A stretch of DNA of 63,636 nt, from positions 29,875-93,510 of the forward strand of contig CAZSRL010000001.1 of NCBI GenBank assembly GCA_964609615.1. Reading direction: 5' to 3'. Below are positions 1 through 63,636 of this stretch, in pieces. The notes beneath the pieces are model-generated. The model did not search any database, was not told where the DNA came from, and saw only the letters and a program-made list of their open reading frames with translations. The position numbers were made by a program, and so were the translations under genes. The stretch's first letter is position 1. The number at the start of each line of letters is the position of its first letter. The stretch is from an uncultured Muribaculaceae bacterium. GTDB lineage: Bacteria > Bacillota_I > Bacilli_A > RF39 > UBA660.

Positions 1-516
1 TTTCGTTAGCAGTATTTTTATTTTTTGAATTTTTTGAATATAGGTTATCTAAAAAGTCATCAGAAAAGGCTTGTTCATCCCCTCCATGTGTTTTTGAAAT
101 TTTATCAGGTGTTTTTGTTTTAACATTCGGTTTATATGCTGTTAAATTTCCCAAAAAGTCATCAGAAAAAGTTCGTTCATTTTTCCATTTTCCAAGTCCT
201 TTGCGCTGATTTTCATAAACATTAGAATAATACTTATTTCTAACATCACTTATTTTATCGGTTATTTCATCTAACTCTTTCTTAAAAGGGCTTATTTTAA
301 TTTTTTTAGAATTACCATTGTTTTCGTTAGCAGTATTTTTATTTTTTGAATTTTTTGAATATAGGTTATCTAAAAAATCATTAGAGAAGGTTTGTTCATC
401 CCCTCCATGTGTTTTTGAAATTTTGTCAGGTGTTTTTGTTTTAACATTCGGTTTATATGGTGGTAGATTTTCCAAAAAGTCATCAGAAAAAGATCGTTCA
501 TTTCCTGCATACATTT
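1..516. repeat. 321-bp (107-codon) in-frame tandem direct repeat inside the effector ORF
   Basis: Bases 1-~195 realign with 322-~516 at an offset of exactly 321 bp with only scattered mismatches. Both begin tttcgttagcagtatttttattttttgaattttttgaatataggttatctaaaaa. The left copy is cut by the window edge, so more copies may lie beyond it. Confidence 0.85.
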
Positions 517-1498
517 TTGAATTTTTTCCAGATGATGAAGCTTTTTTTCCAGTTCTAAAAATAGCATCAAAATCTACGTATCCATTTTGTGTGCTTAAAG
601 TATGTTTTCCATGATCACGTAAATCTTTTACTCTGCTTGAAAAACCGTTAGCTATTCTTGCTCCGTTAATGTTCTCTAATTTCCCTTGAAATGCTATTAA
701 ATTATCTCCAACTTTTACAAGTTTATCAACTGCTCCATGATATTTAGAACTTACTTTTGCAGCACCTGATTTTACTTTTCCCGCTGCAGAAATTACAGGT
801 TTTGAAATTGTAGAACCTGCTTTTGATACTCCTGCACCTATTTTTTCGCCAACATTTGATGCAACTGATATTGCTGGAGCAAATTTAGAATACCAACTAG
901 CTCCTTTTGCTGCATTTCCAATTGTTTTACTTCCTGCTTTTACAACACCACTGGCAACCTTTATGCCTTTCCCTACCGTTACAACGCCTTTTACAATTCC
1001 TCCTAAAGCCATTGCGATTGGATCTATGGGCGAAGTAAAAAAAGCGGCAGTTGCATATGCTTTCCAAGAAAATCTTTTGTGAGTTTCTTCGCTTAATTGT
1101 TCTCTACTAAGTCCTCCTCTATTACCAAGTGTTTGTGCATGTGCTCCTTCTCCATAGTTTTTTTCTCCATGATGTGCGCTTCCAAAGCCAAATTGTGCGT
1201 TTATTTCTGATAAATTGTCATTCAATGCTCTTATATCTTTTTGATTTAAATCAGCTACTTCTTTTACTTTTTCTTCTATTTTACTTTCTAAGTTTTTTGT
1301 TTCAGTTAATATTGTTTTAATTTCACTTTCTAATGAAGTTAAAACATATTCTTTGTGTCTAAAAGTTTTTGGAATACTACTACTTTTTATTAATACGGCT
1401 TTATCATAAGCATTTCTTAAGCTATTAATTCCTCTTACCATTTCAGGTAAGGCAGTATTTACTATATTATTTCCATTAATATGTGTTTTTCCACTCAT
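1..1498 (-). CDS. Putative T7SS-exported effector / polymorphic-toxin-like protein, N-terminal ~499 codons only (ORF continues past the left window edge)
   Basis: Hand translation of the minus strand from ATG 1498-1496 (MSGKTHINGNNIVNTALPEMVRGINSLRNAYDK...) gives no in-frame stop down to base 1. I checked every tta/cta/tca against the frame. It is absent from the ORF track because it has no stop inside the window. It is the last gene of the essC-esaB-WXG100-WXG100-helper string. It has a helical-looking N-terminus, a Gly/Ala/Lys-rich segment (GGIVKGVVTVGKGIKVASGVVKAGSKTIGNAAKG...) and 107-aa tandem repeats with FSDDFL motifs. Function is inferred from context only. Confidence 0.6.
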   Translation of the reverse strand, partial: MSGKTHINGNNIVNTALPEMVRGINSLRNAYDKAVLIKSSSIPKTFRHKEYVLTSLESEIKTILTETKNLESKIEEKVKEVADLNQKDIRALNDNLSEINAQFGFGSAHHGEKNYGEGAHAQTLGNRGGLSREQLSEETHKRFSWKAYATAAFFTSPIDPIAMALGGIVKGVVTVGKGIKVASGVVKAGSKTIGNAAKGASWYSKFAPAISVASNVGEKIGAGVSKAGSTISKPVISAAGKVKSGAAKVSSKYHGAVDKLVKVGDNLIAFQGKLENINGARIANGFSSRVKDLRDHGKHTLSTQNGYVDFDAIFRTGKKASSSGKNSKMYAGNERSFSDDFLENLPPYKPNVKTKTPDKISKTHGGDEQTFSNDFLDNLYSKNSKNKNTANENNGNSKKIKISPFKKELDEITDKISDVRNKYYSNVYENQRKGLGKWKNERTFSDDFLGNLTAYKPNVKTKTPDKISKTHGGDEQAFSDDFLDNLYSKNSKNKNTANE

Positions 1499-1509
1499 TT
1501 TACTCACTC

Positions 1510-1929
1510 TTACCCATTATTTTCCGCAGCTAGTTTTTTTAATTGTTCCTTTTTTTTTGATATTGCGGCTCTCATTGCTCTATTTTGATTTCTTAAAGAA
1601 CTTATATGTGGTTCTATATCAGAAATAATTGTATCTATATGACTACATAATTTATTAGTTTTATCTATTTCACTTTGTATACTATTTTTCCCGATTGGAG
1701 TTCCACCTAAAATAAAGTTTTTTTCAAAACTTGATTTTGATGATTGTAAATGTTGAACAGCGCTTTTTAAATTACTTTTTATATTTGTTAATTTTGTTCT
1801 TAATGTAGGATATTTTATGTTAATAGCTTCTTTATTTTTTTCAATTTCAGAATGTAGTTTTCTAATTTGGCTTCTAAGTCTTGCTTGATCATTTGAATAA
1901 GCTATTGCATCTTTTTGTTCTTCTGTCAT
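1510..1929 (-). CDS. Small coiled-coil protein, candidate T7SS effector-targeting helper (Lap/DUF3958-like by position only)
   Basis: ORF-track 1510..1959. I start it at ATG 1929 (MTEEQKDAIAYSNDQARLRSQIRKLHSEIEKNK...), which has GGAGG 7 nt upstream. It is heptad-like and K/E/Q-rich, and sits directly upstream of the effector ORF. Confidence 0.5.
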   Translation of the reverse strand: MTEEQKDAIAYSNDQARLRSQIRKLHSEIEKNKEAINIKYPTLRTKLTNIKSNLKSAVQHLQSSKSSFEKNFILGGTPIGKNSIQSEIDKTNKLCSHIDTIISDIEPHISSLRNQNRAMRAAISKKKEQLKKLAAENNG

Positions 1930-1963
1930 AATTACCTCCACTAAAAAATTTATACACATTGTA

Positions 1964-2029
1964 TATTTATAAATGTATAAAATTTCTTTTATACATTTAT
2001 AAATATTTCATTTTAAAAATGAAATATTT
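1964..2029 (-). promoter_or_regulatory. Two overlapping perfect AT-rich palindromes between the second WXG100 gene and the helper gene (attenuator/terminator candidate)
   Basis: Arm 1964-1982 tatttataaatgtataaaa and arm 1987-2005 ttttatacatttataaata are exact reverse complements (19 bp, loop tttc). A second palindrome, aaatatttcatttt / aaaatgaaatattt (2001-2014 and 2016-2029), shares bases with the first. Confidence 0.4.
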
Positions 2030-2045
2030 GTATGTAACTTGTTAA

Positions 2046-2342
2046 TTAAAAGTTTGAAGCTGCTCTTCTGTTTGCTTCATCTAATTCTTGATGTGAAGTA
2101 ACTAATTTATTTAAAAATGTAGAGTAACTTTCTACCGCTTCAACAAATTCTGGAAATTTTGCTGATAATGTATTAAATCTTTCATATAGCGTTTCTGCAG
2201 CTCCAGATGAAAAACTTCCTTTTACACTATTCATACTTGCCTTAACTTCGCTTAATGTTTGATTCATTTTTTGAGCTGAATTTTTAATTCCGCTTGAAGT
2301 ATCTTGAATCTTCCCATAATCAACACCTATGTTTCCTGCCAT
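2046..2342 (-). CDS. WXG100-family small protein, EsxA-like paralogue lacking the canonical Trp (GSFSSG in place of WxG)
   Basis: 98 aa with a two-helix hairpin layout and an EsxA-like C-terminal tail (HQELDEANRRAASNF). GGAGG precedes the ATG. Lies in the T7SS operon. Confidence 0.65.
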   Translation of the reverse strand: MAGNIGVDYGKIQDTSSGIKNSAQKMNQTLSEVKASMNSVKGSFSSGAAETLYERFNTLSAKFPEFVEAVESYSTFLNKLVTSHQELDEANRRAASNF

Positions 2343-2388
2343 GGTGTCACCTCCTTTATTTATATTTTTTTATTTTTATTTTTTTTTA

Positions 2389-2673
2389 TTAACCAATTGA
2401 TGATTTAACGCTTGCTACATATTCGTCATAATTGTTAGCTACTTTGTTTAAATATTCAGAATATTCTTGAATAACTTGTCCTAAAGCTTCAATATCAGCT
2501 TTGCAACTTTCTACTTTTGCAATATAAGCACTAGCATCTTCACCAACCCATCCACCAGGTAATTCATTTATTTTGCTATAAACAGTTTTAACGTGATTTT
2601 GATAATCTTGAGATTCTGTACTTATTTTAGAAGCATTTTGTCTTACTGCTGAAGTATCAATATCTATATTCAT
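2389..2673 (-). CDS. esxA: WXG100 family type VII secretion substrate (EsxA-like)
   Basis: 94 aa with a central W-V-G motif (ELPGGWVGEDASAY). GGAGG SD present. A TATAAT hexamer at 2707-2712 (minus) suggests its own promoter. Confidence 0.8.
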   Translation of the reverse strand: MNIDIDTSAVRQNASKISTESQDYQNHVKTVYSKINELPGGWVGEDASAYIAKVESCKADIEALGQVIQEYSEYLNKVANNYDEYVASVKSSIG

Positions 2674-2739
2674 TATTTCACCTCCCTACCTTTACTTTAC
2701 ATTTTTATTATACCCTATATTTTTATTTAGATAAAGCAA

Positions 2740-2761
2740 AAGTGTAAAATATTTTACACTT
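2740..2761 (-). terminator. 22-bp perfect palindrome overlapping the esaB stop codon (weak terminator/attenuator candidate)
   Basis: aagtgtaaaat/attttacactt. On the minus strand it is followed by ttgctttatc. Confidence 0.3.
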
Positions 2762-3014
2762 AAACTAATACTATCTTGGAAGCGTTTCTTATATTTGTTT
2801 CTTTTATAGTTTTATTTAACTCATAAAGACTTCCGTCTTCTCTGTTATATAATCTATCATCTTCTTCTATTTGATAGTAGTCATTTGATAGTTCATTTAT
2901 TAATTTTTTTAAATAATCTGTCACCTCAGAAACAGTTTTGTTAATTGGTATAAAAAGTTCATATTTTTGATCTATCTTAGGAACAAATACTTCAATTAAT
3001 ATTTTATTATCCAT
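2760..3014 (-). CDS. esaB: EsaB/YukD ubiquitin-like T7SS component
   Basis: 84 aa, the right size and position for EsaB/YukD. Overlaps the essC stop by 8 nt. Sequence MDNKILIEVFVPKIDQKYELFIPINKTVSEV has YukD-like beta-grasp character. Confidence 0.7.
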   Translation of the reverse strand: MDNKILIEVFVPKIDQKYELFIPINKTVSEVTDYLKKLINELSNDYYQIEEDDRLYNREDGSLYELNKTIKETNIRNASKIVLV

Positions 3015-6000
3015 CTAAATCATTTCCTTTCGCCCCAATTACTTTTATAATAACTGGTTTACCTGATTTTATAACATACCCAAAATCTTCTGAGTTTTCT
3101 TCATTAAGTTTAGCAGGTCTTGTTGTTGTACTTATTGTAAATTGATCTCCAAGTCCATCTCCTAACCATATTGCGTTATTATTTGATAATGTTTTTTTCA
3201 TCCATGGTTCAAAAGCCATTGTTTTTATGTTTTCTACTCCATCTGCGATAACAAAGTTAAAGTTTTGTATATCTTTTACATTTTCAAATAATGAACTAAA
3301 TAATGTTTTGTTTTCTTCTGTTAAATTATTTATAAAATCATTTATTCCAACTATTATACATATAGTTTCTGTATTACTTTCTATTATTTGTTTTAAATTT
3401 GTTACTATTTTATCAAAGTCTATACTATAATAATTTTCATATTGTTCATCATCTAGTAAACTTGATGCATCTATTACAATTAGATTTGCTTTTAATAGTT
3501 TCATTTCTTTATATAGTATTTGTATAAATGATGAAATATTATCTACATTGCTTGTAGCAATTATATTTGCAAAGAATCTTTTAAAATTATATGTAGATAT
3601 ATCTAACGTTTGTTTTTCTATTCCTATTGGAACGTTTCTTAAATTAGTTAGTTCTTCTTTTATTTCTTCTATTCCAATACTATCTGGTAATATTTTTATT
3701 TCTGGTGCGGTTTGTGTATATTTTTGATTTAAGTAACTTTCTAATTGTTTAACAAATTCATTTGTTTGTTCAATATTACACATATAAGCTGATTGAAATT
3801 CATATATTTCTCCCTTTTTAATTAATCCTCTACCTTTAAGTTTTGAAGGGTATTTTCCTCTTACATTTCCAAGCACTGTAGAATAGTCTGATTCATCATT
3901 TAATTGAAGCATAAATGTTTGTTTAAAGTTTTGAGTTAATTTATATCTTACATTACTTACACCATTAGTTGTTAATATAAATATTATTCCATATTTAAAT
4001 CCTTCTCTAGTTAGTTTAATAATTGTATCTTCATAATCTTGATATAATTCAGAAAACACTTCATAATAGTTTATTATTATAAGTATTGTTGGTAATACTT
4101 CTCCACTATTGTTACAGTAATTTTGGAAACTTCCTCCATAGTTTGTAAATAGTTTTTTTCTTTCTTCTATTTTCTTTTGTATAAATTTTAAAAGATTTGA
4201 TATTTTTTCAACATCATTTGATAATATAACATCTCCAACATGAGGTATTTTATTAAATTGAACTAATGTTTCTGCTCCACAATCAACAATGTATATGTTT
4301 ACTTCATCAACTGTATAACACATTACACATGAATAAATAATTGTATTAAGTAGATTTTCTTTACCACTTCCAACTGAACCATATATAATTGCGTTTCCTT
4401 CTGTTGATAAAGGCATAGTTAATAAATGTTGTTGTTGATTATTTGGATCATCATATTCACCTATTATTGGGTTAATTACATGAGGCATTTGTTTATAACT
4501 GTATTTTGTAACTAAGTTATTTACATATATAGTATCAGGAATACTATCTAACCATAATTTTGGAAGATTTATATTGTTTTTTTGAGCAATATCGGATAAG
4601 TATTTTAATATATTTGTTAATTGTTCTCCATATGAAGCTATAAGTTCTTTTTTGTTTGATGTTTCTATACTTTTTGTAATAAATCCAACATTATCAATTA
4701 CATCAATATCTGTATCAATTTTTTTTCTTAATTTATCTTGTTTTATGTATGGAGCTCCACACCAAGCTGATTGTCCTAAAGCAAAAAATTCGTTATATCC
4801 TACTTGTAAATAAAATCTTCCTACTTCTTTTATAGCAGCAGCATCAGGACATTTTATCATATCTACACTATCACTTTTATCTTGTACTTTTAAACATACT
4901 CTAAATTTACTATTACTCCAAATTTGATCATCAACTACACCTGATGGTTTTTGTGTTGCTAAAATTAAATGAACTCCTAAACTACGCCCAATACGTGCAG
5001 TACTTATTAATTGATCCATAAATTCTGGTTGTTGTGTTTTTAATTCTGCAAATTCATCACTTATAATAAATAAATGTGGGACTGCTTCTTTAACTTTTCC
5101 ATCTCTAAATAGTTTTTGATATTTATAGATATCTATTGTACTTTCTCCTGATGTTTCACGAGCCTTATTAAATATTCTTTGACGTCTTTTTAATTCACTT
5201 TGAATTGAAGCTAAACTTCTATTCATTTCAACAATATCTAAGTTGGTAATAGTACCTACTAAGTGTGGTAATCTTATTTTTGTTTCTTTATTTTCAAAAG
5301 CACCAGCAAGTCCTCCACCTTTATAGTCGATTAGAGCAAACGCAACTTCATTTGGATGATAATTAACTGCCATTGAAAGTATAAATGTAATTATAAATTC
5401 ACTTTTACCACTACCAGTCATACCTGCTATTAAACCATGTGGTCCATGGAATTTTTCATGTAAGTCTAAGTTAAACAATTCTCCATTTTCATCTTTCCCA
5501 ACAGGTACCTTAAGTGAAGCAATTGGATTATTTGTTTCCCATCTTTTTTCAGCATTAAGTTGTTCAACAGAACCAGCATCATACATTTCTAGGAAACTTA
5601 ACATTTGAGGTAATTTATATTTTTCTTGTTCAAGTTCAATTGGAATATTTGCTAAAATTTCTGTTATTTTATTCATATCTAAATTTAAATCTAAATCTTG
5701 TAAAAAAGCTTTTTGTTTATTAAGTATTAAATCATTTTCAAACATACCAGATGATTTTTGACCAATGTTTATAAATGCACTACATTCATTTGGTAAACCT
5801 ATTATTCTTTCGGCATTTATTATTAAACTAAAACCATAATTTATTTTTTGTTTTAATATTTCTTTTATAATATCTGTATTTCTAATTGAATTAAAATCAT
5901 CTGTTATAACAACATAATATGGTTTTGAATAATGATAATCAGCTTCACTTTCATCCATATTTTCTGCATCTGGATACTTTCTTTCCATTAATACACTTTT

Positions 6001-7572
6001 TAAATAATTTGATATTTGATTCAAATCATCTGAATTTGAACAAAAGAATCTTATTTTTTTCTCATCATCCCAACAATAAGGACTCATTTTTAAATAATCC
6101 CATTTGTTTTTGTTTTTTTCATTTGTTAAAACAACTATTTTTACATCTTCATAACTTTGAAAAGTCATTAATTTTAGTAAAAAACCTTTTATAAATTCAT
6201 TTGTAATATTTGGTTCTCCAAATATAGCACTTATATATTTGTCAGTAAGTTTTACAGTCACAGGAACATCATGAATTAATTTAACCTCATCTCCAAGATG
6301 TTGTACCATTTGTTTAAGATTATCCTCTTCTAACTCGAAATGCTTATCAGGATACTTTAAATCTATTTCTGGTTCTCTATTACCAATACCTATTCTAATT
6401 TCAAGAAAGTCATCATGTTCAACTTTTCTTTCCCATAAATTTCTTCCTTTTAATTCTATTATTTCTTTACATTTACCAATAGGTAAATTATTTTCAATAA
6501 TGATTTGTTTTTGTTTTGCTATTATACTTGTAATTTCTATTTTTTTAGAATCTATATATTTTGAATATCTTTCTTGCCTTAATTTTTCTTTTTTCTTTTC
6601 TTGTTTCTTTTGCCATTGTTTAGAAAGTACAGGCCAAAGAATCATAGTTAAAAGCATAGCAAAAGCAATAACTAAAGATGGCATAGCACTACTAAGTGTT
6701 TGTGTTCCATTTAGCACTCCATTAAGTGCTACTATACCCATAACCATAGAGGTCATTCCCATTGTTACCATAGGTCCTACTGTATATATAAATGGCATTT
6801 CATCTGGCTTACCTTTTTCAGGTGGAGCATCTATAACTACTTCTTCTTTTTCTAAAACCGTTCTAAATCTAGGTGCTCTAAAAAAATAGTCTTTTTTATC
6901 AAACACTTTAACTTCTTTATCATCATCACTTTTAACAATAGCTGTTGGATAGTTTAATTTTTCATTTAATACTAATGATAATGTTTTATCAACAACTACT
7001 TTATTTGATGGATTATTTACCATTATATAAGGCCCATTAACAATAATTCTAAGACCCATAATAAATATAACGTCTCCATGATTTATATCTTCATTTTCAA
7101 CTTTTTGATTATTTACATAAACTAAATTACTAGTTACAATACTCCATTTTTTTTCTTTATATTTATATATTAATTTAGCATGTTGAGGTTTAACATACTT
7201 ACATGTATAATTAATTAAATTAGAAGGACTATTACCTATAGTTATTTCTATGTCAGAATTAATCATATATTTTTTTATATTACTATTATATACTTCATCA
7301 CAATATAATAATTGATAATTTTCTGCATAGTTTTCTTTAATTGAATAAAATGTATTTTCACTTAAAATACATTCAGTTTTTTCAACTCCGTCTACAAATA
7401 ATTTGGTATCTAAATTACTAGATATTTCCCATTTTCCATTTGCTTCGTGAATGTTAACTAAATTAATTTTTTTATTAAGACTATTGCTATCCTCAACCCA
7501 ATAACTACCAATTGGATTTATAGGTAATGTTAATACTTTTAATTCATTTTGTTTTATTAATAATATCCTCAT
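3007..7572 (-). CDS. essC: T7SSb FtsK/SpoIIIE-family ATPase EssC/YukB
   Basis: About 1520 aa with N-terminal FHA-like repeats and two TM helices (TVGPMVTMGMTSMVMGIVAL..., PSLVIAFAMLLTMILWPVL). Walker A motifs are GMTGSGKSEF and GSVGSGKENL. The third P-loop domain is degenerate. The track start at 7581 is a GTG inside the SD GGGTGA, so I use ATG 7572 (MRILLIKQNE). Confidence 0.93.
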   Translation of the reverse strand: MRILLIKQNELKVLTLPINPIGSYWVEDSNSLNKKINLVNIHEANGKWEISSNLDTKLFVDGVEKTECILSENTFYSIKENYAENYQLLYCDEVYNSNIKKYMINSDIEITIGNSPSNLINYTCKYVKPQHAKLIYKYKEKKWSIVTSNLVYVNNQKVENEDINHGDVIFIMGLRIIVNGPYIMVNNPSNKVVVDKTLSLVLNEKLNYPTAIVKSDDDKEVKVFDKKDYFFRAPRFRTVLEKEEVVIDAPPEKGKPDEMPFIYTVGPMVTMGMTSMVMGIVALNGVLNGTQTLSSAMPSLVIAFAMLLTMILWPVLSKQWQKKQEKKKEKLRQERYSKYIDSKKIEITSIIAKQKQIIIENNLPIGKCKEIIELKGRNLWERKVEHDDFLEIRIGIGNREPEIDLKYPDKHFELEEDNLKQMVQHLGDEVKLIHDVPVTVKLTDKYISAIFGEPNITNEFIKGFLLKLMTFQSYEDVKIVVLTNEKNKNKWDYLKMSPYCWDDEKKIRFFCSNSDDLNQISNYLKSVLMERKYPDAENMDESEADYHYSKPYYVVITDDFNSIRNTDIIKEILKQKINYGFSLIINAERIIGLPNECSAFINIGQKSSGMFENDLILNKQKAFLQDLDLNLDMNKITEILANIPIELEQEKYKLPQMLSFLEMYDAGSVEQLNAEKRWETNNPIASLKVPVGKDENGELFNLDLHEKFHGPHGLIAGMTGSGKSEFIITFILSMAVNYHPNEVAFALIDYKGGGLAGAFENKETKIRLPHLVGTITNLDIVEMNRSLASIQSELKRRQRIFNKARETSGESTIDIYKYQKLFRDGKVKEAVPHLFIISDEFAELKTQQPEFMDQLISTARIGRSLGVHLILATQKPSGVVDDQIWSNSKFRVCLKVQDKSDSVDMIKCPDAAAIKEVGRFYLQVGYNEFFALGQSAWCGAPYIKQDKLRKKIDTDIDVIDNVGFITKSIETSNKKELIASYGEQLTNILKYLSDIAQKNNINLPKLWLDSIPDTIYVNNLVTKYSYKQMPHVINPIIGEYDDPNNQQQHLLTMPLSTEGNAIIYGSVGSGKENLLNTIIYSCVMCYTVDEVNIYIVDCGAETLVQFNKIPHVGDVILSNDVEKISNLLKFIQKKIEERKKLFTNYGGSFQNYCNNSGEVLPTILIIINYYEVFSELYQDYEDTIIKLTREGFKYGIIFILTTNGVSNVRYKLTQNFKQTFMLQLNDESDYSTVLGNVRGKYPSKLKGRGLIKKGEIYEFQSAYMCNIEQTNEFVKQLESYLNQKYTQTAPEIKILPDSIGIEEIKEELTNLRNVPIGIEKQTLDISTYNFKRFFANIIATSNVDNISSFIQILYKEMKLLKANLIVIDASSLLDDEQYENYYSIDFDKIVTNLKQIIESNTETICIIVGINDFINNLTEENKTLFSSLFENVKDIQNFNFVIADGVENIKTMAFEPWMKKTLSNNNAIWLGDGLGDQFTISTTTRPAKLNEENSEDFGYVIKSGKPVIIKVIGAKGNDLDG

Positions 7573-7616
7573 TTGCTTCACCCAAATTATTCTCTATTCT
7601 AAAAATAATTATACAT

Positions 7617-7657
7617 TAATATATTGTTTTTATCAAGAAAAAAACAATATATTGTTT
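7617..7657 (-). terminator. rbfA terminator hairpin built from two inverted copies of AATATATTGTTTTT
   Basis: taatatattgttttt (7617-7631) and aaaaacaatatatt (7641-7654) form a 14-bp stem. On the minus strand TGTATAAT (7608-7615) follows, then the essC SD. Confidence 0.4.
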
Positions 7658-7686
7658 AGTTAGTTTCTTAACATAATATATTGTTT

Positions 7687-8025
7687 TTACTTATTATTTA
7701 TTTGTTCAATAATTTTTTCTATATTTTGTGCATATTGAAGCGTATCATCATATATAAACTTTAAATCTGGTATTTGTCTAACATCTAATTTTTGAGATAA
7801 AAACTTTTTAAAAAAAGCTTGTGCTTCATTTAAATCTTTTTCTATAGCCTCTTTTTCTTCTTCATTTAAACATACAAAATATATTTTAGCATTGCTTAAA
7901 TCATTTGTTACTTCTGCTTCTGTAAATGAAACGTTTTTAAAACTTTTATCTGTACTCTCAGTTAAAATAATATTACCAAGTTCTTTTAATATTTCAGAAG
8001 ATACTCTTTCTGATTTTATACTCAT
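7687..8025 (-). CDS. rbfA: Ribosome-binding factor A
   Basis: MSIKSERVSSEILKELGNIILTE... is typical RbfA. ATG 8025-8023 overlaps the infB TGA (ATGA). The track's upstream extension to 8109 lies inside infB. Confidence 0.85.
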   Translation of the reverse strand: MSIKSERVSSEILKELGNIILTESTDKSFKNVSFTEAEVTNDLSNAKIYFVCLNEEEKEAIEKDLNEAQAFFKKFLSQKLDVRQIPDLKFIYDDTLQYAQNIEKIIEQINNK

Positions 8026-10154
8026 ACTCTTTTCACTTCTTTCATTTCGTATGCTTGTATAATATCTCCTTCTCTTATATCTGAGTAATTTTCGACTGTA
8101 ATACCGCAATCAAATCCGTTTTTAACTTCTTTTACACTGTCTTTTTCTTTTTGAAGTGAATTTATTTTACCATCAAATAATACTATCGAATCTCTTATTA
8201 CTCTTGCTAAAGAATCTCTTTTTACAATACCACTCACTACATGGCAGCCTGCAATAGTTCCAACTTTAGAAAATTTATAAAGTTTTCTAACTTCAACTTC
8301 TCCAGTTATTTCTTCTTCATATTCTGGATCTAATAATCCTTTCATAGCAAGTTCAATTTCTTCAACAAGTTTATAAATTATATTATAAAGTCTAATGTCA
8401 ACATCATATTCTTTTGCTATTTCCTTTGTTTTGCTATCAGGTATTACATTAAATCCAATAACAATCGCTTCACTAGCATTAGCAAGTACTATATCACTTT
8501 CAGTAATAGCTCCTATGCCACTACGAATAATATTTACTCTAACTCCTTCAACTTCAATCTTTTCAAGCGAGTTTTTAACAGCTTCTTCACTACCTTTAAC
8601 GTCTGCTTTTAACACAATGTTTATTTCTTTTCTTCCTTCTTTTATAGAATCAAATATTTCATCTAAACTTAGTGCTTTTTTAACAAATCTTTTTTTCTTT
8701 TCTTTTTCTTTTCTTTTTTCAGCAATCTTCTTGGCTTCTTTTTCATCTTCAAATGCCATAAATCTATCTCCAGCTACTGGTATTTCATTTAGCCCTGTAA
8801 TTTCAACAGGTGTAGATGGTATAGCAGATACTATATTTTTTCCATTTGAATCTTTTAATGTTCTTACTTTACCATGTGTACTACCTACTACTATTGGATC
8901 TCCAATACGAAGTGTTCCATTTTGAATAAGTAGTGTAGTTATTCCTCCAACACTTTTATCGTGCCTTGATTCAATTACTGTTCCCATTGCATATTTATTA
9001 GGATTCGCTTTTAATTCTAACATTTCTGATAATGCAAGTAAGTTTTCTAATAAAAGTACTACTCCTTCTCCTGTGTGAGCACTTACTTTAACAAATATTG
9101 TATCTCCGCCCCATTCTTCTGGTGTAAGACCTAATTCACTTAATTCACTCATTATTTTATCAACTTGTGCGCCTGGTTTATCAATTTTGTTTACTGCTAC
9201 TACAATTGGAACTCCTGCTGCTTTTGAGTGTTCTATTGCTTCTTTTGTTTGAGGCATCACTCCATCATCTGCTGCAACAATTATAATTACTATATCTGTA
9301 ACACTTGCTCCTCTTGCTCTCATTTCCGTAAATGCAGCATGACCTGGTGTATCTATAAAAGTAATTCTTTTACCTTCATATTCTACTTGATATGCTCCTA
9401 TATGTTGAGTTATTCCACCTGCTTCTCCACTTACTACATGTGACTTTCTTATGTAATCAAGTAAAGTTGTTTTACCATGATCTACATGTCCCATAATTGT
9501 TATAACTGGAGCTCTTTGTATTAAATCTTTTTCATTTTCTTTTACTTCATATTCTTCAAAATTACTTATGTCTGATGCACTTTCTTTACTAAGATTCTTT
9601 TTATATTCTAGACATATAATACTTGCAGTGTCAAAATCAATACTTTCATTTATTGATATCATTAAACCTAAAGACATTAATTTTTGAATAATTTCTGTGT
9701 CTGTAATGTTTAATTCTTGAGCTAATTCTTTAACACTCATACCATCTTTATAAATAATACTATTTTTATCTACTTCTTTTTTATTACTTTGAAGTTTTGT
9801 TTTCTTTTTATATTGAGCTTTCTTTTCTTTTAAGTATTTTTCATTACTATCAGTTTTTTCAACTTCTATTTTCTTTTCTGGTTTCTTTTTTATTTTTTGA
9901 ACATTAACATCTTCAGATTCTATATCATTTTCTTCTATTAAACTTTCAGCTCTTTCATCAAGCTCATCTTCTTGGTCGTATTCTTCATTATTATTTGCTA
10001 ATGTTTCATTAAAACAATTATCTAATATAATAATGTCTTCATCTTCAAGAATATCATTTTCATTATTAACATTTATATCAAATTCTTTTGCTTTTTTTAA
10101 TATTTCTTCTACTGATACATTCATTTCTATTGAATATTCTTTAACATTCATCAT
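8022..10154 (-). CDS. infB: Translation initiation factor IF-2
   Basis: 710 aa. G domain GHVDHGKTTLLD, DTPGH, NKID. Conserved nusA-ylxR-infB-rbfA order. Confidence 0.97.
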   Translation of the reverse strand: MMNVKEYSIEMNVSVEEILKKAKEFDINVNNENDILEDEDIIILDNCFNETLANNNEEYDQEDELDERAESLIEENDIESEDVNVQKIKKKPEKKIEVEKTDSNEKYLKEKKAQYKKKTKLQSNKKEVDKNSIIYKDGMSVKELAQELNITDTEIIQKLMSLGLMISINESIDFDTASIICLEYKKNLSKESASDISNFEEYEVKENEKDLIQRAPVITIMGHVDHGKTTLLDYIRKSHVVSGEAGGITQHIGAYQVEYEGKRITFIDTPGHAAFTEMRARGASVTDIVIIIVAADDGVMPQTKEAIEHSKAAGVPIVVAVNKIDKPGAQVDKIMSELSELGLTPEEWGGDTIFVKVSAHTGEGVVLLLENLLALSEMLELKANPNKYAMGTVIESRHDKSVGGITTLLIQNGTLRIGDPIVVGSTHGKVRTLKDSNGKNIVSAIPSTPVEITGLNEIPVAGDRFMAFEDEKEAKKIAEKRKEKEKKKRFVKKALSLDEIFDSIKEGRKEINIVLKADVKGSEEAVKNSLEKIEVEGVRVNIIRSGIGAITESDIVLANASEAIVIGFNVIPDSKTKEIAKEYDVDIRLYNIIYKLVEEIELAMKGLLDPEYEEEITGEVEVRKLYKFSKVGTIAGCHVVSGIVKRDSLARVIRDSIVLFDGKINSLQKEKDSVKEVKNGFDCGITVENYSDIREGDIIQAYEMKEVKRV

Positions 10155-10170
10155 AATATCACCTCTATTT

Positions 10171-10431
10171 CTATTTTATTAAATCTAATAACTTATTATA
10201 AATATCATCTGGTATTTGTTTTTCTAAATATCTTTCTAATATTTTAGTTTTTTTTGCTTTATTTATTACACTTTCTTCTTTTTTTAAATAACATCCTCTA
10301 CCGTTTTGCTTTCCAGTTTCATCAATTACTATTTCTCCATCTGGAGTTCTTAATATTCTAATTAATTCTTTCTTTTCAAATTTTTCCTTTGTTACCACAC
10401 AAGTTCTCATTGGAATTTTTTTATTTTTCAT
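10171..10431 (-). CDS. ylxR: YlxR/RnpM family RNA-binding protein (DUF448)
   Basis: PMRTCVVTKEKFEKKELIRI...GKQNGRGCYL matches the YlxR signature. Lies between nusA and infB. Confidence 0.85.
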   Translation of the reverse strand: MKNKKIPMRTCVVTKEKFEKKELIRILRTPDGEIVIDETGKQNGRGCYLKKEESVINKAKKTKILERYLEKQIPDDIYNKLLDLIK

Positions 10432-11491
10432 TTATTTCTTCGTTTATTTCTTTCATTGTTTTTATATTGATTTGATGTTTAGTAAGTCTACTAGCAAGTT
10501 TTATATTTATTCCTTTTTTTCCTATTGCTAAACTTAGATTTTCTTCATCCGCAATAGCAAGAACTTCATGGTCTTTTTCTGAAACTAAATTAATTATTAA
10601 GTTTTTAGCAGGACTTAATGCATTTTTTATATATTGTTCTATATCATCATTATAAAGAATTAAATCTACTTTTTCTCCATTTAATTCCTTTATTATATTT
10701 GCGATACGAGATCCTTTTTCTCCAATACATGCTCCTATAGGATCAATTTTTGAATCAGTTGATGAAATTGAAACTTTACTTCTTACTCCAGCTTCACGAG
10801 CAACTCCATGCATTAATAAAATACCTTCTTTAAATTCTGGTATTTCAATTTCAAATAGTCTTTTTACAAATCCAAAATGTTTACGACTAACTAAAATAAG
10901 AGGCCCTTTTGTAGTACTTTCAACTTTAGTAATATATACTTTAATACTAGTACCCATTCTTAATTTTTCACCTGGTATTATTTCTGTTTTAGGAAGTATT
11001 GCTCTTGTTTTACCTAAATCTACATAATAATTTCTTGCATCTTCCATTGCAAGAAAACCTACCATCATTTCATTTTCTTTATCACTAAATTCATTCATGA
11101 CGTTTTCTCTTTCAGCTTCTCTAATCTTTTGCATAACAACTTGTTTAGCTGCTCCTGCAGCAACTCTTCCAAAGTCTTTTGGAGTAACTTCTTCTAAAAT
11201 AGTATCTCCTACTTTTATTTTTTTATCTTTTTCTTTTGCTTCATCTAGTAAAAGATATGTTTTTATTTCACTTTCTTCATCTGGTTCTTCAGATAATACT
11301 GTGTATACTTTAAATATTTTAATATTTCCAGTTTTAACATCAACATCTACTTTAACATCAGCATTTTCCCCAAAATTCTTTTTATATGCAGTTGCAAGTG
11401 CTGCTTGCATTGCATCAACTACTATATTTTGGTCAATCCCCTTTTCTTCTACTATAAAATCAAGCGCTTTTTTAAATTCACTAGCGTTCAT
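10421..11491 (-). CDS. nusA: Transcription termination/antitermination factor NusA
   Basis: N-terminal domain, S1 and two KH regions. The track start 11500 is a GTG. ATG 11491 (MNASEFKKALDFIVEEKGI) aligns better with known NusA N-termini. Confidence 0.95.
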   Translation of the reverse strand: MNASEFKKALDFIVEEKGIDQNIVVDAMQAALATAYKKNFGENADVKVDVDVKTGNIKIFKVYTVLSEEPDEESEIKTYLLLDEAKEKDKKIKVGDTILEEVTPKDFGRVAAGAAKQVVMQKIREAERENVMNEFSDKENEMMVGFLAMEDARNYYVDLGKTRAILPKTEIIPGEKLRMGTSIKVYITKVESTTKGPLILVSRKHFGFVKRLFEIEIPEFKEGILLMHGVAREAGVRSKVSISSTDSKIDPIGACIGEKGSRIANIIKELNGEKVDLILYNDDIEQYIKNALSPAKNLIINLVSEKDHEVLAIADEENLSLAIGKKGINIKLASRLTKHQINIKTMKEINEEINEK

Positions 11492-11729
11492 TATTTCCAC
11501 TTACCTTTCCTGATACATCTAAAACATATTCTTCTTTAATTAAATCTAATTTATCAATTATTGGATTAATTATTTTAGTTGCTTTTACTGTCATTTTTAA
11601 ATCAACAACATCACTATTTACTACAATAAATAATGTCCTTTGCCCATCTTCTTCTCCAAAATAAATATCATCTACTTCTATATTTTCTTTTAGAAGAGGT
11701 TCTTTTATCTCAGCTTTTATTTTTTCCAA
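11481..11729 (-). CDS. rimP: Ribosome maturation factor RimP, N-terminal domain only (short form)
   Basis: The 82-aa ORF matches the RimP N-domain up to the YxLEVSSPG position (here YVLDVSGKV) and then ends inside nusA. The track start is a TTG 20 nt from the SD. An in-frame ATT at 11741-11739 sits 8 nt after GGAGG. Confidence 0.6.
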   Translation of the reverse strand: MEKIKAEIKEPLLKENIEVDDIYFGEEDGQRTLFIVVNSDVVDLKMTVKATKIINPIIDKLDLIKEEYVLDVSGKVSGNNER

Positions 11730-11766
11730 TTCTGTTTTAATTTAAAACACCTCCTAACAAAATTTA

Positions 11767-11789
11767 AAGAGTGGGAAACTCCCACTCTT
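11767..11789 (-). terminator. Rho-independent terminator after the 220-aa hypothetical gene
   Basis: aagagtggga aac tcccactctt is a 10-bp GC-containing stem. On the minus strand it is followed by TTTAAATTTTGTT. Confidence 0.55.
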
Positions 11790-11838
11790 CGTTGCTTAAT
11801 ATATTATAGCAAATACAACTCTAATACACAAGTAAAAC

Positions 11839-12501
11839 TTACCTAGTCATTTTTGATTTATTATAAAACTTTTCATAAAGTTCTTTACAAAATACATCTT
11901 TATACTTATATTCTTCTAAAAACTCTTCAAGTCCAGGTCTTCTATTTTTTTCTTCTTGAGTAATATCACTATATTCCAACTTTGGATATTTTATTTTATT
12001 AATTATTTTTATTTGATAATAATCAGTTAAACTAAATTCTTCTTCATCTTTTCGTTGAAGAATTATAACATGTGTATCTCCTTCATATAATACTATTGGT
12101 AAATCTCTATCAATTCTATAATCAGTTATTGCTGTTTGAAAATCAGTATCAGGGTCCATTATTCTTCCCCATTTACCAACAAATTCAGATGTTTTAATAA
12201 AATCATATAATGTAATAAATTTTTCTTTTAATTCTTCATCTGTAACGTTTAACATGGAAAATTCATTAAATGTTTCTACATTATAATAGTTTATATTTTG
12301 TAATGTTAAACTACCATTTTTATCTTTAATGCATATTAAAAATTCATCCATATGTTCAGTATTTATATCTCCTGGGATTTTTACTTTATATTTTTCTCCT
12401 TTAGATAGTTTATTGCCAATAATATTATGTAATTGTGCTTCTTCTAAAGTATATTTATCAGGTTTTATTTTTATGTAGATATTTTTTTCTCTATTTTCCA
12501 T
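11839..12501 (-). CDS. Hypothetical protein (220 aa), no family recognised
   Basis: Long ORF with ATG and a GAGGAG SD. Acidic and soluble-looking, with no motif I can name. Confidence 0.5.
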   Translation of the reverse strand: MENREKNIYIKIKPDKYTLEEAQLHNIIGNKLSKGEKYKVKIPGDINTEHMDEFLICIKDKNGSLTLQNINYYNVETFNEFSMLNVTDEELKEKFITLYDFIKTSEFVGKWGRIMDPDTDFQTAITDYRIDRDLPIVLYEGDTHVIILQRKDEEEFSLTDYYQIKIINKIKYPKLEYSDITQEEKNRRPGLEEFLEEYKYKDVFCKELYEKFYNKSKMTR

Positions 12502-12582
12502 ATAATTCTCCTCAATTATATTATATTATTAAATACTTTATAAATCAAATAAAAAAAGAATTGTAAAATTCTTAATTTGAAT

Positions 12583-12659
12583 TGGTAGCGGCGGAGAGAC
12601 TTGAACTCTCAACCTCACGGGTATGAACCGTGCACTCTAGCCAGTTGAGCTACACCGCC
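12583..12659 (-). tRNA. tRNA-Met (anticodon CAT), elongator-like, CCA encoded
   Basis: The reverse complement reads GGCGGTGTAGCTCAACTGGCTAGAGTGCACGGTTCATACCCGTGAGGTTGAGAGTTCAAGTCTCTCCGCCGCTACCA. Cloverleaf arms close, and the anticodon loop is TTCATAC. I cannot exclude tRNA-Ile2 (lysidine) from sequence alone. Confidence 0.9.
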
Positions 12660-12708
12660 ATGTGCTACTTAATATTAACAAAAAAATAACACTTTTTCAA
12701 GTATTATT

Positions 12709-13083
12709 TTAAATCCATCTAGGAATATAAATATTTCTTGTGTAACCTTCTGTATATTTGTTAAATAATTCTATTAATTTATTAACAACATAATTAATAA
12801 CATTTTTTACATCAGATGATACTTTTATATGTATGATTTCTTTTTTTATTTCACCTCTAAAGTGAAAATCATCCATATATTTTTTTAATAATTCATCTAT
12901 CTTTTTTAATTGTTCTATTTGTGTTTTATCATTTAAGTCAACATTAAAAACAAATTCTTCATATATCTTAATAAGTCTATTTGTTATGTTGTCTCCTTCA
13001 TAAAAATCACAATCAATAATCTTATTAAAATTAGGACAATAATCAAGTATTTTTTTGTTATAATAAAAACTATTTTTCATCAT
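12709..13083 (-). CDS. Hypothetical protein (~124 aa), no family recognised
   Basis: ORF-track 12709..13095. The first ATG is part of ATGGAGGATGATATGATG, so the GGAGG more likely serves the ATG at 13083 or 13080. Confidence 0.45.
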   Translation of the reverse strand: MMKNSFYYNKKILDYCPNFNKIIDCDFYEGDNITNRLIKIYEEFVFNVDLNDKTQIEQLKKIDELLKKYMDDFHFRGEIKKEIIHIKVSSDVKNVINYVVNKLIELFNKYTEGYTRNIYIPRWI

Positions 13084-13126
13084 ATCATCCTCCATAATAT
13101 TATTTTATATTATAAGTATTAGTTTG

Positions 13127-14176
13127 TCAAAACAAATTGAGTATATCATTATAAGTTACAAACAACATTAATAATATAAGTAATAAAAATCCAAATGCAT
13201 TAAGAAAACTTTCAATGTTAGGATTAATTTTAGAGCCTTTTATCTTTTCAATTATTATGAGTAAAATTCTACCACCGTCAAATACTGGGATTGGTATCAA
13301 ATTAATAATAGCAACATTAACACTCAAAAACGCTATTAAATATAATAAACTTTCCATTCCACTTGCTTTTACATTATCAATTACAGAAAACATTCCAACA
13401 GGTCCACTAAGTTTATTCATAGCAACTTTTCCTGTGAATAATTTCTCTAATATATCTCCAATTGAATTAATCATGCTAACAAATTTTGTTCCGGTATATT
13501 CTAAAGCAGGAATAACACCGTATTCTTTTTTTGTGCTAACAGAGATTCCGAATACATATTTTTCATCTCCATCTTTTTTTATTTTTTTTGGATAAACATT
13601 TGTATATTCAGTTGTTCCATCTTCTCTTTGTATTTCAAATAAATAGTTCTTTTTTACATTTTTTACATTAAGTTCTAGTACTATTTCATCCCAAGAAGAT
13701 ATTTTTTTATTATCTATGCTTAATATTAAATCATTTTTTTTGATTCCAGCAACATATGCTGGATAATCTTTTAATACACTACCAACAACAGGTTTTGTTT
13801 CTGGAGAACCAAATATTAATCCACTTGCGAAAAGAATTAATAATGCTAAAATAAGATTCATTACAATACCTGCTAGTAAAACAACTATTTTTTCAATAAA
13901 TGTTTTATTCTCTAGTATTTGATTCTTTTTTAACTTAGTATTAGTTCCTCTTTCATTAGCCATTGAAACATATCCTCCAACAGCAAACAGTCTTAATGTG
14001 TATTCTGTTTCATCATTCTTTCTTTTAAAAGAAAATATTTTAGGACCCATTCCTAAACAAAATTCATATACATATATTCCTCTTTTTTTAGCAACTAAAA
14101 AATGTCCAAACTCATGTATAGATATTAAGATTCCTAAAATTACAAATAAAATTATTAATGTTATTATAAAATTCAT
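13127..14176 (-). CDS. rseP: RIP metalloprotease RseP/RasP (site-2 protease, M50)
   Basis: HEFGHF zinc motif in TM1, a central PDZ-like region, and NLIPIPVFDGG near the C-terminus. Confidence 0.9.
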   Translation of the reverse strand: MNFIITLIILFVILGILISIHEFGHFLVAKKRGIYVYEFCLGMGPKIFSFKRKNDETEYTLRLFAVGGYVSMANERGTNTKLKKNQILENKTFIEKIVVLLAGIVMNLILALLILFASGLIFGSPETKPVVGSVLKDYPAYVAGIKKNDLILSIDNKKISSWDEIVLELNVKNVKKNYLFEIQREDGTTEYTNVYPKKIKKDGDEKYVFGISVSTKKEYGVIPALEYTGTKFVSMINSIGDILEKLFTGKVAMNKLSGPVGMFSVIDNVKASGMESLLYLIAFLSVNVAIINLIPIPVFDGGRILLIIIEKIKGSKINPNIESFLNAFGFLLLILLMLFVTYNDILNLF

Positions 14177-14187
14177 AAATTATCCCC

Positions 14188-14982
14188 TTATAAAAAGTAT
14201 GATACAAAACTAAATGCTAGCATAACAAATAATATGCTATCTAATCTATCTAATGCTCCCCCATGTCCTGGCATAATATTTGAAAAATCTTTTGTATTGT
14301 AATATCTCTTAATTGAAGAGAATACTAAATCTCCCATTTGACCAACTATACTTAATAAAGTAACAATTGCTATTAAAATAAATATATTTCCAGTAAAACT
14401 AAATGCTGTTATATAAAAAACTGTACTTATAAATACACCTAAAATAGTTCCTCCTAAAAAACCTTCCCATGTTTTATTAGGAGATATACTAGGAACCATT
14501 TTATGTTTCCCTATTAATCGACCAGTAACATATGCAAAAATATCAGTAAACATTGTTAATAATAATAAGAATATTAAATAATTTAAATCAAATTCTCTTA
14601 CTACAATTAAATAATTAAATGCAGTCCCTAAAAAGAATATAACTCCAATTATAAATAAAGCATCTGAGATATTATATCTTTTATTATTGTGATAAAACAC
14701 AAGTGGTAATAATATTAAAAACAATATTAATGTTATCACTCTATAATCAATTACAAAACCATCACCAGATCCAGCTGTTAAAATTAAGGCTAGCATTGAA
14801 ATCATTCCAACTATTCTAATTAATAATGGTGTTTTCTTTTCTTTATCTTTTAATCTAGATATTTCCCAGTAACCTATAAGACCTATTGCTGCTACTGCAA
14901 GTTTAAATACGATTCCTCCTATAAAAATTATTGGTACAAGTATTATCAATGCTACAATAGCACTTATAACTCTTTGTTTCAT
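14188..14982 (-). CDS. cdsA: Phosphatidate cytidylyltransferase
   Basis: Polytopic protein with SPNKTWEGFLGG and GHGGALDRLDS motifs. Conserved cdsA-rseP adjacency. Confidence 0.9.
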   Translation of the reverse strand: MKQRVISAIVALIILVPIIFIGGIVFKLAVAAIGLIGYWEISRLKDKEKKTPLLIRIVGMISMLALILTAGSGDGFVIDYRVITLILFLILLPLVFYHNNKRYNISDALFIIGVIFFLGTAFNYLIVVREFDLNYLIFLLLLTMFTDIFAYVTGRLIGKHKMVPSISPNKTWEGFLGGTILGVFISTVFYITAFSFTGNIFILIAIVTLLSIVGQMGDLVFSSIKRYYNTKDFSNIMPGHGGALDRLDSILFVMLAFSFVSYFL

Positions 14983-15057
14983 TTACTTCACCTACTCTTA
15001 ATTCATTATATCATAAAAAAAATAATATTAGAATAAAATCATCACTTTTATGATGAT

Positions 15058-17964
15058 TTATTTTATAATTACTATATTATTAATTATTAACTGATAAGTA
15101 TCCATTCTTTTTTCAACTTTAGCAGTTAGTTTTAATATATTTCCTTTTTTAATATCTTTATTTTTTTCATAAACATCTGGAAATAATACACATTCTATAT
15201 TTTTATATTCATCACTTACTGTTAGAAATGACATTCTTTTGTTATTTTTTGTATTTATTGATTTTACATTATCTACAAATACTATAACATTTACTATTTT
15301 ATCAAAATAGTTTTCAATATCTTTTAATAAAACAAAACCATCTCTTTTATATTTAGTAACTGGATGAGTACTTAAATAAAAACCATATAATTCATATTCT
15401 TTATTCATTAATTCTTCTATTGGATATTCATCTACTTGTTTTATTTCTGGTTTTAATATTAAATTTTGATCAATATCTTTTACTAATTCAGCATAGTTTA
15501 TCATTTCATCTATACTTTCATATAAAGTTTTTTTTGTATATCCAAATAAATCTAATGAAGATGAGTCAATTATACTTTCAATTGTTTTTTTATTTACACT
15601 TTTTCCATAGACTCTTGATATAAAATCTGCGTAGTCTGTATATAATCCGTTTTTTCTTTGTTCAATTATTAATTTATTAGCTTCTATTCCTACATTTTTT
15701 ATAATTGATAATGGACATATTATATCATTTCCCTCAACTGTATAGTTTAGGTTGCTTTTATTTATATTTGGTTTTATTATATTAAGCTTTAATATTTTAG
15801 CTTCATCTATATATTCCTTTGTTTTTATAGTACTACCTACTGCGTTATTTAATAAATTAGCCATATAATAACTTTTGTAATGTACTTTTAAATAAGCCAT
15901 ATAATAACTTATTACTGCATAACTTACAGCATGACTTTTATTAAAACCATAGCCTGCGAATTTTAAAATTAAGTCATATAAGCGAATTGCTTTTTCTTTT
16001 TGAATATCTTTTTTTATACATCTATTTACAAAGTTTTCTTTTTCGCTAAGAATAACACTTTCTTTCTTTTTGCTCATAGCTCTTCTTATATTATCAGCCT
16101 CTGAGTAAGTATATCCGCCTATTTTTCTAAGTATTTCTAATATTTGTTCTTGATATATTATTATTCCATATGTATCTTTTAATATTTCTTCAAGTTCAGG
16201 AAGTAAATAATTTATTTTTTCTTTTCCTTCCTTCCTTCTTATATATGTATCTATATTATCTCTAGGACCAGGTCTATATAATGCTAAGGCAGCAACTATA
16301 TCATTAAAGTTTTTAATTTTTAATTTTTTTAAAAATGCTTTCATACCATTACTTTCAAGTTGAAATATTCCAACAGTTAATACATTATTAAATAACTTTA
16401 TTGTTTGTTCATCATTAAATGGTATTGTACTTAAATTTATTTTTTTATTTTCATTTTCCTCTATTAATTTTAATACATTATCTATTATAGTTAAGTTTTT
16501 AAGTGCTAAAAAGTCCATTTTTAATAGCCCTAGTCTTTCTAAATATTCCATACTAAAACTAGTGAGTATATTATTTCCACTTTTATATAAAGGCATTTTT
16601 TCTACTAATTCATTATCACTTAAAACAACACCTGCTGCATGTATGCTTGTATGTCTTTTTAATCCTTCTAGTTTTAAACATATTTTTAATAACTGTTTAT
16701 ATTCTTTTTTACTATTTATTAAAGAAACAAAGTTTTTATTATTTATTAAATCACTTAATGTTTCTTTATCTTTAATAAATTTTGTTATTTTATCTGACTC
16801 ACTTATTTCAATTTCAAGTACTCTTGCTACATCTCTAATTACTTGTTTAGGAAGAAGCGTTCCAAATGTAATTATATTTGCAACATATTTTTCTCCATAT
16901 TTCCCTCTAACATATTCTATTACTTCATCTCTTCTTAAATATTCAAAGTCACAATCAATATCAGGCATACTAACTCTATCAGGATTAAGAAATCTTTCAA
17001 ATATTAAATTATATTTTATTGGATCTATTTCTGTTATTCCAAGACAGTAACTTACTAAAGAACCCGCAGCGCTTCCTCTTCCTGGCCCTACTACTATATT
17101 ATTTTTTTTAGCATATAATATAAAGTCGTATACTATTAAAAAGTAATCAACATATCCCATATTTTCTATTACTTCTAATTCATATTTAAGTCTTTGAACA
17201 TATTCACTTTTTACATTATTATTAAATCTTTTATTTAAACCTTTTTTACATAAACTTCTTAATAAAGTGTTACTATCTTTTGAATATATAGGTAATTTAA
17301 ATTCATATTTTGGCAATTCTATATTAATGTCTTTTATAAACTTATTAGTAGTTTCTATATCAAAAGCATCTAGTTCTAAATTAAAGTATGAGTTATTAAA
17401 GTTATAATTATTATCTGAGTTAATAGTTTTACCATCTTTTATCATATATAGATAATTTAAATACTCAGTGTCTTCTTTTATTAAGCATAATACATCTTTC
17501 ATATAAACAATATTTCTTGTTAATAACAATGCATTTGTTTTTTCGGTATTATTTTTATAACTAATGTATGTGTTTTTAAAAATATTATTTATTTGTTTAT
17601 AATCCTTTAATGATTCGTAAAATAAAATACATTTTAAATTATCTTTATTATTATTAATATAATCTAAAGATAATTCCCCTAAGTTTTTTTCAGTTACTAT
17701 TTTGTATAAGTTTTGAAGTCCTTTATAATCAGTAGCATATATATTAAATTTTATATTATCTATTTCTAAACTAGTTCCAATAATAGGTTTTATATTATTT
17801 TCTATACATTTATCATAGAAGTTAATTGTATCAAACATATTTGAATCAGTAATAGCTAAAGAAAGTAAATTATTTTTTTTAGCAAATAAAATTAAATCAT
17901 CTAATTTAATTAAACTTGATAATAATTCATAATTTGTTTTTAAATTAAGTGCTACATAATTCAT
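15058..17964 (-). CDS. dnaE: DNA polymerase III alpha subunit, DnaE type
   Basis: N-terminal PHP domain, GLLKMDFLALKNL and GYGFNKSHA motifs, C-terminal OB-like region. No inserted exonuclease, so not PolC. I start at ATG 17964 (MNYVALNLKTNYE), 8 nt after GGAGG. The track start 17997 is further upstream. Confidence 0.92.
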   Translation of the reverse strand: MNYVALNLKTNYELLSSLIKLDDLILFAKKNNLLSLAITDSNMFDTINFYDKCIENNIKPIIGTSLEIDNIKFNIYATDYKGLQNLYKIVTEKNLGELSLDYINNNKDNLKCILFYESLKDYKQINNIFKNTYISYKNNTEKTNALLLTRNIVYMKDVLCLIKEDTEYLNYLYMIKDGKTINSDNNYNFNNSYFNLELDAFDIETTNKFIKDINIELPKYEFKLPIYSKDSNTLLRSLCKKGLNKRFNNNVKSEYVQRLKYELEVIENMGYVDYFLIVYDFILYAKKNNIVVGPGRGSAAGSLVSYCLGITEIDPIKYNLIFERFLNPDRVSMPDIDCDFEYLRRDEVIEYVRGKYGEKYVANIITFGTLLPKQVIRDVARVLEIEISESDKITKFIKDKETLSDLINNKNFVSLINSKKEYKQLLKICLKLEGLKRHTSIHAAGVVLSDNELVEKMPLYKSGNNILTSFSMEYLERLGLLKMDFLALKNLTIIDNVLKLIEENENKKINLSTIPFNDEQTIKLFNNVLTVGIFQLESNGMKAFLKKLKIKNFNDIVAALALYRPGPRDNIDTYIRRKEGKEKINYLLPELEEILKDTYGIIIYQEQILEILRKIGGYTYSEADNIRRAMSKKKESVILSEKENFVNRCIKKDIQKEKAIRLYDLILKFAGYGFNKSHAVSYAVISYYMAYLKVHYKSYYMANLLNNAVGSTIKTKEYIDEAKILKLNIIKPNINKSNLNYTVEGNDIICPLSIIKNVGIEANKLIIEQRKNGLYTDYADFISRVYGKSVNKKTIESIIDSSSLDLFGYTKKTLYESIDEMINYAELVKDIDQNLILKPEIKQVDEYPIEELMNKEYELYGFYLSTHPVTKYKRDGFVLLKDIENYFDKIVNVIVFVDNVKSINTKNNKRMSFLTVSDEYKNIECVLFPDVYEKNKDIKKGNILKLTAKVEKRMDTYQLIINNIVIIK

Positions 17965-18042
17965 AAAATGTTCCTCCATAATAAAATTATAACACAAGGT
18001 AAAGTTTTAAAACATTTTTTTAATAAAAAAATAGTAATTAAA

Positions 18043-19098
18043 CTATTTTACTTTTATTTTTTTTACTTTACTGTATTTTCCATATATTGTTTTACCATCA
18101 ACTATTCTATACGCTCTAACTTTAACCTGATGTTTTTTCTTAGAGGCAAGTTTTTTTAATGTTATTTTTGTATTAGTGGTATATTTATTTTTATATTTAT
18201 TGGGACCCATTTTACGATAAGTAATTTGATAACCTTTTGCTTTTGATACTGGTTTCCATTGCAAATACAAACTTTTCTTTTTTGTTTTAACCTTAGACCA
18301 TATCGGTGCTGATGGAGGCGTTTTATCAACAGCAGGAATTTGGGTATTAACGGGGATTTCTGTAACAGATTCTGTAATTTTACTTTGACCTGAAGTGTAA
18401 TCTATAGAAACACCTGGTTGAACGTTGTAACAAAAGACAAAGAATTTAATTCCGGTCCCTTCCACTGATTCTCCTTCCATTAAAACACCTTTTGCAAGTA
18501 AATCATTCCCTGTGAATACTGGAGTTACTCTATATAACACATTTTTCCCATGATTATTTTTTATATAATTAGCCACCTGATTTTCATATTGAACCATTCC
18601 ATTTGAAGAAATTCCAACATTCATATATCTTGTCCCTGTAATAAGATCCTTTGCACACAGAGGTTTTTTTAAATTTACGTTATCAACTCCGGTAAGTTGA
18701 AATCCAATTAAATGACTACGATTATATAAATATGTTCCGGGTACTATATTATAACTTGCTTGCACCCAACCAGTAGGATAAATTGATGAAATACTTCCTC
18801 TTGTCCACGTTGGCATTAGTGTTTCATCTAAACTTGCATATGCAACTCCACTTCTTCCAAGTGAATCTAAATTACTATATTTTTCAAAGGGCGACACTGC
18901 AGCTGCCTTTTCTTCATTCGTAAATGTTGGATTATTATTATTAATAATTCTACAAGTATTACCATTATACGCAGGTAAAGTTAATCCTTTATAATAAAAT
19001 TGATTTATAGTATCTAAATATTCCGCTTTTGAAATTATCGGAAATAATAAGAAACCAATCAAAAAAGCCAATCCATATTTAATAACATTATTATTCAT
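18043..19098 (-). CDS. Secreted DNA/RNA non-specific endonuclease (EndA/YncB-like) with a C-terminal Fn3-like domain
   Basis: Signal-peptide-like N-terminus (LAFLIGFLLFPIISKA). NRSHLIGFQLTG matches the beta-beta-alpha-Me nuclease motif. The last ~90 aa (LYLQWKPVSKAKGYQITY...VKVRAY) look like a fibronectin type III module. Confidence 0.7.
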   Translation of the reverse strand: MNNNVIKYGLAFLIGFLLFPIISKAEYLDTINQFYYKGLTLPAYNGNTCRIINNNNPTFTNEEKAAAVSPFEKYSNLDSLGRSGVAYASLDETLMPTWTRGSISSIYPTGWVQASYNIVPGTYLYNRSHLIGFQLTGVDNVNLKKPLCAKDLITGTRYMNVGISSNGMVQYENQVANYIKNNHGKNVLYRVTPVFTGNDLLAKGVLMEGESVEGTGIKFFVFCYNVQPGVSIDYTSGQSKITESVTEIPVNTQIPAVDKTPPSAPIWSKVKTKKKSLYLQWKPVSKAKGYQITYRKMGPNKYKNKYTTNTKITLKKLASKKKHQVKVRAYRIVDGKTIYGKYSKVKKIKVK

Positions 19099-19261
19099 AT
19101 ATTTCTCCTTTTATATTACTAATTTATCATTTTACTTGATTTAAGTCAATAATATATACTTTTTAGTTTAATAATTTATTAAACAATAGGATTTTAATAA
19201 AATAAAGTGCATAATATTTACAAAGTTGTAATAATAAATAATCAATTAAGCAACAATTTAT

Positions 19262-19290
19262 TTGACTAAAACCCATATTTGTGGTAAATT
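19262..19290 (+). promoter_or_regulatory. Sigma-A-type promoter for rpmB
   Basis: TTGACT (19262-19267), 17-nt spacer, TGgTAAATT extended -10 (hexamer 19285-19290). Confidence 0.5.
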
Positions 19291-19323
19291 AGTATAGCAA
19301 TGAAAAAACAAGGAGGTATAAAA

Positions 19324-19491
19324 ATGGCTAAAAATATATCAACTAAAAAGAATATGAGTGGTAATAATAGACCTCACTCTTTAAAAGCTACTAAGATGAA
19401 ACAAAAAGTTAATTTACAAACTATTAAAGTGGATGGAAAAAAAGTTAGATTATCTGCTTCTGAAATTAGAAATATGAAAAAAGCTTCTTAA
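19324..19491 (+). CDS. rpmB: 50S ribosomal protein L28
   Basis: MAKNISTKKNMSGNNRPHSLKATKMKQKVNLQ carries the L28 signature (SGNNRSH-like). AAGGAGG lies 7 nt upstream of ATG 19324. The track start 19300 has no SD. Confidence 0.9.
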   Translation: MAKNISTKKNMSGNNRPHSLKATKMKQKVNLQTIKVDGKKVRLSASEIRNMKKAS

Positions 19492-19506
19492 TTGAAGCTT
19501 TTTTTA
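19477..19506. terminator. Bidirectional terminator between rpmB and the convergent SpoVIF-like gene
   Basis: aaaaaagcttc ttaatt gaagcttttttt is a stem flanked by an A-run and a T-run. It overlaps both stop codons. Confidence 0.5.
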
Positions 19507-19749
19507 TAAGTATTTATCTAGGTTATTTGGCACTTTATCATTAATAACAGAAGATATAATTTTTTCTTCTTGTTCTTTTGAAACTTTTTTTCCAGTCATT
19601 TCACTTAATTCTTGTATTACTTCTCTTAGTGTTTCTTTATTTTTCATGTTTCCGTTTTGTAGTTTTCTTGCTAATGAAACTATTGTTTCTTTATTAACGT
19701 TTGTTTTTTTTTCTATTTTATTAAAAAGATTATCATTAAATTTAGGCAA
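19504..19749 (-). CDS. Small SpoVIF (stage VI sporulation protein F)-like protein
   Basis: ...FNDNLFNKIEKKTNVNKETIVSLARKLQNGNMKNKETLREVIQELSEMTGKKVSKEQEEKIISSV resembles my recollection of the YjcC/SpoVIF pattern. The track GTG at 19758 abuts the SD, while TTG 19749 has 9-nt spacing. Confidence 0.4.
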   Translation of the reverse strand: MPKFNDNLFNKIEKKTNVNKETIVSLARKLQNGNMKNKETLREVIQELSEMTGKKVSKEQEEKIISSVINDKVPNNLDKYL

Positions 19750-19793
19750 AATAATCACTCCTCATATTATTATATGAGGAGTGTTTTATGTTG

Positions 19794-21107
19794 TTACTTT
19801 TCGCCTTTACTTTTAAAGTTTAATATAATTGGTGTTCCAGAAAAGTCTATATTTTCTCTTATTTTATTTTCTATATATCTTCTATAAGAAAAATGTATTA
19901 ATCCTTTTGAATTTACTTCTATATCAAATCTTGGTGGTTTTATTCCACTTGGGTGTGCAAAGTATATTTTTAGTTGTTTTCTTTTATATGTTGGTGGTGG
20001 TGTTTGCAAATATGCATTAATTATTATGTCATTTAATATGCTTGTTTTTATTTCTTTTGTTGTATTTTCGTAACTTTTTAGTATATTTGGCATTAATGTA
20101 TGTATTCTTTTTTTTGTTTTAGCACTTAAAAACACTATTGTTGCCCATGGCATAAATTGAAAGTTGTTTTTTAACTCTTTTGTCCATTTTTTCATACTTT
20201 GTTCTTTGTCTTCTATCATATCCCATTTATTAACCACAATTACAATGGCTTTCCCTCCTTCTAAAGCATATCCTGCGATATGTTTGTCATGTTCTACAAT
20301 TCCTTCTGTAACATCTATTAAAAGTAAGCATACATCGCTTCTATCAATTGCCTTTAATGTTCTAATCAAACTATATCTTTCAATAGATTCAAATACTCTT
20401 CCTTTTTTTCTCATGCCCGCTGTATCTATTAAAATATATTCATTTCCGTCATAAGTAAACTTTGTATCTATACTATCTCTAGTAGTGCCTGCGATATCAC
20501 TTACAATTACTCTTTCTTCATCTAAAAGAGCATTTACTAAACTACTTTTACCTACATTTGGTCTTCCTATAACACTAAATTTTAATATATCTTGTTCTTC
20601 TTCTTCTTCAAAATCATTAAAGTTTTCTATTATTTTATCTAATAAAACATTAAGGTTTGTTCTATGTTCAGCACTTATTTCTATAAAATCTTCAAATCCT
20701 AAACTATAAAAATCATATTTATTATTTTTATAATTATTATTATCTATTTTATTAACAACTAATATTACTTCTTTTTTAGTCTTTCTAAGTATATCTCTAA
20801 CCGCTATATCATTACTTGTTAAACCATCTTTACCATCACAAACAAACACTATAATATCACTTTCATTAATTGCAATTTCTGCTTGTGTTTTCACTTCAAG
20901 ATTAAAGTCTTCATTTTCTATATCTATTCCACCAGTATCAATTAAGTGAAAACTTTTATCTTTATATGTAACGTTTCCATATATCCTATCTCTTGTTACT
21001 CCAGGCAAATCGTCTATAATAGAAACTTTCTTTCCGATTAATTTATTAAATAATGTACTTTTACCTGTGTTAGGTCTTCCTACTAAACATACAGTTGGTT
21101 TTTTCAT
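19794..21107 (-). CDS. der: Ribosome-associated GTPase Der/EngA
   Basis: Two tandem G domains (GRPNTGKST...DTGG...NKID and GRPNVGKSS...DTAG...NKWD) plus a KH-like C-terminus. Confidence 0.95.
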   Translation of the reverse strand: MKKPTVCLVGRPNTGKSTLFNKLIGKKVSIIDDLPGVTRDRIYGNVTYKDKSFHLIDTGGIDIENEDFNLEVKTQAEIAINESDIIVFVCDGKDGLTSNDIAVRDILRKTKKEVILVVNKIDNNNYKNNKYDFYSLGFEDFIEISAEHRTNLNVLLDKIIENFNDFEEEEEQDILKFSVIGRPNVGKSSLVNALLDEERVIVSDIAGTTRDSIDTKFTYDGNEYILIDTAGMRKKGRVFESIERYSLIRTLKAIDRSDVCLLLIDVTEGIVEHDKHIAGYALEGGKAIVIVVNKWDMIEDKEQSMKKWTKELKNNFQFMPWATIVFLSAKTKKRIHTLMPNILKSYENTTKEIKTSILNDIIINAYLQTPPPTYKRKQLKIYFAHPSGIKPPRFDIEVNSKGLIHFSYRRYIENKIRENIDFSGTPIILNFKSKGEK

Positions 21108-21160
21108 TTACTCCACCTCTTTCTTTTATAGATAAAAAAGTTATATCAAAATATAACTTT

Positions 21161-21526
21161 TTAATTACATGGTCCATATTCTGCTTTTATAATATTATTA
21201 TTTCTTATACAAATATAATCATTATTCATACTACTATTATCTTTAGGATTTACAATTTTTTTTGTCTCTCCTTCTACTTTATCTCCATCTAAATAATCAT
21301 TTTCAAGTAAAACACTTACTTGTATTGCTTTTGGAAAAACTAGTGTATCTTTGTTATCACTAGCATAAAGTTCAGCAGCAGTTATAATTGCTTCTTTTTT
21401 TGTATCATATAAATTCTTTTTTTGTTTATTGTTTACTGCTATATAACTAGTAGTTGCAATACCTAAAATAATTCCTAATACCATAATTGAACCTAATAAT
21501 TCAATTAATGTAAATCCATTTTTCAT
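21161..21526 (-). CDS. Prepilin-type N-terminal cleavage/methylation domain protein (type IV pilin / ComG-like pseudopilin), orphan
   Basis: MKNG|FTLIELLGSIMVLGIILGIATTSYIAV is a class III signal peptide with Glu at +5. ATG 21526 has GGAG 6 nt upstream. The alternative ATG 21538 overlaps the engB TAA (TAATG). Confidence 0.7.
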   Translation of the reverse strand: MKNGFTLIELLGSIMVLGIILGIATTSYIAVNNKQKKNLYDTKKEAIITAAELYASDNKDTLVFPKAIQVSVLLENDYLDGDKVEGETKKIVNPKDNSSMNNDYICIRNNNIIKAEYGPCN

Positions 21527-21537
21527 ACTTTTCTCCA

Positions 21538-22128
21538 TTATTTTTCTTCAATATATTTATTTATTATTTCATATATTTTATCTTTTCCTACTTTTGTAAC
21601 AGTTGAATAGTTTACTAATTCATCCCCTAGAGCGATATCTAAAGTATCGTTTATTAATTTATCTTGTTTTACTTTTAAACTTCTTTTTACTTTATCATAT
21701 TTAGTAGCAACTATAGTTACTGGTAAATTATAATACTTTAAAAAATCATACATTAATAAATCACTTTCACTTGGTTTATGTCTGTAATCTATTAATAAAA
21801 ATACGTGTTTTAAGTTTGGTCTTGTTTTTAAATATTCTTCTATCATCATACCAAATTTTTCTTGTTTTTTATTACTTACAGCAGCATAACCATATCCAGG
21901 AACATCTACTAAATAAAAATCTTTATTTACTAAATAAAAATTTAGTGTTTGTGTTTTACCTGGTTTCGAACTTGTTCTAGCAAAGTTTTTTCTATTAATT
22001 AGCGAATTAATAAAACTGCTTTTACCTACATTACTTCTTCCAACTAATAAAAATTCTATTTTATTATCAGTTGGATACTGACTAATTCTGACAGCAGAAA
22101 TAACCATTTCAACATCGTCTATATTCAT
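21538..22128 (-). CDS. engB: Ribosome biogenesis GTP-binding protein EngB/YsxC
   Basis: GRSNVGKSSFIN, DVPGYGYA, TKYDK. The track start 22137 is a GTG inside the SD AGGTGA, so I use ATG 22128. Confidence 0.9.
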   Translation of the reverse strand: MNIDDVEMVISAVRISQYPTDNKIEFLLVGRSNVGKSSFINSLINRKNFARTSSKPGKTQTLNFYLVNKDFYLVDVPGYGYAAVSNKKQEKFGMMIEEYLKTRPNLKHVFLLIDYRHKPSESDLLMYDFLKYYNLPVTIVATKYDKVKRSLKVKQDKLINDTLDIALGDELVNYSTVTKVGKDKIYEIINKYIEEK

Positions 22129-22173
22129 ACATATCACCTACTTTATTATACAACAATTTATTTATTTAGTAAA

Positions 22174-22890
22174 TTATGCGTTTTCTACATTATGATAAAC
22201 TGTTTGTACATCCTCTACTTCATTTAACATATTAATTAGTTTATTAAAGTTTTCTAAATTTTCTCCTTGTAATGTTATTTTTTCTTTTGCAATTTTTATA
22301 ATTTCATCTTCTTCATATTCAATATTAGGGTATTTATTTTCTAACGCTTTTTTTATTTTAAATAAGTCATTAGGTTTACCATAAATATAAGTTATTCCTT
22401 CTTCTGTTTCTATATCATCTATATCTATTTCATTTTCTATCATTAAGTTTAATATTTCTTCTTCATCTTTTTGTTTAATTCCAACAATACATAAATGATC
22501 ATAATTAAAACTAACTGAATTAATACCACCTATTTTTGAATTTGTTTTATTAAATGCTGGTCTAATATCAGAGTTGCTTCTATTAAGATTATCTGTTAAG
22601 CATTTAACAATTACTGTACTTCCTCCAGGACCAAATCCTTCATATTCTATTTCTTTGTAATCTTCTGATGCTGATGATGAAACTTTTTTAATTGCCCTAT
22701 TTATTATTTCTCCAGGTACTTGTTCTTTTTTTGCTTTTTCTACAAGTCTTTTTAAATCATCATTTGTATCAATATCTGTTCCTTTTTTAGCAGCTATGTA
22801 TATTTCTTTAGCATAGTTACTATATACTTTTGCTTTTACTAAACCATTTTTTTGAATACTTGCTTTTCTTACTTCATATGCTCTTCCCAT
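22174..22890 (-). CDS. yebC: YebC/PmpR family DNA-binding transcriptional regulator
   Basis: MGRAYEVRKASIQKNG... with family-typical length (238 aa). AGGAGG SD present. Confidence 0.88.
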   Translation of the reverse strand: MGRAYEVRKASIQKNGLVKAKVYSNYAKEIYIAAKKGTDIDTNDDLKRLVEKAKKEQVPGEIINRAIKKVSSSASEDYKEIEYEGFGPGGSTVIVKCLTDNLNRSNSDIRPAFNKTNSKIGGINSVSFNYDHLCIVGIKQKDEEEILNLMIENEIDIDDIETEEGITYIYGKPNDLFKIKKALENKYPNIEYEEDEIIKIAKEKITLQGENLENFNKLINMLNEVEDVQTVYHNVENA

Positions 22891-22900
22891 AATTTTCCTC

Positions 22901-24898
22901 CTAATCTAAATTAACAATCTCTTTTATTATATTACTATATTCTTTATAATTTTTAAAGTCATCTCCTATATTATCTTTTAAAAATTTATTACTATCTTCT
23001 TTTGTTTGTAAAAGAATTTTAAAATCTCTTTGTAAATTAGCTATTTTAAATAACATATCTCCACTTTGTTTTACACCAAATAAATCTCCTTCTCCACGAA
23101 GTTCAAAATCTTTTTCAGTTATATAAAAACCATCATTACTTGTTTTTAATACTTTTAATCTTTTATTATTTTCATTACCTACTAATATACAAGTACTATC
23201 ATATTCATTTCTACCTATTCTACCTCTTAATTGATGTAATGTTGAAAGACCAAATCTCTGTGCATCAAATACTACTATCATAGTAGCGTTTTTAACATCT
23301 ACTCCTACTTCAATTACTGTTGTTGATATAAGAATTTTTGTTTTATTTTCTACAAAGTTGTTCATTACTTTTTCTTTATCATCTTTATTTAGTTTCCCAT
23401 GCATTATTTCTGTTTTTACTTTTTTATTAAAAGCGTTATCTAGTTGCTCTTTTAATTTATTTACATTTGTTAAATCTAATGTTTCATTTTCTTCTATCAG
23501 AGGACTTACAACAAATATTTGTCTTCCTTTTTTTATTTCTTCTATCATTAAAGATAAAATATCTTTTATTTCTGTTTCATCTTTTACTATTGTTTTTATT
23601 TCTTTTCTTCCCTCAGGTTTAGTTTTTATATTACTAATATCCATATCTCCATATATTGTTAAAGCAAATGTTCTAGGTATAGGTGTTGCAGATAAATATA
23701 TAATATCAGTTTTAAAGCCTTTATTTCTTAAATCACTTCTTTGATTAACTCCAAAACGATGTTGTTCATCAGTAATAACTAAACCTAAGTTTTTATATTC
23801 TACTTTTTCACTTATTAAAGCATGGGTTCCAATAATAAAATCAATTTTACCTGATTTTAATTCTTCTTGTATTTGTTTCTTTTCACTTGTTTTCATACTT
23901 CCTGTTAGGCACTTAATATTAATGCTAGTGTCTAAAAACAAGTTTTTAATAGTTTCATAGTGTTGTATTGCTAAAATCTCTGTAGGAGCCATTAAAGCAG
24001 TTTGATAACCAGATAAAATATTCATATAACCAGCTATAACTGCAACAATAGTTTTACCACTACCTACATCACCTTGAACAAGTCTATTAATTATATTTTC
24101 TCCAGAAAACTCTTCTTCTATTTTTTTAATTACTTTTTTTTGATCAACAGTTAGTTCATATGGAAGTGTTTCAATAAATTTAATTATTTTTTCTTTATCA
24201 AATGTTTTTATTTTTCTTTTTCTTTCATTATTTGTATATTTAAAATAATTTATTTTAAACATAAATGAAAATAACTCTTCATATATTAATCTTAGTTTAG
24301 CATCTTTAATATCTTTTTTATTATTTGGTTTATGTATTTTTACTAGAGAATCAGCTTTATCAATAAATAAATATTTTTCTTCTAAATATGAAGGTATTAA
24401 AGATGGTATTTCTTCTTTATATTCTAATGATTCATTTATTAGTTTTTTTAATATACCACTATTAAGTCCATTAGTTAAATGATATATAGGATCATATTCT
24501 TCTTTTTCAAATTTTATAAATTTAATATCACTTGCTACAAATGTATTTTTAAGTTTGTTGTATTTTCCACATACTGTTAAAAAAGAACCAGGACTAATTT
24601 TATCTTTTAAAAATCCTCTATTAAAAATAACAACACCTATTACTTTATTATTTATATTCATTCTAAAATTTAATGAAGTCATTTTTCTATTAAATCTTCT
24701 TAATATTGGATTGTTTTCTACAATACCCTCTAAGAATACAGTTTCATTTTCATCTATTTCATGTATATTTTTAACACTTAAAAAATTATATTTATAAGGA
24801 TAATATTGGATTAAGTCTTCAACATTATTTATATTTAAATTATTAAGACATTTTAAATATCTTGGTCCTATACCTTTTATTAAACTTAACTTAAGCAT
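22901..24898 (-). CDS. recG: ATP-dependent DNA helicase RecG
   Basis: Wedge/OB N-terminus and helicase motifs GDVGSGKT, DEQHRFG, SATPIPRT, QLRGRIGR. Confidence 0.95.
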   Translation of the reverse strand: MLKLSLIKGIGPRYLKCLNNLNINNVEDLIQYYPYKYNFLSVKNIHEIDENETVFLEGIVENNPILRRFNRKMTSLNFRMNINNKVIGVVIFNRGFLKDKISPGSFLTVCGKYNKLKNTFVASDIKFIKFEKEEYDPIYHLTNGLNSGILKKLINESLEYKEEIPSLIPSYLEEKYLFIDKADSLVKIHKPNNKKDIKDAKLRLIYEELFSFMFKINYFKYTNNERKRKIKTFDKEKIIKFIETLPYELTVDQKKVIKKIEEEFSGENIINRLVQGDVGSGKTIVAVIAGYMNILSGYQTALMAPTEILAIQHYETIKNLFLDTSINIKCLTGSMKTSEKKQIQEELKSGKIDFIIGTHALISEKVEYKNLGLVITDEQHRFGVNQRSDLRNKGFKTDIIYLSATPIPRTFALTIYGDMDISNIKTKPEGRKEIKTIVKDETEIKDILSLMIEEIKKGRQIFVVSPLIEENETLDLTNVNKLKEQLDNAFNKKVKTEIMHGKLNKDDKEKVMNNFVENKTKILISTTVIEVGVDVKNATMIVVFDAQRFGLSTLHQLRGRIGRNEYDSTCILVGNENNKRLKVLKTSNDGFYITEKDFELRGEGDLFGVKQSGDMLFKIANLQRDFKILLQTKEDSNKFLKDNIGDDFKNYKEYSNIIKEIVNLD

Positions 24899-24988
24899 AA
24901 AATTCTCCTCTTTTTCTCTTGGTATATTTTAACACAAAAGTACTAAAAAATCACTATTTATTTTATTAAAAAAAACTTTAAAAAGTTG

Positions 24989-25017
24989 TTGACAAATACC
25001 TTTAATTAGTATAGTAT
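24989..25017 (+). promoter_or_regulatory. Candidate sigma-A promoter driving the orphan sRNA
   Basis: Perfect TTGACA (24989-24994), 17-nt spacer, TAGTAT (25012-25017). Other -10 registers (TATAGT, TATATA) overlap it. Confidence 0.45.
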
Positions 25018-25021
25018 ATAG

Positions 25022-25127
25022 ACTTACCAATTCACATTTAGGCGAATTGGTGCTAGTATCACACTAGCCAACCCCTTTTTATTCTTTTTTCCGGACTGTC
25101 ATCAGGGGGTGACAGTCCATTTTTTAT
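25022..25127 (+). ncRNA. Candidate ~105-nt structured small RNA (family not recognised)
   Basis: Plus-strand promoter, then three hairpins: CCAATTC-N10-GAATTGG (25027-25050), GCTAGT-N6-ACTAGC, and a strong terminator GGACTGTCA-tcaggggg-TGACAGTCC (25093-25118) followed by TTTTTT. No plus-strand ORF or downstream plus-strand gene. Convergent with the PFOR 3' end. Confidence 0.45.
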
Positions 25128-25135
25128 GAAATAAT

Positions 25136-25168
25136 AACAAAAAAGGAAATAGATTTTATTCTATTTCC
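25136..25168 (-). terminator. Rho-independent terminator of the PFOR gene (stop codon lies in the loop)
   Basis: GGAAATAG (25145-25152) and CTATTTCC (25161-25168). On the minus strand it is followed by TTTTTTGTT. Confidence 0.55.
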
Positions 25169-28100
25169 TTTTTTTGTGTTTTATAATATTCAAATCTTTT
25201 TTTAGCAAAGTCTATATTTTTATTATATAATTCATTATATTCTTTTGCATTTAATTCTTCTAAATTTTTATATCTTAATTCTTTTTTAAATACTTCTTCA
25301 TACTTTGAAAAATCTGGTTCTTTTGAATCAATATATAACCCATCGTTTGGTTTATATCTCATTAATATATTATAACCTGTTTCTACAAGTAGTTTTTCTT
25401 CTTCTGTTGAAGAAGATAATCCTCCTTTTATTCCATGTGCTATACAGGGACTATATGCGATTATAACGCTTGGTCCAACATGTTCATTTGCTTCTTTGAA
25501 TGCTTTTAATGTTTGAGTTGGACTTGCTTTTAAACTAACTGATGCTACATATACATTTGGTATTGCCATAAGCATTCTAAATAAATCTTTTTTGTTTGTT
25601 TTCTTTCCATTTGATGTGAACTCTGCGATTGCTGATGCTTTTGTTGATTTACTTGCTTGACCACCAGTATTAGAATAAACTTCACTATCTAATACTAACA
25701 CTTTTACATTGCTATTTGTATGAAGCACATGATCAAGTCCACCATATCCAATATCATATGCCCATCCATCTCCACCTACTATCCATATTTTTTTAGATGG
25801 TATGTATTCATATAATTCGTTTAGTTCTTTTGGTATACTTTTTTCTTTTAGTTCTTCATAAACTTCTCTTGTTATATCATAGTCGTCCATGTTAGTAATC
25901 CATTTTTTATAAATATCTTTTACTGATTTATGTACTTCATCTTTTGTTTTATACATTATTTGTTTTATTTTTTCTTTGTTTTTTTCATATGAAGAATAAA
26001 GTCCTAATCCAACTTCTGCGTTATCCTCAAAAAGTGAATTTATCCAAGGAATTTTATATGGTGTACTTGGAAGACTTGCTCCGTATATTGAACTACAACC
26101 AGTTGCATTTGATATTATTAATTCATCTTTATATAGTTGAGTTAGAATTTTTAAATAAGATGTTTCTCCACATCCAGCACATGCGCCTGGAAATTCAAAA
26201 TATGGTTTTTTAAAACCTAATCCTTTAATAGTATATTTATTAAAGTCTGTTTCATTTATATGTTTTTCATTTAATAAATCACTTATTTTATCTAGTTGTT
26301 TATCATATGTTCCCATAGATAATGCTTTTTTTTCATTTTTTCCAGGGCATGCAGCCATGCACAATCCACATCCAGTACAGTTTGTTTCGCTTACACTTAT
26401 ATAAAAACTTTTATCTACTTCTCCTGATGATGGAATAGTGAATTCATCACTTAATTTATAATTACTTAAATCTTTATTTTTTATTGAGTGTGCTCTTATA
26501 ACTGCATGTGGACATACTATTGAACAGTTATTACATTCTATGCAATTGTCTTTATTCCATTTAGGAACTAGTGAGGAAAGTTTTCTTTTATCACTTTTGC
26601 TTGTTCCTCCTTCAAATGTTCCATCTGCGTTTTCGATAAAATTACTTACTGGTAATAAATCCCCTCTTCTTTTTAACATAATATCTGTTATAGTTTTGTC
26701 TTTTGGTGCTATTTCCTCTTTAAAAGTAAACCTACTTTTATTAAATTCTCTTATATAATCAGTTGCTTCATCTACTAAGTTTATGTTAGCATCTATTACA
26801 TTTTGTCCTTTGTCACTATAAGTTTTTGTTAATATTTTTTTATATTCTTCTAAGTTATCTATACTACAACCTAACATTTTTAACATATAGGTAGTTATTA
26901 TTGAACTTATTTTTCCTTTTAATCCATGTTTTTTAGCAAGAGCGTCTGCTGAAGTGACAAAGAATTTAATATTTTTGTTTTGGATTTCTTCTTTTATTTT
27001 ATTAGGAATAATATTATTTAGTTCTATATCTGTTTTATCAGAATTTAGTACAAATATTCCATTTGGTTTAATGCCTTCTAATACATCATAAAAGTTTAAA
27101 TAGTCTTCTTTTGTTACTACTACTAAACTTGGTTCTGTTGTATAGTATGGTGCTTTTATTTGTTCGTTATCTATTCTTAGATGACTTATTGTTACTCCTG
27201 AAGATTTTTTTGAATCATATTCAAAATATCCTTGAATAAAGTTATCTTTTGCAATTACTTTTAATAAGTTTTTGCATCCGCTTACCATTCCATCTGATCC
27301 AAATGCGTATACTTTTATTTCTTTATATTTTTTATTTAATTTATATTTTGTTTCTTTTAAACTTAAATTAGTAACATCATCAATTATTCCAACTGTAAAT
27401 CTATTAATTGGTATTTGTTTATCTAAGTTATCAAAAACTGATTTTATTAAAGCTGGTGTTGTATTTTTACTAGAAAGTCCATACCTTCCACCAATTACTT
27501 CTATATTTTTTTCACTAAGAGCACTTTTAACATCTAAATATAATGGTTCTCCTTCACTGCCTGGTTCTTTTGTTCTATCTATTACCGCTATTTTCCTAAC
27601 AGTTTTAGGAAGTACATCAAGAAGATATTTTACACTAAATGGTCTATATAAATGAACTTCTATAAAACCTATTTCTTCATTGCTTTGTTTTACATATTCT
27701 TTTATTGTTTCACAAACACTTCCCATAGCGATTATTATTTTTTTTGCTTTTGGCGAACCATAATAATTAAATGGTTTATAGTTTGTATCCATTAATATAT
27801 TAAGTTTATCCATTTCTTTTTTTACTATATTTGGTATTTCATCATAGTATTTATTTCTTGCCTCTGTCATTTGAAAGTAAATATCTTCTGTTTGTGATGT
27901 TCCTCTTGTTGTATTTTTAGAAATGTTTAAACTTCTTTTTTTGAATTTTTTTATATCTTCTTTGTTTATTAATTTATTTATATCTTCATCTTCTAGTATT
28001 TCAATTTTATTAAGTTCATGGCTTGTTCTAAAACCATCAAAGAAGTGTAAAAAAGGTATACTTGATTTTAGAGCACTTAGATGTGTTATCAACGCTAAAT

Positions 28101-28548
28101 AATAAGCATCTTGAACATTTGAACTTGCTATATAAGAAAATCCTGATGATCTAACTGCATATATATCTTGATGGTCACCAAAAATAGAAAGTGCATGTGT
28201 TGATAAGCTTCTAGCAGCTACATGGATAACTCCTGGGAGCATTTCTCCAGCTACTTTGTACATTGTTGGGAGCATTAATAAAAGTCCTTGAGAAGCTGTA
28301 AAAGTTGTACTTAAACTTCCTCCTTGTAAAGAACCATGAAAAACTCCTGATGCTCCTGCTTCACTTTGCATTTCAATTACATTAGCAATATCACCAAATA
28401 AATTCTTTTTTCCTTCGCTTGAAAACTTATCACATAAAGTTGCCATTGGAGATGCTGGAGTTATTGGATAAATCCCTGCTACCTCTGTAAAATAATATGC
28501 TGCAGTTGCACAAGCTTCATTACCATCCATTACACTATATTTTTTCAC
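25156..28548 (-). CDS. nifJ: Pyruvate:ferredoxin (flavodoxin) oxidoreductase, single-chain NifJ/PFOR
   Basis: About 1130 aa. MDGNEACATAAYYFTEVAGIYPITPASPMA N-terminus, two 4Fe-4S motifs (CIECNNCSIVCPH, CTGCGLCMAACPG), and TPP-binding GGDGWAYDIGYGG. The track GTG 28557 lies in the SD AGGTGA, so I use GTG 28548. Confidence 0.95.
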   Translation of the reverse strand: MKKYSVMDGNEACATAAYYFTEVAGIYPITPASPMATLCDKFSSEGKKNLFGDIANVIEMQSEAGASGVFHGSLQGGSLSTTFTASQGLLLMLPTMYKVAGEMLPGVIHVAARSLSTHALSIFGDHQDIYAVRSSGFSYIASSNVQDAYYLALITHLSALKSSIPFLHFFDGFRTSHELNKIEILEDEDINKLINKEDIKKFKKRSLNISKNTTRGTSQTEDIYFQMTEARNKYYDEIPNIVKKEMDKLNILMDTNYKPFNYYGSPKAKKIIIAMGSVCETIKEYVKQSNEEIGFIEVHLYRPFSVKYLLDVLPKTVRKIAVIDRTKEPGSEGEPLYLDVKSALSEKNIEVIGGRYGLSSKNTTPALIKSVFDNLDKQIPINRFTVGIIDDVTNLSLKETKYKLNKKYKEIKVYAFGSDGMVSGCKNLLKVIAKDNFIQGYFEYDSKKSSGVTISHLRIDNEQIKAPYYTTEPSLVVVTKEDYLNFYDVLEGIKPNGIFVLNSDKTDIELNNIIPNKIKEEIQNKNIKFFVTSADALAKKHGLKGKISSIITTYMLKMLGCSIDNLEEYKKILTKTYSDKGQNVIDANINLVDEATDYIREFNKSRFTFKEEIAPKDKTITDIMLKRRGDLLPVSNFIENADGTFEGGTSKSDKRKLSSLVPKWNKDNCIECNNCSIVCPHAVIRAHSIKNKDLSNYKLSDEFTIPSSGEVDKSFYISVSETNCTGCGLCMAACPGKNEKKALSMGTYDKQLDKISDLLNEKHINETDFNKYTIKGLGFKKPYFEFPGACAGCGETSYLKILTQLYKDELIISNATGCSSIYGASLPSTPYKIPWINSLFEDNAEVGLGLYSSYEKNKEKIKQIMYKTKDEVHKSVKDIYKKWITNMDDYDITREVYEELKEKSIPKELNELYEYIPSKKIWIVGGDGWAYDIGYGGLDHVLHTNSNVKVLVLDSEVYSNTGGQASKSTKASAIAEFTSNGKKTNKKDLFRMLMAIPNVYVASVSLKASPTQTLKAFKEANEHVGPSVIIAYSPCIAHGIKGGLSSSTEEEKLLVETGYNILMRYKPNDGLYIDSKEPDFSKYEEVFKKELRYKNLEELNAKEYNELYNKNIDFAKKRFEYYKTQKKEIE

Positions 28549-28649
28549 TATTATCACCTATTATAAATTATACAATAAAAAAAGTTTTTTATAAATATAA
28601 AATATAAAAAACTATTTTTATGTTACTAAGAAATTCATAACTAAATCTA

Positions 28650-28991
28650 CTAAAATATTTTTGTTGCCCATTTCCTAAACAACACCCCATTTTGAGATTT
28701 CACTCTATAACCAACGCTTATTATCATATCTAAATCGTAGTGTTTTGTACGATATTCCTTGCCATCTGAAGCAGTTATTCGGAAAAACTGGTTAACTGTA
28801 TTATCAAGTTCTTTTTCTTTGAAAATGTTATTAATATGTTCATTTATCGTCCTTATATCTTTATCAAATAACAACGCCATTTGTTTTTGGGTAAGCCATA
28901 CAGTTTCTTTATTTAAATTAACGTCAAGTTTTAGTCCTCCTTCTTCGAATATTACAATATTATTTTTGTTTTTTTCATGTTTTTCCTCCTT
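28650..28991 (-). pseudogene. RhuM-family (virulence/Fic-associated) gene remnant, 5'-frameshifted and 3'-truncated
   Basis: The frame reads ...NNIVIFEEGGLKLDVNLNKETVWLTQKQMALLFDKDIRTINEHINNIFKEKEL...DMIISVGYRVKSQNGVLFRKWAT, the conserved RhuM N-terminal region. The only upstream ATG (28978) is one base out of frame across an A-run. The ORF stops after ~110 codons, whereas I recall RhuM proteins being about 300 aa or longer. Confidence 0.6.
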
Positions 28992-29009
28992 TTATAAAAA
29001 AATTTAATT

Positions 29010-29041
29010 AAAAAACATATGAGATTTATCATATGTTTTTT
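29010..29041. terminator. Bidirectional terminator downstream of the nucleotidyltransferase gene
   Basis: aaaaaacatatga gattta tcatatgtttttt is a 13-bp stem including A/T runs. Confidence 0.5.
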
Positions 29042-29089
29042 AACTCTTATATTAGGTATATAATATAATTATTAAATATTCAAACTTTT

Positions 29090-29989
29090 TTAAAAAAGTT
29101 TGTTTGGATATTCTTTGTTATCATGAAGTTTTTTTATTTCTTTTTTTACTTTATCAACATCTTCTTTATATGTTATTCCAATCCATTTAGAATCAGTCAT
29201 TATAGATTTTACTTTAATAGCATCTTCATTAATCATTTTATTTACTACTTTAGGAAGTGAATATTCAATATTATCTAATTCATTTATGTTGTTTTTAAAG
29301 AATTTTATTATATCTTTTTCTAAATATTCAAATAAATATGGTGTAAATCCAAACATGTTCATAGATGTTATTGTATTTGGATCTTCTATAATATATTTAT
29401 CTTTATTTTCTAAACATGAATAGTAATTTTCTCTTTCTTTTTTAACAAATATTCCAAGTATTTTTTCAATATTATCTTGATCATTAACAATACATTTTGC
29501 TCTATTAAGTTTTTCTGGTGAATTAATTGTGTTTTTTAATTTATAATCTATTGAAACAAATTCTTTTTCTTCTAAATTATTAAGTTCATCACTTAATAAT
29601 TTAAATGCATTTTTTCCATAAAAATCATCTGCGTTAATTAGTCCAAAATTTTCCTTTATCACGTCTTTTGCACAATATACTGCGTGTGCTATACCAAATG
29701 GTTTAATTCTAGTTTTAGGAATTTCTACAAATGATTCTATATTATCATTTGTTTGAAATATATAATGTATTTCACATATTTTTTCTATTTCTTTTCCAAC
29801 CACTTCTTTTATTACTTCATAGTTTTCTTTTCTTACTATAATTACTATTTTATTAAATCCATTTTTAATAGCATCAAATATAGAGTAATGTAATATTACT
29901 TCTTCATTTGGACCTACTGGTTGTATTTGTTTTAATCCACCAAAACGATTTCCCATGCCTGCGGCAGCTATTAAAAGTGTTTTTTTCAT
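29090..29989 (-). CDS. Sugar-phosphate nucleotidyltransferase family protein (substrate unknown)
   Basis: N-terminal LIAAAGMGNRFGGLKQ (the GxGxR-K nucleotide-binding signature of the NTP_transferase fold), 299 aa. Start overlaps the HAD stop (TAATG). Confidence 0.7.
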   Translation of the reverse strand: MKKTLLIAAAGMGNRFGGLKQIQPVGPNEEVILHYSIFDAIKNGFNKIVIIVRKENYEVIKEVVGKEIEKICEIHYIFQTNDNIESFVEIPKTRIKPFGIAHAVYCAKDVIKENFGLINADDFYGKNAFKLLSDELNNLEEKEFVSIDYKLKNTINSPEKLNRAKCIVNDQDNIEKILGIFVKKERENYYSCLENKDKYIIEDPNTITSMNMFGFTPYLFEYLEKDIIKFFKNNINELDNIEYSLPKVVNKMINEDAIKVKSIMTDSKWIGITYKEDVDKVKKEIKKLHDNKEYPNKLF

Positions 29990-30561
29990 TATTTAAATAA
30001 TCTTCTTTCTACTTCTTTTCCTTTTACAATATATGCATCTTTAGCAAGTTTTAACATTGGAACATCAGACAAACTATCACTATAAGCTTCTTGAACTTCT
30101 ACATTTTTATATTCTTTTCTAAATCTTTTTACTTTTTCTTCATCATGACAATTTTCTCCAATGATTTTACCTGTTTTTACATTATATTTAGTACATATTA
30201 CATTTTTTATTTGCATTCTTTTACATAAAGGAACTAAATAAAAATCAAGTGAAGCACTAATAATAATGTCATCATCTCTTTTTCTATCCACATAGAATGT
30301 TTTCATCCTATCTTTATAAATCATTGCAAAATCTTCTATAAGTTCATCTAAGTCTTCAATTTTATTTACAAAACTAAATACATATTGTTTTAATTCCTTA
30401 AAACTAATATTTCTAACTGCATAACGTATGCAATACCAAATTGATTTAAACAAATGAAAATAAACTAATCCAGGATATTTATCCATACAATATCTTATAA
30501 AATCATATCCAGAATCTCCATTGTATATTGCGTTATCAAAATCATATATATTACGTTTCAT
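29989..30561 (-). CDS. HAD-superfamily phosphatase (HAD-IB-like)
   Basis: Motif I DFDNAIY near the N-terminus, a cap-like insert, and late SDSLSDVPMLKLA (motif IV-like). 190 aa. Confidence 0.65.
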   Translation of the reverse strand: MKRNIYDFDNAIYNGDSGYDFIRYCMDKYPGLVYFHLFKSIWYCIRYAVRNISFKELKQYVFSFVNKIEDLDELIEDFAMIYKDRMKTFYVDRKRDDDIIISASLDFYLVPLCKRMQIKNVICTKYNVKTGKIIGENCHDEEKVKRFRKEYKNVEVQEAYSDSLSDVPMLKLAKDAYIVKGKEVERRLFK

Positions 30562-30688
30562 TAAAACCTCTCCTTCTACATTTATTTTAACATATTAAAT
30601 ACATAAGAAAAACAAAATATGTCTTAACTTTGCATTTTTATGCTTAATCTGACAATTATTTTGTTTTGTTAGTATTTTAAAAAATTAC

Positions 30689-32278
30689 TTAATCAGTTTC
30701 TATTTCATATCTCTGTATATTATTTATTAAATAATCATATTTACCTAAATTAAAATTAATTATTGTTTTAAATCTTTTTTTAGTAAAAATTTTGCCTCTT
30801 GTAATGATTATTATTTTATCATAATACTCATTTATTCTTTTATCTTCAATAACATTTTTATTTATTTTTAATGATTTAGCATATCCTTTGGGAATAATTC
30901 TTTCATTATGACCAATTCTTTCTAATTCAACTAGCTTTGTAGGCATTCTAGATAACAATGGATCTGTTAAAGCATAGTCATCAATTATTATAATATCTTT
31001 TGGTGAATAATAACCTAAAACTCCAACTGTATATGCTATCCAAACATTATTATATTTTTTTTCTTTAAATGGATCCATGTTATCGTAAATATTATTATCA
31101 TTTGCTCCTCTTATTGGGCTTGTGTAATTATAATAAAAAGCTTGTTCATCTAATACTTTATTAATTGATTTATCAAACATTGATAATCCGAAAGTATTTC
31201 TATTAATACTATATGTGTGTGTTATTGAAAAGACAGATATTATTATTAATATCAATAAAATATATTTTTTTCTATTGCTTGATGATTTTTTTATTTTAAT
31301 TTGTGATAATACTATTAGTGATACTAAGAAAGCAGGAGTTAAAAATCTTGCTAACATAAAATCTCCACCAACATATATAATATAAATTATTGATAATAGT
31401 ATTCCTAATGATAAATATTTTATTTTATTTTCAATTTGATTTGTAAATAATAATATAATTGCTATTATAGGAATAATAGCTGTAATAAAGTCTAATATTA
31501 GATTTGCATGTATATATTTTAATCCATTTATTATTAATTCAATTTGAGGAAAATCTAAATTTGTTTTAGCATACATTGTATTTGGAAAAAAGAATCCATA
31601 ATATATAAATGAAAATATTTCCCAAGCAATAAATGGAATTATACTTAACAAACCAATTGATATACTTTTAATAATGCTTGTTTGTTTGTCTTTTTTTACA
31701 AAAAATGCATAAATTAAAGATGGCAATACTAAAAGAATTGAATCCATTCTATTTAGTAATAATAAAGATGCAATAAATCCTAATAATAATAGTCTTTTTT
31801 TATCATATGTTTTATATTTAAAGAATATATAATAAAAAATACTTAATAACAAAAATGTTAATGATGTTTCTAAACCAGAAGTTGTAAATGCTAAAAATGA
31901 TTTACTCATTAATATAAGTATTATTATAATTATAGATATTTTATGGTTTTTTGATATTTTAAACAATAACAAATATACAGCAATTATACTCGCAATCAAA
32001 TTAAATATAATAGATGTAAAAATAAGTTCTTTTGTAAATATACATAACCCACTTAGTATAAGTACTTGTAATGGATTTGTAAATGCCTGTACTCTTTCAA
32101 ATGTATTCCAAGTAAGCCCATCACCATTAATAAAGTTTTTTACAGTTCTAAATGATATAAAAGCGTCATCGCCTAACCACATACCAATAATTATTGTTAT
32201 TATAAATGTTATAAATAATACAACTAATATTTTATAATCTAATTTTTTTTGTTTAAATTTATTTACTGCTTTTTTCAT
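30689..32278 (-). CDS. GT-C-fold polytopic membrane glycosyltransferase (polyprenyl-phosphate-sugar dependent; arabinofuranosyl/ribofuranosyl-transferase candidate)
   Basis: 529 aa with at least 10 predicted TM helices and a ~180-aa C-terminal soluble domain. The first loop after TM1 carries GDDAFISFRTVKNFINGDGLTWN, the acidic DD motif position typical of GT-C enzymes. Confidence 0.55.
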   Translation of the reverse strand: MKKAVNKFKQKKLDYKILVVLFITFIITIIIGMWLGDDAFISFRTVKNFINGDGLTWNTFERVQAFTNPLQVLILSGLCIFTKELIFTSIIFNLIASIIAVYLLLFKISKNHKISIIIIILILMSKSFLAFTTSGLETSLTFLLLSIFYYIFFKYKTYDKKRLLLLGFIASLLLLNRMDSILLVLPSLIYAFFVKKDKQTSIIKSISIGLLSIIPFIAWEIFSFIYYGFFFPNTMYAKTNLDFPQIELIINGLKYIHANLILDFITAIIPIIAIILLFTNQIENKIKYLSLGILLSIIYIIYVGGDFMLARFLTPAFLVSLIVLSQIKIKKSSSNRKKYILLILIIISVFSITHTYSINRNTFGLSMFDKSINKVLDEQAFYYNYTSPIRGANDNNIYDNMDPFKEKKYNNVWIAYTVGVLGYYSPKDIIIIDDYALTDPLLSRMPTKLVELERIGHNERIIPKGYAKSLKINKNVIEDKRINEYYDKIIIITRGKIFTKKRFKTIINFNLGKYDYLINNIQRYEIETD

Positions 32279-32295
32279 TATTTACCTATCTTTCA

Positions 32296-33486
32296 TTACT
32301 TTGTTATTTGCCCAACTATATTTAGCATTGTATCAGTTTTTCCATATTTTATAAGATGAAAATTTCTCTCTGGAAAAAACACAATAGTAATCATTATTAG
32401 TAAAACAATACTCATTATTATACTTAACAATACTTTTTGTTTAGTAATCTTTTTATTATCTTTATTAGCAAAGAATAAATACATCATTAATAATAAAAAT
32501 GTATTAATAAGAAACATATACCATCTACCATAATCACATAGTATGAAAAATAGTATGGATGGAGATACTGTTGAAAGCATCATTAATATAAAAATAAGTT
32601 TATTTTTTGATTTTTTATATAATTTTATAAAACATGTTTTTAAACCAATAATAATAATTAATATATAACCAACTATAGCTATAATATAGTCTAAAATATT
32701 TTGTTCTGCTGTATATGTTTTTATTAATTCCCTGTTTCCTTGTGAGGTTGAATAATAATAATCATTTATTACAGCAGGATCGATATCTAAAGAAGATTTA
32801 ATATTTAAATAATTTATAAATTCATTGCTACTATTAAAGTTAGGTGTAAAGATTATAAATCTAACAACAATAAACATAGAAAGCAATACAATAATATTAA
32901 TAATAAATGTTTTTAAATAATTTTTTTCTTTTGTATTACTATATTCATATAACAATACCATACAAATCATTGGAGAAAGCCAAATTAAATAACTTTCATG
33001 TATTAACATACCAATTATACTAAATATTGGAATTAAAAATAATTTCTTTTTATTAATACATAATAAAGAAAGTATTCCCAATATATAAATGTAAATATCT
33101 AATCTACCTAATTCAAGATAACTATACATAAAAGTAAATGATCCGGTATTTATAATAAATAATAATGCTATTAAAATAAAATAATTGTTATATTTTTTTA
33201 CTAACATGTTTAATACATAACTAATAAAGAACATTAAACTAAATATTATAAATATATTGGCAATTACTACTTCTGTTTTTGTAGTTAAACCCAGTAATAA
33301 AAATATTTCCCCTATTAATCCTCTAGATATTAAACCATTATCATAATTAATAGCGTAATATGTTAATGTATAAGAATTCATTGAATCGAACGGACTTAGT
33401 TTATAAAAGAAAAAAAATACTAAAATAGCCATGAAAAAAAAGAAAAAAAAGTTCTTTTGTTTTAAATTGTTAATAAAGTTATTCAT
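32296..33486 (-). CDS. Polytopic membrane protein (second GT-C-like/polymerase-like candidate), family not recognised
   Basis: About 396 aa and almost entirely TM helices. The track GTG 33495 is inside the SD AAGGTGA, so I use ATG 33486. Three T8 tracts lie in the first 30 codons. Confidence 0.5.
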   Translation of the reverse strand: MNNFINNLKQKNFFFFFFMAILVFFFFYKLSPFDSMNSYTLTYYAINYDNGLISRGLIGEIFLLLGLTTKTEVVIANIFIIFSLMFFISYVLNMLVKKYNNYFILIALLFIINTGSFTFMYSYLELGRLDIYIYILGILSLLCINKKKLFLIPIFSIIGMLIHESYLIWLSPMICMVLLYEYSNTKEKNYLKTFIINIIVLLSMFIVVRFIIFTPNFNSSNEFINYLNIKSSLDIDPAVINDYYYSTSQGNRELIKTYTAEQNILDYIIAIVGYILIIIIGLKTCFIKLYKKSKNKLIFILMMLSTVSPSILFFILCDYGRWYMFLINTFLLLMMYLFFANKDNKKITKQKVLLSIIMSIVLLIMITIVFFPERNFHLIKYGKTDTMLNIVGQITK

Positions 33487-33536
33487 ATACTTCACCTTTA
33501 AATATTATATCAAAGAAAAAGTAAAATAAAAAGTAG

Positions 33537-34583
33537 TTAAAAGAACTTTTTAACTACTCCTAAGATTCCTTGTTTCCATGGCACTCTATGGCTTACACCA
33601 CTTGTATTTTTAAAGTTTTTTAGATTTTTTAAATACCATTTATAATTTCTTAATAAAGCATCCTTATTTGAATATTTAGGATTATAACATAATTTTTTTC
33701 TTGCTTTTTCTATTGATACAAAACTATCTTTACTTGCTGTTTCATATACCCATTTATATAACGGAGATAAGTGTAAGAATTCCAATACTCTTAATCCAAA
33801 TATAACTGGAACTGCGGGAAATCCTTTTATCTTTTTTCCGTATCCAGCATAATCAAGTACTGCCTGATAATCTTCTTTCATTGTTGTGTAATCACTTGCT
33901 CCAATATTAAATACATCATTTACTTTAGATTTTGGAAGAGTCATTGACAATAAAATTGCATCACATAAATCATCTACGTCTAGAAGTTGATATCTGTTGT
34001 TTCCACTACCAATCATTGGAAATCCTCTTCCATCATTAGCCCAATCATAAAACATTGCAAAAACTCCAAGTCTTTCAGGACCAATAAATGATTTTGGTCT
34101 AATAATAGTTGTTGTTAATCCTTTATTTCTAAACTTAATACATTCTTTTTCAGCTTCTATTTTAGCAATTCCATAAGGACCAACACCATCTAATTTATCA
34201 GTTTCTAAAAGTGGATGATGATCAGGAATACCATATACCGCTGTTGAAGATATTTGAATAAATCTTTTTATTTTGTTTTTATAAGCACTAGTTACTACAT
34301 TTTTACTTCCAGCAATATCAGTAGTAAATATTTCTTTTTTTGTATATAAAGGTAATGCCGCAGCACAATGAATACAATAAGTACATCCTTTCATACATTT
34401 ATTAACTTGTTTCATGTTTCTAATATCGCCTACAACGTGTTCAATTTTATCCATGCAATCTTTATAATCAAATGCAACTAAATCAAGAGAAATAACATCA
34501 TATCCTTCTTTTAACAATTTTCTAATTAGGTTAATACCTAAAAATCCGCTTCCTCCAGTTACAAACACTTTTTCTTTCTTCAT
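33537..34583 (-). CDS. NAD(P)-dependent extended SDR epimerase/dehydratase/reductase
   Basis: VFVTGGSGFLGINLIRKL Rossmann motif and YGIAK catalytic YxxxK. 348 aa. Start overlaps the GtrA stop (TAATG). Confidence 0.85.
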   Translation of the reverse strand: MKKEKVFVTGGSGFLGINLIRKLLKEGYDVISLDLVAFDYKDCMDKIEHVVGDIRNMKQVNKCMKGCTYCIHCAAALPLYTKKEIFTTDIAGSKNVVTSAYKNKIKRFIQISSTAVYGIPDHHPLLETDKLDGVGPYGIAKIEAEKECIKFRNKGLTTTIIRPKSFIGPERLGVFAMFYDWANDGRGFPMIGSGNNRYQLLDVDDLCDAILLSMTLPKSKVNDVFNIGASDYTTMKEDYQAVLDYAGYGKKIKGFPAVPVIFGLRVLEFLHLSPLYKWVYETASKDSFVSIEKARKKLCYNPKYSNKDALLRNYKWYLKNLKNFKNTSGVSHRVPWKQGILGVVKKFF

Positions 34584-35035
34584 TACTTCTCCACCTCAGT
34601 ATTAATTATAGTTTTTTTATTTTTATTTGTAAAGGCATAAAATTTTACAATTAAATATGTTATTGGTAAACCAAACATAGCCGCTAATAAATATACTATA
34701 TAATGATTCCAATTTAAAATATTAATAAATACGCATACAAAACTAAATAATATTATAAAATTTGGAATATATGATATTACAAATTTTATAAATTTTTTAA
34801 AACTTAATTTATTTTTAAAAATCAATCTAGTATTTAAATAATATGCCACAAATAAACTACTACCATATCCTATAACATATGAAATAATAGGATTTACATT
34901 AAATGATATTATTGAAGAAATAATAAAATTAGTTAATGTTCCCATTCCTCCACAAAATATGAATAATATAAAATCCTTATTAGTAAATAATTTTATTTTT
35001 TCTTTAAAACTTAAATCTTTTATTGAATCCTTCAA
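34583..35035 (-). CDS. GtrA-family small membrane protein (lipid-linked sugar translocation/chaperone)
   Basis: Four TM helices and GtrA-like FIFCGGMGTLTNFIIS. I start at TTG 35035, 7 nt after GAGGTGA, which overlaps the UbiA stop. The track start 35071 is a TTG inside ubiA. Confidence 0.75.
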   Translation of the reverse strand: MKDSIKDLSFKEKIKLFTNKDFILFIFCGGMGTLTNFIISSIISFNVNPIISYVIGYGSSLFVAYYLNTRLIFKNKLSFKKFIKFVISYIPNFIILFSFVCVFINILNWNHYIVYLLAAMFGLPITYLIVKFYAFTNKNKKTIINTEVEK

Positions 35036-35040
35036 TTTAT

Positions 35041-35877
35041 TCACCTCATTATAATTACAAAAAATATACAAAACAAAAATGTTAATCCTATCAATACTTT
35101 ATCTCTAAAAAAAACTTCTGTTGGATCACCATCTAAATCAGATTCTACATCTAAACAATATTTCATTAATATCACAAATAGAAATGGAATAGAAAAAAAT
35201 AAATATTTTATATTTTGTTCAACTACCCATAGAGAATAAAATACAATTGATAAAGTTACAGAACTATACATAAATTTATCTAAAAAATCTTTGTTATAGT
35301 TTTGTAATACAAGTCTTGATTTTGATTTATACTGTAATAATTCATTTCTTCTTTTGCCAAAAGCAAAGAAAAATGACAAACTCATAGTTGTTAAAAACAA
35401 CCAATTAGATACAGAAACATCAATAATAATTGAACCATAGTATAATCTAATAATATAAAAAACAACAAGTAACAATAAATCTAATAATATTATATTTTTT
35501 CCAATAAAACTATAAAAAACATTTAATACTAGATAAAAAAACAATAATAACCAAGAGTATAAACATAATCCAGCAGAAAAATAATTAAATAATATACTTA
35601 ATAAAAAACAAACAATCATTATTATTGTAGCTTTTAATACAGAAATATCTCCTTTTGCAATAGGCCTATTTTTTTTTGTATCATGTTTTTTATCATATGA
35701 AACATCCTTAATATCATTAATAATATATACAACAGAAGAAATAAAACAAAAGGCAATAAAACCAAATATAACATTTGATAATTCTGAAGAAAATAATTCT
35801 TTAGCAAATAACAAAGGTAAAAAAACAATAAAGTTTTTTATATATTGTTTTACTCTTAATAATTTTATATATTTCAT
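35041..35877 (-). CDS. UbiA-superfamily prenyl-phosphate phosphoribosyltransferase, decaprenyl-phosphate 5-phosphoribosyltransferase (Rv3806c/DPPR synthase)-like
   Basis: RVKQYIKNFIVFLPLLFA, YIINDIKDVSYDKKHDTKKNRPIAKGDIS (NDxxDxxxDxxHxxKxxRPIAxG), FAFGKRRNEL and C-terminal LDVESDLDGDPTEVFFRDKVL all parallel the M. tuberculosis UbiA/Rv3806c sequence as I recall it. They do not resemble the MenA/UbiA quinone enzymes. Confidence 0.75.
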   Translation of the reverse strand: MKYIKLLRVKQYIKNFIVFLPLLFAKELFSSELSNVIFGFIAFCFISSVVYIINDIKDVSYDKKHDTKKNRPIAKGDISVLKATIIMIVCFLLSILFNYFSAGLCLYSWLLLFFYLVLNVFYSFIGKNIILLDLLLLVVFYIIRLYYGSIIIDVSVSNWLFLTTMSLSFFFAFGKRRNELLQYKSKSRLVLQNYNKDFLDKFMYSSVTLSIVFYSLWVVEQNIKYLFFSIPFLFVILMKYCLDVESDLDGDPTEVFFRDKVLIGLTFLFCIFFVIIMR

Positions 35878-35933
35878 ACCTCACACATCCTACTTATATA
35901 TTCTACCATATTTAATTAATAAATAAAAATAAA

Positions 35934-35970
35934 AGTCAAAAAAATCTTACTTTTGTTTTAGTAAGATTTT
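35934..35970 (-). terminator. Rho-independent terminator directly after the out-of-frame PASTA tail ORF
   Basis: aaaatcttac (35941-35950) and gtaagatttt (35961-35970), with a T-run on the minus strand (plus-strand A-run 35938-35944). Confidence 0.55.
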
Positions 35971-36238
35971 ATTCTCCAAGAATATTTAAAATTGAATTAT
36001 CATTAATCACTGACTCTTTATTACTATCATTTACTTTTTTATTGTTTTGTTTGATGATCTCATTTTTATTATTATGTTCTTCTTTGCTATTTTCTTTTAT
36101 TATTTTTTCTCTCTTAGCAACGTATACAATTATTTCTTCATTACTATTTATATTTGAACCAGGATTTATAGAATAATTTATTATATTATTATTTGGAATA
36201 TCATTATTTATTTTATATTTAATTTTATATTTTATATT
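35969..36238 (-). pseudogene. Out-of-frame 3' continuation of the PASTA-repeat gene (final PASTA-like unit plus Asn/Lys-rich tail)
   Basis: The frame one base off from 36225..37301 reads NIKYKIKYKINNDIPNNNIINYSINPGSNINSNEEIIVYVAKREKIIKEN...ILGE*. The PASTA-like ending (INPGSNI...IIVYVAK) is followed at once by a terminator. The frames switch within an ATAAAAT-ATAAAAT repeat at ~36225-36240. Confidence 0.5.
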
Positions 36239-37301
36239 TTATCTTGTATCTATATGCAAAATCTTTAAACTCATTTAACTTAGAAAAATTAGGTAGTTTT
36301 AATTTACCTAATGAAAAATATAAAACAATGTTATCTATTTGTGATATTTTATTATTAGATTTTATATTAGCAGATATATATTTTCCTTTTTTTATTTTAT
36401 TATTATATACGTAATTAAATTTAACATTTAAGTTGTTTTTTATTATCCAGTTATTTATTTCTTTGGTGTTCAATTTATTAAAATTAGGAACTATTATTTC
36501 TTTTCCTTTTGATATATATAAAACAATCTTTTTTTCTTTTTCTATTTCTTTAGACTTAATAATATTATTTTTTTCAATTATATTGCTAAATTCATATATT
36601 TCTTCGTATTTATAATTATTAGATAAAAGATATATAATGGCTTCATATTTATTTTTATTTACTAAACTAAAATCATGTATCTTTTTATATTCTTTTTTCA
36701 TACAAAAACTAAATTTTATTTTTTCATTTCTATTAACAGTTCCTATAGTTGATTGATCAATTAAAATATTATTATTACATATATTTGTTTTATTTAAAAC
36801 TATTTCTACATTATTTAAATAATTTGTTTTTATAAATTTACTTACATAATTATTATTTTTACCTATTAAATATGGGATAATTATTTTTTTATTCATATTA
36901 GGACCTTTACTAACAACTACATTTATATGTTTATTATCTTTTATATTATAAACAATTATTTTATTTTCCTTTACTTTATCAGAATATTCATAATTAACAT
37001 TAACTTTTATATTATTACTTTTAGCATACATATATAATTCATTATAATTTTTATTTAAATATTCTGTATCATTACTTTTATATAATATTTTTGAACTATT
37101 AATTATACAAAAACTAAAGAATATTATAATTAATATTTTATTTATAATATTTATCATTTTATTATTATATTTAAAAAATAAAATAATAAAAACTAATAAA
37201 AACGCTAATATAATATATAAAAAATTTAAATTTAATAATGAATAGATTAAATTAATTATACTTAAAACTAATAATATATTTTTAAAATTATTATTATTCA
37301 T
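36225..37301 (-). CDS. Membrane-anchored PASTA-repeat protein without kinase or PBP domain (apparently frameshifted near the 3' end)
   Basis: Two N-terminal TM helices, then repeats ending in VVVSKGPN / LYISKGKEIIVPNF / LYFSLGKLKLPNFS (the PASTA xVSxG-x-VPN linker pattern). ATG 37301 follows the SD GGTGAAG. Confidence 0.55.
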   Translation of the reverse strand: MNNNNFKNILLVLSIINLIYSLLNLNFLYIILAFLLVFIILFFKYNNKMINIINKILIIIFFSFCIINSSKILYKSNDTEYLNKNYNELYMYAKSNNIKVNVNYEYSDKVKENKIIVYNIKDNKHINVVVSKGPNMNKKIIIPYLIGKNNNYVSKFIKTNYLNNVEIVLNKTNICNNNILIDQSTIGTVNRNEKIKFSFCMKKEYKKIHDFSLVNKNKYEAIIYLLSNNYKYEEIYEFSNIIEKNNIIKSKEIEKEKKIVLYISKGKEIIVPNFNKLNTKEINNWIIKNNLNVKFNYVYNNKIKKGKYISANIKSNNKISQIDNIVLYFSLGKLKLPNFSKLNEFKDFAYRYKIKYKI

Positions 37302-37362
37302 AATATACTTCACCATTATTAGTATTAACTATTATAAAAAAGATAAACGTTAAGTTTATCTT

Positions 37363-39600
37363 TTATACTTTATACCAAAAGTTCATATCTACTCTTCCAC
37401 TAATTCCAGAAACAGTCCCTGAAGAGGTATATTGCCATCCATAATAGTTTTTATATCCGCAAGGACCAGCAGATGAATAATGATAAGAACACTTTGTACT
37501 ATAATGTGCTACCCACATAGGATATTGTTTTATTAATGAACTATTTAAATATCCACTTGAACTAAAGAAAGCGCTTGCATTACCATAAACACCAGTTTTA
37601 TATCCGGCAGCTTTCATATTATTTATAAAAGCAGGTATAACTTTTTCATAATTTGTTCTTCCTATACTTGATACTTCAGCATCATACCATACACCATAAT
37701 ATAAATAAGGGTTCCCAACTGCAGAAAGTTTTAATCTTAAAGCTACAGCTTCTTTAATGGCATCAGATGCATTATTAACGTAGCCGTAATAATAAACACC
37801 TCTAGGGATACCTAATCTTTTTAATTCTCTAATATTTCTTTCAAATTGCAAATCAGTTGCATTTGCCCCTGTTGAACTACCTGTATAACCTATTCTTACA
37901 ATAGCACCATTTACTTTGCCGGATTTTTTTACAGCAGCCCAATCAATATTATTTTGCCACACAGAAACATCAATTACATTTGAACCAGTGCTAACTAATA
38001 TTCCATCTTCTGAGAAAAGTTTACTTTTTCCATACACAGTTCTCCATCCAGTTAATAAGTTTCCATTCCCATCTTGATAATATGTGTTATCTCCTTCTGT
38101 ATAATATCCGTGAGTTGTATTTCCTTGTGAATTAAAATTATATACTACTCCACTTATAGTAGTTTTTACGCTCATATAAGAAGCACCATTAGAGCCTAAG
38201 TAATACATTTTAGAATTAGCATATATCCACATGTTTTTATATATTTTACCTTTGTTTATGTAATAATATCTTCCTCCGGAATATATAAATCCATTTTGCA
38301 TTGCCCCATTTGAATTAAAAAAGTAATATTTCTTTTTTATACTCACTATACCTTTTACTGCATGTCCGTATCTATTAAAATAATATGTTTTTTTGTTTAT
38401 TGTTTTCCACTTGCTTTTAGTCATATTACCTTTTTTACTAATGTACCAAGTATATCCGTTGTGATTTATTAGACCTGTTTGTTTATGATAATAATTGTTT
38501 AAATAATAATATTTTTTATTTAATTTTATTATTCCTCTAGACGCATGTCCTTTTTTGTTAAAATAATATTTATATTTTCCAATCTTTTTCCATTTGCTTT
38601 TGGTCATATTTCCTTTTGAACTTATATACCATTTATACCCATTGTATGTTATTAATCCTGTTTGTTTATGATAATAATTATTTAAATAATAATATTTTTT
38701 ATTTAACTTTATTATTCCTCTTACAGCATGCCCATACTTATTGAAGTAATAATAGTTATTATTTGTTTTAATCCATTTACTTTTAGATATTTTTCCTCCA
38801 CTAATATAATAATAATATCCTGAGTCCCATACAAGTCCGTTTTTTTGTATTGCAGTTGTTTTATCAAAATAATATGTTGAGTTTCCTAAGGTAAACCATC
38901 CTTTTACAGCATGTGCGTTATTATCAAAGTAATATGTATTTCCATTTATCGTTTTAAAACTATTTTTAACAGCACCATTAGTTGTCATATAATAATAATA
39001 TCCATTTATATTAACTAATCCTAGAGGTTGTACTCCTGTTGTATTAAAATAATGTAAGTTTCCATTTATTGTTTTAAAACCTAATTGCATTTCTCCAGTA
39101 ATTAAATCAAAATAATATGTTTGATTATCTATTTTTTTTAATCCAGTCAACATTTCTCCAAATCTATTAAAAGCATAATATTTATCATTAATTCTATATA
39201 ATCCACTACATACTATTTTTTCATTATCTTTTTCATATAAATAATATGTTGTATTTTTAATAACTTCATTATTATCTTTATCTATATTTTTTTCTTCTAA
39301 TGTATTAAATCCATATTCTTTACTATAATCATTAAGTAATTCATATTTTAATTGATATGGTTTTATTTTATTTATTTGATCTTCTTGCTCATAAATTTTA
39401 ATTATTTCTTGTTCATTTTCATCTTTATAAATTTTTTCATAATATTCTTCTAAAAAGTTATTGTAATCATATTCTATGTGAGTATAATCTTTTATTTGTT
39501 CAATTTCTATTTCTTCATCTGCTTTTACATTAAAAAAAGATAACAAAAAAATTGCTAGTGTAATAATAATTAAAAATACTGATTTTTTTACTACATTCAT
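37363..39600 (-). CDS. Secreted GH25 muramidase (autolysin) with N-terminal cell-wall-binding (CW_binding_1 / choline- or glucan-binding type) repeats
   Basis: Signal peptide ending FFNVKA|DEE. About 15 YYF-x-x-x-G repeats (NQTYYFDLITGEMQLGF, GNTYYFDNNAHAVKGWF ...). C-terminal VIDVSVWQNNIDWAAVKKSGKVNGAIVRIGY is the GH25 signature. Confidence 0.85.
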   Translation of the reverse strand: MNVVKKSVFLIIITLAIFLLSFFNVKADEEIEIEQIKDYTHIEYDYNNFLEEYYEKIYKDENEQEIIKIYEQEDQINKIKPYQLKYELLNDYSKEYGFNTLEEKNIDKDNNEVIKNTTYYLYEKDNEKIVCSGLYRINDKYYAFNRFGEMLTGLKKIDNQTYYFDLITGEMQLGFKTINGNLHYFNTTGVQPLGLVNINGYYYYMTTNGAVKNSFKTINGNTYYFDNNAHAVKGWFTLGNSTYYFDKTTAIQKNGLVWDSGYYYYISGGKISKSKWIKTNNNYYYFNKYGHAVRGIIKLNKKYYYLNNYYHKQTGLITYNGYKWYISSKGNMTKSKWKKIGKYKYYFNKKGHASRGIIKLNKKYYYLNNYYHKQTGLINHNGYTWYISKKGNMTKSKWKTINKKTYYFNRYGHAVKGIVSIKKKYYFFNSNGAMQNGFIYSGGRYYYINKGKIYKNMWIYANSKMYYLGSNGASYMSVKTTISGVVYNFNSQGNTTHGYYTEGDNTYYQDGNGNLLTGWRTVYGKSKLFSEDGILVSTGSNVIDVSVWQNNIDWAAVKKSGKVNGAIVRIGYTGSSTGANATDLQFERNIRELKRLGIPRGVYYYGYVNNASDAIKEAVALRLKLSAVGNPYLYYGVWYDAEVSSIGRTNYEKVIPAFINNMKAAGYKTGVYGNASAFFSSSGYLNSSLIKQYPMWVAHYSTKCSYHYSSAGPCGYKNYYGWQYTSSGTVSGISGRVDMNFWYKV
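38356..38721. repeat. Near-identical 183-bp (61-codon) tandem duplication inside the autolysin repeat region
   Basis: Units 38721-38539 and 38538-38356 both encode RGIIKLNKKYYYLNNYYHKQTGLI..NGY.WYIS.KGNMTKSKWK. Long stretches are identical at DNA level (cctgtttgtttatgataataatt.tttaaataataatatttttt). Confidence 0.85.
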
Positions 39601-39655
39601 ACTAGTTCTCCTATTATTAGTATACCATATTTTTTTTTAATTAAAACTTTATCTA

Positions 39656-40897
39656 TTAATTTTTAAAAATAATGTCAAGTACTCTTTTTGTTGCTTTTCC
39701 ATCATCTAAATAATTGAATTTTGCATTAAAACTGTCATATTTTACTTTATAAGTGTTATTGTAATTATTAATATTGTTTATTTCTCTTATCAAATCTTTT
39801 TCAGTTTTAACAATTGGCCCTGGTAATATTTTTAAATCAAAGTAAAAATCTCTCATATTATTCTTATATTCATCAAAATCATACATATAAAATAATATTG
39901 GCCTTTTTAAATTTGCATAATCAAAAAAGACGCTTGAATAATCAGATATTAAAATGTCACTAACAATATATAAATCATTTATATCTTCATAATCACTAAC
40001 ATCTATAATAAAATCTTTATATTTTCCAAAATCAAATGAATTAGAAATGAAATAATGGGCCCTAAATAGTAGTACATATTCATTATTTAATTCTTTTTGT
40101 AATGTATCAAAGTTTATTCCTAAGTCATAAGTATAACCTTTTCCAGTTTTATATTGATTTTCTCTCCAAGTTGGAGCATATAATATTACTTTTTTATTTT
40201 TAGGAATACTTAATTCTTTTTTTATTTTTTTTACATCATTTTCTTTATAATTAATTAAATAATCATTTCTGGGATACCCTTGTTCAATAATACAATTTTC
40301 TTTATTTAAGCTTTTTAAATTAAAAGCAGAACTTAATTTTTCGCTACATGCTTTCGAAGGGGAAATTAAATATTTAAACTTTTTTGCATCTTCTAAATAT
40401 TTTTGTTTTAATGTATCATTGTTCATTTTTGCATTTTCTCCTTTTACTTCAATATCGAAGCCTAATCTTTTCAAAGGAGTACCATGCCAACATTGAACAA
40501 ATACTTGGTCTTCTCTTACATTAATATACATAGGTAGTCTAGAATTTGAAATAATATATTTTGCTTTTGTCATAGCATTAATGTATTCATCAGATGCATA
40601 AAGAACAATAGTTGTTCTTTCATAATCAAAAAAATCATATTCCTTTTCCTCTTTAAATGCCCATATAAATTTATAATTTTTATATTTATCATTTTTTAAC
40701 ATTTCCAAATAAATAGACTTAGGACTATCAGCACATTTTCTTCCCATAAATGCTTCAAATAACACTAGGTTTTCATCTATTTTATTTTCTTTAACATATT
40801 TTTCATATATTTTAACTCTTTTATCACCAGACATTTTAATCCATATTTTCCATGTGAATTTATTTAATTTAAAAATTTTTCTTATTATATTTTTCAT
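39656..40897 (-). CDS. CDP-glycerol glycerophosphotransferase (TagB/TagF/TarF family)
   Basis: CWHGTPLKRLGFD, YAPTWR, SDYSSVFFDYANLKRPILFYMYD. Paralogue of 45090..46349. Confidence 0.88.
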   Translation of the reverse strand: MKNIIRKIFKLNKFTWKIWIKMSGDKRVKIYEKYVKENKIDENLVLFEAFMGRKCADSPKSIYLEMLKNDKYKNYKFIWAFKEEKEYDFFDYERTTIVLYASDEYINAMTKAKYIISNSRLPMYINVREDQVFVQCWHGTPLKRLGFDIEVKGENAKMNNDTLKQKYLEDAKKFKYLISPSKACSEKLSSAFNLKSLNKENCIIEQGYPRNDYLINYKENDVKKIKKELSIPKNKKVILYAPTWRENQYKTGKGYTYDLGINFDTLQKELNNEYVLLFRAHYFISNSFDFGKYKDFIIDVSDYEDINDLYIVSDILISDYSSVFFDYANLKRPILFYMYDFDEYKNNMRDFYFDLKILPGPIVKTEKDLIREINNINNYNNTYKVKYDSFNAKFNYLDDGKATKRVLDIIFKN

Positions 40898-40934
40898 GCA
40901 TAATACCTCATTTCTTAATTGTAGTATATCATAT

Positions 40935-40972
40935 TAAAAGTGAAATATCGATAACTTGCATTGATATTTCAC
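40935..40972 (-). terminator. Terminator after the GtrA-like gene (overlaps its stop)
   Basis: gtgaaatatc (40940-40949) and gatatttcac (40963-40972). The minus strand continues TTTTAAT. Confidence 0.45.
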
Positions 40973-41355
40973 TTAATTTTCAGTATATATTTCATCACTA
41001 TAAATGTTATTGGTATTGCAATTAAACTTGCTATTAATCCACATATTTTTGCTGGCCACCCAATTATATCAACCAATAAAAATAACCCACCAGTTTGACA
41101 TATAAATGTAGCAAGTCCAGTTAATGGAAACATCAAATATTTCTTTAATGTTGGTTTAACCTTAAAATTATATTTACAATTTAAAAAGAAAGATATTGTC
41201 AAACTTATGACATATGATATTATATTTGATAGCATATATGGTAGAAGTATTAATCCTAATAAATATAACCCGTTATAAATAATAGTATTTATTCCACCAA
41301 TGATACAAAAAATAATAAAATTAATATTTAAAAATTGCTCTTTAAGCTTTGTCAT
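40969..41355 (-). CDS. GtrA-family small membrane protein
   Basis: 128 aa with four TM helices. Overlaps the upstream GT2 gene by 14 nt. Confidence 0.75.
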   Translation of the reverse strand: MTKLKEQFLNINFIIFCIIGGINTIIYNGLYLLGLILLPYMLSNIISYVISLTISFFLNCKYNFKVKPTLKKYLMFPLTGLATFICQTGGLFLLVDIIGWPAKICGLIASLIAIPITFIVMKYILKIK

Positions 41356-42271
41356 TTAAATTTATTCTCTCTTTCTCAATATATATAGGTCTTTGTTTTG
41401 TTTCTAAGTATGTTTTTGATAAGTATTCTCCAATAATACCTAAACATATTAGTTGAATGCCTCCCAAGAATAACAACACACACATTATAGATGCATACCC
41501 CGGAGTATCTTTGCCTAACAGCAAAGTCTGAATTAAAATAATAATTAAATATATAAACGCTACAATGCTTGTAATTGATCCAACATATGTACTTATTCTA
41601 AGTGGTTTTGTACTAAAACCAACAAACCCATCTATAGCATACGAAAATGACTTAGTAAAATTAAATTTACTTTTGCCGGTTGTTCTTTCTTTTACTTTAT
41701 AATTTAAATATTTAGTATTATAACCCACCCAAGAAAATAAGCCTTTTGAAAATCTATTTTTTTCACTTAATTCTAACAATGATTCTTTCATTCTTTTATT
41801 AAACATTCTAAAATCACTAGCACCATTTACAAATTTAATATTTGCCAGTTTATCAATAGTTTTATAGAATGTTTTTTGACATATTTTATAAAAGAAACCC
41901 TTATTATTTTCTTGACACATACATACGGAATCATATTCTTTATTATTTGTTAAAAATTTATACATAGACACTATATACTTAGGTTCCTGTTGTAAATCAG
42001 TATCAATAATACAAACATATTCACCACATGAATTTTTTATTCCAGCATATATAGCAGCTTCTTTTCCAAAGTTTCTAGAAAAAGAAATGATTTTTACTCT
42101 ATTATCATTTTTACAAATAGATTTAAGTTTTTTTAAACTATTATCTGTGCTTCCATCATCAATAAATAATAATTCATAATCTATGTTTTTTAATTCCTTA
42201 ATAGTTTCTTTATAAAACTTTTCTATTATTTCTTCTTCATTATAAATAGGACCAATAACACTTAACTTCAT
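41342..42271 (-). CDS. GT2 polyprenyl-phosphate glycosyltransferase (GtrB/CsbB/DPM1-like, two C-terminal TM helices)
   Basis: MKLSVIGPIYNEEE..., FIDDGSTDNS, IDTDLQ, C-terminal TM pair. ATG 42271 lies 8 nt after GGAGG. The track start is a TTG further upstream. Confidence 0.85.
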   Translation of the reverse strand: MKLSVIGPIYNEEEIIEKFYKETIKELKNIDYELLFIDDGSTDNSLKKLKSICKNDNRVKIISFSRNFGKEAAIYAGIKNSCGEYVCIIDTDLQQEPKYIVSMYKFLTNNKEYDSVCMCQENNKGFFYKICQKTFYKTIDKLANIKFVNGASDFRMFNKRMKESLLELSEKNRFSKGLFSWVGYNTKYLNYKVKERTTGKSKFNFTKSFSYAIDGFVGFSTKPLRISTYVGSITSIVAFIYLIIILIQTLLLGKDTPGYASIMCVLLFLGGIQLICLGIIGEYLSKTYLETKQRPIYIEKERINLNDKA

Positions 42272-42348
42272 TTGTTTGTCCTCCTTATTTAAATTATAAA
42301 CCAAACATCTGATAAAGTAAATAATGATAAAAAAAAGGAACTATGTTC

Positions 42349-43035
42349 CTAATATTTATTATTATAATATTCTTCTGCTTCATCGATTGATCCATCGAAT
42401 AATAATTTACCTTGTTTTAAAACAATTCCTCTTTCACAAAATCTTTTTGCCATATGCATTGAATGTGTTACAAATAATACAGTAATATCATCATCAGTAA
42501 TTAATTCTTTTACTTTTGTTAAGCATTTATCTTGGAAATCTCTATCCCCAACACTTAACACTTCATCTAAAACTAATATATCTGGAACAATATTAACACT
42601 TATTGCAAAACCTAACCTTGCTTTCATTCCACTTGAATACATTTTAACAGGTTGATCTAAATAATCTCCAATATCTGCGAATTCTATAATCGGTTTTTCT
42701 ATTTTTTTTATTTCATCTTTTGTCATATTTAATATACTACATTTTATATAAATGTTTTCTCTACCAGTACATTCTTGATTAAATCCAGCAGTTAATTCAA
42801 GTAAAGCGTTTATTTTTCCTTTTACAATCACTTCTCCTTTAGTAGGTGTAGATACGCCTGATACCATTTTAAGTATTGTACTCTTTCCACTTCCATTTGC
42901 TCCTAAAAAAGCAACAGTTTCACCTTTTCTAATTTGAAAATTCAAATTATCTGATGCTAATTTTTTCTTATATTTTACTTTATTACTAAATATTCCTAAA
43001 AATTGTTTTTTACTATTAGCATATAATCTATACAT
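42349..43035 (-). CDS. tagH: Teichoic acid/polysaccharide export ABC transporter ATP-binding protein TagH
   Basis: GANGSGKST Walker A, YSSGMKARLGF signature, LVLDEVLSVGD Walker B. The conserved N-terminal IEFKNVSK continues in frame upstream of the first ATG (see findings). Confidence 0.9.
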   Translation of the reverse strand: MYRLYANSKKQFLGIFSNKVKYKKKLASDNLNFQIRKGETVAFLGANGSGKSTILKMVSGVSTPTKGEVIVKGKINALLELTAGFNQECTGRENIYIKCSILNMTKDEIKKIEKPIIEFADIGDYLDQPVKMYSSGMKARLGFAISVNIVPDILVLDEVLSVGDRDFQDKCLTKVKELITDDDITVLFVTHSMHMAKRFCERGIVLKQGKLLFDGSIDEAEEYYNNKY

Positions 43036-43070
43036 TTTAGAAACATTTTTAAATTCTATTACAACATCTT

Positions 43071-43865
43071 TTATAGGACATCACCCACTTCATATTTAGT
43101 TCTTCTATATATAAACAATGAAAACAATAAAGTTACTATAAAGACTATAAAGAAACAACCTAATGTTGTAAAGTCTTCAAAAAACCATTGTTTGTGTATA
43201 AATACATTCCTATATCCTTCAACAAAGAAAGTAACAGGATTAAATAATAGCACTGTATTTACCCATCCTAAACTCATTGTTTTAATATTCCATAAAATTC
43301 CTGATAACCAAAAAATTGCTGTCGTAAATGCCTTTACTAAATTCAAAAAATCTTTTGACACTATAGATAATAATGAAAATCCCAATGATAATACATTAAA
43401 GTATAAAAACATTCCAAGTATATATAACGGTAATTGTATAAAATAAATATTAATACCAAAAAATACTATAAATACAATTGTAAATAATGTTATTAAAAAT
43501 AAATGTGGTATAAAATGTGATATTGTATCAAATGTAGGTATTACACTAATAGGAAATTTTATTTTTGTTACCAATTGTGAATTTTTTCTCAGTGCATTTA
43601 TTCCTTGATTAAGCATGTCACTCATAAAAAACCATGGAATTATTCCGGCGATTAACCAAATAACAAATGGTACGCCTTCTATTGTTCCACCAGCTCTTAA
43701 TCCGTATGTTAAGGCAAACCAATATATGAAAACTGTTACAGTTGGTTTTATAAGTACCCAAACCCAGCCAAACACAGTACCTTTATATTGTTTTACAATA
43801 TCAAACCATGCTAATTTAAGAATTTGATATCTATATTCCCAGTGTTCTTTAATAATATTTATCAT
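43071..43865 (-). CDS. tagG: Teichoic acid/polysaccharide export ABC transporter permease TagG (ABC-2 type)
   Basis: 264 aa with six TM helices and an ABC-2 N-terminus (EHWEYRYQILKLAWFDIVKQYKGTVFGWVW). Adjacent to tagH. Confidence 0.9.
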   Translation of the reverse strand: MINIIKEHWEYRYQILKLAWFDIVKQYKGTVFGWVWVLIKPTVTVFIYWFALTYGLRAGGTIEGVPFVIWLIAGIIPWFFMSDMLNQGINALRKNSQLVTKIKFPISVIPTFDTISHFIPHLFLITLFTIVFIVFFGINIYFIQLPLYILGMFLYFNVLSLGFSLLSIVSKDFLNLVKAFTTAIFWLSGILWNIKTMSLGWVNTVLLFNPVTFFVEGYRNVFIHKQWFFEDFTTLGCFFIVFIVTLLFSLFIYRRTKYEVGDVL

Positions 43866-43989
43866 ATCTTCACTTCATTCCTCTCGCTTTTTAATTATAA
43901 CATAAATATTATACATAAAAAAGGTATAACTTATAAGTATAATTATAAATTTAATAAATCTTTTCAAATAATAAAATAGCTATATTAAT

Positions 43990-45090
43990 TTAAAAATTAT
44001 CTTTGTAAATCCATTCTAAAATTTTCTTAACAATTAGTTTAGTACTATCACCTTTGATATTATCTAAATATTTTTCTTTATATTTAACGCTTTCTAAATG
44101 CGGATATTCTTTTTTTAATCCCGTTTTTAAATCTTTTATATTATAAAAACAACAATTTGGTAATTCTTTATCTAATAAAACATTAATGCCAGTTTTATTT
44201 TTATAATCTTCATAATCATATAAATAATAATATACTTTTTTGTCCAGTACATAGCCTTCTAGAGCAATTGCTGAATAATCAGTTATCAAAAGATCACTTA
44301 CTGTTAGTAAATCTATTGCTTTAAACTCTATGCAAGTATAAACTCTATCATTATTTAAATTTAATTTATGAAGTGGATGAGATTTAACAATAATATTATA
44401 TTTTTTATAATCTATAGCTGATAAAATTTCATCTGTTTTATCTGTTTTATCTTTTCTAAATGTTGGAGCATAAAGAATTGTTTTTTTATTTTTTAGTGAT
44501 GGGTATTTTTTATGTATTCTTTTTCTAATATTATTTTTTTCTTTTAATAAATAATCAATTCTAGGAAGGCCATAGTTTAAAAACACTTCTTTATTGTATC
44601 CGAATGTATCACGAAAATATGTCTCTGTTGCTGTTGAAGATGAAATAATATTAGTATAATTTTTATGCATTTTCATAGCTGTTGATAGTTTTTTATTCCT
44701 TCCTGCATCTTGTTCTAAATTTTGAAGTCCGAATTTTTTTATAGCACCTAAAGAATGCCAAATTTGTAATACTTTTAAATCTTTTTTGTGGTTTAAAACA
44801 GAAATCATAGGAATATAAGAATCTATTATACACACTTTAGCAGTAGCAATATTATACATTTGTTTATAAAAATGAAAATAATATGATATATAACTATCCA
44901 TTTTTTTACACAATATACATATTTCAATACTATCATCTTTTTTTAATTCATTTATTATGTATTCAAAATCAATAGAACATTTATTACTTTGTCTAGATAA
45001 AAATACAACTTTATTTTTTGTGGGTAATAATTTCAAAAAAAAGTATACAAGTTTTAAATGTAGAAAGAAAATGTTTATTAATAATTTCAT
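43990..45090 (-). CDS. CDP-glycerol glycerophosphotransferase, short TagB-like (primase-type) form
   Basis: 366 aa. IWHSLGAIKKFG, YAPTFRKD, ITDYSAIALEGYVLDKKVYYYLYD. Confidence 0.8.
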   Translation of the reverse strand: MKLLINIFFLHLKLVYFFLKLLPTKNKVVFLSRQSNKCSIDFEYIINELKKDDSIEICILCKKMDSYISYYFHFYKQMYNIATAKVCIIDSYIPMISVLNHKKDLKVLQIWHSLGAIKKFGLQNLEQDAGRNKKLSTAMKMHKNYTNIISSSTATETYFRDTFGYNKEVFLNYGLPRIDYLLKEKNNIRKRIHKKYPSLKNKKTILYAPTFRKDKTDKTDEILSAIDYKKYNIIVKSHPLHKLNLNNDRVYTCIEFKAIDLLTVSDLLITDYSAIALEGYVLDKKVYYYLYDYEDYKNKTGINVLLDKELPNCCFYNIKDLKTGLKKEYPHLESVKYKEKYLDNIKGDSTKLIVKKILEWIYKDNF

Positions 45091-46349
45091 TATTTATCAT
45101 CTCCAATAATAATATCTAATACTCTTTTACTACAATTTCTTCCATCTAAATAATTAAATTTTTTATTAAATTTTTTATATTTGTTATTATATAAATCATA
45201 ATAAATATTTATATTTTTTATACTTTTTATTAAAGATTCTTCATCTTGAATTATTGGACCAGGTAATATTTTTAAATCCATATAAAAATCTCTTAATTTA
45301 TTTTTATACTCTTCTAAATCATACATATAAAACAAAATAGGTCTTTTTAAATTAGCATAATCAAAAAAAACGCTTGAATAATCAGTGATTAGTATGTCAC
45401 TAGTAATGTATAAATCATTTATATCATTATAATTTGATACATCAAATATAAATCCTTTATATTTTTTTAAATTAAGTTGATTTGTAACATAATAATGAGT
45501 TCTAAAAAGTAATACATATTCATCTGATATTTCACTTTGTATTTTATCTAAATCAATTCCTAGATTATAACAAAATCCACTTCCGGAATTATATTGATTA
45601 TCTCTAAAAGTAGGAGCATATAATATCACTTTTTTATTTTTGGGTAATCCAAGTTTTTTCTTAATATCATTTGATTGTTTTTTTGTTATGTCAAATAAAT
45701 CATCATTTCTTGGATATCCTGTTTCAATAATGATATCTTCTTTATTTAGTTCTTTAAGATTAAAAGATGAAATAAACTTTTCACTTGCAAATTTTGATGG
45801 TGAAATAAAGTAATTAAATCTTTTAACATCTTTGTCATTTGTTCTTTTAATTTCCTTTTTTGTTCGTAGTAAATTACTATCATATTTAATATCACATCTA
45901 AGGCATTTTAAAGGTGTTCCATGCCAACATTGAACAAATACTTGATCATTTCTTCTAATTATTTCTTCGTGCAATACAGCGTTTACAATAATGTATTTAG
46001 CCCTCGAATAATATTTATATGCTTTTCTACTTCTATCTTTTACAATAATCGTATTTTTATATCCTTTTAAATATTTTTTATTATCTTCAACGTTTTTAAA
46101 TAACCAAACATACTTATAATCTTTATATTTTTTGTCATTTAACATTTCTAAATACAAGCTTTTAGGATTATCAGAAAAATTTCTACCATTAAAAGATTGA
46201 AAAACAACTAATTTATCATCAGTTTTATTTGTAAAATAATAATATAAATATACTAATCTTTTTAAGAAAATTCTAGTATGCCTTAAAAAAGTACCTAAAG
46301 GTTTATATTTTTTACTTAAATTAATTAATGCTTTCTTTAACCATTTCAT
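45090..46349 (-). CDS. CDP-glycerol glycerophosphotransferase (TagF/TarF-like)
   Basis: CWHGTPLKCL, YAPTFRDNQ, TDYSSVFFDYANLKRPILFYMYD. Clear paralogue of 39656..40897. Confidence 0.88.
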   Translation of the reverse strand: MKWLKKALINLSKKYKPLGTFLRHTRIFLKRLVYLYYYFTNKTDDKLVVFQSFNGRNFSDNPKSLYLEMLNDKKYKDYKYVWLFKNVEDNKKYLKGYKNTIIVKDRSRKAYKYYSRAKYIIVNAVLHEEIIRRNDQVFVQCWHGTPLKCLRCDIKYDSNLLRTKKEIKRTNDKDVKRFNYFISPSKFASEKFISSFNLKELNKEDIIIETGYPRNDDLFDITKKQSNDIKKKLGLPKNKKVILYAPTFRDNQYNSGSGFCYNLGIDLDKIQSEISDEYVLLFRTHYYVTNQLNLKKYKGFIFDVSNYNDINDLYITSDILITDYSSVFFDYANLKRPILFYMYDLEEYKNKLRDFYMDLKILPGPIIQDEESLIKSIKNINIYYDLYNNKYKKFNKKFNYLDGRNCSKRVLDIIIGDDK

Positions 46350-46423
46350 ATGTTCACTTCTCCTGTTAGAAATATTATATCATTTTTAATACTTTAATTA
46401 AAGATTAAATAAAAATCTAGACA

Positions 46424-46843
46424 TTATCTAGATTTTGTTTTTATTCTTTCTTTCAATTCAGTAGTTGATATTCCTTGCGTTCTTGATAAATATACTACTT
46501 CAACACCTTCATCTTTTAAAAAGTCAAAAGCACCTACCCAATCATCTCCTATTACAAAAGTATCAATTTCATATTTTTTCATATCTAATACTTTTTGATC
46601 CCAATTTTCCTCAGGAATAACTTCATCAACACACTTTATAGCATCAACAATTGCACTTCTATCTTCAAATGATATTTGAGATTTTTTTCCTTTTTGAGCA
46701 TTAAATTCATCAGTTGAAACACCTACAATAAGAGTATCTCCAAGTTCTTTTGCTCTTTTTAATAAATTTAAATGACCTATGTGAAACAAATCATATGTTC
46801 CATAAGTAATAACTCTTTTTTCTCCCAATAGCTTTTTTTTCAT
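46424..46843 (-). CDS. tagD: Glycerol-3-phosphate cytidylyltransferase
   Basis: VITYGTYDLFHIGHLNLLKRAKELGD (HxGH) and RTQGISTT. 139 aa. Confidence 0.93.
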   Translation of the reverse strand: MKKKLLGEKRVITYGTYDLFHIGHLNLLKRAKELGDTLIVGVSTDEFNAQKGKKSQISFEDRSAIVDAIKCVDEVIPEENWDQKVLDMKKYEIDTFVIGDDWVGAFDFLKDEGVEVVYLSRTQGISTTELKERIKTKSR

Positions 46844-46882
46844 AATATCTTACTCCATTCTAATATTGAAATAATATTACTA

Positions 46883-48793
46883 TTATTTTTTACTATAATA
46901 ATCCGAGTCTAATATCAGATTATTAATTTCAATTTTAGTATTTACTTGTTTTGTGATTTTTTCAACGTAAGCCGCATCTTCTTTCGCATATTTTGTTTCA
47001 CCTGGTTTATAATTAATGTTGCCATCATACCATGATCCTCCTTTAAAGAATACATAGTTTTCATGTTCTTTTGAAAATACATCTGTACCTGTTGAATATA
47101 CTGGAGAATAATTCAAACTAAACATATTTGCAAGTATTGGTAATATATCTGCTGTATCTAAAATTGTGCTTACTTGTTTTCCTTTTGTATCATTATTCCA
47201 TATAACAAATGGAACATTTGTTATTAAGTTGGCATCTTTTGTTCCTTTTACTTCATTCAATAAAGAATAACCGTATGCTTGATGATCAGTTACGAATACT
47301 AAAACAGTATCATCTAATTTTTTATCTTGATTTAATCTTTTTAGTAATAATCTTATAAATTCATCTGTTTCATGAGCTTTAGCATATAAACAACTTGTTT
47401 CTTCATCACCTTCAATTTTATATTGAGGATATTTATTTACTAATGTTGTACATGCTCCATTGTTACCATATGGCAAATGTCCAGACATTGTTGTTATTAA
47501 AGTTGCAAATTTTTTGTTATCAGGTGCTATTTCTTTATATGTCTCATCTGTATTTACAAGTTCTGTATCAAATAATTTAAAATTCTTTTTATATTTTTTA
47601 TTAAGATAATTATAATGATGTTCAAATCCAATTGATAAATGCATATTTTCTCTATTATAATAATTGCCATCATTATAATGAATAGAATTTGCTGTATATC
47701 CTAGTTCTCTAAACATTTTGGGGAATGAATAGGTAAAAGTATTATTAGCATAGGTGTATGCAGCATTTTCCTCATTAGGTTGATACATACCAGTCATCAT
47801 AGCAAATTCAGTACTAAATGTTTTTCCTGCTCCAAAAGTTGTTGGTGCATATCTATTTGAAAAATTAAATCCTTCCGCTTGAAGACCATATAACGTTGGC
47901 ATGATTTCTTTTGTAACTAGAAAATTATCCATACTTTCCATCATTATATAAATTACATTTTTATTCTTATATATTCCTGTGTATTTATTATCAGTATGAG
48001 AATAAGGATTTTCTTTTATTAATGTATCTGCTTTTTTCTTTTGTTCACTTTTACTAGGTTCAGTTATTTTATTTTTAGCAGCGACGTATACAAATTTCCA
48101 CATATATTCTGGAACACCAGATACTTTCATAGCTCTTGTTCCATCATCATAATCACAATAAATATTTTTTGGAGTAACCATTGTTCTCATTTTTCCACTT
48201 TCAAGTTTTGGACCTAAGGCTACAAATCCTAATACTCTGAAAACAACAAAAACTAGAATTGCAATTAATAATATCAATTTTGTTGGTCTACTCATTTCAA
48301 GATTTTTAAGCATTTTATTACAAGCAATCATAAATAATACAAATAAAATAGTTGATAAAATTAATTCCCATTTTATTTGTGAAAACAATGATGTAACTTG
48401 CTCAGCACCCTCACTAACTAAAGATAAGTCAGATAAAGAAATTGCTCTTCCTAAAAATTTAAAATAAAAATAATTTACCAAAAAGAACAAAAAAAAGAAT
48501 CCAAAATAACAGTTAAATAAAATTATTTTTCCTTTTTTCTTTAATAAAGACATAACAATAGTAAATATAATAAAAATTGATATTGTAAATAAAAATGGAG
48601 GAGCTTCAATTAAACCATATCCAATAAAATAGTCCCTAATAACATATCTTAATGCAAAATCTAAATATAAAAATATTATTAAAGATAATATTGAGACTAA
48701 AATAAATAAAACTAAACCATTATTAAAAAATTCAATTAACGGCTTTCTTAATTTTTTCCATGTTTTTTTCAAGTCTTTAACTTCTTTCATCAT
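46883..48793 (-). CDS. LtaS-family (sulfatase-fold) glycerophosphate transferase, LtaS/GacH-like
   Basis: Five N-terminal TM helices and an extracellular sulfatase-like domain (VIYIMMESMDNF..., VFVTDHQAYGY). Confidence 0.8.
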   Translation of the reverse strand: MMKEVKDLKKTWKKLRKPLIEFFNNGLVLFILVSILSLIIFLYLDFALRYVIRDYFIGYGLIEAPPFLFTISIFIIFTIVMSLLKKKGKIILFNCYFGFFFLFFLVNYFYFKFLGRAISLSDLSLVSEGAEQVTSLFSQIKWELILSTILFVLFMIACNKMLKNLEMSRPTKLILLIAILVFVVFRVLGFVALGPKLESGKMRTMVTPKNIYCDYDDGTRAMKVSGVPEYMWKFVYVAAKNKITEPSKSEQKKKADTLIKENPYSHTDNKYTGIYKNKNVIYIMMESMDNFLVTKEIMPTLYGLQAEGFNFSNRYAPTTFGAGKTFSTEFAMMTGMYQPNEENAAYTYANNTFTYSFPKMFRELGYTANSIHYNDGNYYNRENMHLSIGFEHHYNYLNKKYKKNFKLFDTELVNTDETYKEIAPDNKKFATLITTMSGHLPYGNNGACTTLVNKYPQYKIEGDEETSCLYAKAHETDEFIRLLLKRLNQDKKLDDTVLVFVTDHQAYGYSLLNEVKGTKDANLITNVPFVIWNNDTKGKQVSTILDTADILPILANMFSLNYSPVYSTGTDVFSKEHENYVFFKGGSWYDGNINYKPGETKYAKEDAAYVEKITKQVNTKIEINNLILDSDYYSKK

Positions 48794-48894
48794 CCACGTC
48801 CTTTTTCTATAACTAATTATACAACAAAATAAGACTTAAATAAAGATTTTTTGCAGATATCAAAACATAAAAAAATAGAAAATATTAATATATT

Positions 48895-50355
48895 CTATTT
48901 CTCTATTATTCTTCCTATATCATTAAATTTAACAATCTCTATGTTTTTACATAAAAATAAAAATTGGTTTTTATACTTAGCATCATCCAAAACAATTTTG
49001 TTAATATTAGCATTTGAAAACATTTGCTTGAATGACTTTTTTATATAATATTTTTTTTTGTTTGTATTTATTTTATTATAAAAAATATCAATTATTGTTC
49101 TTTGAAATTTAGAATCATATGGAATTATTATTGCCTTATCTTTTGCATAATTTAGAAATGAAAGATTTTTCTCTATAGTATTATTATCCATTAATAAATA
49201 ATAATTACTTTTATATGTTAATTTTTTAATATAATAAATATTTTTCAATAAATTATTATATTCAGAAAAAAATACAATTATATTATCTTTTTTATTATTC
49301 AAAAAATAATTACTACAATTTTCATTTGTTCTCTTTTTACAACTATTTATTAATTTAGAAATTTTTGATTTGTTTTTTTTCGCCATTTGAATTTTTTGAA
49401 CATATTCTTCTAATTTATCTTCGCGATTGTTCTCGCTAACAAAACTAATAATTTTTTTTAAATCATCGCTACAATTTTTTTCATCTGTCTTAATTATTGC
49501 ATCACTCATGCATCCAAAAAAATCTTTTTTAAAATCTTTTTTATATATTTCATATGTTCTTTCAGAATAATATATAAAAAATCTATTAACTATATAATTA
49601 TAAAATTCATTATAATTTCTTTTTTTCTTATTTCGCAAATATTTATTTGAATCATTTAACATGTTTATAAATGATTTATAATGCTTTTCTGAATTATAAT
49701 TTGTAGAAGTAACTGATCTATCGTTGTATCTAACTCTATATAATGAATCTTTTAATATTGATATTTTTTTTGCAGAATCGACAACTTTTAACCAAAATAT
49801 TATATCTTCATAATAATAATTTTCCCCATATTTCAAATTATTCTTTAATAAAAAATCTTTGTCATACAAACATACTACAGTATAATATGGTCTTAAAGAT
49901 AGCATTTCTATACAATTTTTATTTGTTAATATTTTTTCATTAATAAAGGGTTTTTCTCTTGATTTCATTTCTTTTTTTGTTCTGTCATTAAATCTAGTCC
50001 AATCAAAGAAAACAAAATCACTTTTATCTTTTTCTATTTGTTTAACTGCAGTTTCTAATAATAAAGGATTTAATATATCATCTGAATCAAAAAACAATAT
50101 GTAATCTCCTTTAGCAGATTTAACTGCTAAATTCCTAGCATAACCTTGACCGTGATTCTTAATGTTTATAACATTTAAATTAGAAACATTTTTTTTATAT
50201 CTTTCTAATATTGATAAAGTATTATCAGTACTTCCATCATTTACTACAATCACTTCAAAATTAGTATATGTTTGCATATAAACGGAATCTAATGCATCTA
50301 ATAAATATTTTTCACTGTTATAAGCTGGGATAATTATACTTACTTTTTTTTTCAT
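48895..50355 (-). CDS. GT2 glycosyltransferase with a ~250-aa C-terminal extension of unknown function
   Basis: VSIIIPAYNSEKYLLDALDSVYMQTYTNFEVIVVNDGSTDN, FFDSDD. I did not recognise the C-terminal half. Confidence 0.8.
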   Translation of the reverse strand: MKKKVSIIIPAYNSEKYLLDALDSVYMQTYTNFEVIVVNDGSTDNTLSILERYKKNVSNLNVINIKNHGQGYARNLAVKSAKGDYILFFDSDDILNPLLLETAVKQIEKDKSDFVFFDWTRFNDRTKKEMKSREKPFINEKILTNKNCIEMLSLRPYYTVVCLYDKDFLLKNNLKYGENYYYEDIIFWLKVVDSAKKISILKDSLYRVRYNDRSVTSTNYNSEKHYKSFINMLNDSNKYLRNKKKRNYNEFYNYIVNRFFIYYSERTYEIYKKDFKKDFFGCMSDAIIKTDEKNCSDDLKKIISFVSENNREDKLEEYVQKIQMAKKNKSKISKLINSCKKRTNENCSNYFLNNKKDNIIVFFSEYNNLLKNIYYIKKLTYKSNYYLLMDNNTIEKNLSFLNYAKDKAIIIPYDSKFQRTIIDIFYNKINTNKKKYYIKKSFKQMFSNANINKIVLDDAKYKNQFLFLCKNIEIVKFNDIGRIIEK

Positions 50356-50377
50356 TATTAATCCTCCATATTATTAA

Positions 50378-53300
50378 TTAAATTTTTCGCGTTTTATAAA
50401 AAGTTGATGATATACATAATGCAACTTTTAAAAATTCTTGATAGTCGTTATTTAAGGTTATATTTAATAACTCTCTTTTTGCTCCACTTTTTATATCTTT
50501 TTCATATAAATATTGTTTATTATCTATTACAAAGTTTCTAAAACTATTATATATTTCTTTTCTTTCTTTTTCGGTATAACTATTAAATCTATATAAGTAA
50601 ATATATATATCATTTATAATTAGTTTAGATAAATATACATGTTTATCTTTTTCATTAGAATTTTCAATAATAGTACTTATTCTCTTCATACGTTCTTCAT
50701 AATTTTTTATAGTAATTGTATTTGTTATTGATGAATTGTCACCATAACTATACCAATTGTAAACACAATTTCTTATTACTCCAATTTTATCATAATAATC
50801 ATATATTTCTGACATAAATAATACATCCTCATATAACCCTTTTTCAAATTTTATACATGATTCTTTTAAACTAGTTAAATTGTATAATTTTGCGGTTGAA
50901 ATAGTATCATACAATAATAATCTTCTATTCTTTTTTAAATTAATATAATTTTTGTTAAATGTTTTTTTATACCAAAAATCAGTATATTTTGTATTAAAGT
51001 TTATTTTACGACATAATCCTGACACTAAATTCAGTTTATGTTCCTCAGCAAATTCCACTAGAAAATTGATTGAATATTTACATATTGTATCATCTGAATC
51101 AACAAATAAAACATATTTCCCATTTGCTTTTTCAATACCATAATTTCTAGTTAATCCAAGACCTTCATTTTTTTTATAATAATATTTTATTCTTCTGTAT
51201 TTTTTCGAAATATTTGAAGGATCTTCATTTGAACCATCATTAATAAGTAAAACCTCATAATTTTTATAACCAGAGTGTTTAATAGATTTTAACAAGGCCC
51301 CAATTGTATCTAAATTATTGTAAAATGGAACAATTATTGATACCAATGGTTGTTTTTTCTTTGAAGTATGTTTAATAATATTTTTTACTCTCTTTTTAAA
51401 AATCAACATATAAACATAAATATCTGTTTTAATTTTATTACCTTTTGAAAAAAATAGTTTTCTAATTATTTTACCAATTATTTTTCTCAATGTTTTTTTG
51501 TTTGTCTTTTCACCTTTTTTAGAACAAATACTTTTTTCTTTATCTATTGTTTCAAAAAGATCAAACCATTTTTTTGTAATAATTTCATTTGAAAACCTAT
51601 TAATAATATTCTTATTCATATCTTTATTAACTTTTATTCCTTTATTTAACACTTTTACATATTGTTCAATATTTCCAGTAGAAATAAGTTTACCATTGCT
51701 ATTATTTATCATTTCTTCAGCAGCAGTAAATGAATTATATGAATAAATAGGTACTCCGTATTTAGCGGCTTCCAATATAATATATGGAAATCCCTCTGAT
51801 AAACTAGTCATAATGATTCCTTGCTTATTTTTATACATTGCATCTTTATCAGAACAATAGCCATGAAGTATAATATTTGAATCTAATTTATTCTTTTTTA
51901 TTTCTTCATTAAATTCATTATATAATTTACCATCCCCATATACATGAAGTTTATAACTAGAATTAATTTTTTTTGAAGAAAATATTTTAATTAAATCAAA
52001 AATATTTTTATCTTCATCTAATCTTGAAATAAAAGCAAACTCTCCATTTTCTTTATAATAATTCTTTTTATCACTAAAGTCATAGCCATTTTCCATATAA
52101 GAAATAGCCGAACTCAAACTTTTTATAGAATTGTTTTTTATAAGATCACTATTATTTTTTGTTAAAAATAATAATCGTTTATAATTGTATATTTTTTTAT
52201 TATTTATAAAATCCAAATGCCAATGATAAACATTTCTTGACACTATATCCTTTGCATCACCATGAAACATACATATTGCATTTTTATTATATAAATAATT
52301 TTGCATTGCAACATATGAAGAATATTGACAACTAATAATATATCCATCGGTATTTTCTAAAATTGCTTTTGTAATTTGTGGATTATACTCATTGGATATC
52401 TTGATATCAAATAAATTATCTTTGTCAAAAATATAATTATTACTATTTGTTGATGCGAATTCCCTTAATCCAATAATTATTAATTTCGAATTATATTTTT
52501 TCTTAAATTCATTAGCTAAATTAGTAACAAATGTATGAACTCCACCAATTTGATTCAATTCATTAACTAAAAAAATTATTTCTTTTGTTTTTCTTGTTGT
52601 TGCATCAAATTTTAATTGTTCAACCAATTTTGATGTTGAATTTTTAATTTGATGTGGATAAAACTCTTTTCTTATTTTTTCAAGATTATTAGATATTTTG
52701 CTATTATTTAATAATTTATATAAATTCTCTTCATTTTGTACAATATATTTTTTTTCAACGTAATCTTCTAATTTAAACATAAACCCACGATCTTTTTCAT
52801 ATTCTTTTTTGTCATATTGATAAAAAATAGCAGGTTTTTTTAAAATAGAATAATCAAAAAATACACTGGAATAATCAGTAATTAATAAATCGGTAATTGC
52901 TAATAATCTATTAATAGATTTTTCTTTTGTACAATCAATAAACAATGAAGATTTTTTGATTTTATTTAAATAATGTGGTTTAATTAATAAAACATAATCA
53001 CCATTTAAATGTTCCTTGATTTTTTTAGGATCAAAAGGCAACTTAAATTTTCCTTCTTTTCTAAATGTTGGAGCATATAATAATACTTTTTTTTCTTTTT
53101 CAATACCTAATTCTTTTTTTATTTCTTCTTTTTCTTTATCACTAATGAATAACTCATCTGTTCTAGAAATAGATGTTTCTAAAACTTCTCTAGAATAAAG
53201 CATTGAGTTTCTTAAAAAATTATTGGTATAATTTTTTGATGGAGAAATCATTAAATCTGCGTTATTACTATATGATAAAGCTTCTTCATAATTATCAGGA

Positions 53301-53614
53301 TTTAAATCAACAAACATATTTTTATATGGAATTCCATGCCATACGCTTACTCTTTTTTGGTTATAAAATACCTTAAATGGAAGATTTGTTCCGGCATCAA
53401 TTATATATTCAGCAGTGTTTTTTAAATATTGTGAATACTCATCATGATTATTCACATAATTTACTCCTTCTATTTTTTTTCTATTTTGATACAAATCACT
53501 TATAACATAAACATCAAATTGTTCCTTATAGTACTTTGTAAAATTTATAATATCCCCCATAACTTTTCCATTATGTGCTGAAGGAATTAATAATATTTTC
53601 TTTTTTATTGTCAT
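50378..53614 (-). CDS. Tri-domain teichoic-acid/glycopolymer synthase: TagF-like glycerophosphotransferase + GT4 + GT2
   Basis: aa ~1-335 are TagF-like (VWHGIPYKNMF, YAPTFRKEG, ITDYSSVFFDYSILKKPAIFYQYD). aa ~345-690 are GT4 (LSEGFPYIILEAAKYGVPIYSY, an EX7E motif). aa ~745-1000 are GT2 (VSIIVPFYNN, LINDGSNED, FVDSDD). Single uninterrupted 1078-codon ORF. Confidence 0.85.
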   Translation of the reverse strand: MTIKKKILLIPSAHNGKVMGDIINFTKYYKEQFDVYVISDLYQNRKKIEGVNYVNNHDEYSQYLKNTAEYIIDAGTNLPFKVFYNQKRVSVWHGIPYKNMFVDLNPDNYEEALSYSNNADLMISPSKNYTNNFLRNSMLYSREVLETSISRTDELFISDKEKEEIKKELGIEKEKKVLLYAPTFRKEGKFKLPFDPKKIKEHLNGDYVLLIKPHYLNKIKKSSLFIDCTKEKSINRLLAITDLLITDYSSVFFDYSILKKPAIFYQYDKKEYEKDRGFMFKLEDYVEKKYIVQNEENLYKLLNNSKISNNLEKIRKEFYPHQIKNSTSKLVEQLKFDATTRKTKEIIFLVNELNQIGGVHTFVTNLANEFKKKYNSKLIIIGLREFASTNSNNYIFDKDNLFDIKISNEYNPQITKAILENTDGYIISCQYSSYVAMQNYLYNKNAICMFHGDAKDIVSRNVYHWHLDFINNKKIYNYKRLLFLTKNNSDLIKNNSIKSLSSAISYMENGYDFSDKKNYYKENGEFAFISRLDEDKNIFDLIKIFSSKKINSSYKLHVYGDGKLYNEFNEEIKKNKLDSNIILHGYCSDKDAMYKNKQGIIMTSLSEGFPYIILEAAKYGVPIYSYNSFTAAEEMINNSNGKLISTGNIEQYVKVLNKGIKVNKDMNKNIINRFSNEIITKKWFDLFETIDKEKSICSKKGEKTNKKTLRKIIGKIIRKLFFSKGNKIKTDIYVYMLIFKKRVKNIIKHTSKKKQPLVSIIVPFYNNLDTIGALLKSIKHSGYKNYEVLLINDGSNEDPSNISKKYRRIKYYYKKNEGLGLTRNYGIEKANGKYVLFVDSDDTICKYSINFLVEFAEEHKLNLVSGLCRKINFNTKYTDFWYKKTFNKNYINLKKNRRLLLYDTISTAKLYNLTSLKESCIKFEKGLYEDVLFMSEIYDYYDKIGVIRNCVYNWYSYGDNSSITNTITIKNYEERMKRISTIIENSNEKDKHVYLSKLIINDIYIYLYRFNSYTEKERKEIYNSFRNFVIDNKQYLYEKDIKSGAKRELLNITLNNDYQEFLKVALCISSTFYKTRKI

Positions 53615-54618
53615 TACTTCACCTCATTTTGTTTATAGTTCCATGAATCTCTACACATATCTTCTAGACTCATTTTTGCTTCCCAATTTAGTTCTTTTTT
53701 TGCTTTTGAAGCATCAGCAAATGAAACTTCAATATCTCCTTCTCTTCTTGCAATAAATTTATATGGTACTTCAATATTATTTACTTTTTCAAATGTTTTA
53801 ATCATTTCTAAAACAGAATACCCAACTCCTGTTCCTAAATTATAAATATTAATACCTTGTTTTATATTTTTCAATGCTTGAATATGTCCTTTTGCTAAAT
53901 CACACACATGAATGAAATCTCTCACTCCAGTTCCATCACTAGTGTTATAATCATTTCCAAAAATACTTATAGAATCAAGTTCTTTACTAGCAGCTTTTAT
54001 TATTATAGGCATTAAATTATTAGGAATTCCTTTTGGAGATTCACCCAAATATCCACTTTCATGTCCTCCAACAGGATTAAAGTATCTTAAAATTGTAATA
54101 TTCATATCATTGTTTGCTTTCGAATAATCTTTAAGAATATCTTCTATTATTAACTTTGTTCTTCCATAAGGATTAATAATATTATCAGAATTTACTTTTT
54201 CGGTTTCTTTAACTGGTACATTTTTAGTATTACCATACACTGTTGCAGATGAACTAAAAATAAAGTTTTTTATATTTAATTCCTTCATATTTTCCAATAA
54301 GACAATAGTTGAAATAAGATTACTGTCATAATATGAAAGAGGATCTGCAACAGATTCTCCTACTGATTTTAATCCAGCAAAATGTATAACTGCTTCAATT
54401 TTTTCATCATTCATTATTTTGAAAAGTTGAGTTTTATCTCTTAAATCGACATCATAAAATTTAGGTTTTATATTAGTAATTTTATTTATTTTATCAACAA
54501 CATTTTTATCAGAATTACATAGATTATCAACAATTACAACTTCATAATTCTCTTTAATTAATTCAACAACCGTATGACTTCCAATAAAACCAGTTCCACC
54601 CGTTACTAATATCTTCAT
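53614..54618 (-). CDS. galE: UDP-glucose 4-epimerase
   Basis: MKILVTGGTGFIGSH, YGRTKL (YxxxK), RYFNPVG, RDFIHV. 334 aa. Confidence 0.9.
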   Translation of the reverse strand: MKILVTGGTGFIGSHTVVELIKENYEVVIVDNLCNSDKNVVDKINKITNIKPKFYDVDLRDKTQLFKIMNDEKIEAVIHFAGLKSVGESVADPLSYYDSNLISTIVLLENMKELNIKNFIFSSSATVYGNTKNVPVKETEKVNSDNIINPYGRTKLIIEDILKDYSKANNDMNITILRYFNPVGGHESGYLGESPKGIPNNLMPIIIKAASKELDSISIFGNDYNTSDGTGVRDFIHVCDLAKGHIQALKNIKQGINIYNLGTGVGYSVLEMIKTFEKVNNIEVPYKFIARREGDIEVSFADASKAKKELNWEAKMSLEDMCRDSWNYKQNEVK

Positions 54619-54697
54619 TATATTACCTCATTTCTATTTTATTTTACCATAATTAATATTACATATCAATTTTTATTACACACATAAAAAAAGCAAA

Positions 54698-55768
54698 TTA
54701 ATGCTTTTTTTGATTAGTTTTATTATTTAATTGTTCTTGTATTTCCCGTTCTTCAAATAATTCATTAAAATATTTTTTAAACTTATTTGACTGTTTTTTC
54801 CAAGTGTATTGTTTAACATTTTTTAAATTTTCGTCCCTTAACTCATCAATAATATCCAAATTATTTAATAAAAAAATGATTTTTTCCTTTAAACATTTTT
54901 TTGTTCTTTTTTTTAAAATAAACTCTGATTGTTTTTTTCCTAGTACTTTGCCGACAATACCAACATCTGTTGAAATAATAGGAATTCCGCATGCCATGCT
55001 TTCTAAAACAGGGTTTGGAGTCCCTTCTTCTTTTGATGTACATATATACAAATCTATTTTTGAATAGTATTCACACATATCTTCATAAGGAATCATTCTT
55101 TCCTGTCTATCAGCGAAATACATTTTTATAGGATATCCTTCTTCAATTAGTTCGTTTAATACAGGTTTTAATATTGTATTAACACCTTTAATATCTTTTC
55201 TTTTATCTTGACCCCACGCACTATTACCACACCATCCTATTACTAATTTTCTTTTATTAATATTATTAAATCTTTCTAAATTCATAGGGTAGAATTTTTT
55301 TAAATCAACACCATCAGAAATAACAGTTTTAGGGTGATATTTAATATCAAAATCATTATATAAATCAAAAAGTTTATTTGAACAAGTGTAATAATTTTTA
55401 CAATTAGAAAAAATGATTTTTGTCATTTTTAATTCTTTATCAATATAGTAATGATCATACACAGCAGTAGAAATAATTTTCTTATCAACATATTTTTTTC
55501 TAAATGTAGCAGGATTTTCTCCTAATTCAGAAACATATCTATCAAATGAAGGATCATATATCCAATAAATATATCCTCTCCAAAAAAAATGCACTAAATC
55601 ACAATCTTTTGTTAATAAAAAAAGTTTCACCTTATTTTCATTTAGATAAATAGATGGAATAATTTTGAAATCAAAATCATTTCTTAAGTTTTCTGATACT
55701 CTATTAGCAATGTTTACAAATGCCCAGTCATCTCTATCTACAATTAAAGCTATTTTTTTCTTTTGCAT
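54698..55768 (-). CDS. GT4-family (GT-B) glycosyltransferase
   Basis: C-terminal EEGTPNPVLESMACGIPIISTDVG (EX7E-type motif). 356 aa. Confidence 0.75.
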   Translation of the reverse strand: MQKKKIALIVDRDDWAFVNIANRVSENLRNDFDFKIIPSIYLNENKVKLFLLTKDCDLVHFFWRGYIYWIYDPSFDRYVSELGENPATFRKKYVDKKIISTAVYDHYYIDKELKMTKIIFSNCKNYYTCSNKLFDLYNDFDIKYHPKTVISDGVDLKKFYPMNLERFNNINKRKLVIGWCGNSAWGQDKRKDIKGVNTILKPVLNELIEEGYPIKMYFADRQERMIPYEDMCEYYSKIDLYICTSKEEGTPNPVLESMACGIPIISTDVGIVGKVLGKKQSEFILKKRTKKCLKEKIIFLLNNLDIIDELRDENLKNVKQYTWKKQSNKFKKYFNELFEEREIQEQLNNKTNQKKH

Positions 55769-55935
55769 ATTTTCACTACCTTTGCTTTGTTTTTTTGTAT
55801 TTTATCTAAAACTTTAAAACACTTTCTATTTTTCATTTTAGCAATATTTTTTTTCATAATTCTGTTTTCCGATTCTAAAGCTTCAATTTGCATTTTATAT
55901 TTACATATTTCTTTATTATCATTCATAATTTTCAA
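55750..55935 (-). CDS. Small Lys-rich coiled-coil ORF (61 aa), coding status uncertain
   Basis: Fills the tagO-GT4 gap on the coding strand and has an SD-like AGAGGTA upstream. It overlaps the GT4 start by 19 nt and matches no recognisable family. Confidence 0.3.
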   Translation of the reverse strand: MKIMNDNKEICKYKMQIEALESENRIMKKNIAKMKNRKCFKVLDKIQKNKAKVVKICKRKK

Positions 55936-55946
55936 ATACCTCTTAA

Positions 55947-57005
55947 CTAATTAAATTTTTTATTTTTATTCTTTTTTCTATCAAATATAATATCTGTTTT
56001 TAATACAATAAATAATAAAACAAATAATAATATTACATAAATTACTACAACTTCTTTAGATTTTCCAATAGCATAAAAAATAGATGCAACACTAAATAAT
56101 ATATTAATTCCACATATTATTAAAAGTGATTTTGCTGGGGAAAATTTAAGTTTAAGAAGTTGATGATGCAAATGCTGTTTATCAGCAGTTGCAATACTTT
56201 CTCCTTTTAATTTTCTTCTAATAATTGCAAATAAAGTATCAAGTATTGGTATAGCAAGTATTAATAGTGGAATAAAAAGTGATGTAATTGTTACATTTTT
56301 AAATCCAAGAAGAGCAATTACAGCAATCATTAATCCTAAAAAAGTTGACCCTGTATCTCCCATAAATATTTTAGCTGGCGGAAAGTTATACACTAAGAAT
56401 CCCAGTGTTGAACCTAACATAATAATAGATAACATTATATCAAATCCACCAAACTTATTAAGTATTATTCCTATTATTGCTATTGTTAAAAAGTATATTG
56501 ATGAAACAGATGACGCAAGACCATCAAGTCCATCAATTAAATTAATTGCATTAATTATTGCAACTATAAAAATAATTGTTATAAACGGTGCAAATAATCC
56601 AAAGTCAAGATTTATTCCTAATGCCGTAATTGAATGTAATTGTAATTGCCCATAAAAAACAATTATACAAGAAATAAGTATTTGACCAATAAACTTATAT
56701 ATTGCTCTCATAGGTTTTATATCATCTACAATACCTAAAATTACTATTAAAAAACTTGCTATTAAAATTGATAACATTAATGGATTTTGCTCCGCAAAAA
56801 ACATAAATCCTATCAAAAAAGATAAAAATATTGCAATTCCACCTAAAGTAGGAATTGGTTTAGTATGTATTTTTCTTTTATTTGGTTTATCCATAGCACC
56901 TATATGTTTAGACATTTTTATAACTAGTGGTACAAATAAACAACTTGTTATAAAACATACTAATACAATTAAAAATATACTATGTCCATTTACTTCTAAG
57001 GTCAT
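55947..57005 (-). CDS. tagO: Undecaprenyl-phosphate N-acetylhexosamine-1-phosphate transferase TagO/WecA (MraY family)
   Basis: KIHTKPIPTLGGIAIF, NLIDGLDGLASS, IFMGDTGSTFLG. 352 aa with ~11 TM helices. Confidence 0.92.
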   Translation of the reverse strand: MTLEVNGHSIFLIVLVCFITSCLFVPLVIKMSKHIGAMDKPNKRKIHTKPIPTLGGIAIFLSFLIGFMFFAEQNPLMLSILIASFLIVILGIVDDIKPMRAIYKFIGQILISCIIVFYGQLQLHSITALGINLDFGLFAPFITIIFIVAIINAINLIDGLDGLASSVSSIYFLTIAIIGIILNKFGGFDIMLSIIMLGSTLGFLVYNFPPAKIFMGDTGSTFLGLMIAVIALLGFKNVTITSLFIPLLILAIPILDTLFAIIRRKLKGESIATADKQHLHHQLLKLKFSPAKSLLIICGINILFSVASIFYAIGKSKEVVVIYVILLFVLLFIVLKTDIIFDRKKNKNKKFN

Positions 57006-57068
57006 AATTCACCTCTTTGTCTTATTATACAACAAAAAGAGTTATTTATAAACTCTTTTTGTTTTAAA
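57003..57068. repeat. 66-bp perfect direct repeat, copy A (tagO start codon + SD + hairpin + stop of the DUF2142-like gene)
   Basis: cataattcacctctttgtcttattatacaacaaaaagagttatttataaactctttttgttttaaa is identical base for base to 61831-61896. Confidence 0.95.
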
Positions 57069-58674
57069 TCATAAATTGAACTAACATATACATCCATACA
57101 GTTAGATTGAACAATAAAACAGTAAAAATTATTTTTTTATCATCAATTTTTATTCTTTTTAAACCAGTTGGTTTTATTATAAACGGGATAAGCATGACAA
57201 GAGGAATAAAATATCTACCTTGTATTCCTTCAATAGTTTTATATCCTATTCCAAAATACTGAGCAGTGCATTGAGTATATAATGCCGTTAATATTAAGCC
57301 AAATACTGTAGCTCCTACAAAAATTGTTAATATTTTTTCTTTTAAAATAATGTTATTAATTATCTTTTCTTTTAATAAGGTAACCGATAATAAAATAATA
57401 TAAAGATATGAAATTACATATGGAATAATTAATTGAGAATGATACATTCTAGAACCAACAAACAATTCTTCAACATAAACCATTGCATAATTTACACATG
57501 TTCTAAAACAAATTATTAAATATTCCAAAACATTTTCAATTATAAAAGTTTTTTGTAAATGAGATTTTGGATATGAAATATCAAATATTTTTCCTGTTGT
57601 TCTTAACCATAGATAACAAAAAAATCCGCTTATTATTATTGTTATAATAATAAATATACACGTTTTTTTTCTTTGACTATTATCATTTTTGTTTATTAAT
57701 AAAAGGAGCAGGAAGACAAATGGCAAATATACTATTTTACATAATGCTATTGTAATTGATAACAGAAACAAGATTATTTTTTCATCATTTTTTATCTTCT
57801 TATTATTATATTTAATATTAAATATAATTGAAAGAAATAATAATAATATAACATTGATGAAAGCATCTGCTGACAAAGTTGTAGCACACTGTATTAAATT
57901 TGGAGACATTAATATAACAAAATAAAACATTTTATATTTTGGCAAAATTTTCAACGCATAATATCCTAAAACAATATAAGCCATTAAGTTAAACAATCTG
58001 CCTATCATACCAATTAAAAAAGGAGATAAAGCTAAAAACTTTGCAATAATAAAACCTATAGTATGAGGCAAATATGACATAGGAAAATATAAAGCAGTAT
58101 TTGAATAAAAAATACTATATGGTACAATTTGATCTTTTATTTGAGTAAACTCTCCATATTTTTTTTTATATCGTTTGTTTAATTTTACCTTATACATATT
58201 TTTGATATTTTTATATTTTATTTTAGTATTATCTGCTCCAGCTTTTAAAAAAGTTGTTTCCAATGATTTTGGTAAAAATCCTCCAACAGAATTAGAAACT
58301 GGTGTTGTTAATTTTCCTTCACTAATTTCATATATTCTATAATAGTGATTATGTTCATCACTACCGGTAAATAGAGGAGATAAAAAGATAAATACTACAC
58401 CAATAATTGTGCAAGAGATTACAAAAAATTTAGGAAAATCAGCAATTTTTTTATCATTGTACTTCATTATTACTAAAAAAACTATTAAACTTAACACTAA
58501 AACTATAATGCAAAAAAATAAATAATATTTATAACCATTTATATCATTTATCTGAAGTTTTTTTAATAATTTATAGAGATTTAAAGCAAATATAAAAAAC
58601 ATACATAACAAACCAGTTATGTAATAAATATTTGAATTAATAAGTTGTTTTATATTTTTTAATATTTTTAACAT
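57064..58674 (-). CDS. DUF2142-like polytopic membrane protein (GT-C-type extracytoplasmic glycosyltransferase candidate)
   Basis: After TM helices 1-3, FTGSDEHNHYYRIYEIS matches the DUF2142 (P)DEXXH loop. About 13 TM helices. It lies next to a GtrA + GtrB-like pair. ATG 58674 lies 6 nt after AAGGA. The track start 58695 lacks an SD. Confidence 0.6.
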   Translation of the reverse strand: MLKILKNIKQLINSNIYYITGLLCMFFIFALNLYKLLKKLQINDINGYKYYLFFCIIVLVLSLIVFLVIMKYNDKKIADFPKFFVISCTIIGVVFIFLSPLFTGSDEHNHYYRIYEISEGKLTTPVSNSVGGFLPKSLETTFLKAGADNTKIKYKNIKNMYKVKLNKRYKKKYGEFTQIKDQIVPYSIFYSNTALYFPMSYLPHTIGFIIAKFLALSPFLIGMIGRLFNLMAYIVLGYYALKILPKYKMFYFVILMSPNLIQCATTLSADAFINVILLLFLSIIFNIKYNNKKIKNDEKIILFLLSITIALCKIVYLPFVFLLLLLINKNDNSQRKKTCIFIIITIIISGFFCYLWLRTTGKIFDISYPKSHLQKTFIIENVLEYLIICFRTCVNYAMVYVEELFVGSRMYHSQLIIPYVISYLYIILLSVTLLKEKIINNIILKEKILTIFVGATVFGLILTALYTQCTAQYFGIGYKTIEGIQGRYFIPLVMLIPFIIKPTGLKRIKIDDKKIIFTVLLFNLTVWMYMLVQFMI

Positions 58675-58684
58675 ATACATTCCT

Positions 58685-59101
58685 TCACTTTTCATTAAAT
58701 ATTAAAATTCTTCTCATAATATAATTCCAAAATAAAATTAATAAAGAAACCACTATTTTTACAAACATATAATTAAACAATAAAATAAATTCTCCCAAGT
58801 ACATGCCTAATTCAGTTAAAATTAATCCGGAAATTGCAATAATTGCGGTAGCTATTACTGATTTTGTATCTCTTCCTTTTTTCTTTTGCTTTTCAGATGT
58901 AAAAACAAATAATAATGAGGCTATATAATTAAAAGCGAAAGCAACTATAAATGCAATTGTAACAGCTATTAAACTTATTAACTCAGTATCATTCCCTGAA
59001 AAAATAACTTCTCTAATAAAAACCAATACTGAAAAATCAATAATAAACGCTATGCCGCCCACTATACTATATCTAAAAAACTCTAAAAAATTTTTTTTCA
59101 T
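58685..59101 (-). CDS. GtrA-family small membrane protein
   Basis: FFRYSIVGGIAFIIDFSVLVF is a GtrA-like start. Four TM helices. TAATG overlap with the upstream GT2 gene. Confidence 0.8.
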   Translation of the reverse strand: MKKNFLEFFRYSIVGGIAFIIDFSVLVFIREVIFSGNDTELISLIAVTIAFIVAFAFNYIASLLFVFTSEKQKKKGRDTKSVIATAIIAISGLILTELGMYLGEFILLFNYMFVKIVVSLLILFWNYIMRRILIFNEK

Positions 59102-60045
59102 TACTTATCTTTCCTTAATCTATTATATTTTTCTTTAAATATATTAAGTTTAATCTCAAAATCTTGCTTAGACTTTAAAACAATAGTACTAAGTATCAAG
59201 CCTCCAAAAAATGATTGAAGAGCAGCTATAACAAGAAAACCACTTACTATCAACGTTGGAAATCTTGGAACCAATCCTGTATTAATATATTCTATTAAAA
59301 TTGGAATAAATAATATTGCGGCTATTATGAATAAGAACACCGAAATAATATTAAAAAATGCAAATGGTTTATAGTTTTTATATAAAGAAATAATTGTTTT
59401 AATAACTTTATATCCATCTGAAATTGTGTTTAATTTTGATTCACTTCCTTCTTCCCTATCTTGATAATCAACTAAAACACTTTCAACAGACATATTTTTA
59501 TCAAGAGCATGTACAGTCATTTCGGTTTCAATTTCAAATCCTTTTGATAAAACTGGAAAAGTTTTAACAAATTCGTAACTAAATGCTCTTTGACCAGTCA
59601 TAATATCTCTTACTTCACTTTTAAATAATTTATTAATTAAAAAACGAACCAATTTATTTCCAAAGTTATGTCCTAAACGTTTATTCTCAGTAAAATAAGT
59701 TGAAGAAAGTCTATCACCTATAACCATATCAACATTTTTATTAAAAACTAAGTCAACCATTTTGTTTATATTTTTTGCAGGATATGTATTATCTCCATCA
59801 GTCATAACATAGCATTGCGCTTCAATATCTCTAAACATGCTTCTAACAACATTACCTTTTCCTTGTTTATATTCATATCTTACAACTGCTCCTGCTTTTT
59901 TTGCTATTTCATCTGTTCCATCAGAAGAATTATTATCATAAACATATATTGTAGCATCAGGCATTGCTTTTTTATAATCTTTTATTGTCTTTTCAATACT
60001 CTTACTTTCATTGTAGCAAGGTATTAAAACAGCTATTTTATCCAT
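59101..60045 (-). CDS. GT2 polyprenyl-phosphate glycosyltransferase (GtrB/DPM1-like, two C-terminal TM helices)
   Basis: MDKIAVLIPCYNESKSI, VYDNNSSDGTDE, TDGDNTYP, C-terminal TM pair. ATG 60045 lies 9 nt after GAGGAG. Confidence 0.85.
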   Translation of the reverse strand: MDKIAVLIPCYNESKSIEKTIKDYKKAMPDATIYVYDNNSSDGTDEIAKKAGAVVRYEYKQGKGNVVRSMFRDIEAQCYVMTDGDNTYPAKNINKMVDLVFNKNVDMVIGDRLSSTYFTENKRLGHNFGNKLVRFLINKLFKSEVRDIMTGQRAFSYEFVKTFPVLSKGFEIETEMTVHALDKNMSVESVLVDYQDREEGSESKLNTISDGYKVIKTIISLYKNYKPFAFFNIISVFLFIIAAILFIPILIEYINTGLVPRFPTLIVSGFLVIAALQSFFGGLILSTIVLKSKQDFEIKLNIFKEKYNRLRKDK

Positions 60046-60081
60046 TATTTCCATCTCCTCTTTATATTGTATCATATTTAT

Positions 60082-61833
60082 TTATTTTATAAATCTTTTT
60101 GTATTAAAAACAACCATTATTAATAAAGGCATACATGTGAATATACTATAAACATATCTAAACTCTGCATATACCGGGGATGCCATAACAGTTAACATCA
60201 ATCCGATAAAAAATATTCCAGGAATAAGTAATTTATATTTTTTCTTTATTATTATCACAGCCATTAAAAAAATATTTAACCAAAACATAAAACCTATACT
60301 ATACATTAATCCGATAATCGGTTTTTGTGATATTTTTTTTGTTTTATCACTTGCATACAGCGTTAAAGAAATCAATGGCTTTTCTTTTATCTCAAGAATA
60401 TTGTCATAAACTCCTTCTGCTACTTTCCAATAAATTACTTCTGGATACCAATAACCATATGAATTATATAAAAAACTCTTAATATATGTTTTTGGATATT
60501 TTTTTAATAATGTATACCATATATCAAAAAAATCGCCAAAATTAGTGTTATTAATATCTCCATTATCTCTAATATAACTTTTCATTGGATCTGATATGGT
60601 TTTTAAATAGTTTCCTTCAGCATATTTAATAGGGATAAATCTTTCAACTTTATTTTTTTCATCCAATGATAGCGTTTTGCTATTAAATGTTTCAACCCTT
60701 GCAATTTGTTGTATTGGAATAGATAAAGCCTCAACTTTCGAACCTTTTTGTATGTTATAATATTCAAATATAGGGCCCTCAATTACAAAATATAACCCAA
60801 TTGCAACTACCGAAATAAGAAATATCCTTAAAAAATCTTTTCTTAATAAAAATAATATAAAAAGCAAAGCTACAAGATAAATATATATTCCATTATTTCT
60901 AAACAAAAAGAATAATAGCAAAACTATAAACAATAAGATTTTATTAATATTCTTTTTCAAAAAATCTTTCGTACTAATAATCTCTATAAAAATAATAATC
61001 AAATAAACAAATATAATTGCAAATGGAATATCTTTCCACATTGTAAAACTATACATTGCATTAACAAGTGAAAAGAAATAAAAACACATTGTAATTATTT
61101 GTATTTTATAATCAACTTTTTTACTTGCCATATATTTTATCACAAAAGCAAATGTAAATGACAATGCCAACATTTGAAAAATATTATATAATGTAAGCCC
61201 AACATAAATGTTATCATTTAAACTAATGAAAAGTTTAATTAAGAGAGTAAATAAAACAGGATGATGATTGGAAATCGGATAATTTCCAGTTGCTTGCATC
61301 AAACTCGAAATTGAGTCGTTAGTATAAACACCAGGATAAAATACAAAAAATAAAAAAATCCAAGGAATGATAAATATTAACATATTAATAATTAATGATT
61401 TATAACTATTTCTAAACAAAATAAATGAAGTAGTCCTTATATTTTCTTTAGAATTTGCTTTATTAAACAAAATTACTAATATAACAAAAAATATAATTGT
61501 ATATATTAATACATTTAATAATAAGCCAACATTAAAATCTATATTTGGTACTCTTTGTAATTCTCTACCAATAATTAAGCAAAAACTGTAAACAATTGAT
61601 AAAACAAAAGATGTTATTAATATACATTTATTATTAAAATATTTCAAAAATTTTGTTTTATTAAAAGTTGATAATTCATAAATACCAATTGTCACTATCA
61701 AAAATACTAAAAAACAATCAAAATTGTTTTTTAAGATGGTTGTGTCATTAAAAACCGGTATTAATTTATATAAAAGAATTGATACTATTATTCCAACAAT
61801 TATTGATAAAAAAAATTTGATTTTTTTTTTCAT
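60082..61833 (-). CDS. Large polytopic membrane protein (GT-C-like / DUF6020-like candidate)
   Basis: 583 aa with ~14 TM helices. The loop motif YPGVYTNDSISSLMQATGNYPISNHHPVLFT follows TM5. The family call is tentative. Confidence 0.5.
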   Translation of the reverse strand: MKKKIKFFLSIIVGIIVSILLYKLIPVFNDTTILKNNFDCFLVFLIVTIGIYELSTFNKTKFLKYFNNKCILITSFVLSIVYSFCLIIGRELQRVPNIDFNVGLLLNVLIYTIIFFVILVILFNKANSKENIRTTSFILFRNSYKSLIINMLIFIIPWIFLFFVFYPGVYTNDSISSLMQATGNYPISNHHPVLFTLLIKLFISLNDNIYVGLTLYNIFQMLALSFTFAFVIKYMASKKVDYKIQIITMCFYFFSLVNAMYSFTMWKDIPFAIIFVYLIIIFIEIISTKDFLKKNINKILLFIVLLLFFLFRNNGIYIYLVALLFILFLLRKDFLRIFLISVVAIGLYFVIEGPIFEYYNIQKGSKVEALSIPIQQIARVETFNSKTLSLDEKNKVERFIPIKYAEGNYLKTISDPMKSYIRDNGDINNTNFGDFFDIWYTLLKKYPKTYIKSFLYNSYGYWYPEVIYWKVAEGVYDNILEIKEKPLISLTLYASDKTKKISQKPIIGLMYSIGFMFWLNIFLMAVIIIKKKYKLLIPGIFFIGLMLTVMASPVYAEFRYVYSIFTCMPLLIMVVFNTKRFIK

Positions 61834-61896
61834 AATTCACCTCTTTGTCTTATTATACAACAAAAAGAGTTATTTATAAACTCTTTTTGTTTTAAA
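61831..61896. repeat. 66-bp perfect direct repeat, copy B (start codon of the 583-aa gene + SD + hairpin)
   Basis: Identical to 57003-57068. The internal hairpin is aaaaagagtt-atttata-aactcttttt. Confidence 0.95.
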
Positions 61897-61908
61897 AACA
61901 AGTAGTTT

Positions 61909-63495
61909 TTACCCTACTTGTTCAATACTTGACGAATTATTTGTATCTCCTATTACTTTTCTTTCATATTTTGTATTTATTGAGAAGTCAAATGTTTTTA
62001 TTTTTTTTGCTTTTTTTATGTTTAAGTTTACTTTCATAGCGTCTATTATATCATTTAAACTTTCTGTATCATAGTTAAAAATATATGCACTTCCTGCGTG
62101 TCCATCTGATCCAGTTAAATATGTTTTTTGTATATTAAGTACGTTATTATTATCTGAGAACATCATTTTTTTAGCTATATTATAAAATGATAGTATTTGA
62201 TTTGTTGAAAGGTCTGTATCCATATTTTTACTAACTGCTTCTAATATGTTATAGAATGTTTTAACGCTTTTAACGTTCTTTATTTGATCTGTCATGGCTT
62301 CTACTACTAGTTGTTGATTTTGTCCTCTTGAAAAGTCTCCTTTTACTAATGTCTTTCTATGTCTAGAAAGTGCTAAAGCTTCTTCTCCTGTTAATTTTTG
62401 AACTCCTTTTTTTAAACATATTTTGTGTGAGCCTTTTTTTCTGTCACTATTTTGTTCGCAAAATTCTATTGGTACATCTACAGTTACTCCACCTAAGGCA
62501 TCAACTAATTCAACAACACCTTTAAAGTTAATTTTTGTATAATGGTCAATTTTAATATCAGTTAAGTTTTCAACTGTATTTATCATACAATCTGTTCCAT
62601 ATGCAGCTGCACTATTTATTTTATTTTTATAATTATGATTGCAAGCAATTGGAACATATGTATCTCTTGGTATTGAAAACATAGTTGTGTTTAATGTTTC
62701 AGGATTAAAAGTGATAAGCATTATTGTATCTCCATTAAAAGCTTGATTTGGGTTTAATCCATCTTTTTCAGAATCAACGCCTAATAATAACATAGTAAAA
62801 GGTTCTGTTATTAATTTCTTTTCAGTTGATTTAATCTTTGTATCTTTTTTCATCTTTTTACTTTTTTCAGTAACAACAATTGCCTTTTTACCAATATCTT
62901 CAAAACCATCTATATTCTTATAAGTAATTTTATAATTATTAGTAACAAATGTTAAATCTATTTTTTTATCATATAAATCTTGTACCATTTCAACAGTATC
63001 TTTATATTCTTTTATTTCATTATCTTTATCTAAATTATATTTTTTTATTATTTCCATAGGTATTTGATAACCTTCTACATCATCTTTGTTATTGATAATA
63101 CCTATTGTTGTATCTTTAATATTTTTTATATTCTTATAGTCTTTATTAAAAGTTATTAAAGAAGAAGTATATGTTATATAATTTTTATTTAAACTATCTA
63201 TTTTTATATAAAAACTATAAATAAATATCCCCGCAGTAGCATACACAATAGTTAATATTAAAGAAACAATAAATATTGGTAATATTTTCTTTTTTCTAAT
63301 TTTAAATAAAAAACGACAAAATATTGCTTTTATAATTAAAAAATCAAAAAACAATATAAATAACGCCAACATAATTCTATAAAAAGTTTCTATACCACTC
63401 ATTAAATATAAATCATATACTAAAAATAAGCTACTTCCTAACAGTAATAATACTAATAATATTCCTAATACCCTAATCTTTTTATTATTTTCCAT
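61909..63495 (-). CDS. LytR-CpsA-Psr (LCP) family cell-wall glycopolymer ligase with an extended N-terminal membrane/accessory region
   Basis: TMLLLGVDSEKDG, GDTIMLITFNP, SIPRDTYVPI, ALALSRHRK. Three N-terminal TM helices. ATG 63495 lies 7 nt after the GGAGGA that forms part of the track's first ATG. Confidence 0.85.
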   Translation of the reverse strand: MENNKKIRVLGILLVLLLLGSSLFLVYDLYLMSGIETFYRIMLALFILFFDFLIIKAIFCRFLFKIRKKKILPIFIVSLILTIVYATAGIFIYSFYIKIDSLNKNYITYTSSLITFNKDYKNIKNIKDTTIGIINNKDDVEGYQIPMEIIKKYNLDKDNEIKEYKDTVEMVQDLYDKKIDLTFVTNNYKITYKNIDGFEDIGKKAIVVTEKSKKMKKDTKIKSTEKKLITEPFTMLLLGVDSEKDGLNPNQAFNGDTIMLITFNPETLNTTMFSIPRDTYVPIACNHNYKNKINSAAAYGTDCMINTVENLTDIKIDHYTKINFKGVVELVDALGGVTVDVPIEFCEQNSDRKKGSHKICLKKGVQKLTGEEALALSRHRKTLVKGDFSRGQNQQLVVEAMTDQIKNVKSVKTFYNILEAVSKNMDTDLSTNQILSFYNIAKKMMFSDNNNVLNIQKTYLTGSDGHAGSAYIFNYDTESLNDIIDAMKVNLNIKKAKKIKTFDFSINTKYERKVIGDTNNSSSIEQVG

Positions 63496-63547
63496 TACTA
63501 CATCCTCCATGTTTATTAATTATACTATATTATTGTTTTTAAAACAA

Positions 63548-63583
63548 TAAAAAAGACATGTTAAATTATGAATTTAACATGTC
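63548..63583 (-). terminator. Rho-independent terminator of the gene entering from the right edge
   Basis: agacatgttaaatt atg aatttaacatgtct is a 14-bp stem. On the minus strand TTTTTT follows. Confidence 0.6.
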
Positions 63584-63636
63584 TGTATATTAAATTTGAA
63601 AGTGCACAATTGATGTGCAGTTAGTTTTGTAATCAG

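Follow-up and report, generated by a model that had tools for sequence, protein, structure and literature searches.

What does a UbiA-superfamily membrane protein do in an operon that adjoins a TagF/TagGH/TagO/LCP locus? Within the window, by which we mean the whole 63,636-nucleotide stretch analyzed, its gene lies in a compact seven-gene unit on the minus strand at 29090-35877. The original prediction read this unit as a source of a polyprenyl-phospho-pentofuranose donor, made without the oxidase DprE1 and used by a GT-C transferase, in teichoic-acid surroundings. Those surroundings are evident from four TagF-like genes, a TagGH-type ABC transporter, a TagO-like GT4, an LCP protein and an LtaS-like sulfatase. 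All seven open reading frames were found at the predicted positions, and the features of the unit are as follows.

35938..35969, minus strand: AT-rich hairpin and T-run, after the upstream PASTA gene (sequence reading; RNAfold dG -8.5 kcal/mol).
35041..35877, minus strand: polyprenyl-phosphate 5-phosphoribosyltransferase (PPPRS/DPPR-synthase type, UbiA superfamily), 278 aa (NCBIfam, PDB 8j8j, residues).
34583..35071, minus strand: GtrA-family small membrane protein, presumed lipid-linked-pentose flippase (PF04138, E=3.6e-12).
33537..34583, minus strand: extended SDR, 348 aa, presumed polyprenyl-P-ribofuranose epimerase (PF01370, E=2e-38).
32296..33495, minus strand: polytopic membrane protein, 396/399 aa, of an unannotated family (family HMM, AF2 model).
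30689..32278, minus strand: AftB-like GT-C glycosyltransferase, 529 aa (NCBIfam, PDB AftB, Foldseek).
29989..30561, minus strand: HAD-IB phosphatase, presumed polyprenyl-P-ribose-5-phosphate 5'-phosphatase (PRP equivalent; PF12710, E=1.1e-19).
29090..29989, minus strand: NTP_transferase-like protein, 299 aa (PF00483, E=3.5e-9).
29010..29041, minus strand: AT-rich hairpin and T-run, likely the operon terminator (RNAfold dG -11.2 kcal/mol).

The genes had been described as translationally coupled; the successive junctions of -31, -1, +41, +17, +127 and -1 nt bear this out only in part. The hairpin at 35938..35969, which a G+C-based scan missed, is followed by an extended -10-like element, TGGTAGAAT, at 35897-35910, and together they likely mark the start of the operon. 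The entire operon is kept in related loci (L178 and L005/L091), and in others (L001, L173, L177) YfhO-type GT-C genes flank the synthase. YfhO enzymes function in teichoic-acid glycosylation in Bacillus and Listeria.

As for the host, the closest relatives of its Der GTPase (65-68% identity) come from uncultured gut MAGs labelled "Bacilli bacterium" or Mollicutes, one of them a 1.52-Mb chromosome. By this marker the host, an uncultured gut Firmicute, has no Clostridium-like affinity.

The 278-aa protein is the key to the operon. All four motifs that had suggested a relationship to Rv3806c (KQYIKNF, NDIKDVSYDKKHDTKKNRPIAKGDIS, FAFGKRRNEL and DVESDLDGDPTEVFFRDKVL) are present and align with the corresponding segments of that enzyme. 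Rv3806c is also the top PDB match (8j8j, E=2.1e-30, compared with E=4.4e-4 for the archaeal UbiA 4tq3). In the profile comparison, the protein reaches E=1.7e-50 and 1e-48 with the NCBIfam DPPRS models and E=1.8e-12 or weaker with prenyltransferase, UbiA, CyoE and DGGGP-synthase models; the best of these, the prenyltransferase model PRK12884 (E=1.8e-12), trails by about 38 orders of magnitude. Moreover, 12 of the 13 Rv3806c substrate-binding residues are conserved: R22, K28, Y70, N73, D77, K87, R90, Y138, K143, Y157 and K191 are identical, and Q135 is replaced by N. According to the Rv3806c paper, some phosphoribose-contact residues of the enzyme are absent from prenyltransferases (PMC10994848), and residues of this kind are among those conserved here. 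The protein thus groups with the DPPR synthases, as predicted, and these comparisons support its assignment as a phosphoribosyltransferase of that type.

The HAD-IB protein had been put forward as the phosphatase partner of this enzyme. In 55 of 83 Firmicute loci a homologue of it (30-53% identity) stands close to the PPPRS gene, in most cases immediately downstream, and four relatives (L005, L173, L177, L178) encode HAD-GtrA fusion proteins, whose GtrA half is 57-64% identical to the GtrA protein of the window. The window HAD and the PRP domain of HAD-UbiA fusions share a Pfam family and also match in a profile-profile comparison (hhalign E=2.4e-6, probability 89%), and the motifs DFD, ISAS and SDSLSD of the window HAD are intact. 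Gene linkage and domain family therefore support the pairing of this predicted phosphatase with the synthase. The GtrA protein itself was present as predicted.

A GT-C-style motif had been noted in one of the two large membrane proteins, and that one proved to be a GT-C enzyme. The 529-aa protein matches the NCBIfam beta-(1->2)-arabinofuranosyltransferase model (E=2e-15), and its first-loop motif GDDAFISFR aligns with the DD loop of AftB (PDB 9dlf, E=7.8e-14). Neither this match nor that of the synthase to Rv3806c can be put down to chance. In a Foldseek search with its AF2 model (pLDDT 90.3, pTM 0.91), AftB was the only close structural relative (9dlf_C, E=5e-14, TM 0.68 over 602 columns), other GT-C enzymes scoring E>=1e-3. 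AftB is therefore its top match by both sequence and fold, over the full length. AftB residues D62, T91, E172, T274 and R372 correspond to D38, T67, E137, T234 and R311. No arginine aligns with AftB R221, and an invariant R177 lies six residues off. Because the nucleophile and donor-contact residues of AftB are kept, retaining, beta-linked transfer is plausible. However, the 529-aa protein (56 vs 1050 bits) and the synthase (172 vs 234 bits) both score under the NCBI curated equivalog cut-offs, and we therefore regard them as relatives, not orthologues.

The predicted length of the second membrane protein, 396 aa, follows from the ATG chosen in the database entry; a GTG start gives 399 aa. Neither Pfam nor NCBIfam has a match for it, but its family HMM finds members in other PPPRS loci (L148, L092, twice in L113, L005/L091, and also L178). 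The best fold matches of its AF2 model (pTM 0.74), PglB, STT3, ALG6 and ALG12, are not significant (E>=0.36), and no invariant acidic residue was found in its first loop. It is possibly a second, divergent GT-C-like transferase.

The extended SDR carries the motifs TGGSGFLG and Y137xxxK141, and no other protein of the operon is as well conserved. Of the 83 Firmicute loci, 9 have an orthologue (66-86% identity) beside the PPPRS gene, as do L173, L177 and L178, and a homologue with 47-50% identity adjoins PPPRS in Paenibacillus. The SDR family comprises 386 clusters, and linkage to PPPRS genes is seen in gut Bacilli, Clostridia, Paenibacillus and Rhizobium. The suggestion that this protein is the counterpart of DprE2 did not hold: a DprE2-like probe does not match it (blastp E=0.4), and as a 348-aa extended SDR it differs from the DprE2-like proteins seen, which have about 245 aa. 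The window contains no DprE1- or DprE2-like gene, and the predicted absence of DprE1 is thus confirmed within it. A lone extended SDR has a precedent in ORF13 of Citrobacter youngae O2, a C3 epimerase that yields xylofuranose (PMC11127046). From its distribution, the SDR is an optional accessory, which matches the auxiliary-epimerase role shown for ORF13.

The NTP_transferase-like gene, which the original prediction passed over, overlaps the HAD gene by 1 nt and is predicted from this layout to be cotranscribed with the operon, although it falls outside the scheme proposed below. Its product matches PDB 3pnn, a "conserved domain protein" (E=1.7e-53), and an orthologue (57%) occupies the same operon position in L178; the gene is missing from the 83 other PPPRS loci.

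Collectively, we consider it likely that the operon encodes the PRPP-dependent "three-component" system for pentofuranose glycosylation in a Firmicute form, and the synthase, HAD and AftB-like evidence upholds the predicted pathway. In this scheme, the UbiA-type enzyme would transfer ribofuranose-5-phosphate from PRPP to polyprenyl phosphate, presumably undecaprenyl phosphate, at the cytoplasmic face of the membrane, and the HAD-IB phosphatase would strip the 5'-phosphate to leave polyprenyl-P-Ribf. The SDR, with bound NAD(P), would then epimerize one ring carbon, giving polyprenyl-P-Xylf (C3, with the published precedent) or polyprenyl-P-Araf (C2). GtrA would flip the sugar, still on its lipid, to the outer face, where the AftB-like GT-C, possibly with the 399-aa membrane protein, would place the pentofuranose on a wall polymer. 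Gene neighborhood suggests a teichoic-acid-type polymer of the adjoining locus as the likely acceptor. Homology, conserved residues and gene linkage establish what the synthase is, its pairing with the HAD, the AftB-type fold, the tie between SDR and synthase and the lack of DprE1/DprE2 in the window; the lipid carrier, the chemistry of the SDR, the flipping step, the acceptor, the anomeric configuration and any part played by the 399-aa and NTP_transferase-like proteins are inferred. Ribofuranose is the demonstrated entry point; the SDR could give either xylofuranose or arabinofuranose.

Which pentose is transferred turns on the SDR. It may, tentatively, be xylofuranose, with the SDR acting as the functional equivalent of ORF13 in the C3 epimerization of polyprenyl-P-Ribf to polyprenyl-P-Xylf. 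ORF13 is the sole lone SDR of such systems with an experimentally shown function, and it is a cytoplasmic SDR with the TGxxGxxG and YxxxK motifs that the window protein shares (PMC11127046). Both are optional additions to a core system, and the window lacks DprE1 and DprE2, the markers of Araf systems in the same study. However, in the Rhizobium system listed there, the window SDR is closer to an epimerase encoded in an SMR/GMC-oxidoreductase operon (31% identity, E=7e-62) than to the synthase-adjacent SDR (27%, E=4e-25), which makes the correspondence to ORF13 ambiguous.

D-Arabinofuranose is a possible but doubtful product. The SDR alone would have to carry out the 2'-epimerization of DprE1/DprE2, and the AftB-like enzyme would add beta-linked Araf. 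An SDR working in the manner of GalE might in principle invert C2, but no lone SDR is known to produce polyprenyl-P-Araf. The GT-C does retain E172 and T274, which contact the C5-OH and the C2 substituent of the AftB Araf donor analogue; Leptospira members of its family adjoin DprE1-like and DprE2-like genes, and its close relatives in gut Firmicutes, where neighborhoods are informative, accompany an SDR of the window type. Against this, SDR-positive loci carry several unrelated GT-C types, and such enzymes can be promiscuous between pentose epimers, as ORF12 takes both Ribf and Xylf donors (PMC11127046).

It is improbable that the sugar is unmodified ribofuranose, with the SDR and the nucleotidyltransferase-like protein forming a separate nucleotide-sugar route for the neighboring wall-polymer locus. 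The SDR is missing from the majority of Firmicute PPPRS loci, where polyprenyl-P-Ribf is therefore a sufficient donor; the closest solved relatives of the SDR are nucleotide-sugar epimerases and dehydratases, and the operon includes the NTP_transferase-like gene. But the SDR subfamily follows PPPRS genes in distant lineages that have no such gene, its best NCBIfam matches include lipid-acting SDRs (HpnA, OleD, sterol enzymes), and no operon protein is more conserved. The UbiA homologue might also be taken for a common prenyltransferase of quinone, haem or ether-lipid synthesis, in a cluster with no tie to pentose transfer, since its Pfam match is to the generic UbiA family only and some homologues bear the JGI label "4-hydroxybenzoate polyprenyltransferase". 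This reading is scarcely credible. It is contradicted by the DPPRS models, which lead those for prenyltransferase, UbiA, CyoE and DGGGPS by more than 35 orders of magnitude, by the conserved PRPP- and phosphoribose-contact residues, and by consistent linkage of the gene to HAD, GtrA and GT-C genes, not quinone or haem genes.

The proposed pentofuranose system follows the logic of that of Citrobacter youngae O1/O2 (ORF12-15; PMC11127046), which also has a PRPP-dependent UbiA-type synthase, a HAD-family 5'-phosphatase, a small flippase, a GT-C acting outside the membrane and an optional single cytoplasmic SDR epimerase that sets pentose identity. In the window, however, the HAD is separate (its fusion partner in relatives is GtrA, not the synthase), the flippase is of the GtrA type rather than MATE, and the GT-C is AftB-like, with no relation found to the GT-C candidate of one system listed in that study. 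The window also adds the 399-aa membrane protein and the NTP_transferase-like gene, and its host is Gram-positive with a teichoic-acid-type polymer as likely acceptor instead of O antigen. With the mycobacterial decaprenyl-phospho-arabinose pathway (Rv3806c, Rv3807c, DprE1/DprE2, Rv3789, AftB) it shares the Rv3806c-homologous synthase with its substrate-binding residues, a GtrA-family protein (compare Rv3789) and a GT-C that keeps the DD nucleophile motif of AftB. It differs in having an extended SDR in place of the two-enzyme epimerase DprE1/DprE2, a HAD-IB protein in place of a PAP2 phosphatase, none of which was seen, presumably a C55 rather than C50 carrier, and a sugar that need not be arabinose.

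Teichoic-acid glycosylation in Bacillus and Listeria uses a GT2 (CsbB/GtlA), GtcA and YfhO/GtlB. These systems likewise employ a lipid-phosphate-sugar donor, GtrA-family flipping and a GT-C acting on teichoic acid outside the membrane, but their donor is made from UDP-hexose by the GT2, whereas that of the window would come from PRPP via a UbiA-type enzyme and a phosphatase. The polysaccharide cluster of Lactococcus cremoris plasmid pF27D (NZ_CP068515.2) has the synthase (43% identity), a separate HAD-IB (38%), GtrA and an adjoining polytopic protein; it lacks the SDR, the AftB-like GT-C and the 399-aa protein, and is plasmid-borne, inside a Wzx/O-antigen-ligase-type cluster.

The donor system had been put down as known from a few cases only outside the Corynebacteriales, and a Firmicute copy as a new context. 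This view does not stand. Kelly et al. (PNAS 2024, PMC11127046) described the scheme of PRPP-dependent synthase, HAD phosphatase, flippase and GT-C, with an optional single SDR epimerase, called it widespread and gave Gram-positive candidates, including a Bacillus example. A Lactococcus plasmid homologue is already named "decaprenyl-phosphate phosphoribosyltransferase" by NCBI, and we counted at least 511 species genomes with homologues, nearly all of the best 80 being from Firmicutes. Cultured carriers include Paenibacillus silvae, Clostridium puniceum and Lactococcus cremoris pF27D. Because the system was described in 2024 and is common in Firmicutes, the operon is a new example and not a new kind: one that very probably turns PRPP into a lipid-carried pentofuranose, which is then joined to a wall polymer outside the membrane.

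The operon reported in the original prediction is confirmed: seven genes run from 35877 down to 29090 on the minus strand, which carries all long genes of this stretch (~24% G+C). The operon genes, in order, and the locus upstream of them are as follows.

35041-35877, minus strand: first gene, UbiA-family protein, 278 aa
34583-35071, minus strand: second gene, GtrA-family protein, 162 aa
33537-34583, minus strand: third gene, extended SDR, 348 aa
Fourth gene, minus strand: polytopic protein, 399 aa (396 aa counting from the first ATG)
Fifth gene, minus strand: polytopic protein, AftB-like, 529 aa
29989-30561, minus strand: sixth gene, HAD-IB hydrolase, 190 aa
Seventh gene, at the operon end, minus strand: NTP_transferase-like protein, 299 aa
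39.6-63.5 kb, upstream of the operon: large wall-polymer locus

The genes had been described as translationally coupled; because the successive junctions measure -31, -1, +41, +17, +127, and -1 nt, this is true for three of the six and fails for the other three. Reading of the sequence located an AT-rich hairpin with a T-run on each flank of the operon, at 35938-35969 immediately upstream and at 29010-29041 immediately downstream. A G+C-based terminator scan gave no match and missed both of these hairpins, and promoter-like sites were rarer in the sequence than in shuffles.

The upstream region is correctly called a teichoic-acid super-locus, as it encodes four TagF-like glycerophosphotransferases, a TagGH-type ABC transporter, a TagO/WecA-type GT4, and an LCP ligase, together with several GT2/GT1 enzymes, an LtaS-like sulfatase, and DUF2142 and DUF6020 polytopic proteins. 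The last two lie on either side of a GT2 gene (59101-60075) within 57064-61833 on the minus strand, and this group possibly represents further lipid-phosphate-sugar/GT-C-type decoration modules of the same wall-polymer locus. Between the locus and the operon (36225-39600, minus strand), a PASTA-domain protein adjoins a GH25 muramidase carrying seven choline-binding repeats, a gene pair that suggests choline decoration of the teichoic acid in this host. No kinase domain was found in the PASTA protein, where the NCBIfam kinase model matches the PASTA region only. Downstream of the operon are housekeeping genes and a pyruvate:ferredoxin oxidoreductase gene, the latter assigned by synteny with L178, the closest relative, in which the orthologous gene has POR/PFOR domains. 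A 76-aa ORF between the operon and this gene (28650-28880, minus strand) looks like an N-terminal remnant of a RhuM/Fic-type gene; in L178 this position is occupied by a Fic-domain gene that is intact and encodes 305 aa. Relative to L178, the window also has its two large membrane genes in swapped order. At 3007-7581 (minus strand) is encoded a 1524-aa protein with an FHA domain and FtsK/SpoIIIE ATPase domains, an architecture that appears, by sequence reading, EssC-like, as in type VII secretion.

The conserved Der GTPase shares 65-68% identity with proteins from MAGs of uncultured gut bacteria named "Bacilli bacterium"; some of these MAGs carry the label Mollicutes or Tenericutes, and one is a 1.52-Mb chromosome. 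On this basis the host belongs to an uncultured lineage of Bacilli among the gut Firmicutes, and a Clostridium origin is rejected. Three of the related loci (L001, L021, and L100) come from MAGs labelled "Muribaculaceae" (Bacteroidota) that carry a Firmicute-type Der and PPPRS/HAD-GtrA/YfhO genes close to those of Bacilli MAGs; these contigs are probably mis-binned or mislabelled.

The 278-aa protein (hereafter the synthase) had been proposed to be a PRPP-dependent polyprenyl-phosphate 5-phosphoribosyltransferase (PPPRS, or DPPRS) like the mycobacterial Rv3806c, and not a quinone, haem, or lipid prenyltransferase. Profile comparisons bear this out: the synthase matches the NCBIfam DPPRS profiles NF008977 and NF008978 with E=1.7e-50 and E=1e-48, compared with 1.8e-12 for the prenyltransferase model PRK12884, 2.8e-12 for UbiA, 3.3e-8 for CyoE, and 2.6e-5 for DGGGPS. 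Against solved structures in the PDB it matches Rv3806c with E=2.1e-30, the next match being the archaeal UbiA AfUbiA at 4.4e-4. All four motifs quoted in the original prediction are present in the protein and align to the corresponding Rv3806c segments. Because the synthase scores under the NCBIfam equivalog cut-offs (172.1 bits vs 234 and 166 vs 207), we name it a PPPRS-type relative and not a mycobacterial orthologue.

Alignment to Rv3806c shows that most of the substrate contacts have counterparts in the synthase. In Rv3806c, R22, K87, R90, and K143 contact the pyrophosphate, and N73 and D77 the Mg (PMC10994848); these residues correspond to R8, K68, R71, and K127, and to N54 and D58. The 5'-phosphate is contacted by K28, Y70, and Y157, the ribose O3 by Q135, with Y138 also named, and the lipid phosphate by K28 and K191 (PMC10994848). 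The counterparts of K28, Y70, Y157, Q135, Y138, and K191 are K14, Y51, Y141, N119 (a Q-to-N change), Y122, and K175. The Mg/PRPP motif NDxxDxxxD comprises N54, D55, D58, and D62, which, together with R8, K68, R71, and K127, do not vary among 18 aligned Firmicute homologues; the mapped contact residues overall are mostly invariant in this set. Rv3806c K208 is not kept (L189), with R188 adjacent. Because the phosphoribose contacts, which prenyltransferases do not share (PMC10994848), are kept, PRPP would be the likely donor of the synthase.

The sixth gene product had been suggested as the phosphatase partner of the synthase, a role that several observations support. The 190-aa HAD protein matches PF12710 across the entire profile, as do the N-terminal domains of Rhizobium and Agrobacterium HAD-UbiA fusions, and the equivalent HAD domain of ORF15 from the Citrobacter youngae O1/O2 pentofuranose system has been shown to be a phosphoribose phosphatase (PMC11127046). 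A profile of 54 Firmicute HADs aligned by hhalign to the fusion domains over the full length (E=2.4e-6, probability 89%), with the DxD, S/T, and GDSxxD motifs in register. Genomic linkage is a stronger argument for the partnership than the profile match: among 83 Firmicute PPPRS loci, 55 have a HAD homologue (30-53% identity) near the synthase gene, mostly directly downstream. The window HAD is thus a predicted phosphoribose phosphatase, and no PDB relative of it was found at E<=0.01. No Pfam match to PAP2, the family of the Rv3807c-type 5'-phosphatase, was found among the 37 window proteins scanned. The GtrA-like protein noted originally is indeed present (PF04138, E=3.6e-12) and is the putative small flippase of the cluster. 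HAD and GtrA are fused in at least eight related loci (L001, L005/L091, L092, L166, L173, L177, and L178, at 2234-3208 in the last); in the window they are split, GtrA remaining after the synthase and HAD having relocated to the 3' end of the operon.

A GT-C fold had been anticipated for the polytopic membrane proteins, and this holds for the 529-aa protein. It matches both NCBIfam's terminal beta-(1->2)-arabinofuranosyltransferase model (E=2e-15) and the cryo-EM chains of AftB, a mycobacterial arabinofuranosyltransferase (E=7.8e-14). An AlphaFold2 model built from a 47-sequence alignment (pLDDT 90.3, pTM 0.91) retrieved AftB (9dlf_C) as the first Foldseek match in the PDB, with E=5e-14, TM-scores of 0.68/0.59, and 602 aligned columns. 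The GT-C(A) fold of the model matches AftB from end to end, with the C-terminal extracytoplasmic domain included. The top matches are all GT-C enzymes, those other than AftB (STT3, ALG9, AftA, PglB, ArnT, and Emb) having E>=1e-3. In AftB, T91, R221, and R372 contact the phosphate, E172 lies at the C5-OH, and T274 at the C2 substituent (PMC12041299). The AftB DD motif, in which D62 is the nucleophile, has D37-D38 as its counterpart, and T91, E172, T274, and R372 map to T67, E137, T234, and R311; all of these vary little or not at all among 47 homologues. In the sequence alignment R221 falls on L183, with an invariant arginine, R177, six residues upstream. The protein misses the NCBIfam AftB equivalog cut-off (55.9 bits vs 1050), and should be filed as AftB-like, not AftB. 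The AftB-like family is broad, including Leptospira and Hydrogenedentes, and many members are labelled "arabinofuranosyltransferase" by JGI. Four AftB-like neighbourhoods (L171, L174, L175, and L176) contain no donor-pathway genes. In Leptospira johnsonii (L172, 5968-11644), an AftB-like gene lies with a DprE1-like/DprE2-like gene pair, recognised by Pfam and blastp, and a second polytopic protein of 509 aa, a neighbourhood pointing to a donor route of the decaprenyl-P-arabinose type in Leptospira. The GT-C candidate of a Rhizobium system listed in PMC11127046, taken as a stand-in for ORF12 and CAZy family GT136, showed no relation, with an hhalign probability of <1%, to either window membrane protein.

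For the 399-aa protein, the GT-C expectation was not borne out at a significant level. Its AlphaFold2 model (pTM 0.74) starts with TM1, short helices, and TM2, and Foldseek ranks GT-C enzymes highest (PglB, probability 0.87), though at E>=0.36. Scans of 13 homologues at a threshold as permissive as E<=1 gave no Pfam or NCBIfam match. The family has no invariant acidic residue in its first loop, and no relation by hhalign to the AftB-like family (probability 2.6%) or to the YfhO, PMT-like, Lactococcus, Rhizobium, Agrobacterium, and Leptospira membrane partners. A word-indexed search found few homologues. L178 carries an orthologue of 62% identity, and the family HMM recurs at PPPRS loci (L148, L092, L113 twice, and L005/L091). 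We give roughly even odds to the protein being a second GT-C-like transferase. The NTP_transferase-like protein matches the uncharacterised structural-genomics protein 3pnn (E=1.7e-53); its gene has an orthologue of 57% identity at the operon end in L178 and is absent from the other 83 PPPRS loci.

The sugar transferred would depend on the SDR, an extended-type enzyme with TGGSGFLG and Y137xxxK141. Of the two roles first offered for it, that of a DprE2 counterpart fails, as the protein shows no relationship to the DprE2-like classical SDRs (blastp E=0.4). Nine of the 83 Firmicute PPPRS loci, along with L173, L177, and L178, carry an orthologue of 66-86% identity. Within the operon the SDR is the most strongly conserved protein, with 86% identity to L178 compared with 55-70% for the others, and it remains 66-77% identical at loci where the synthase is only 36-55% identical, a pattern that points to either strong constraint or a recent modular spread. 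An exhaustive search placed relatives in 386 representative clusters at E<=1e-30; the subfamily has no characterised member, and named members are only generic "NAD-dependent epimerase/dehydratase". One of the two epimerases of the Rhizobium CCGE531 system listed by Kelly et al. (PMC11127046) shares 31% identity with the SDR (E=7e-62). Because the GT-C partners at SDR-positive loci vary (YfhO twice, PMT-like, the 399-aa family, and AftB-like), the SDR fits a donor-side accessory enzyme; an exclusive tie to the AftB-like GT-C is ruled out by the same variety. A Paenibacillus homologue (47-50% identity) shares a cluster with a PPPRS-type UbiA. That cluster (L179, 4802-12053) encodes an aldo-keto reductase, the UbiA protein, a Wzx-type flippase, two GT2 enzymes, the SDR homologue, and an Exo_endo_phos protein; neither HAD nor GT-C is in view, the architecture differs, and the host is cultured.

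The regiochemistry of the SDR would decide between xylofuranose (Xylf) and arabinofuranose (Araf). In C. youngae, the lone SDR ORF13 switches the sugar that the GT-C ORF12 transfers onto the O antigen from ribofuranose (Ribf) to Xylf, and systems that make Araf carry DprE1/E2 homologues (PMC11127046). The absence of a DprE1-like FAD oxidase had been noted correctly for the window: tblastn with the DprE1-like and DprE2-like proteins of an Agrobacterium plasmid cluster found neither anywhere in the window, nor within 10 kb of the synthase in the 83 Firmicute loci. We tentatively favor Xylf, at somewhat under even odds. Araf, to which the AftB-like enzyme would point, is appreciably less probable, at between a fifth and a quarter of the weight, and the rest of the probability goes to unmodified Ribf or another product. 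A joint reading, which we consider unlikely at about one chance in five, would make the SDR a single-protein NAD-dependent 2'-epimerase yielding polyprenyl-phospho-D-Araf without DprE1/DprE2, with the AftB-like enzyme capping the wall polymer with beta-linked D-Araf and the 399-aa protein representing a new transferase family that uses the same donor. If so, common gut Firmicutes would display mycobacterial-type Araf caps built by different chemistry, and, speculatively, commensal D-Araf glycans might cross-react with anti-lipoarabinomannan antibodies.

Comparison with known systems places the operon between two of them. In the C. youngae three-component system, ORF15, in which a HAD phosphatase and a UbiA-type synthase are fused, converts PRPP to polyprenyl-P-Ribf, and flipping by a small transporter was inferred (PMC11127046). 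Like that system, the window has a HAD, a putative small flippase gene, and a GT-C-fold protein with its PPPRS-type synthase; one phage example also has the phosphatase separate from the synthase (PMC11127046). In contrast to the mycobacterial DPA pathway, neither DprE1, DprE2, nor a PAP2 phosphatase was found in the window. The operon is a mix of mycobacterial-type parts (GtrA and the AftB-like GT-C) and enterobacterial-type parts (the HAD phosphatase and the lone extended SDR), and the pathway originally proposed is supported in outline. The claim that a Firmicute copy is a new context does not stand. The pathway has been called widespread, with Gram-positive candidates including Bacillus sp. 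NP157 (PMC11127046), and, among species-representative genomes, at least 511 encode synthase relatives. Firmicutes account for nearly all of the best 80, with Clostridium puniceum, Solibacillus, and Desulfosporosinus as cultured carriers. A Lactococcus cremoris dairy plasmid carries synthase, HAD, and GtrA genes adjoining a polytopic protein, the synthase already being named decaprenyl-phosphate phosphoribosyltransferase by NCBI. We found no experimental Firmicute case in the literature, and the operon is an uncharacterised new example of an already known system.

The conserved synthase-linked SDR subfamily, the unannotated membrane-protein family recurring beside the synthase, and a non-actinobacterial AftB-type GT-C in which the residues of the retaining mechanism are preserved are handles for follow-up. 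The prediction is testable in cultured carriers: Paenibacillus silvae, P. xylanexedens, C. puniceum, Solibacillus, Desulfosporosinus, and L. cremoris pF27D. Firmicute glycans have not yet been tied to this pathway; if the prediction holds, PRPP-derived lipid donors for wall-polymer pentofuranose would be common in gut and other Firmicutes.
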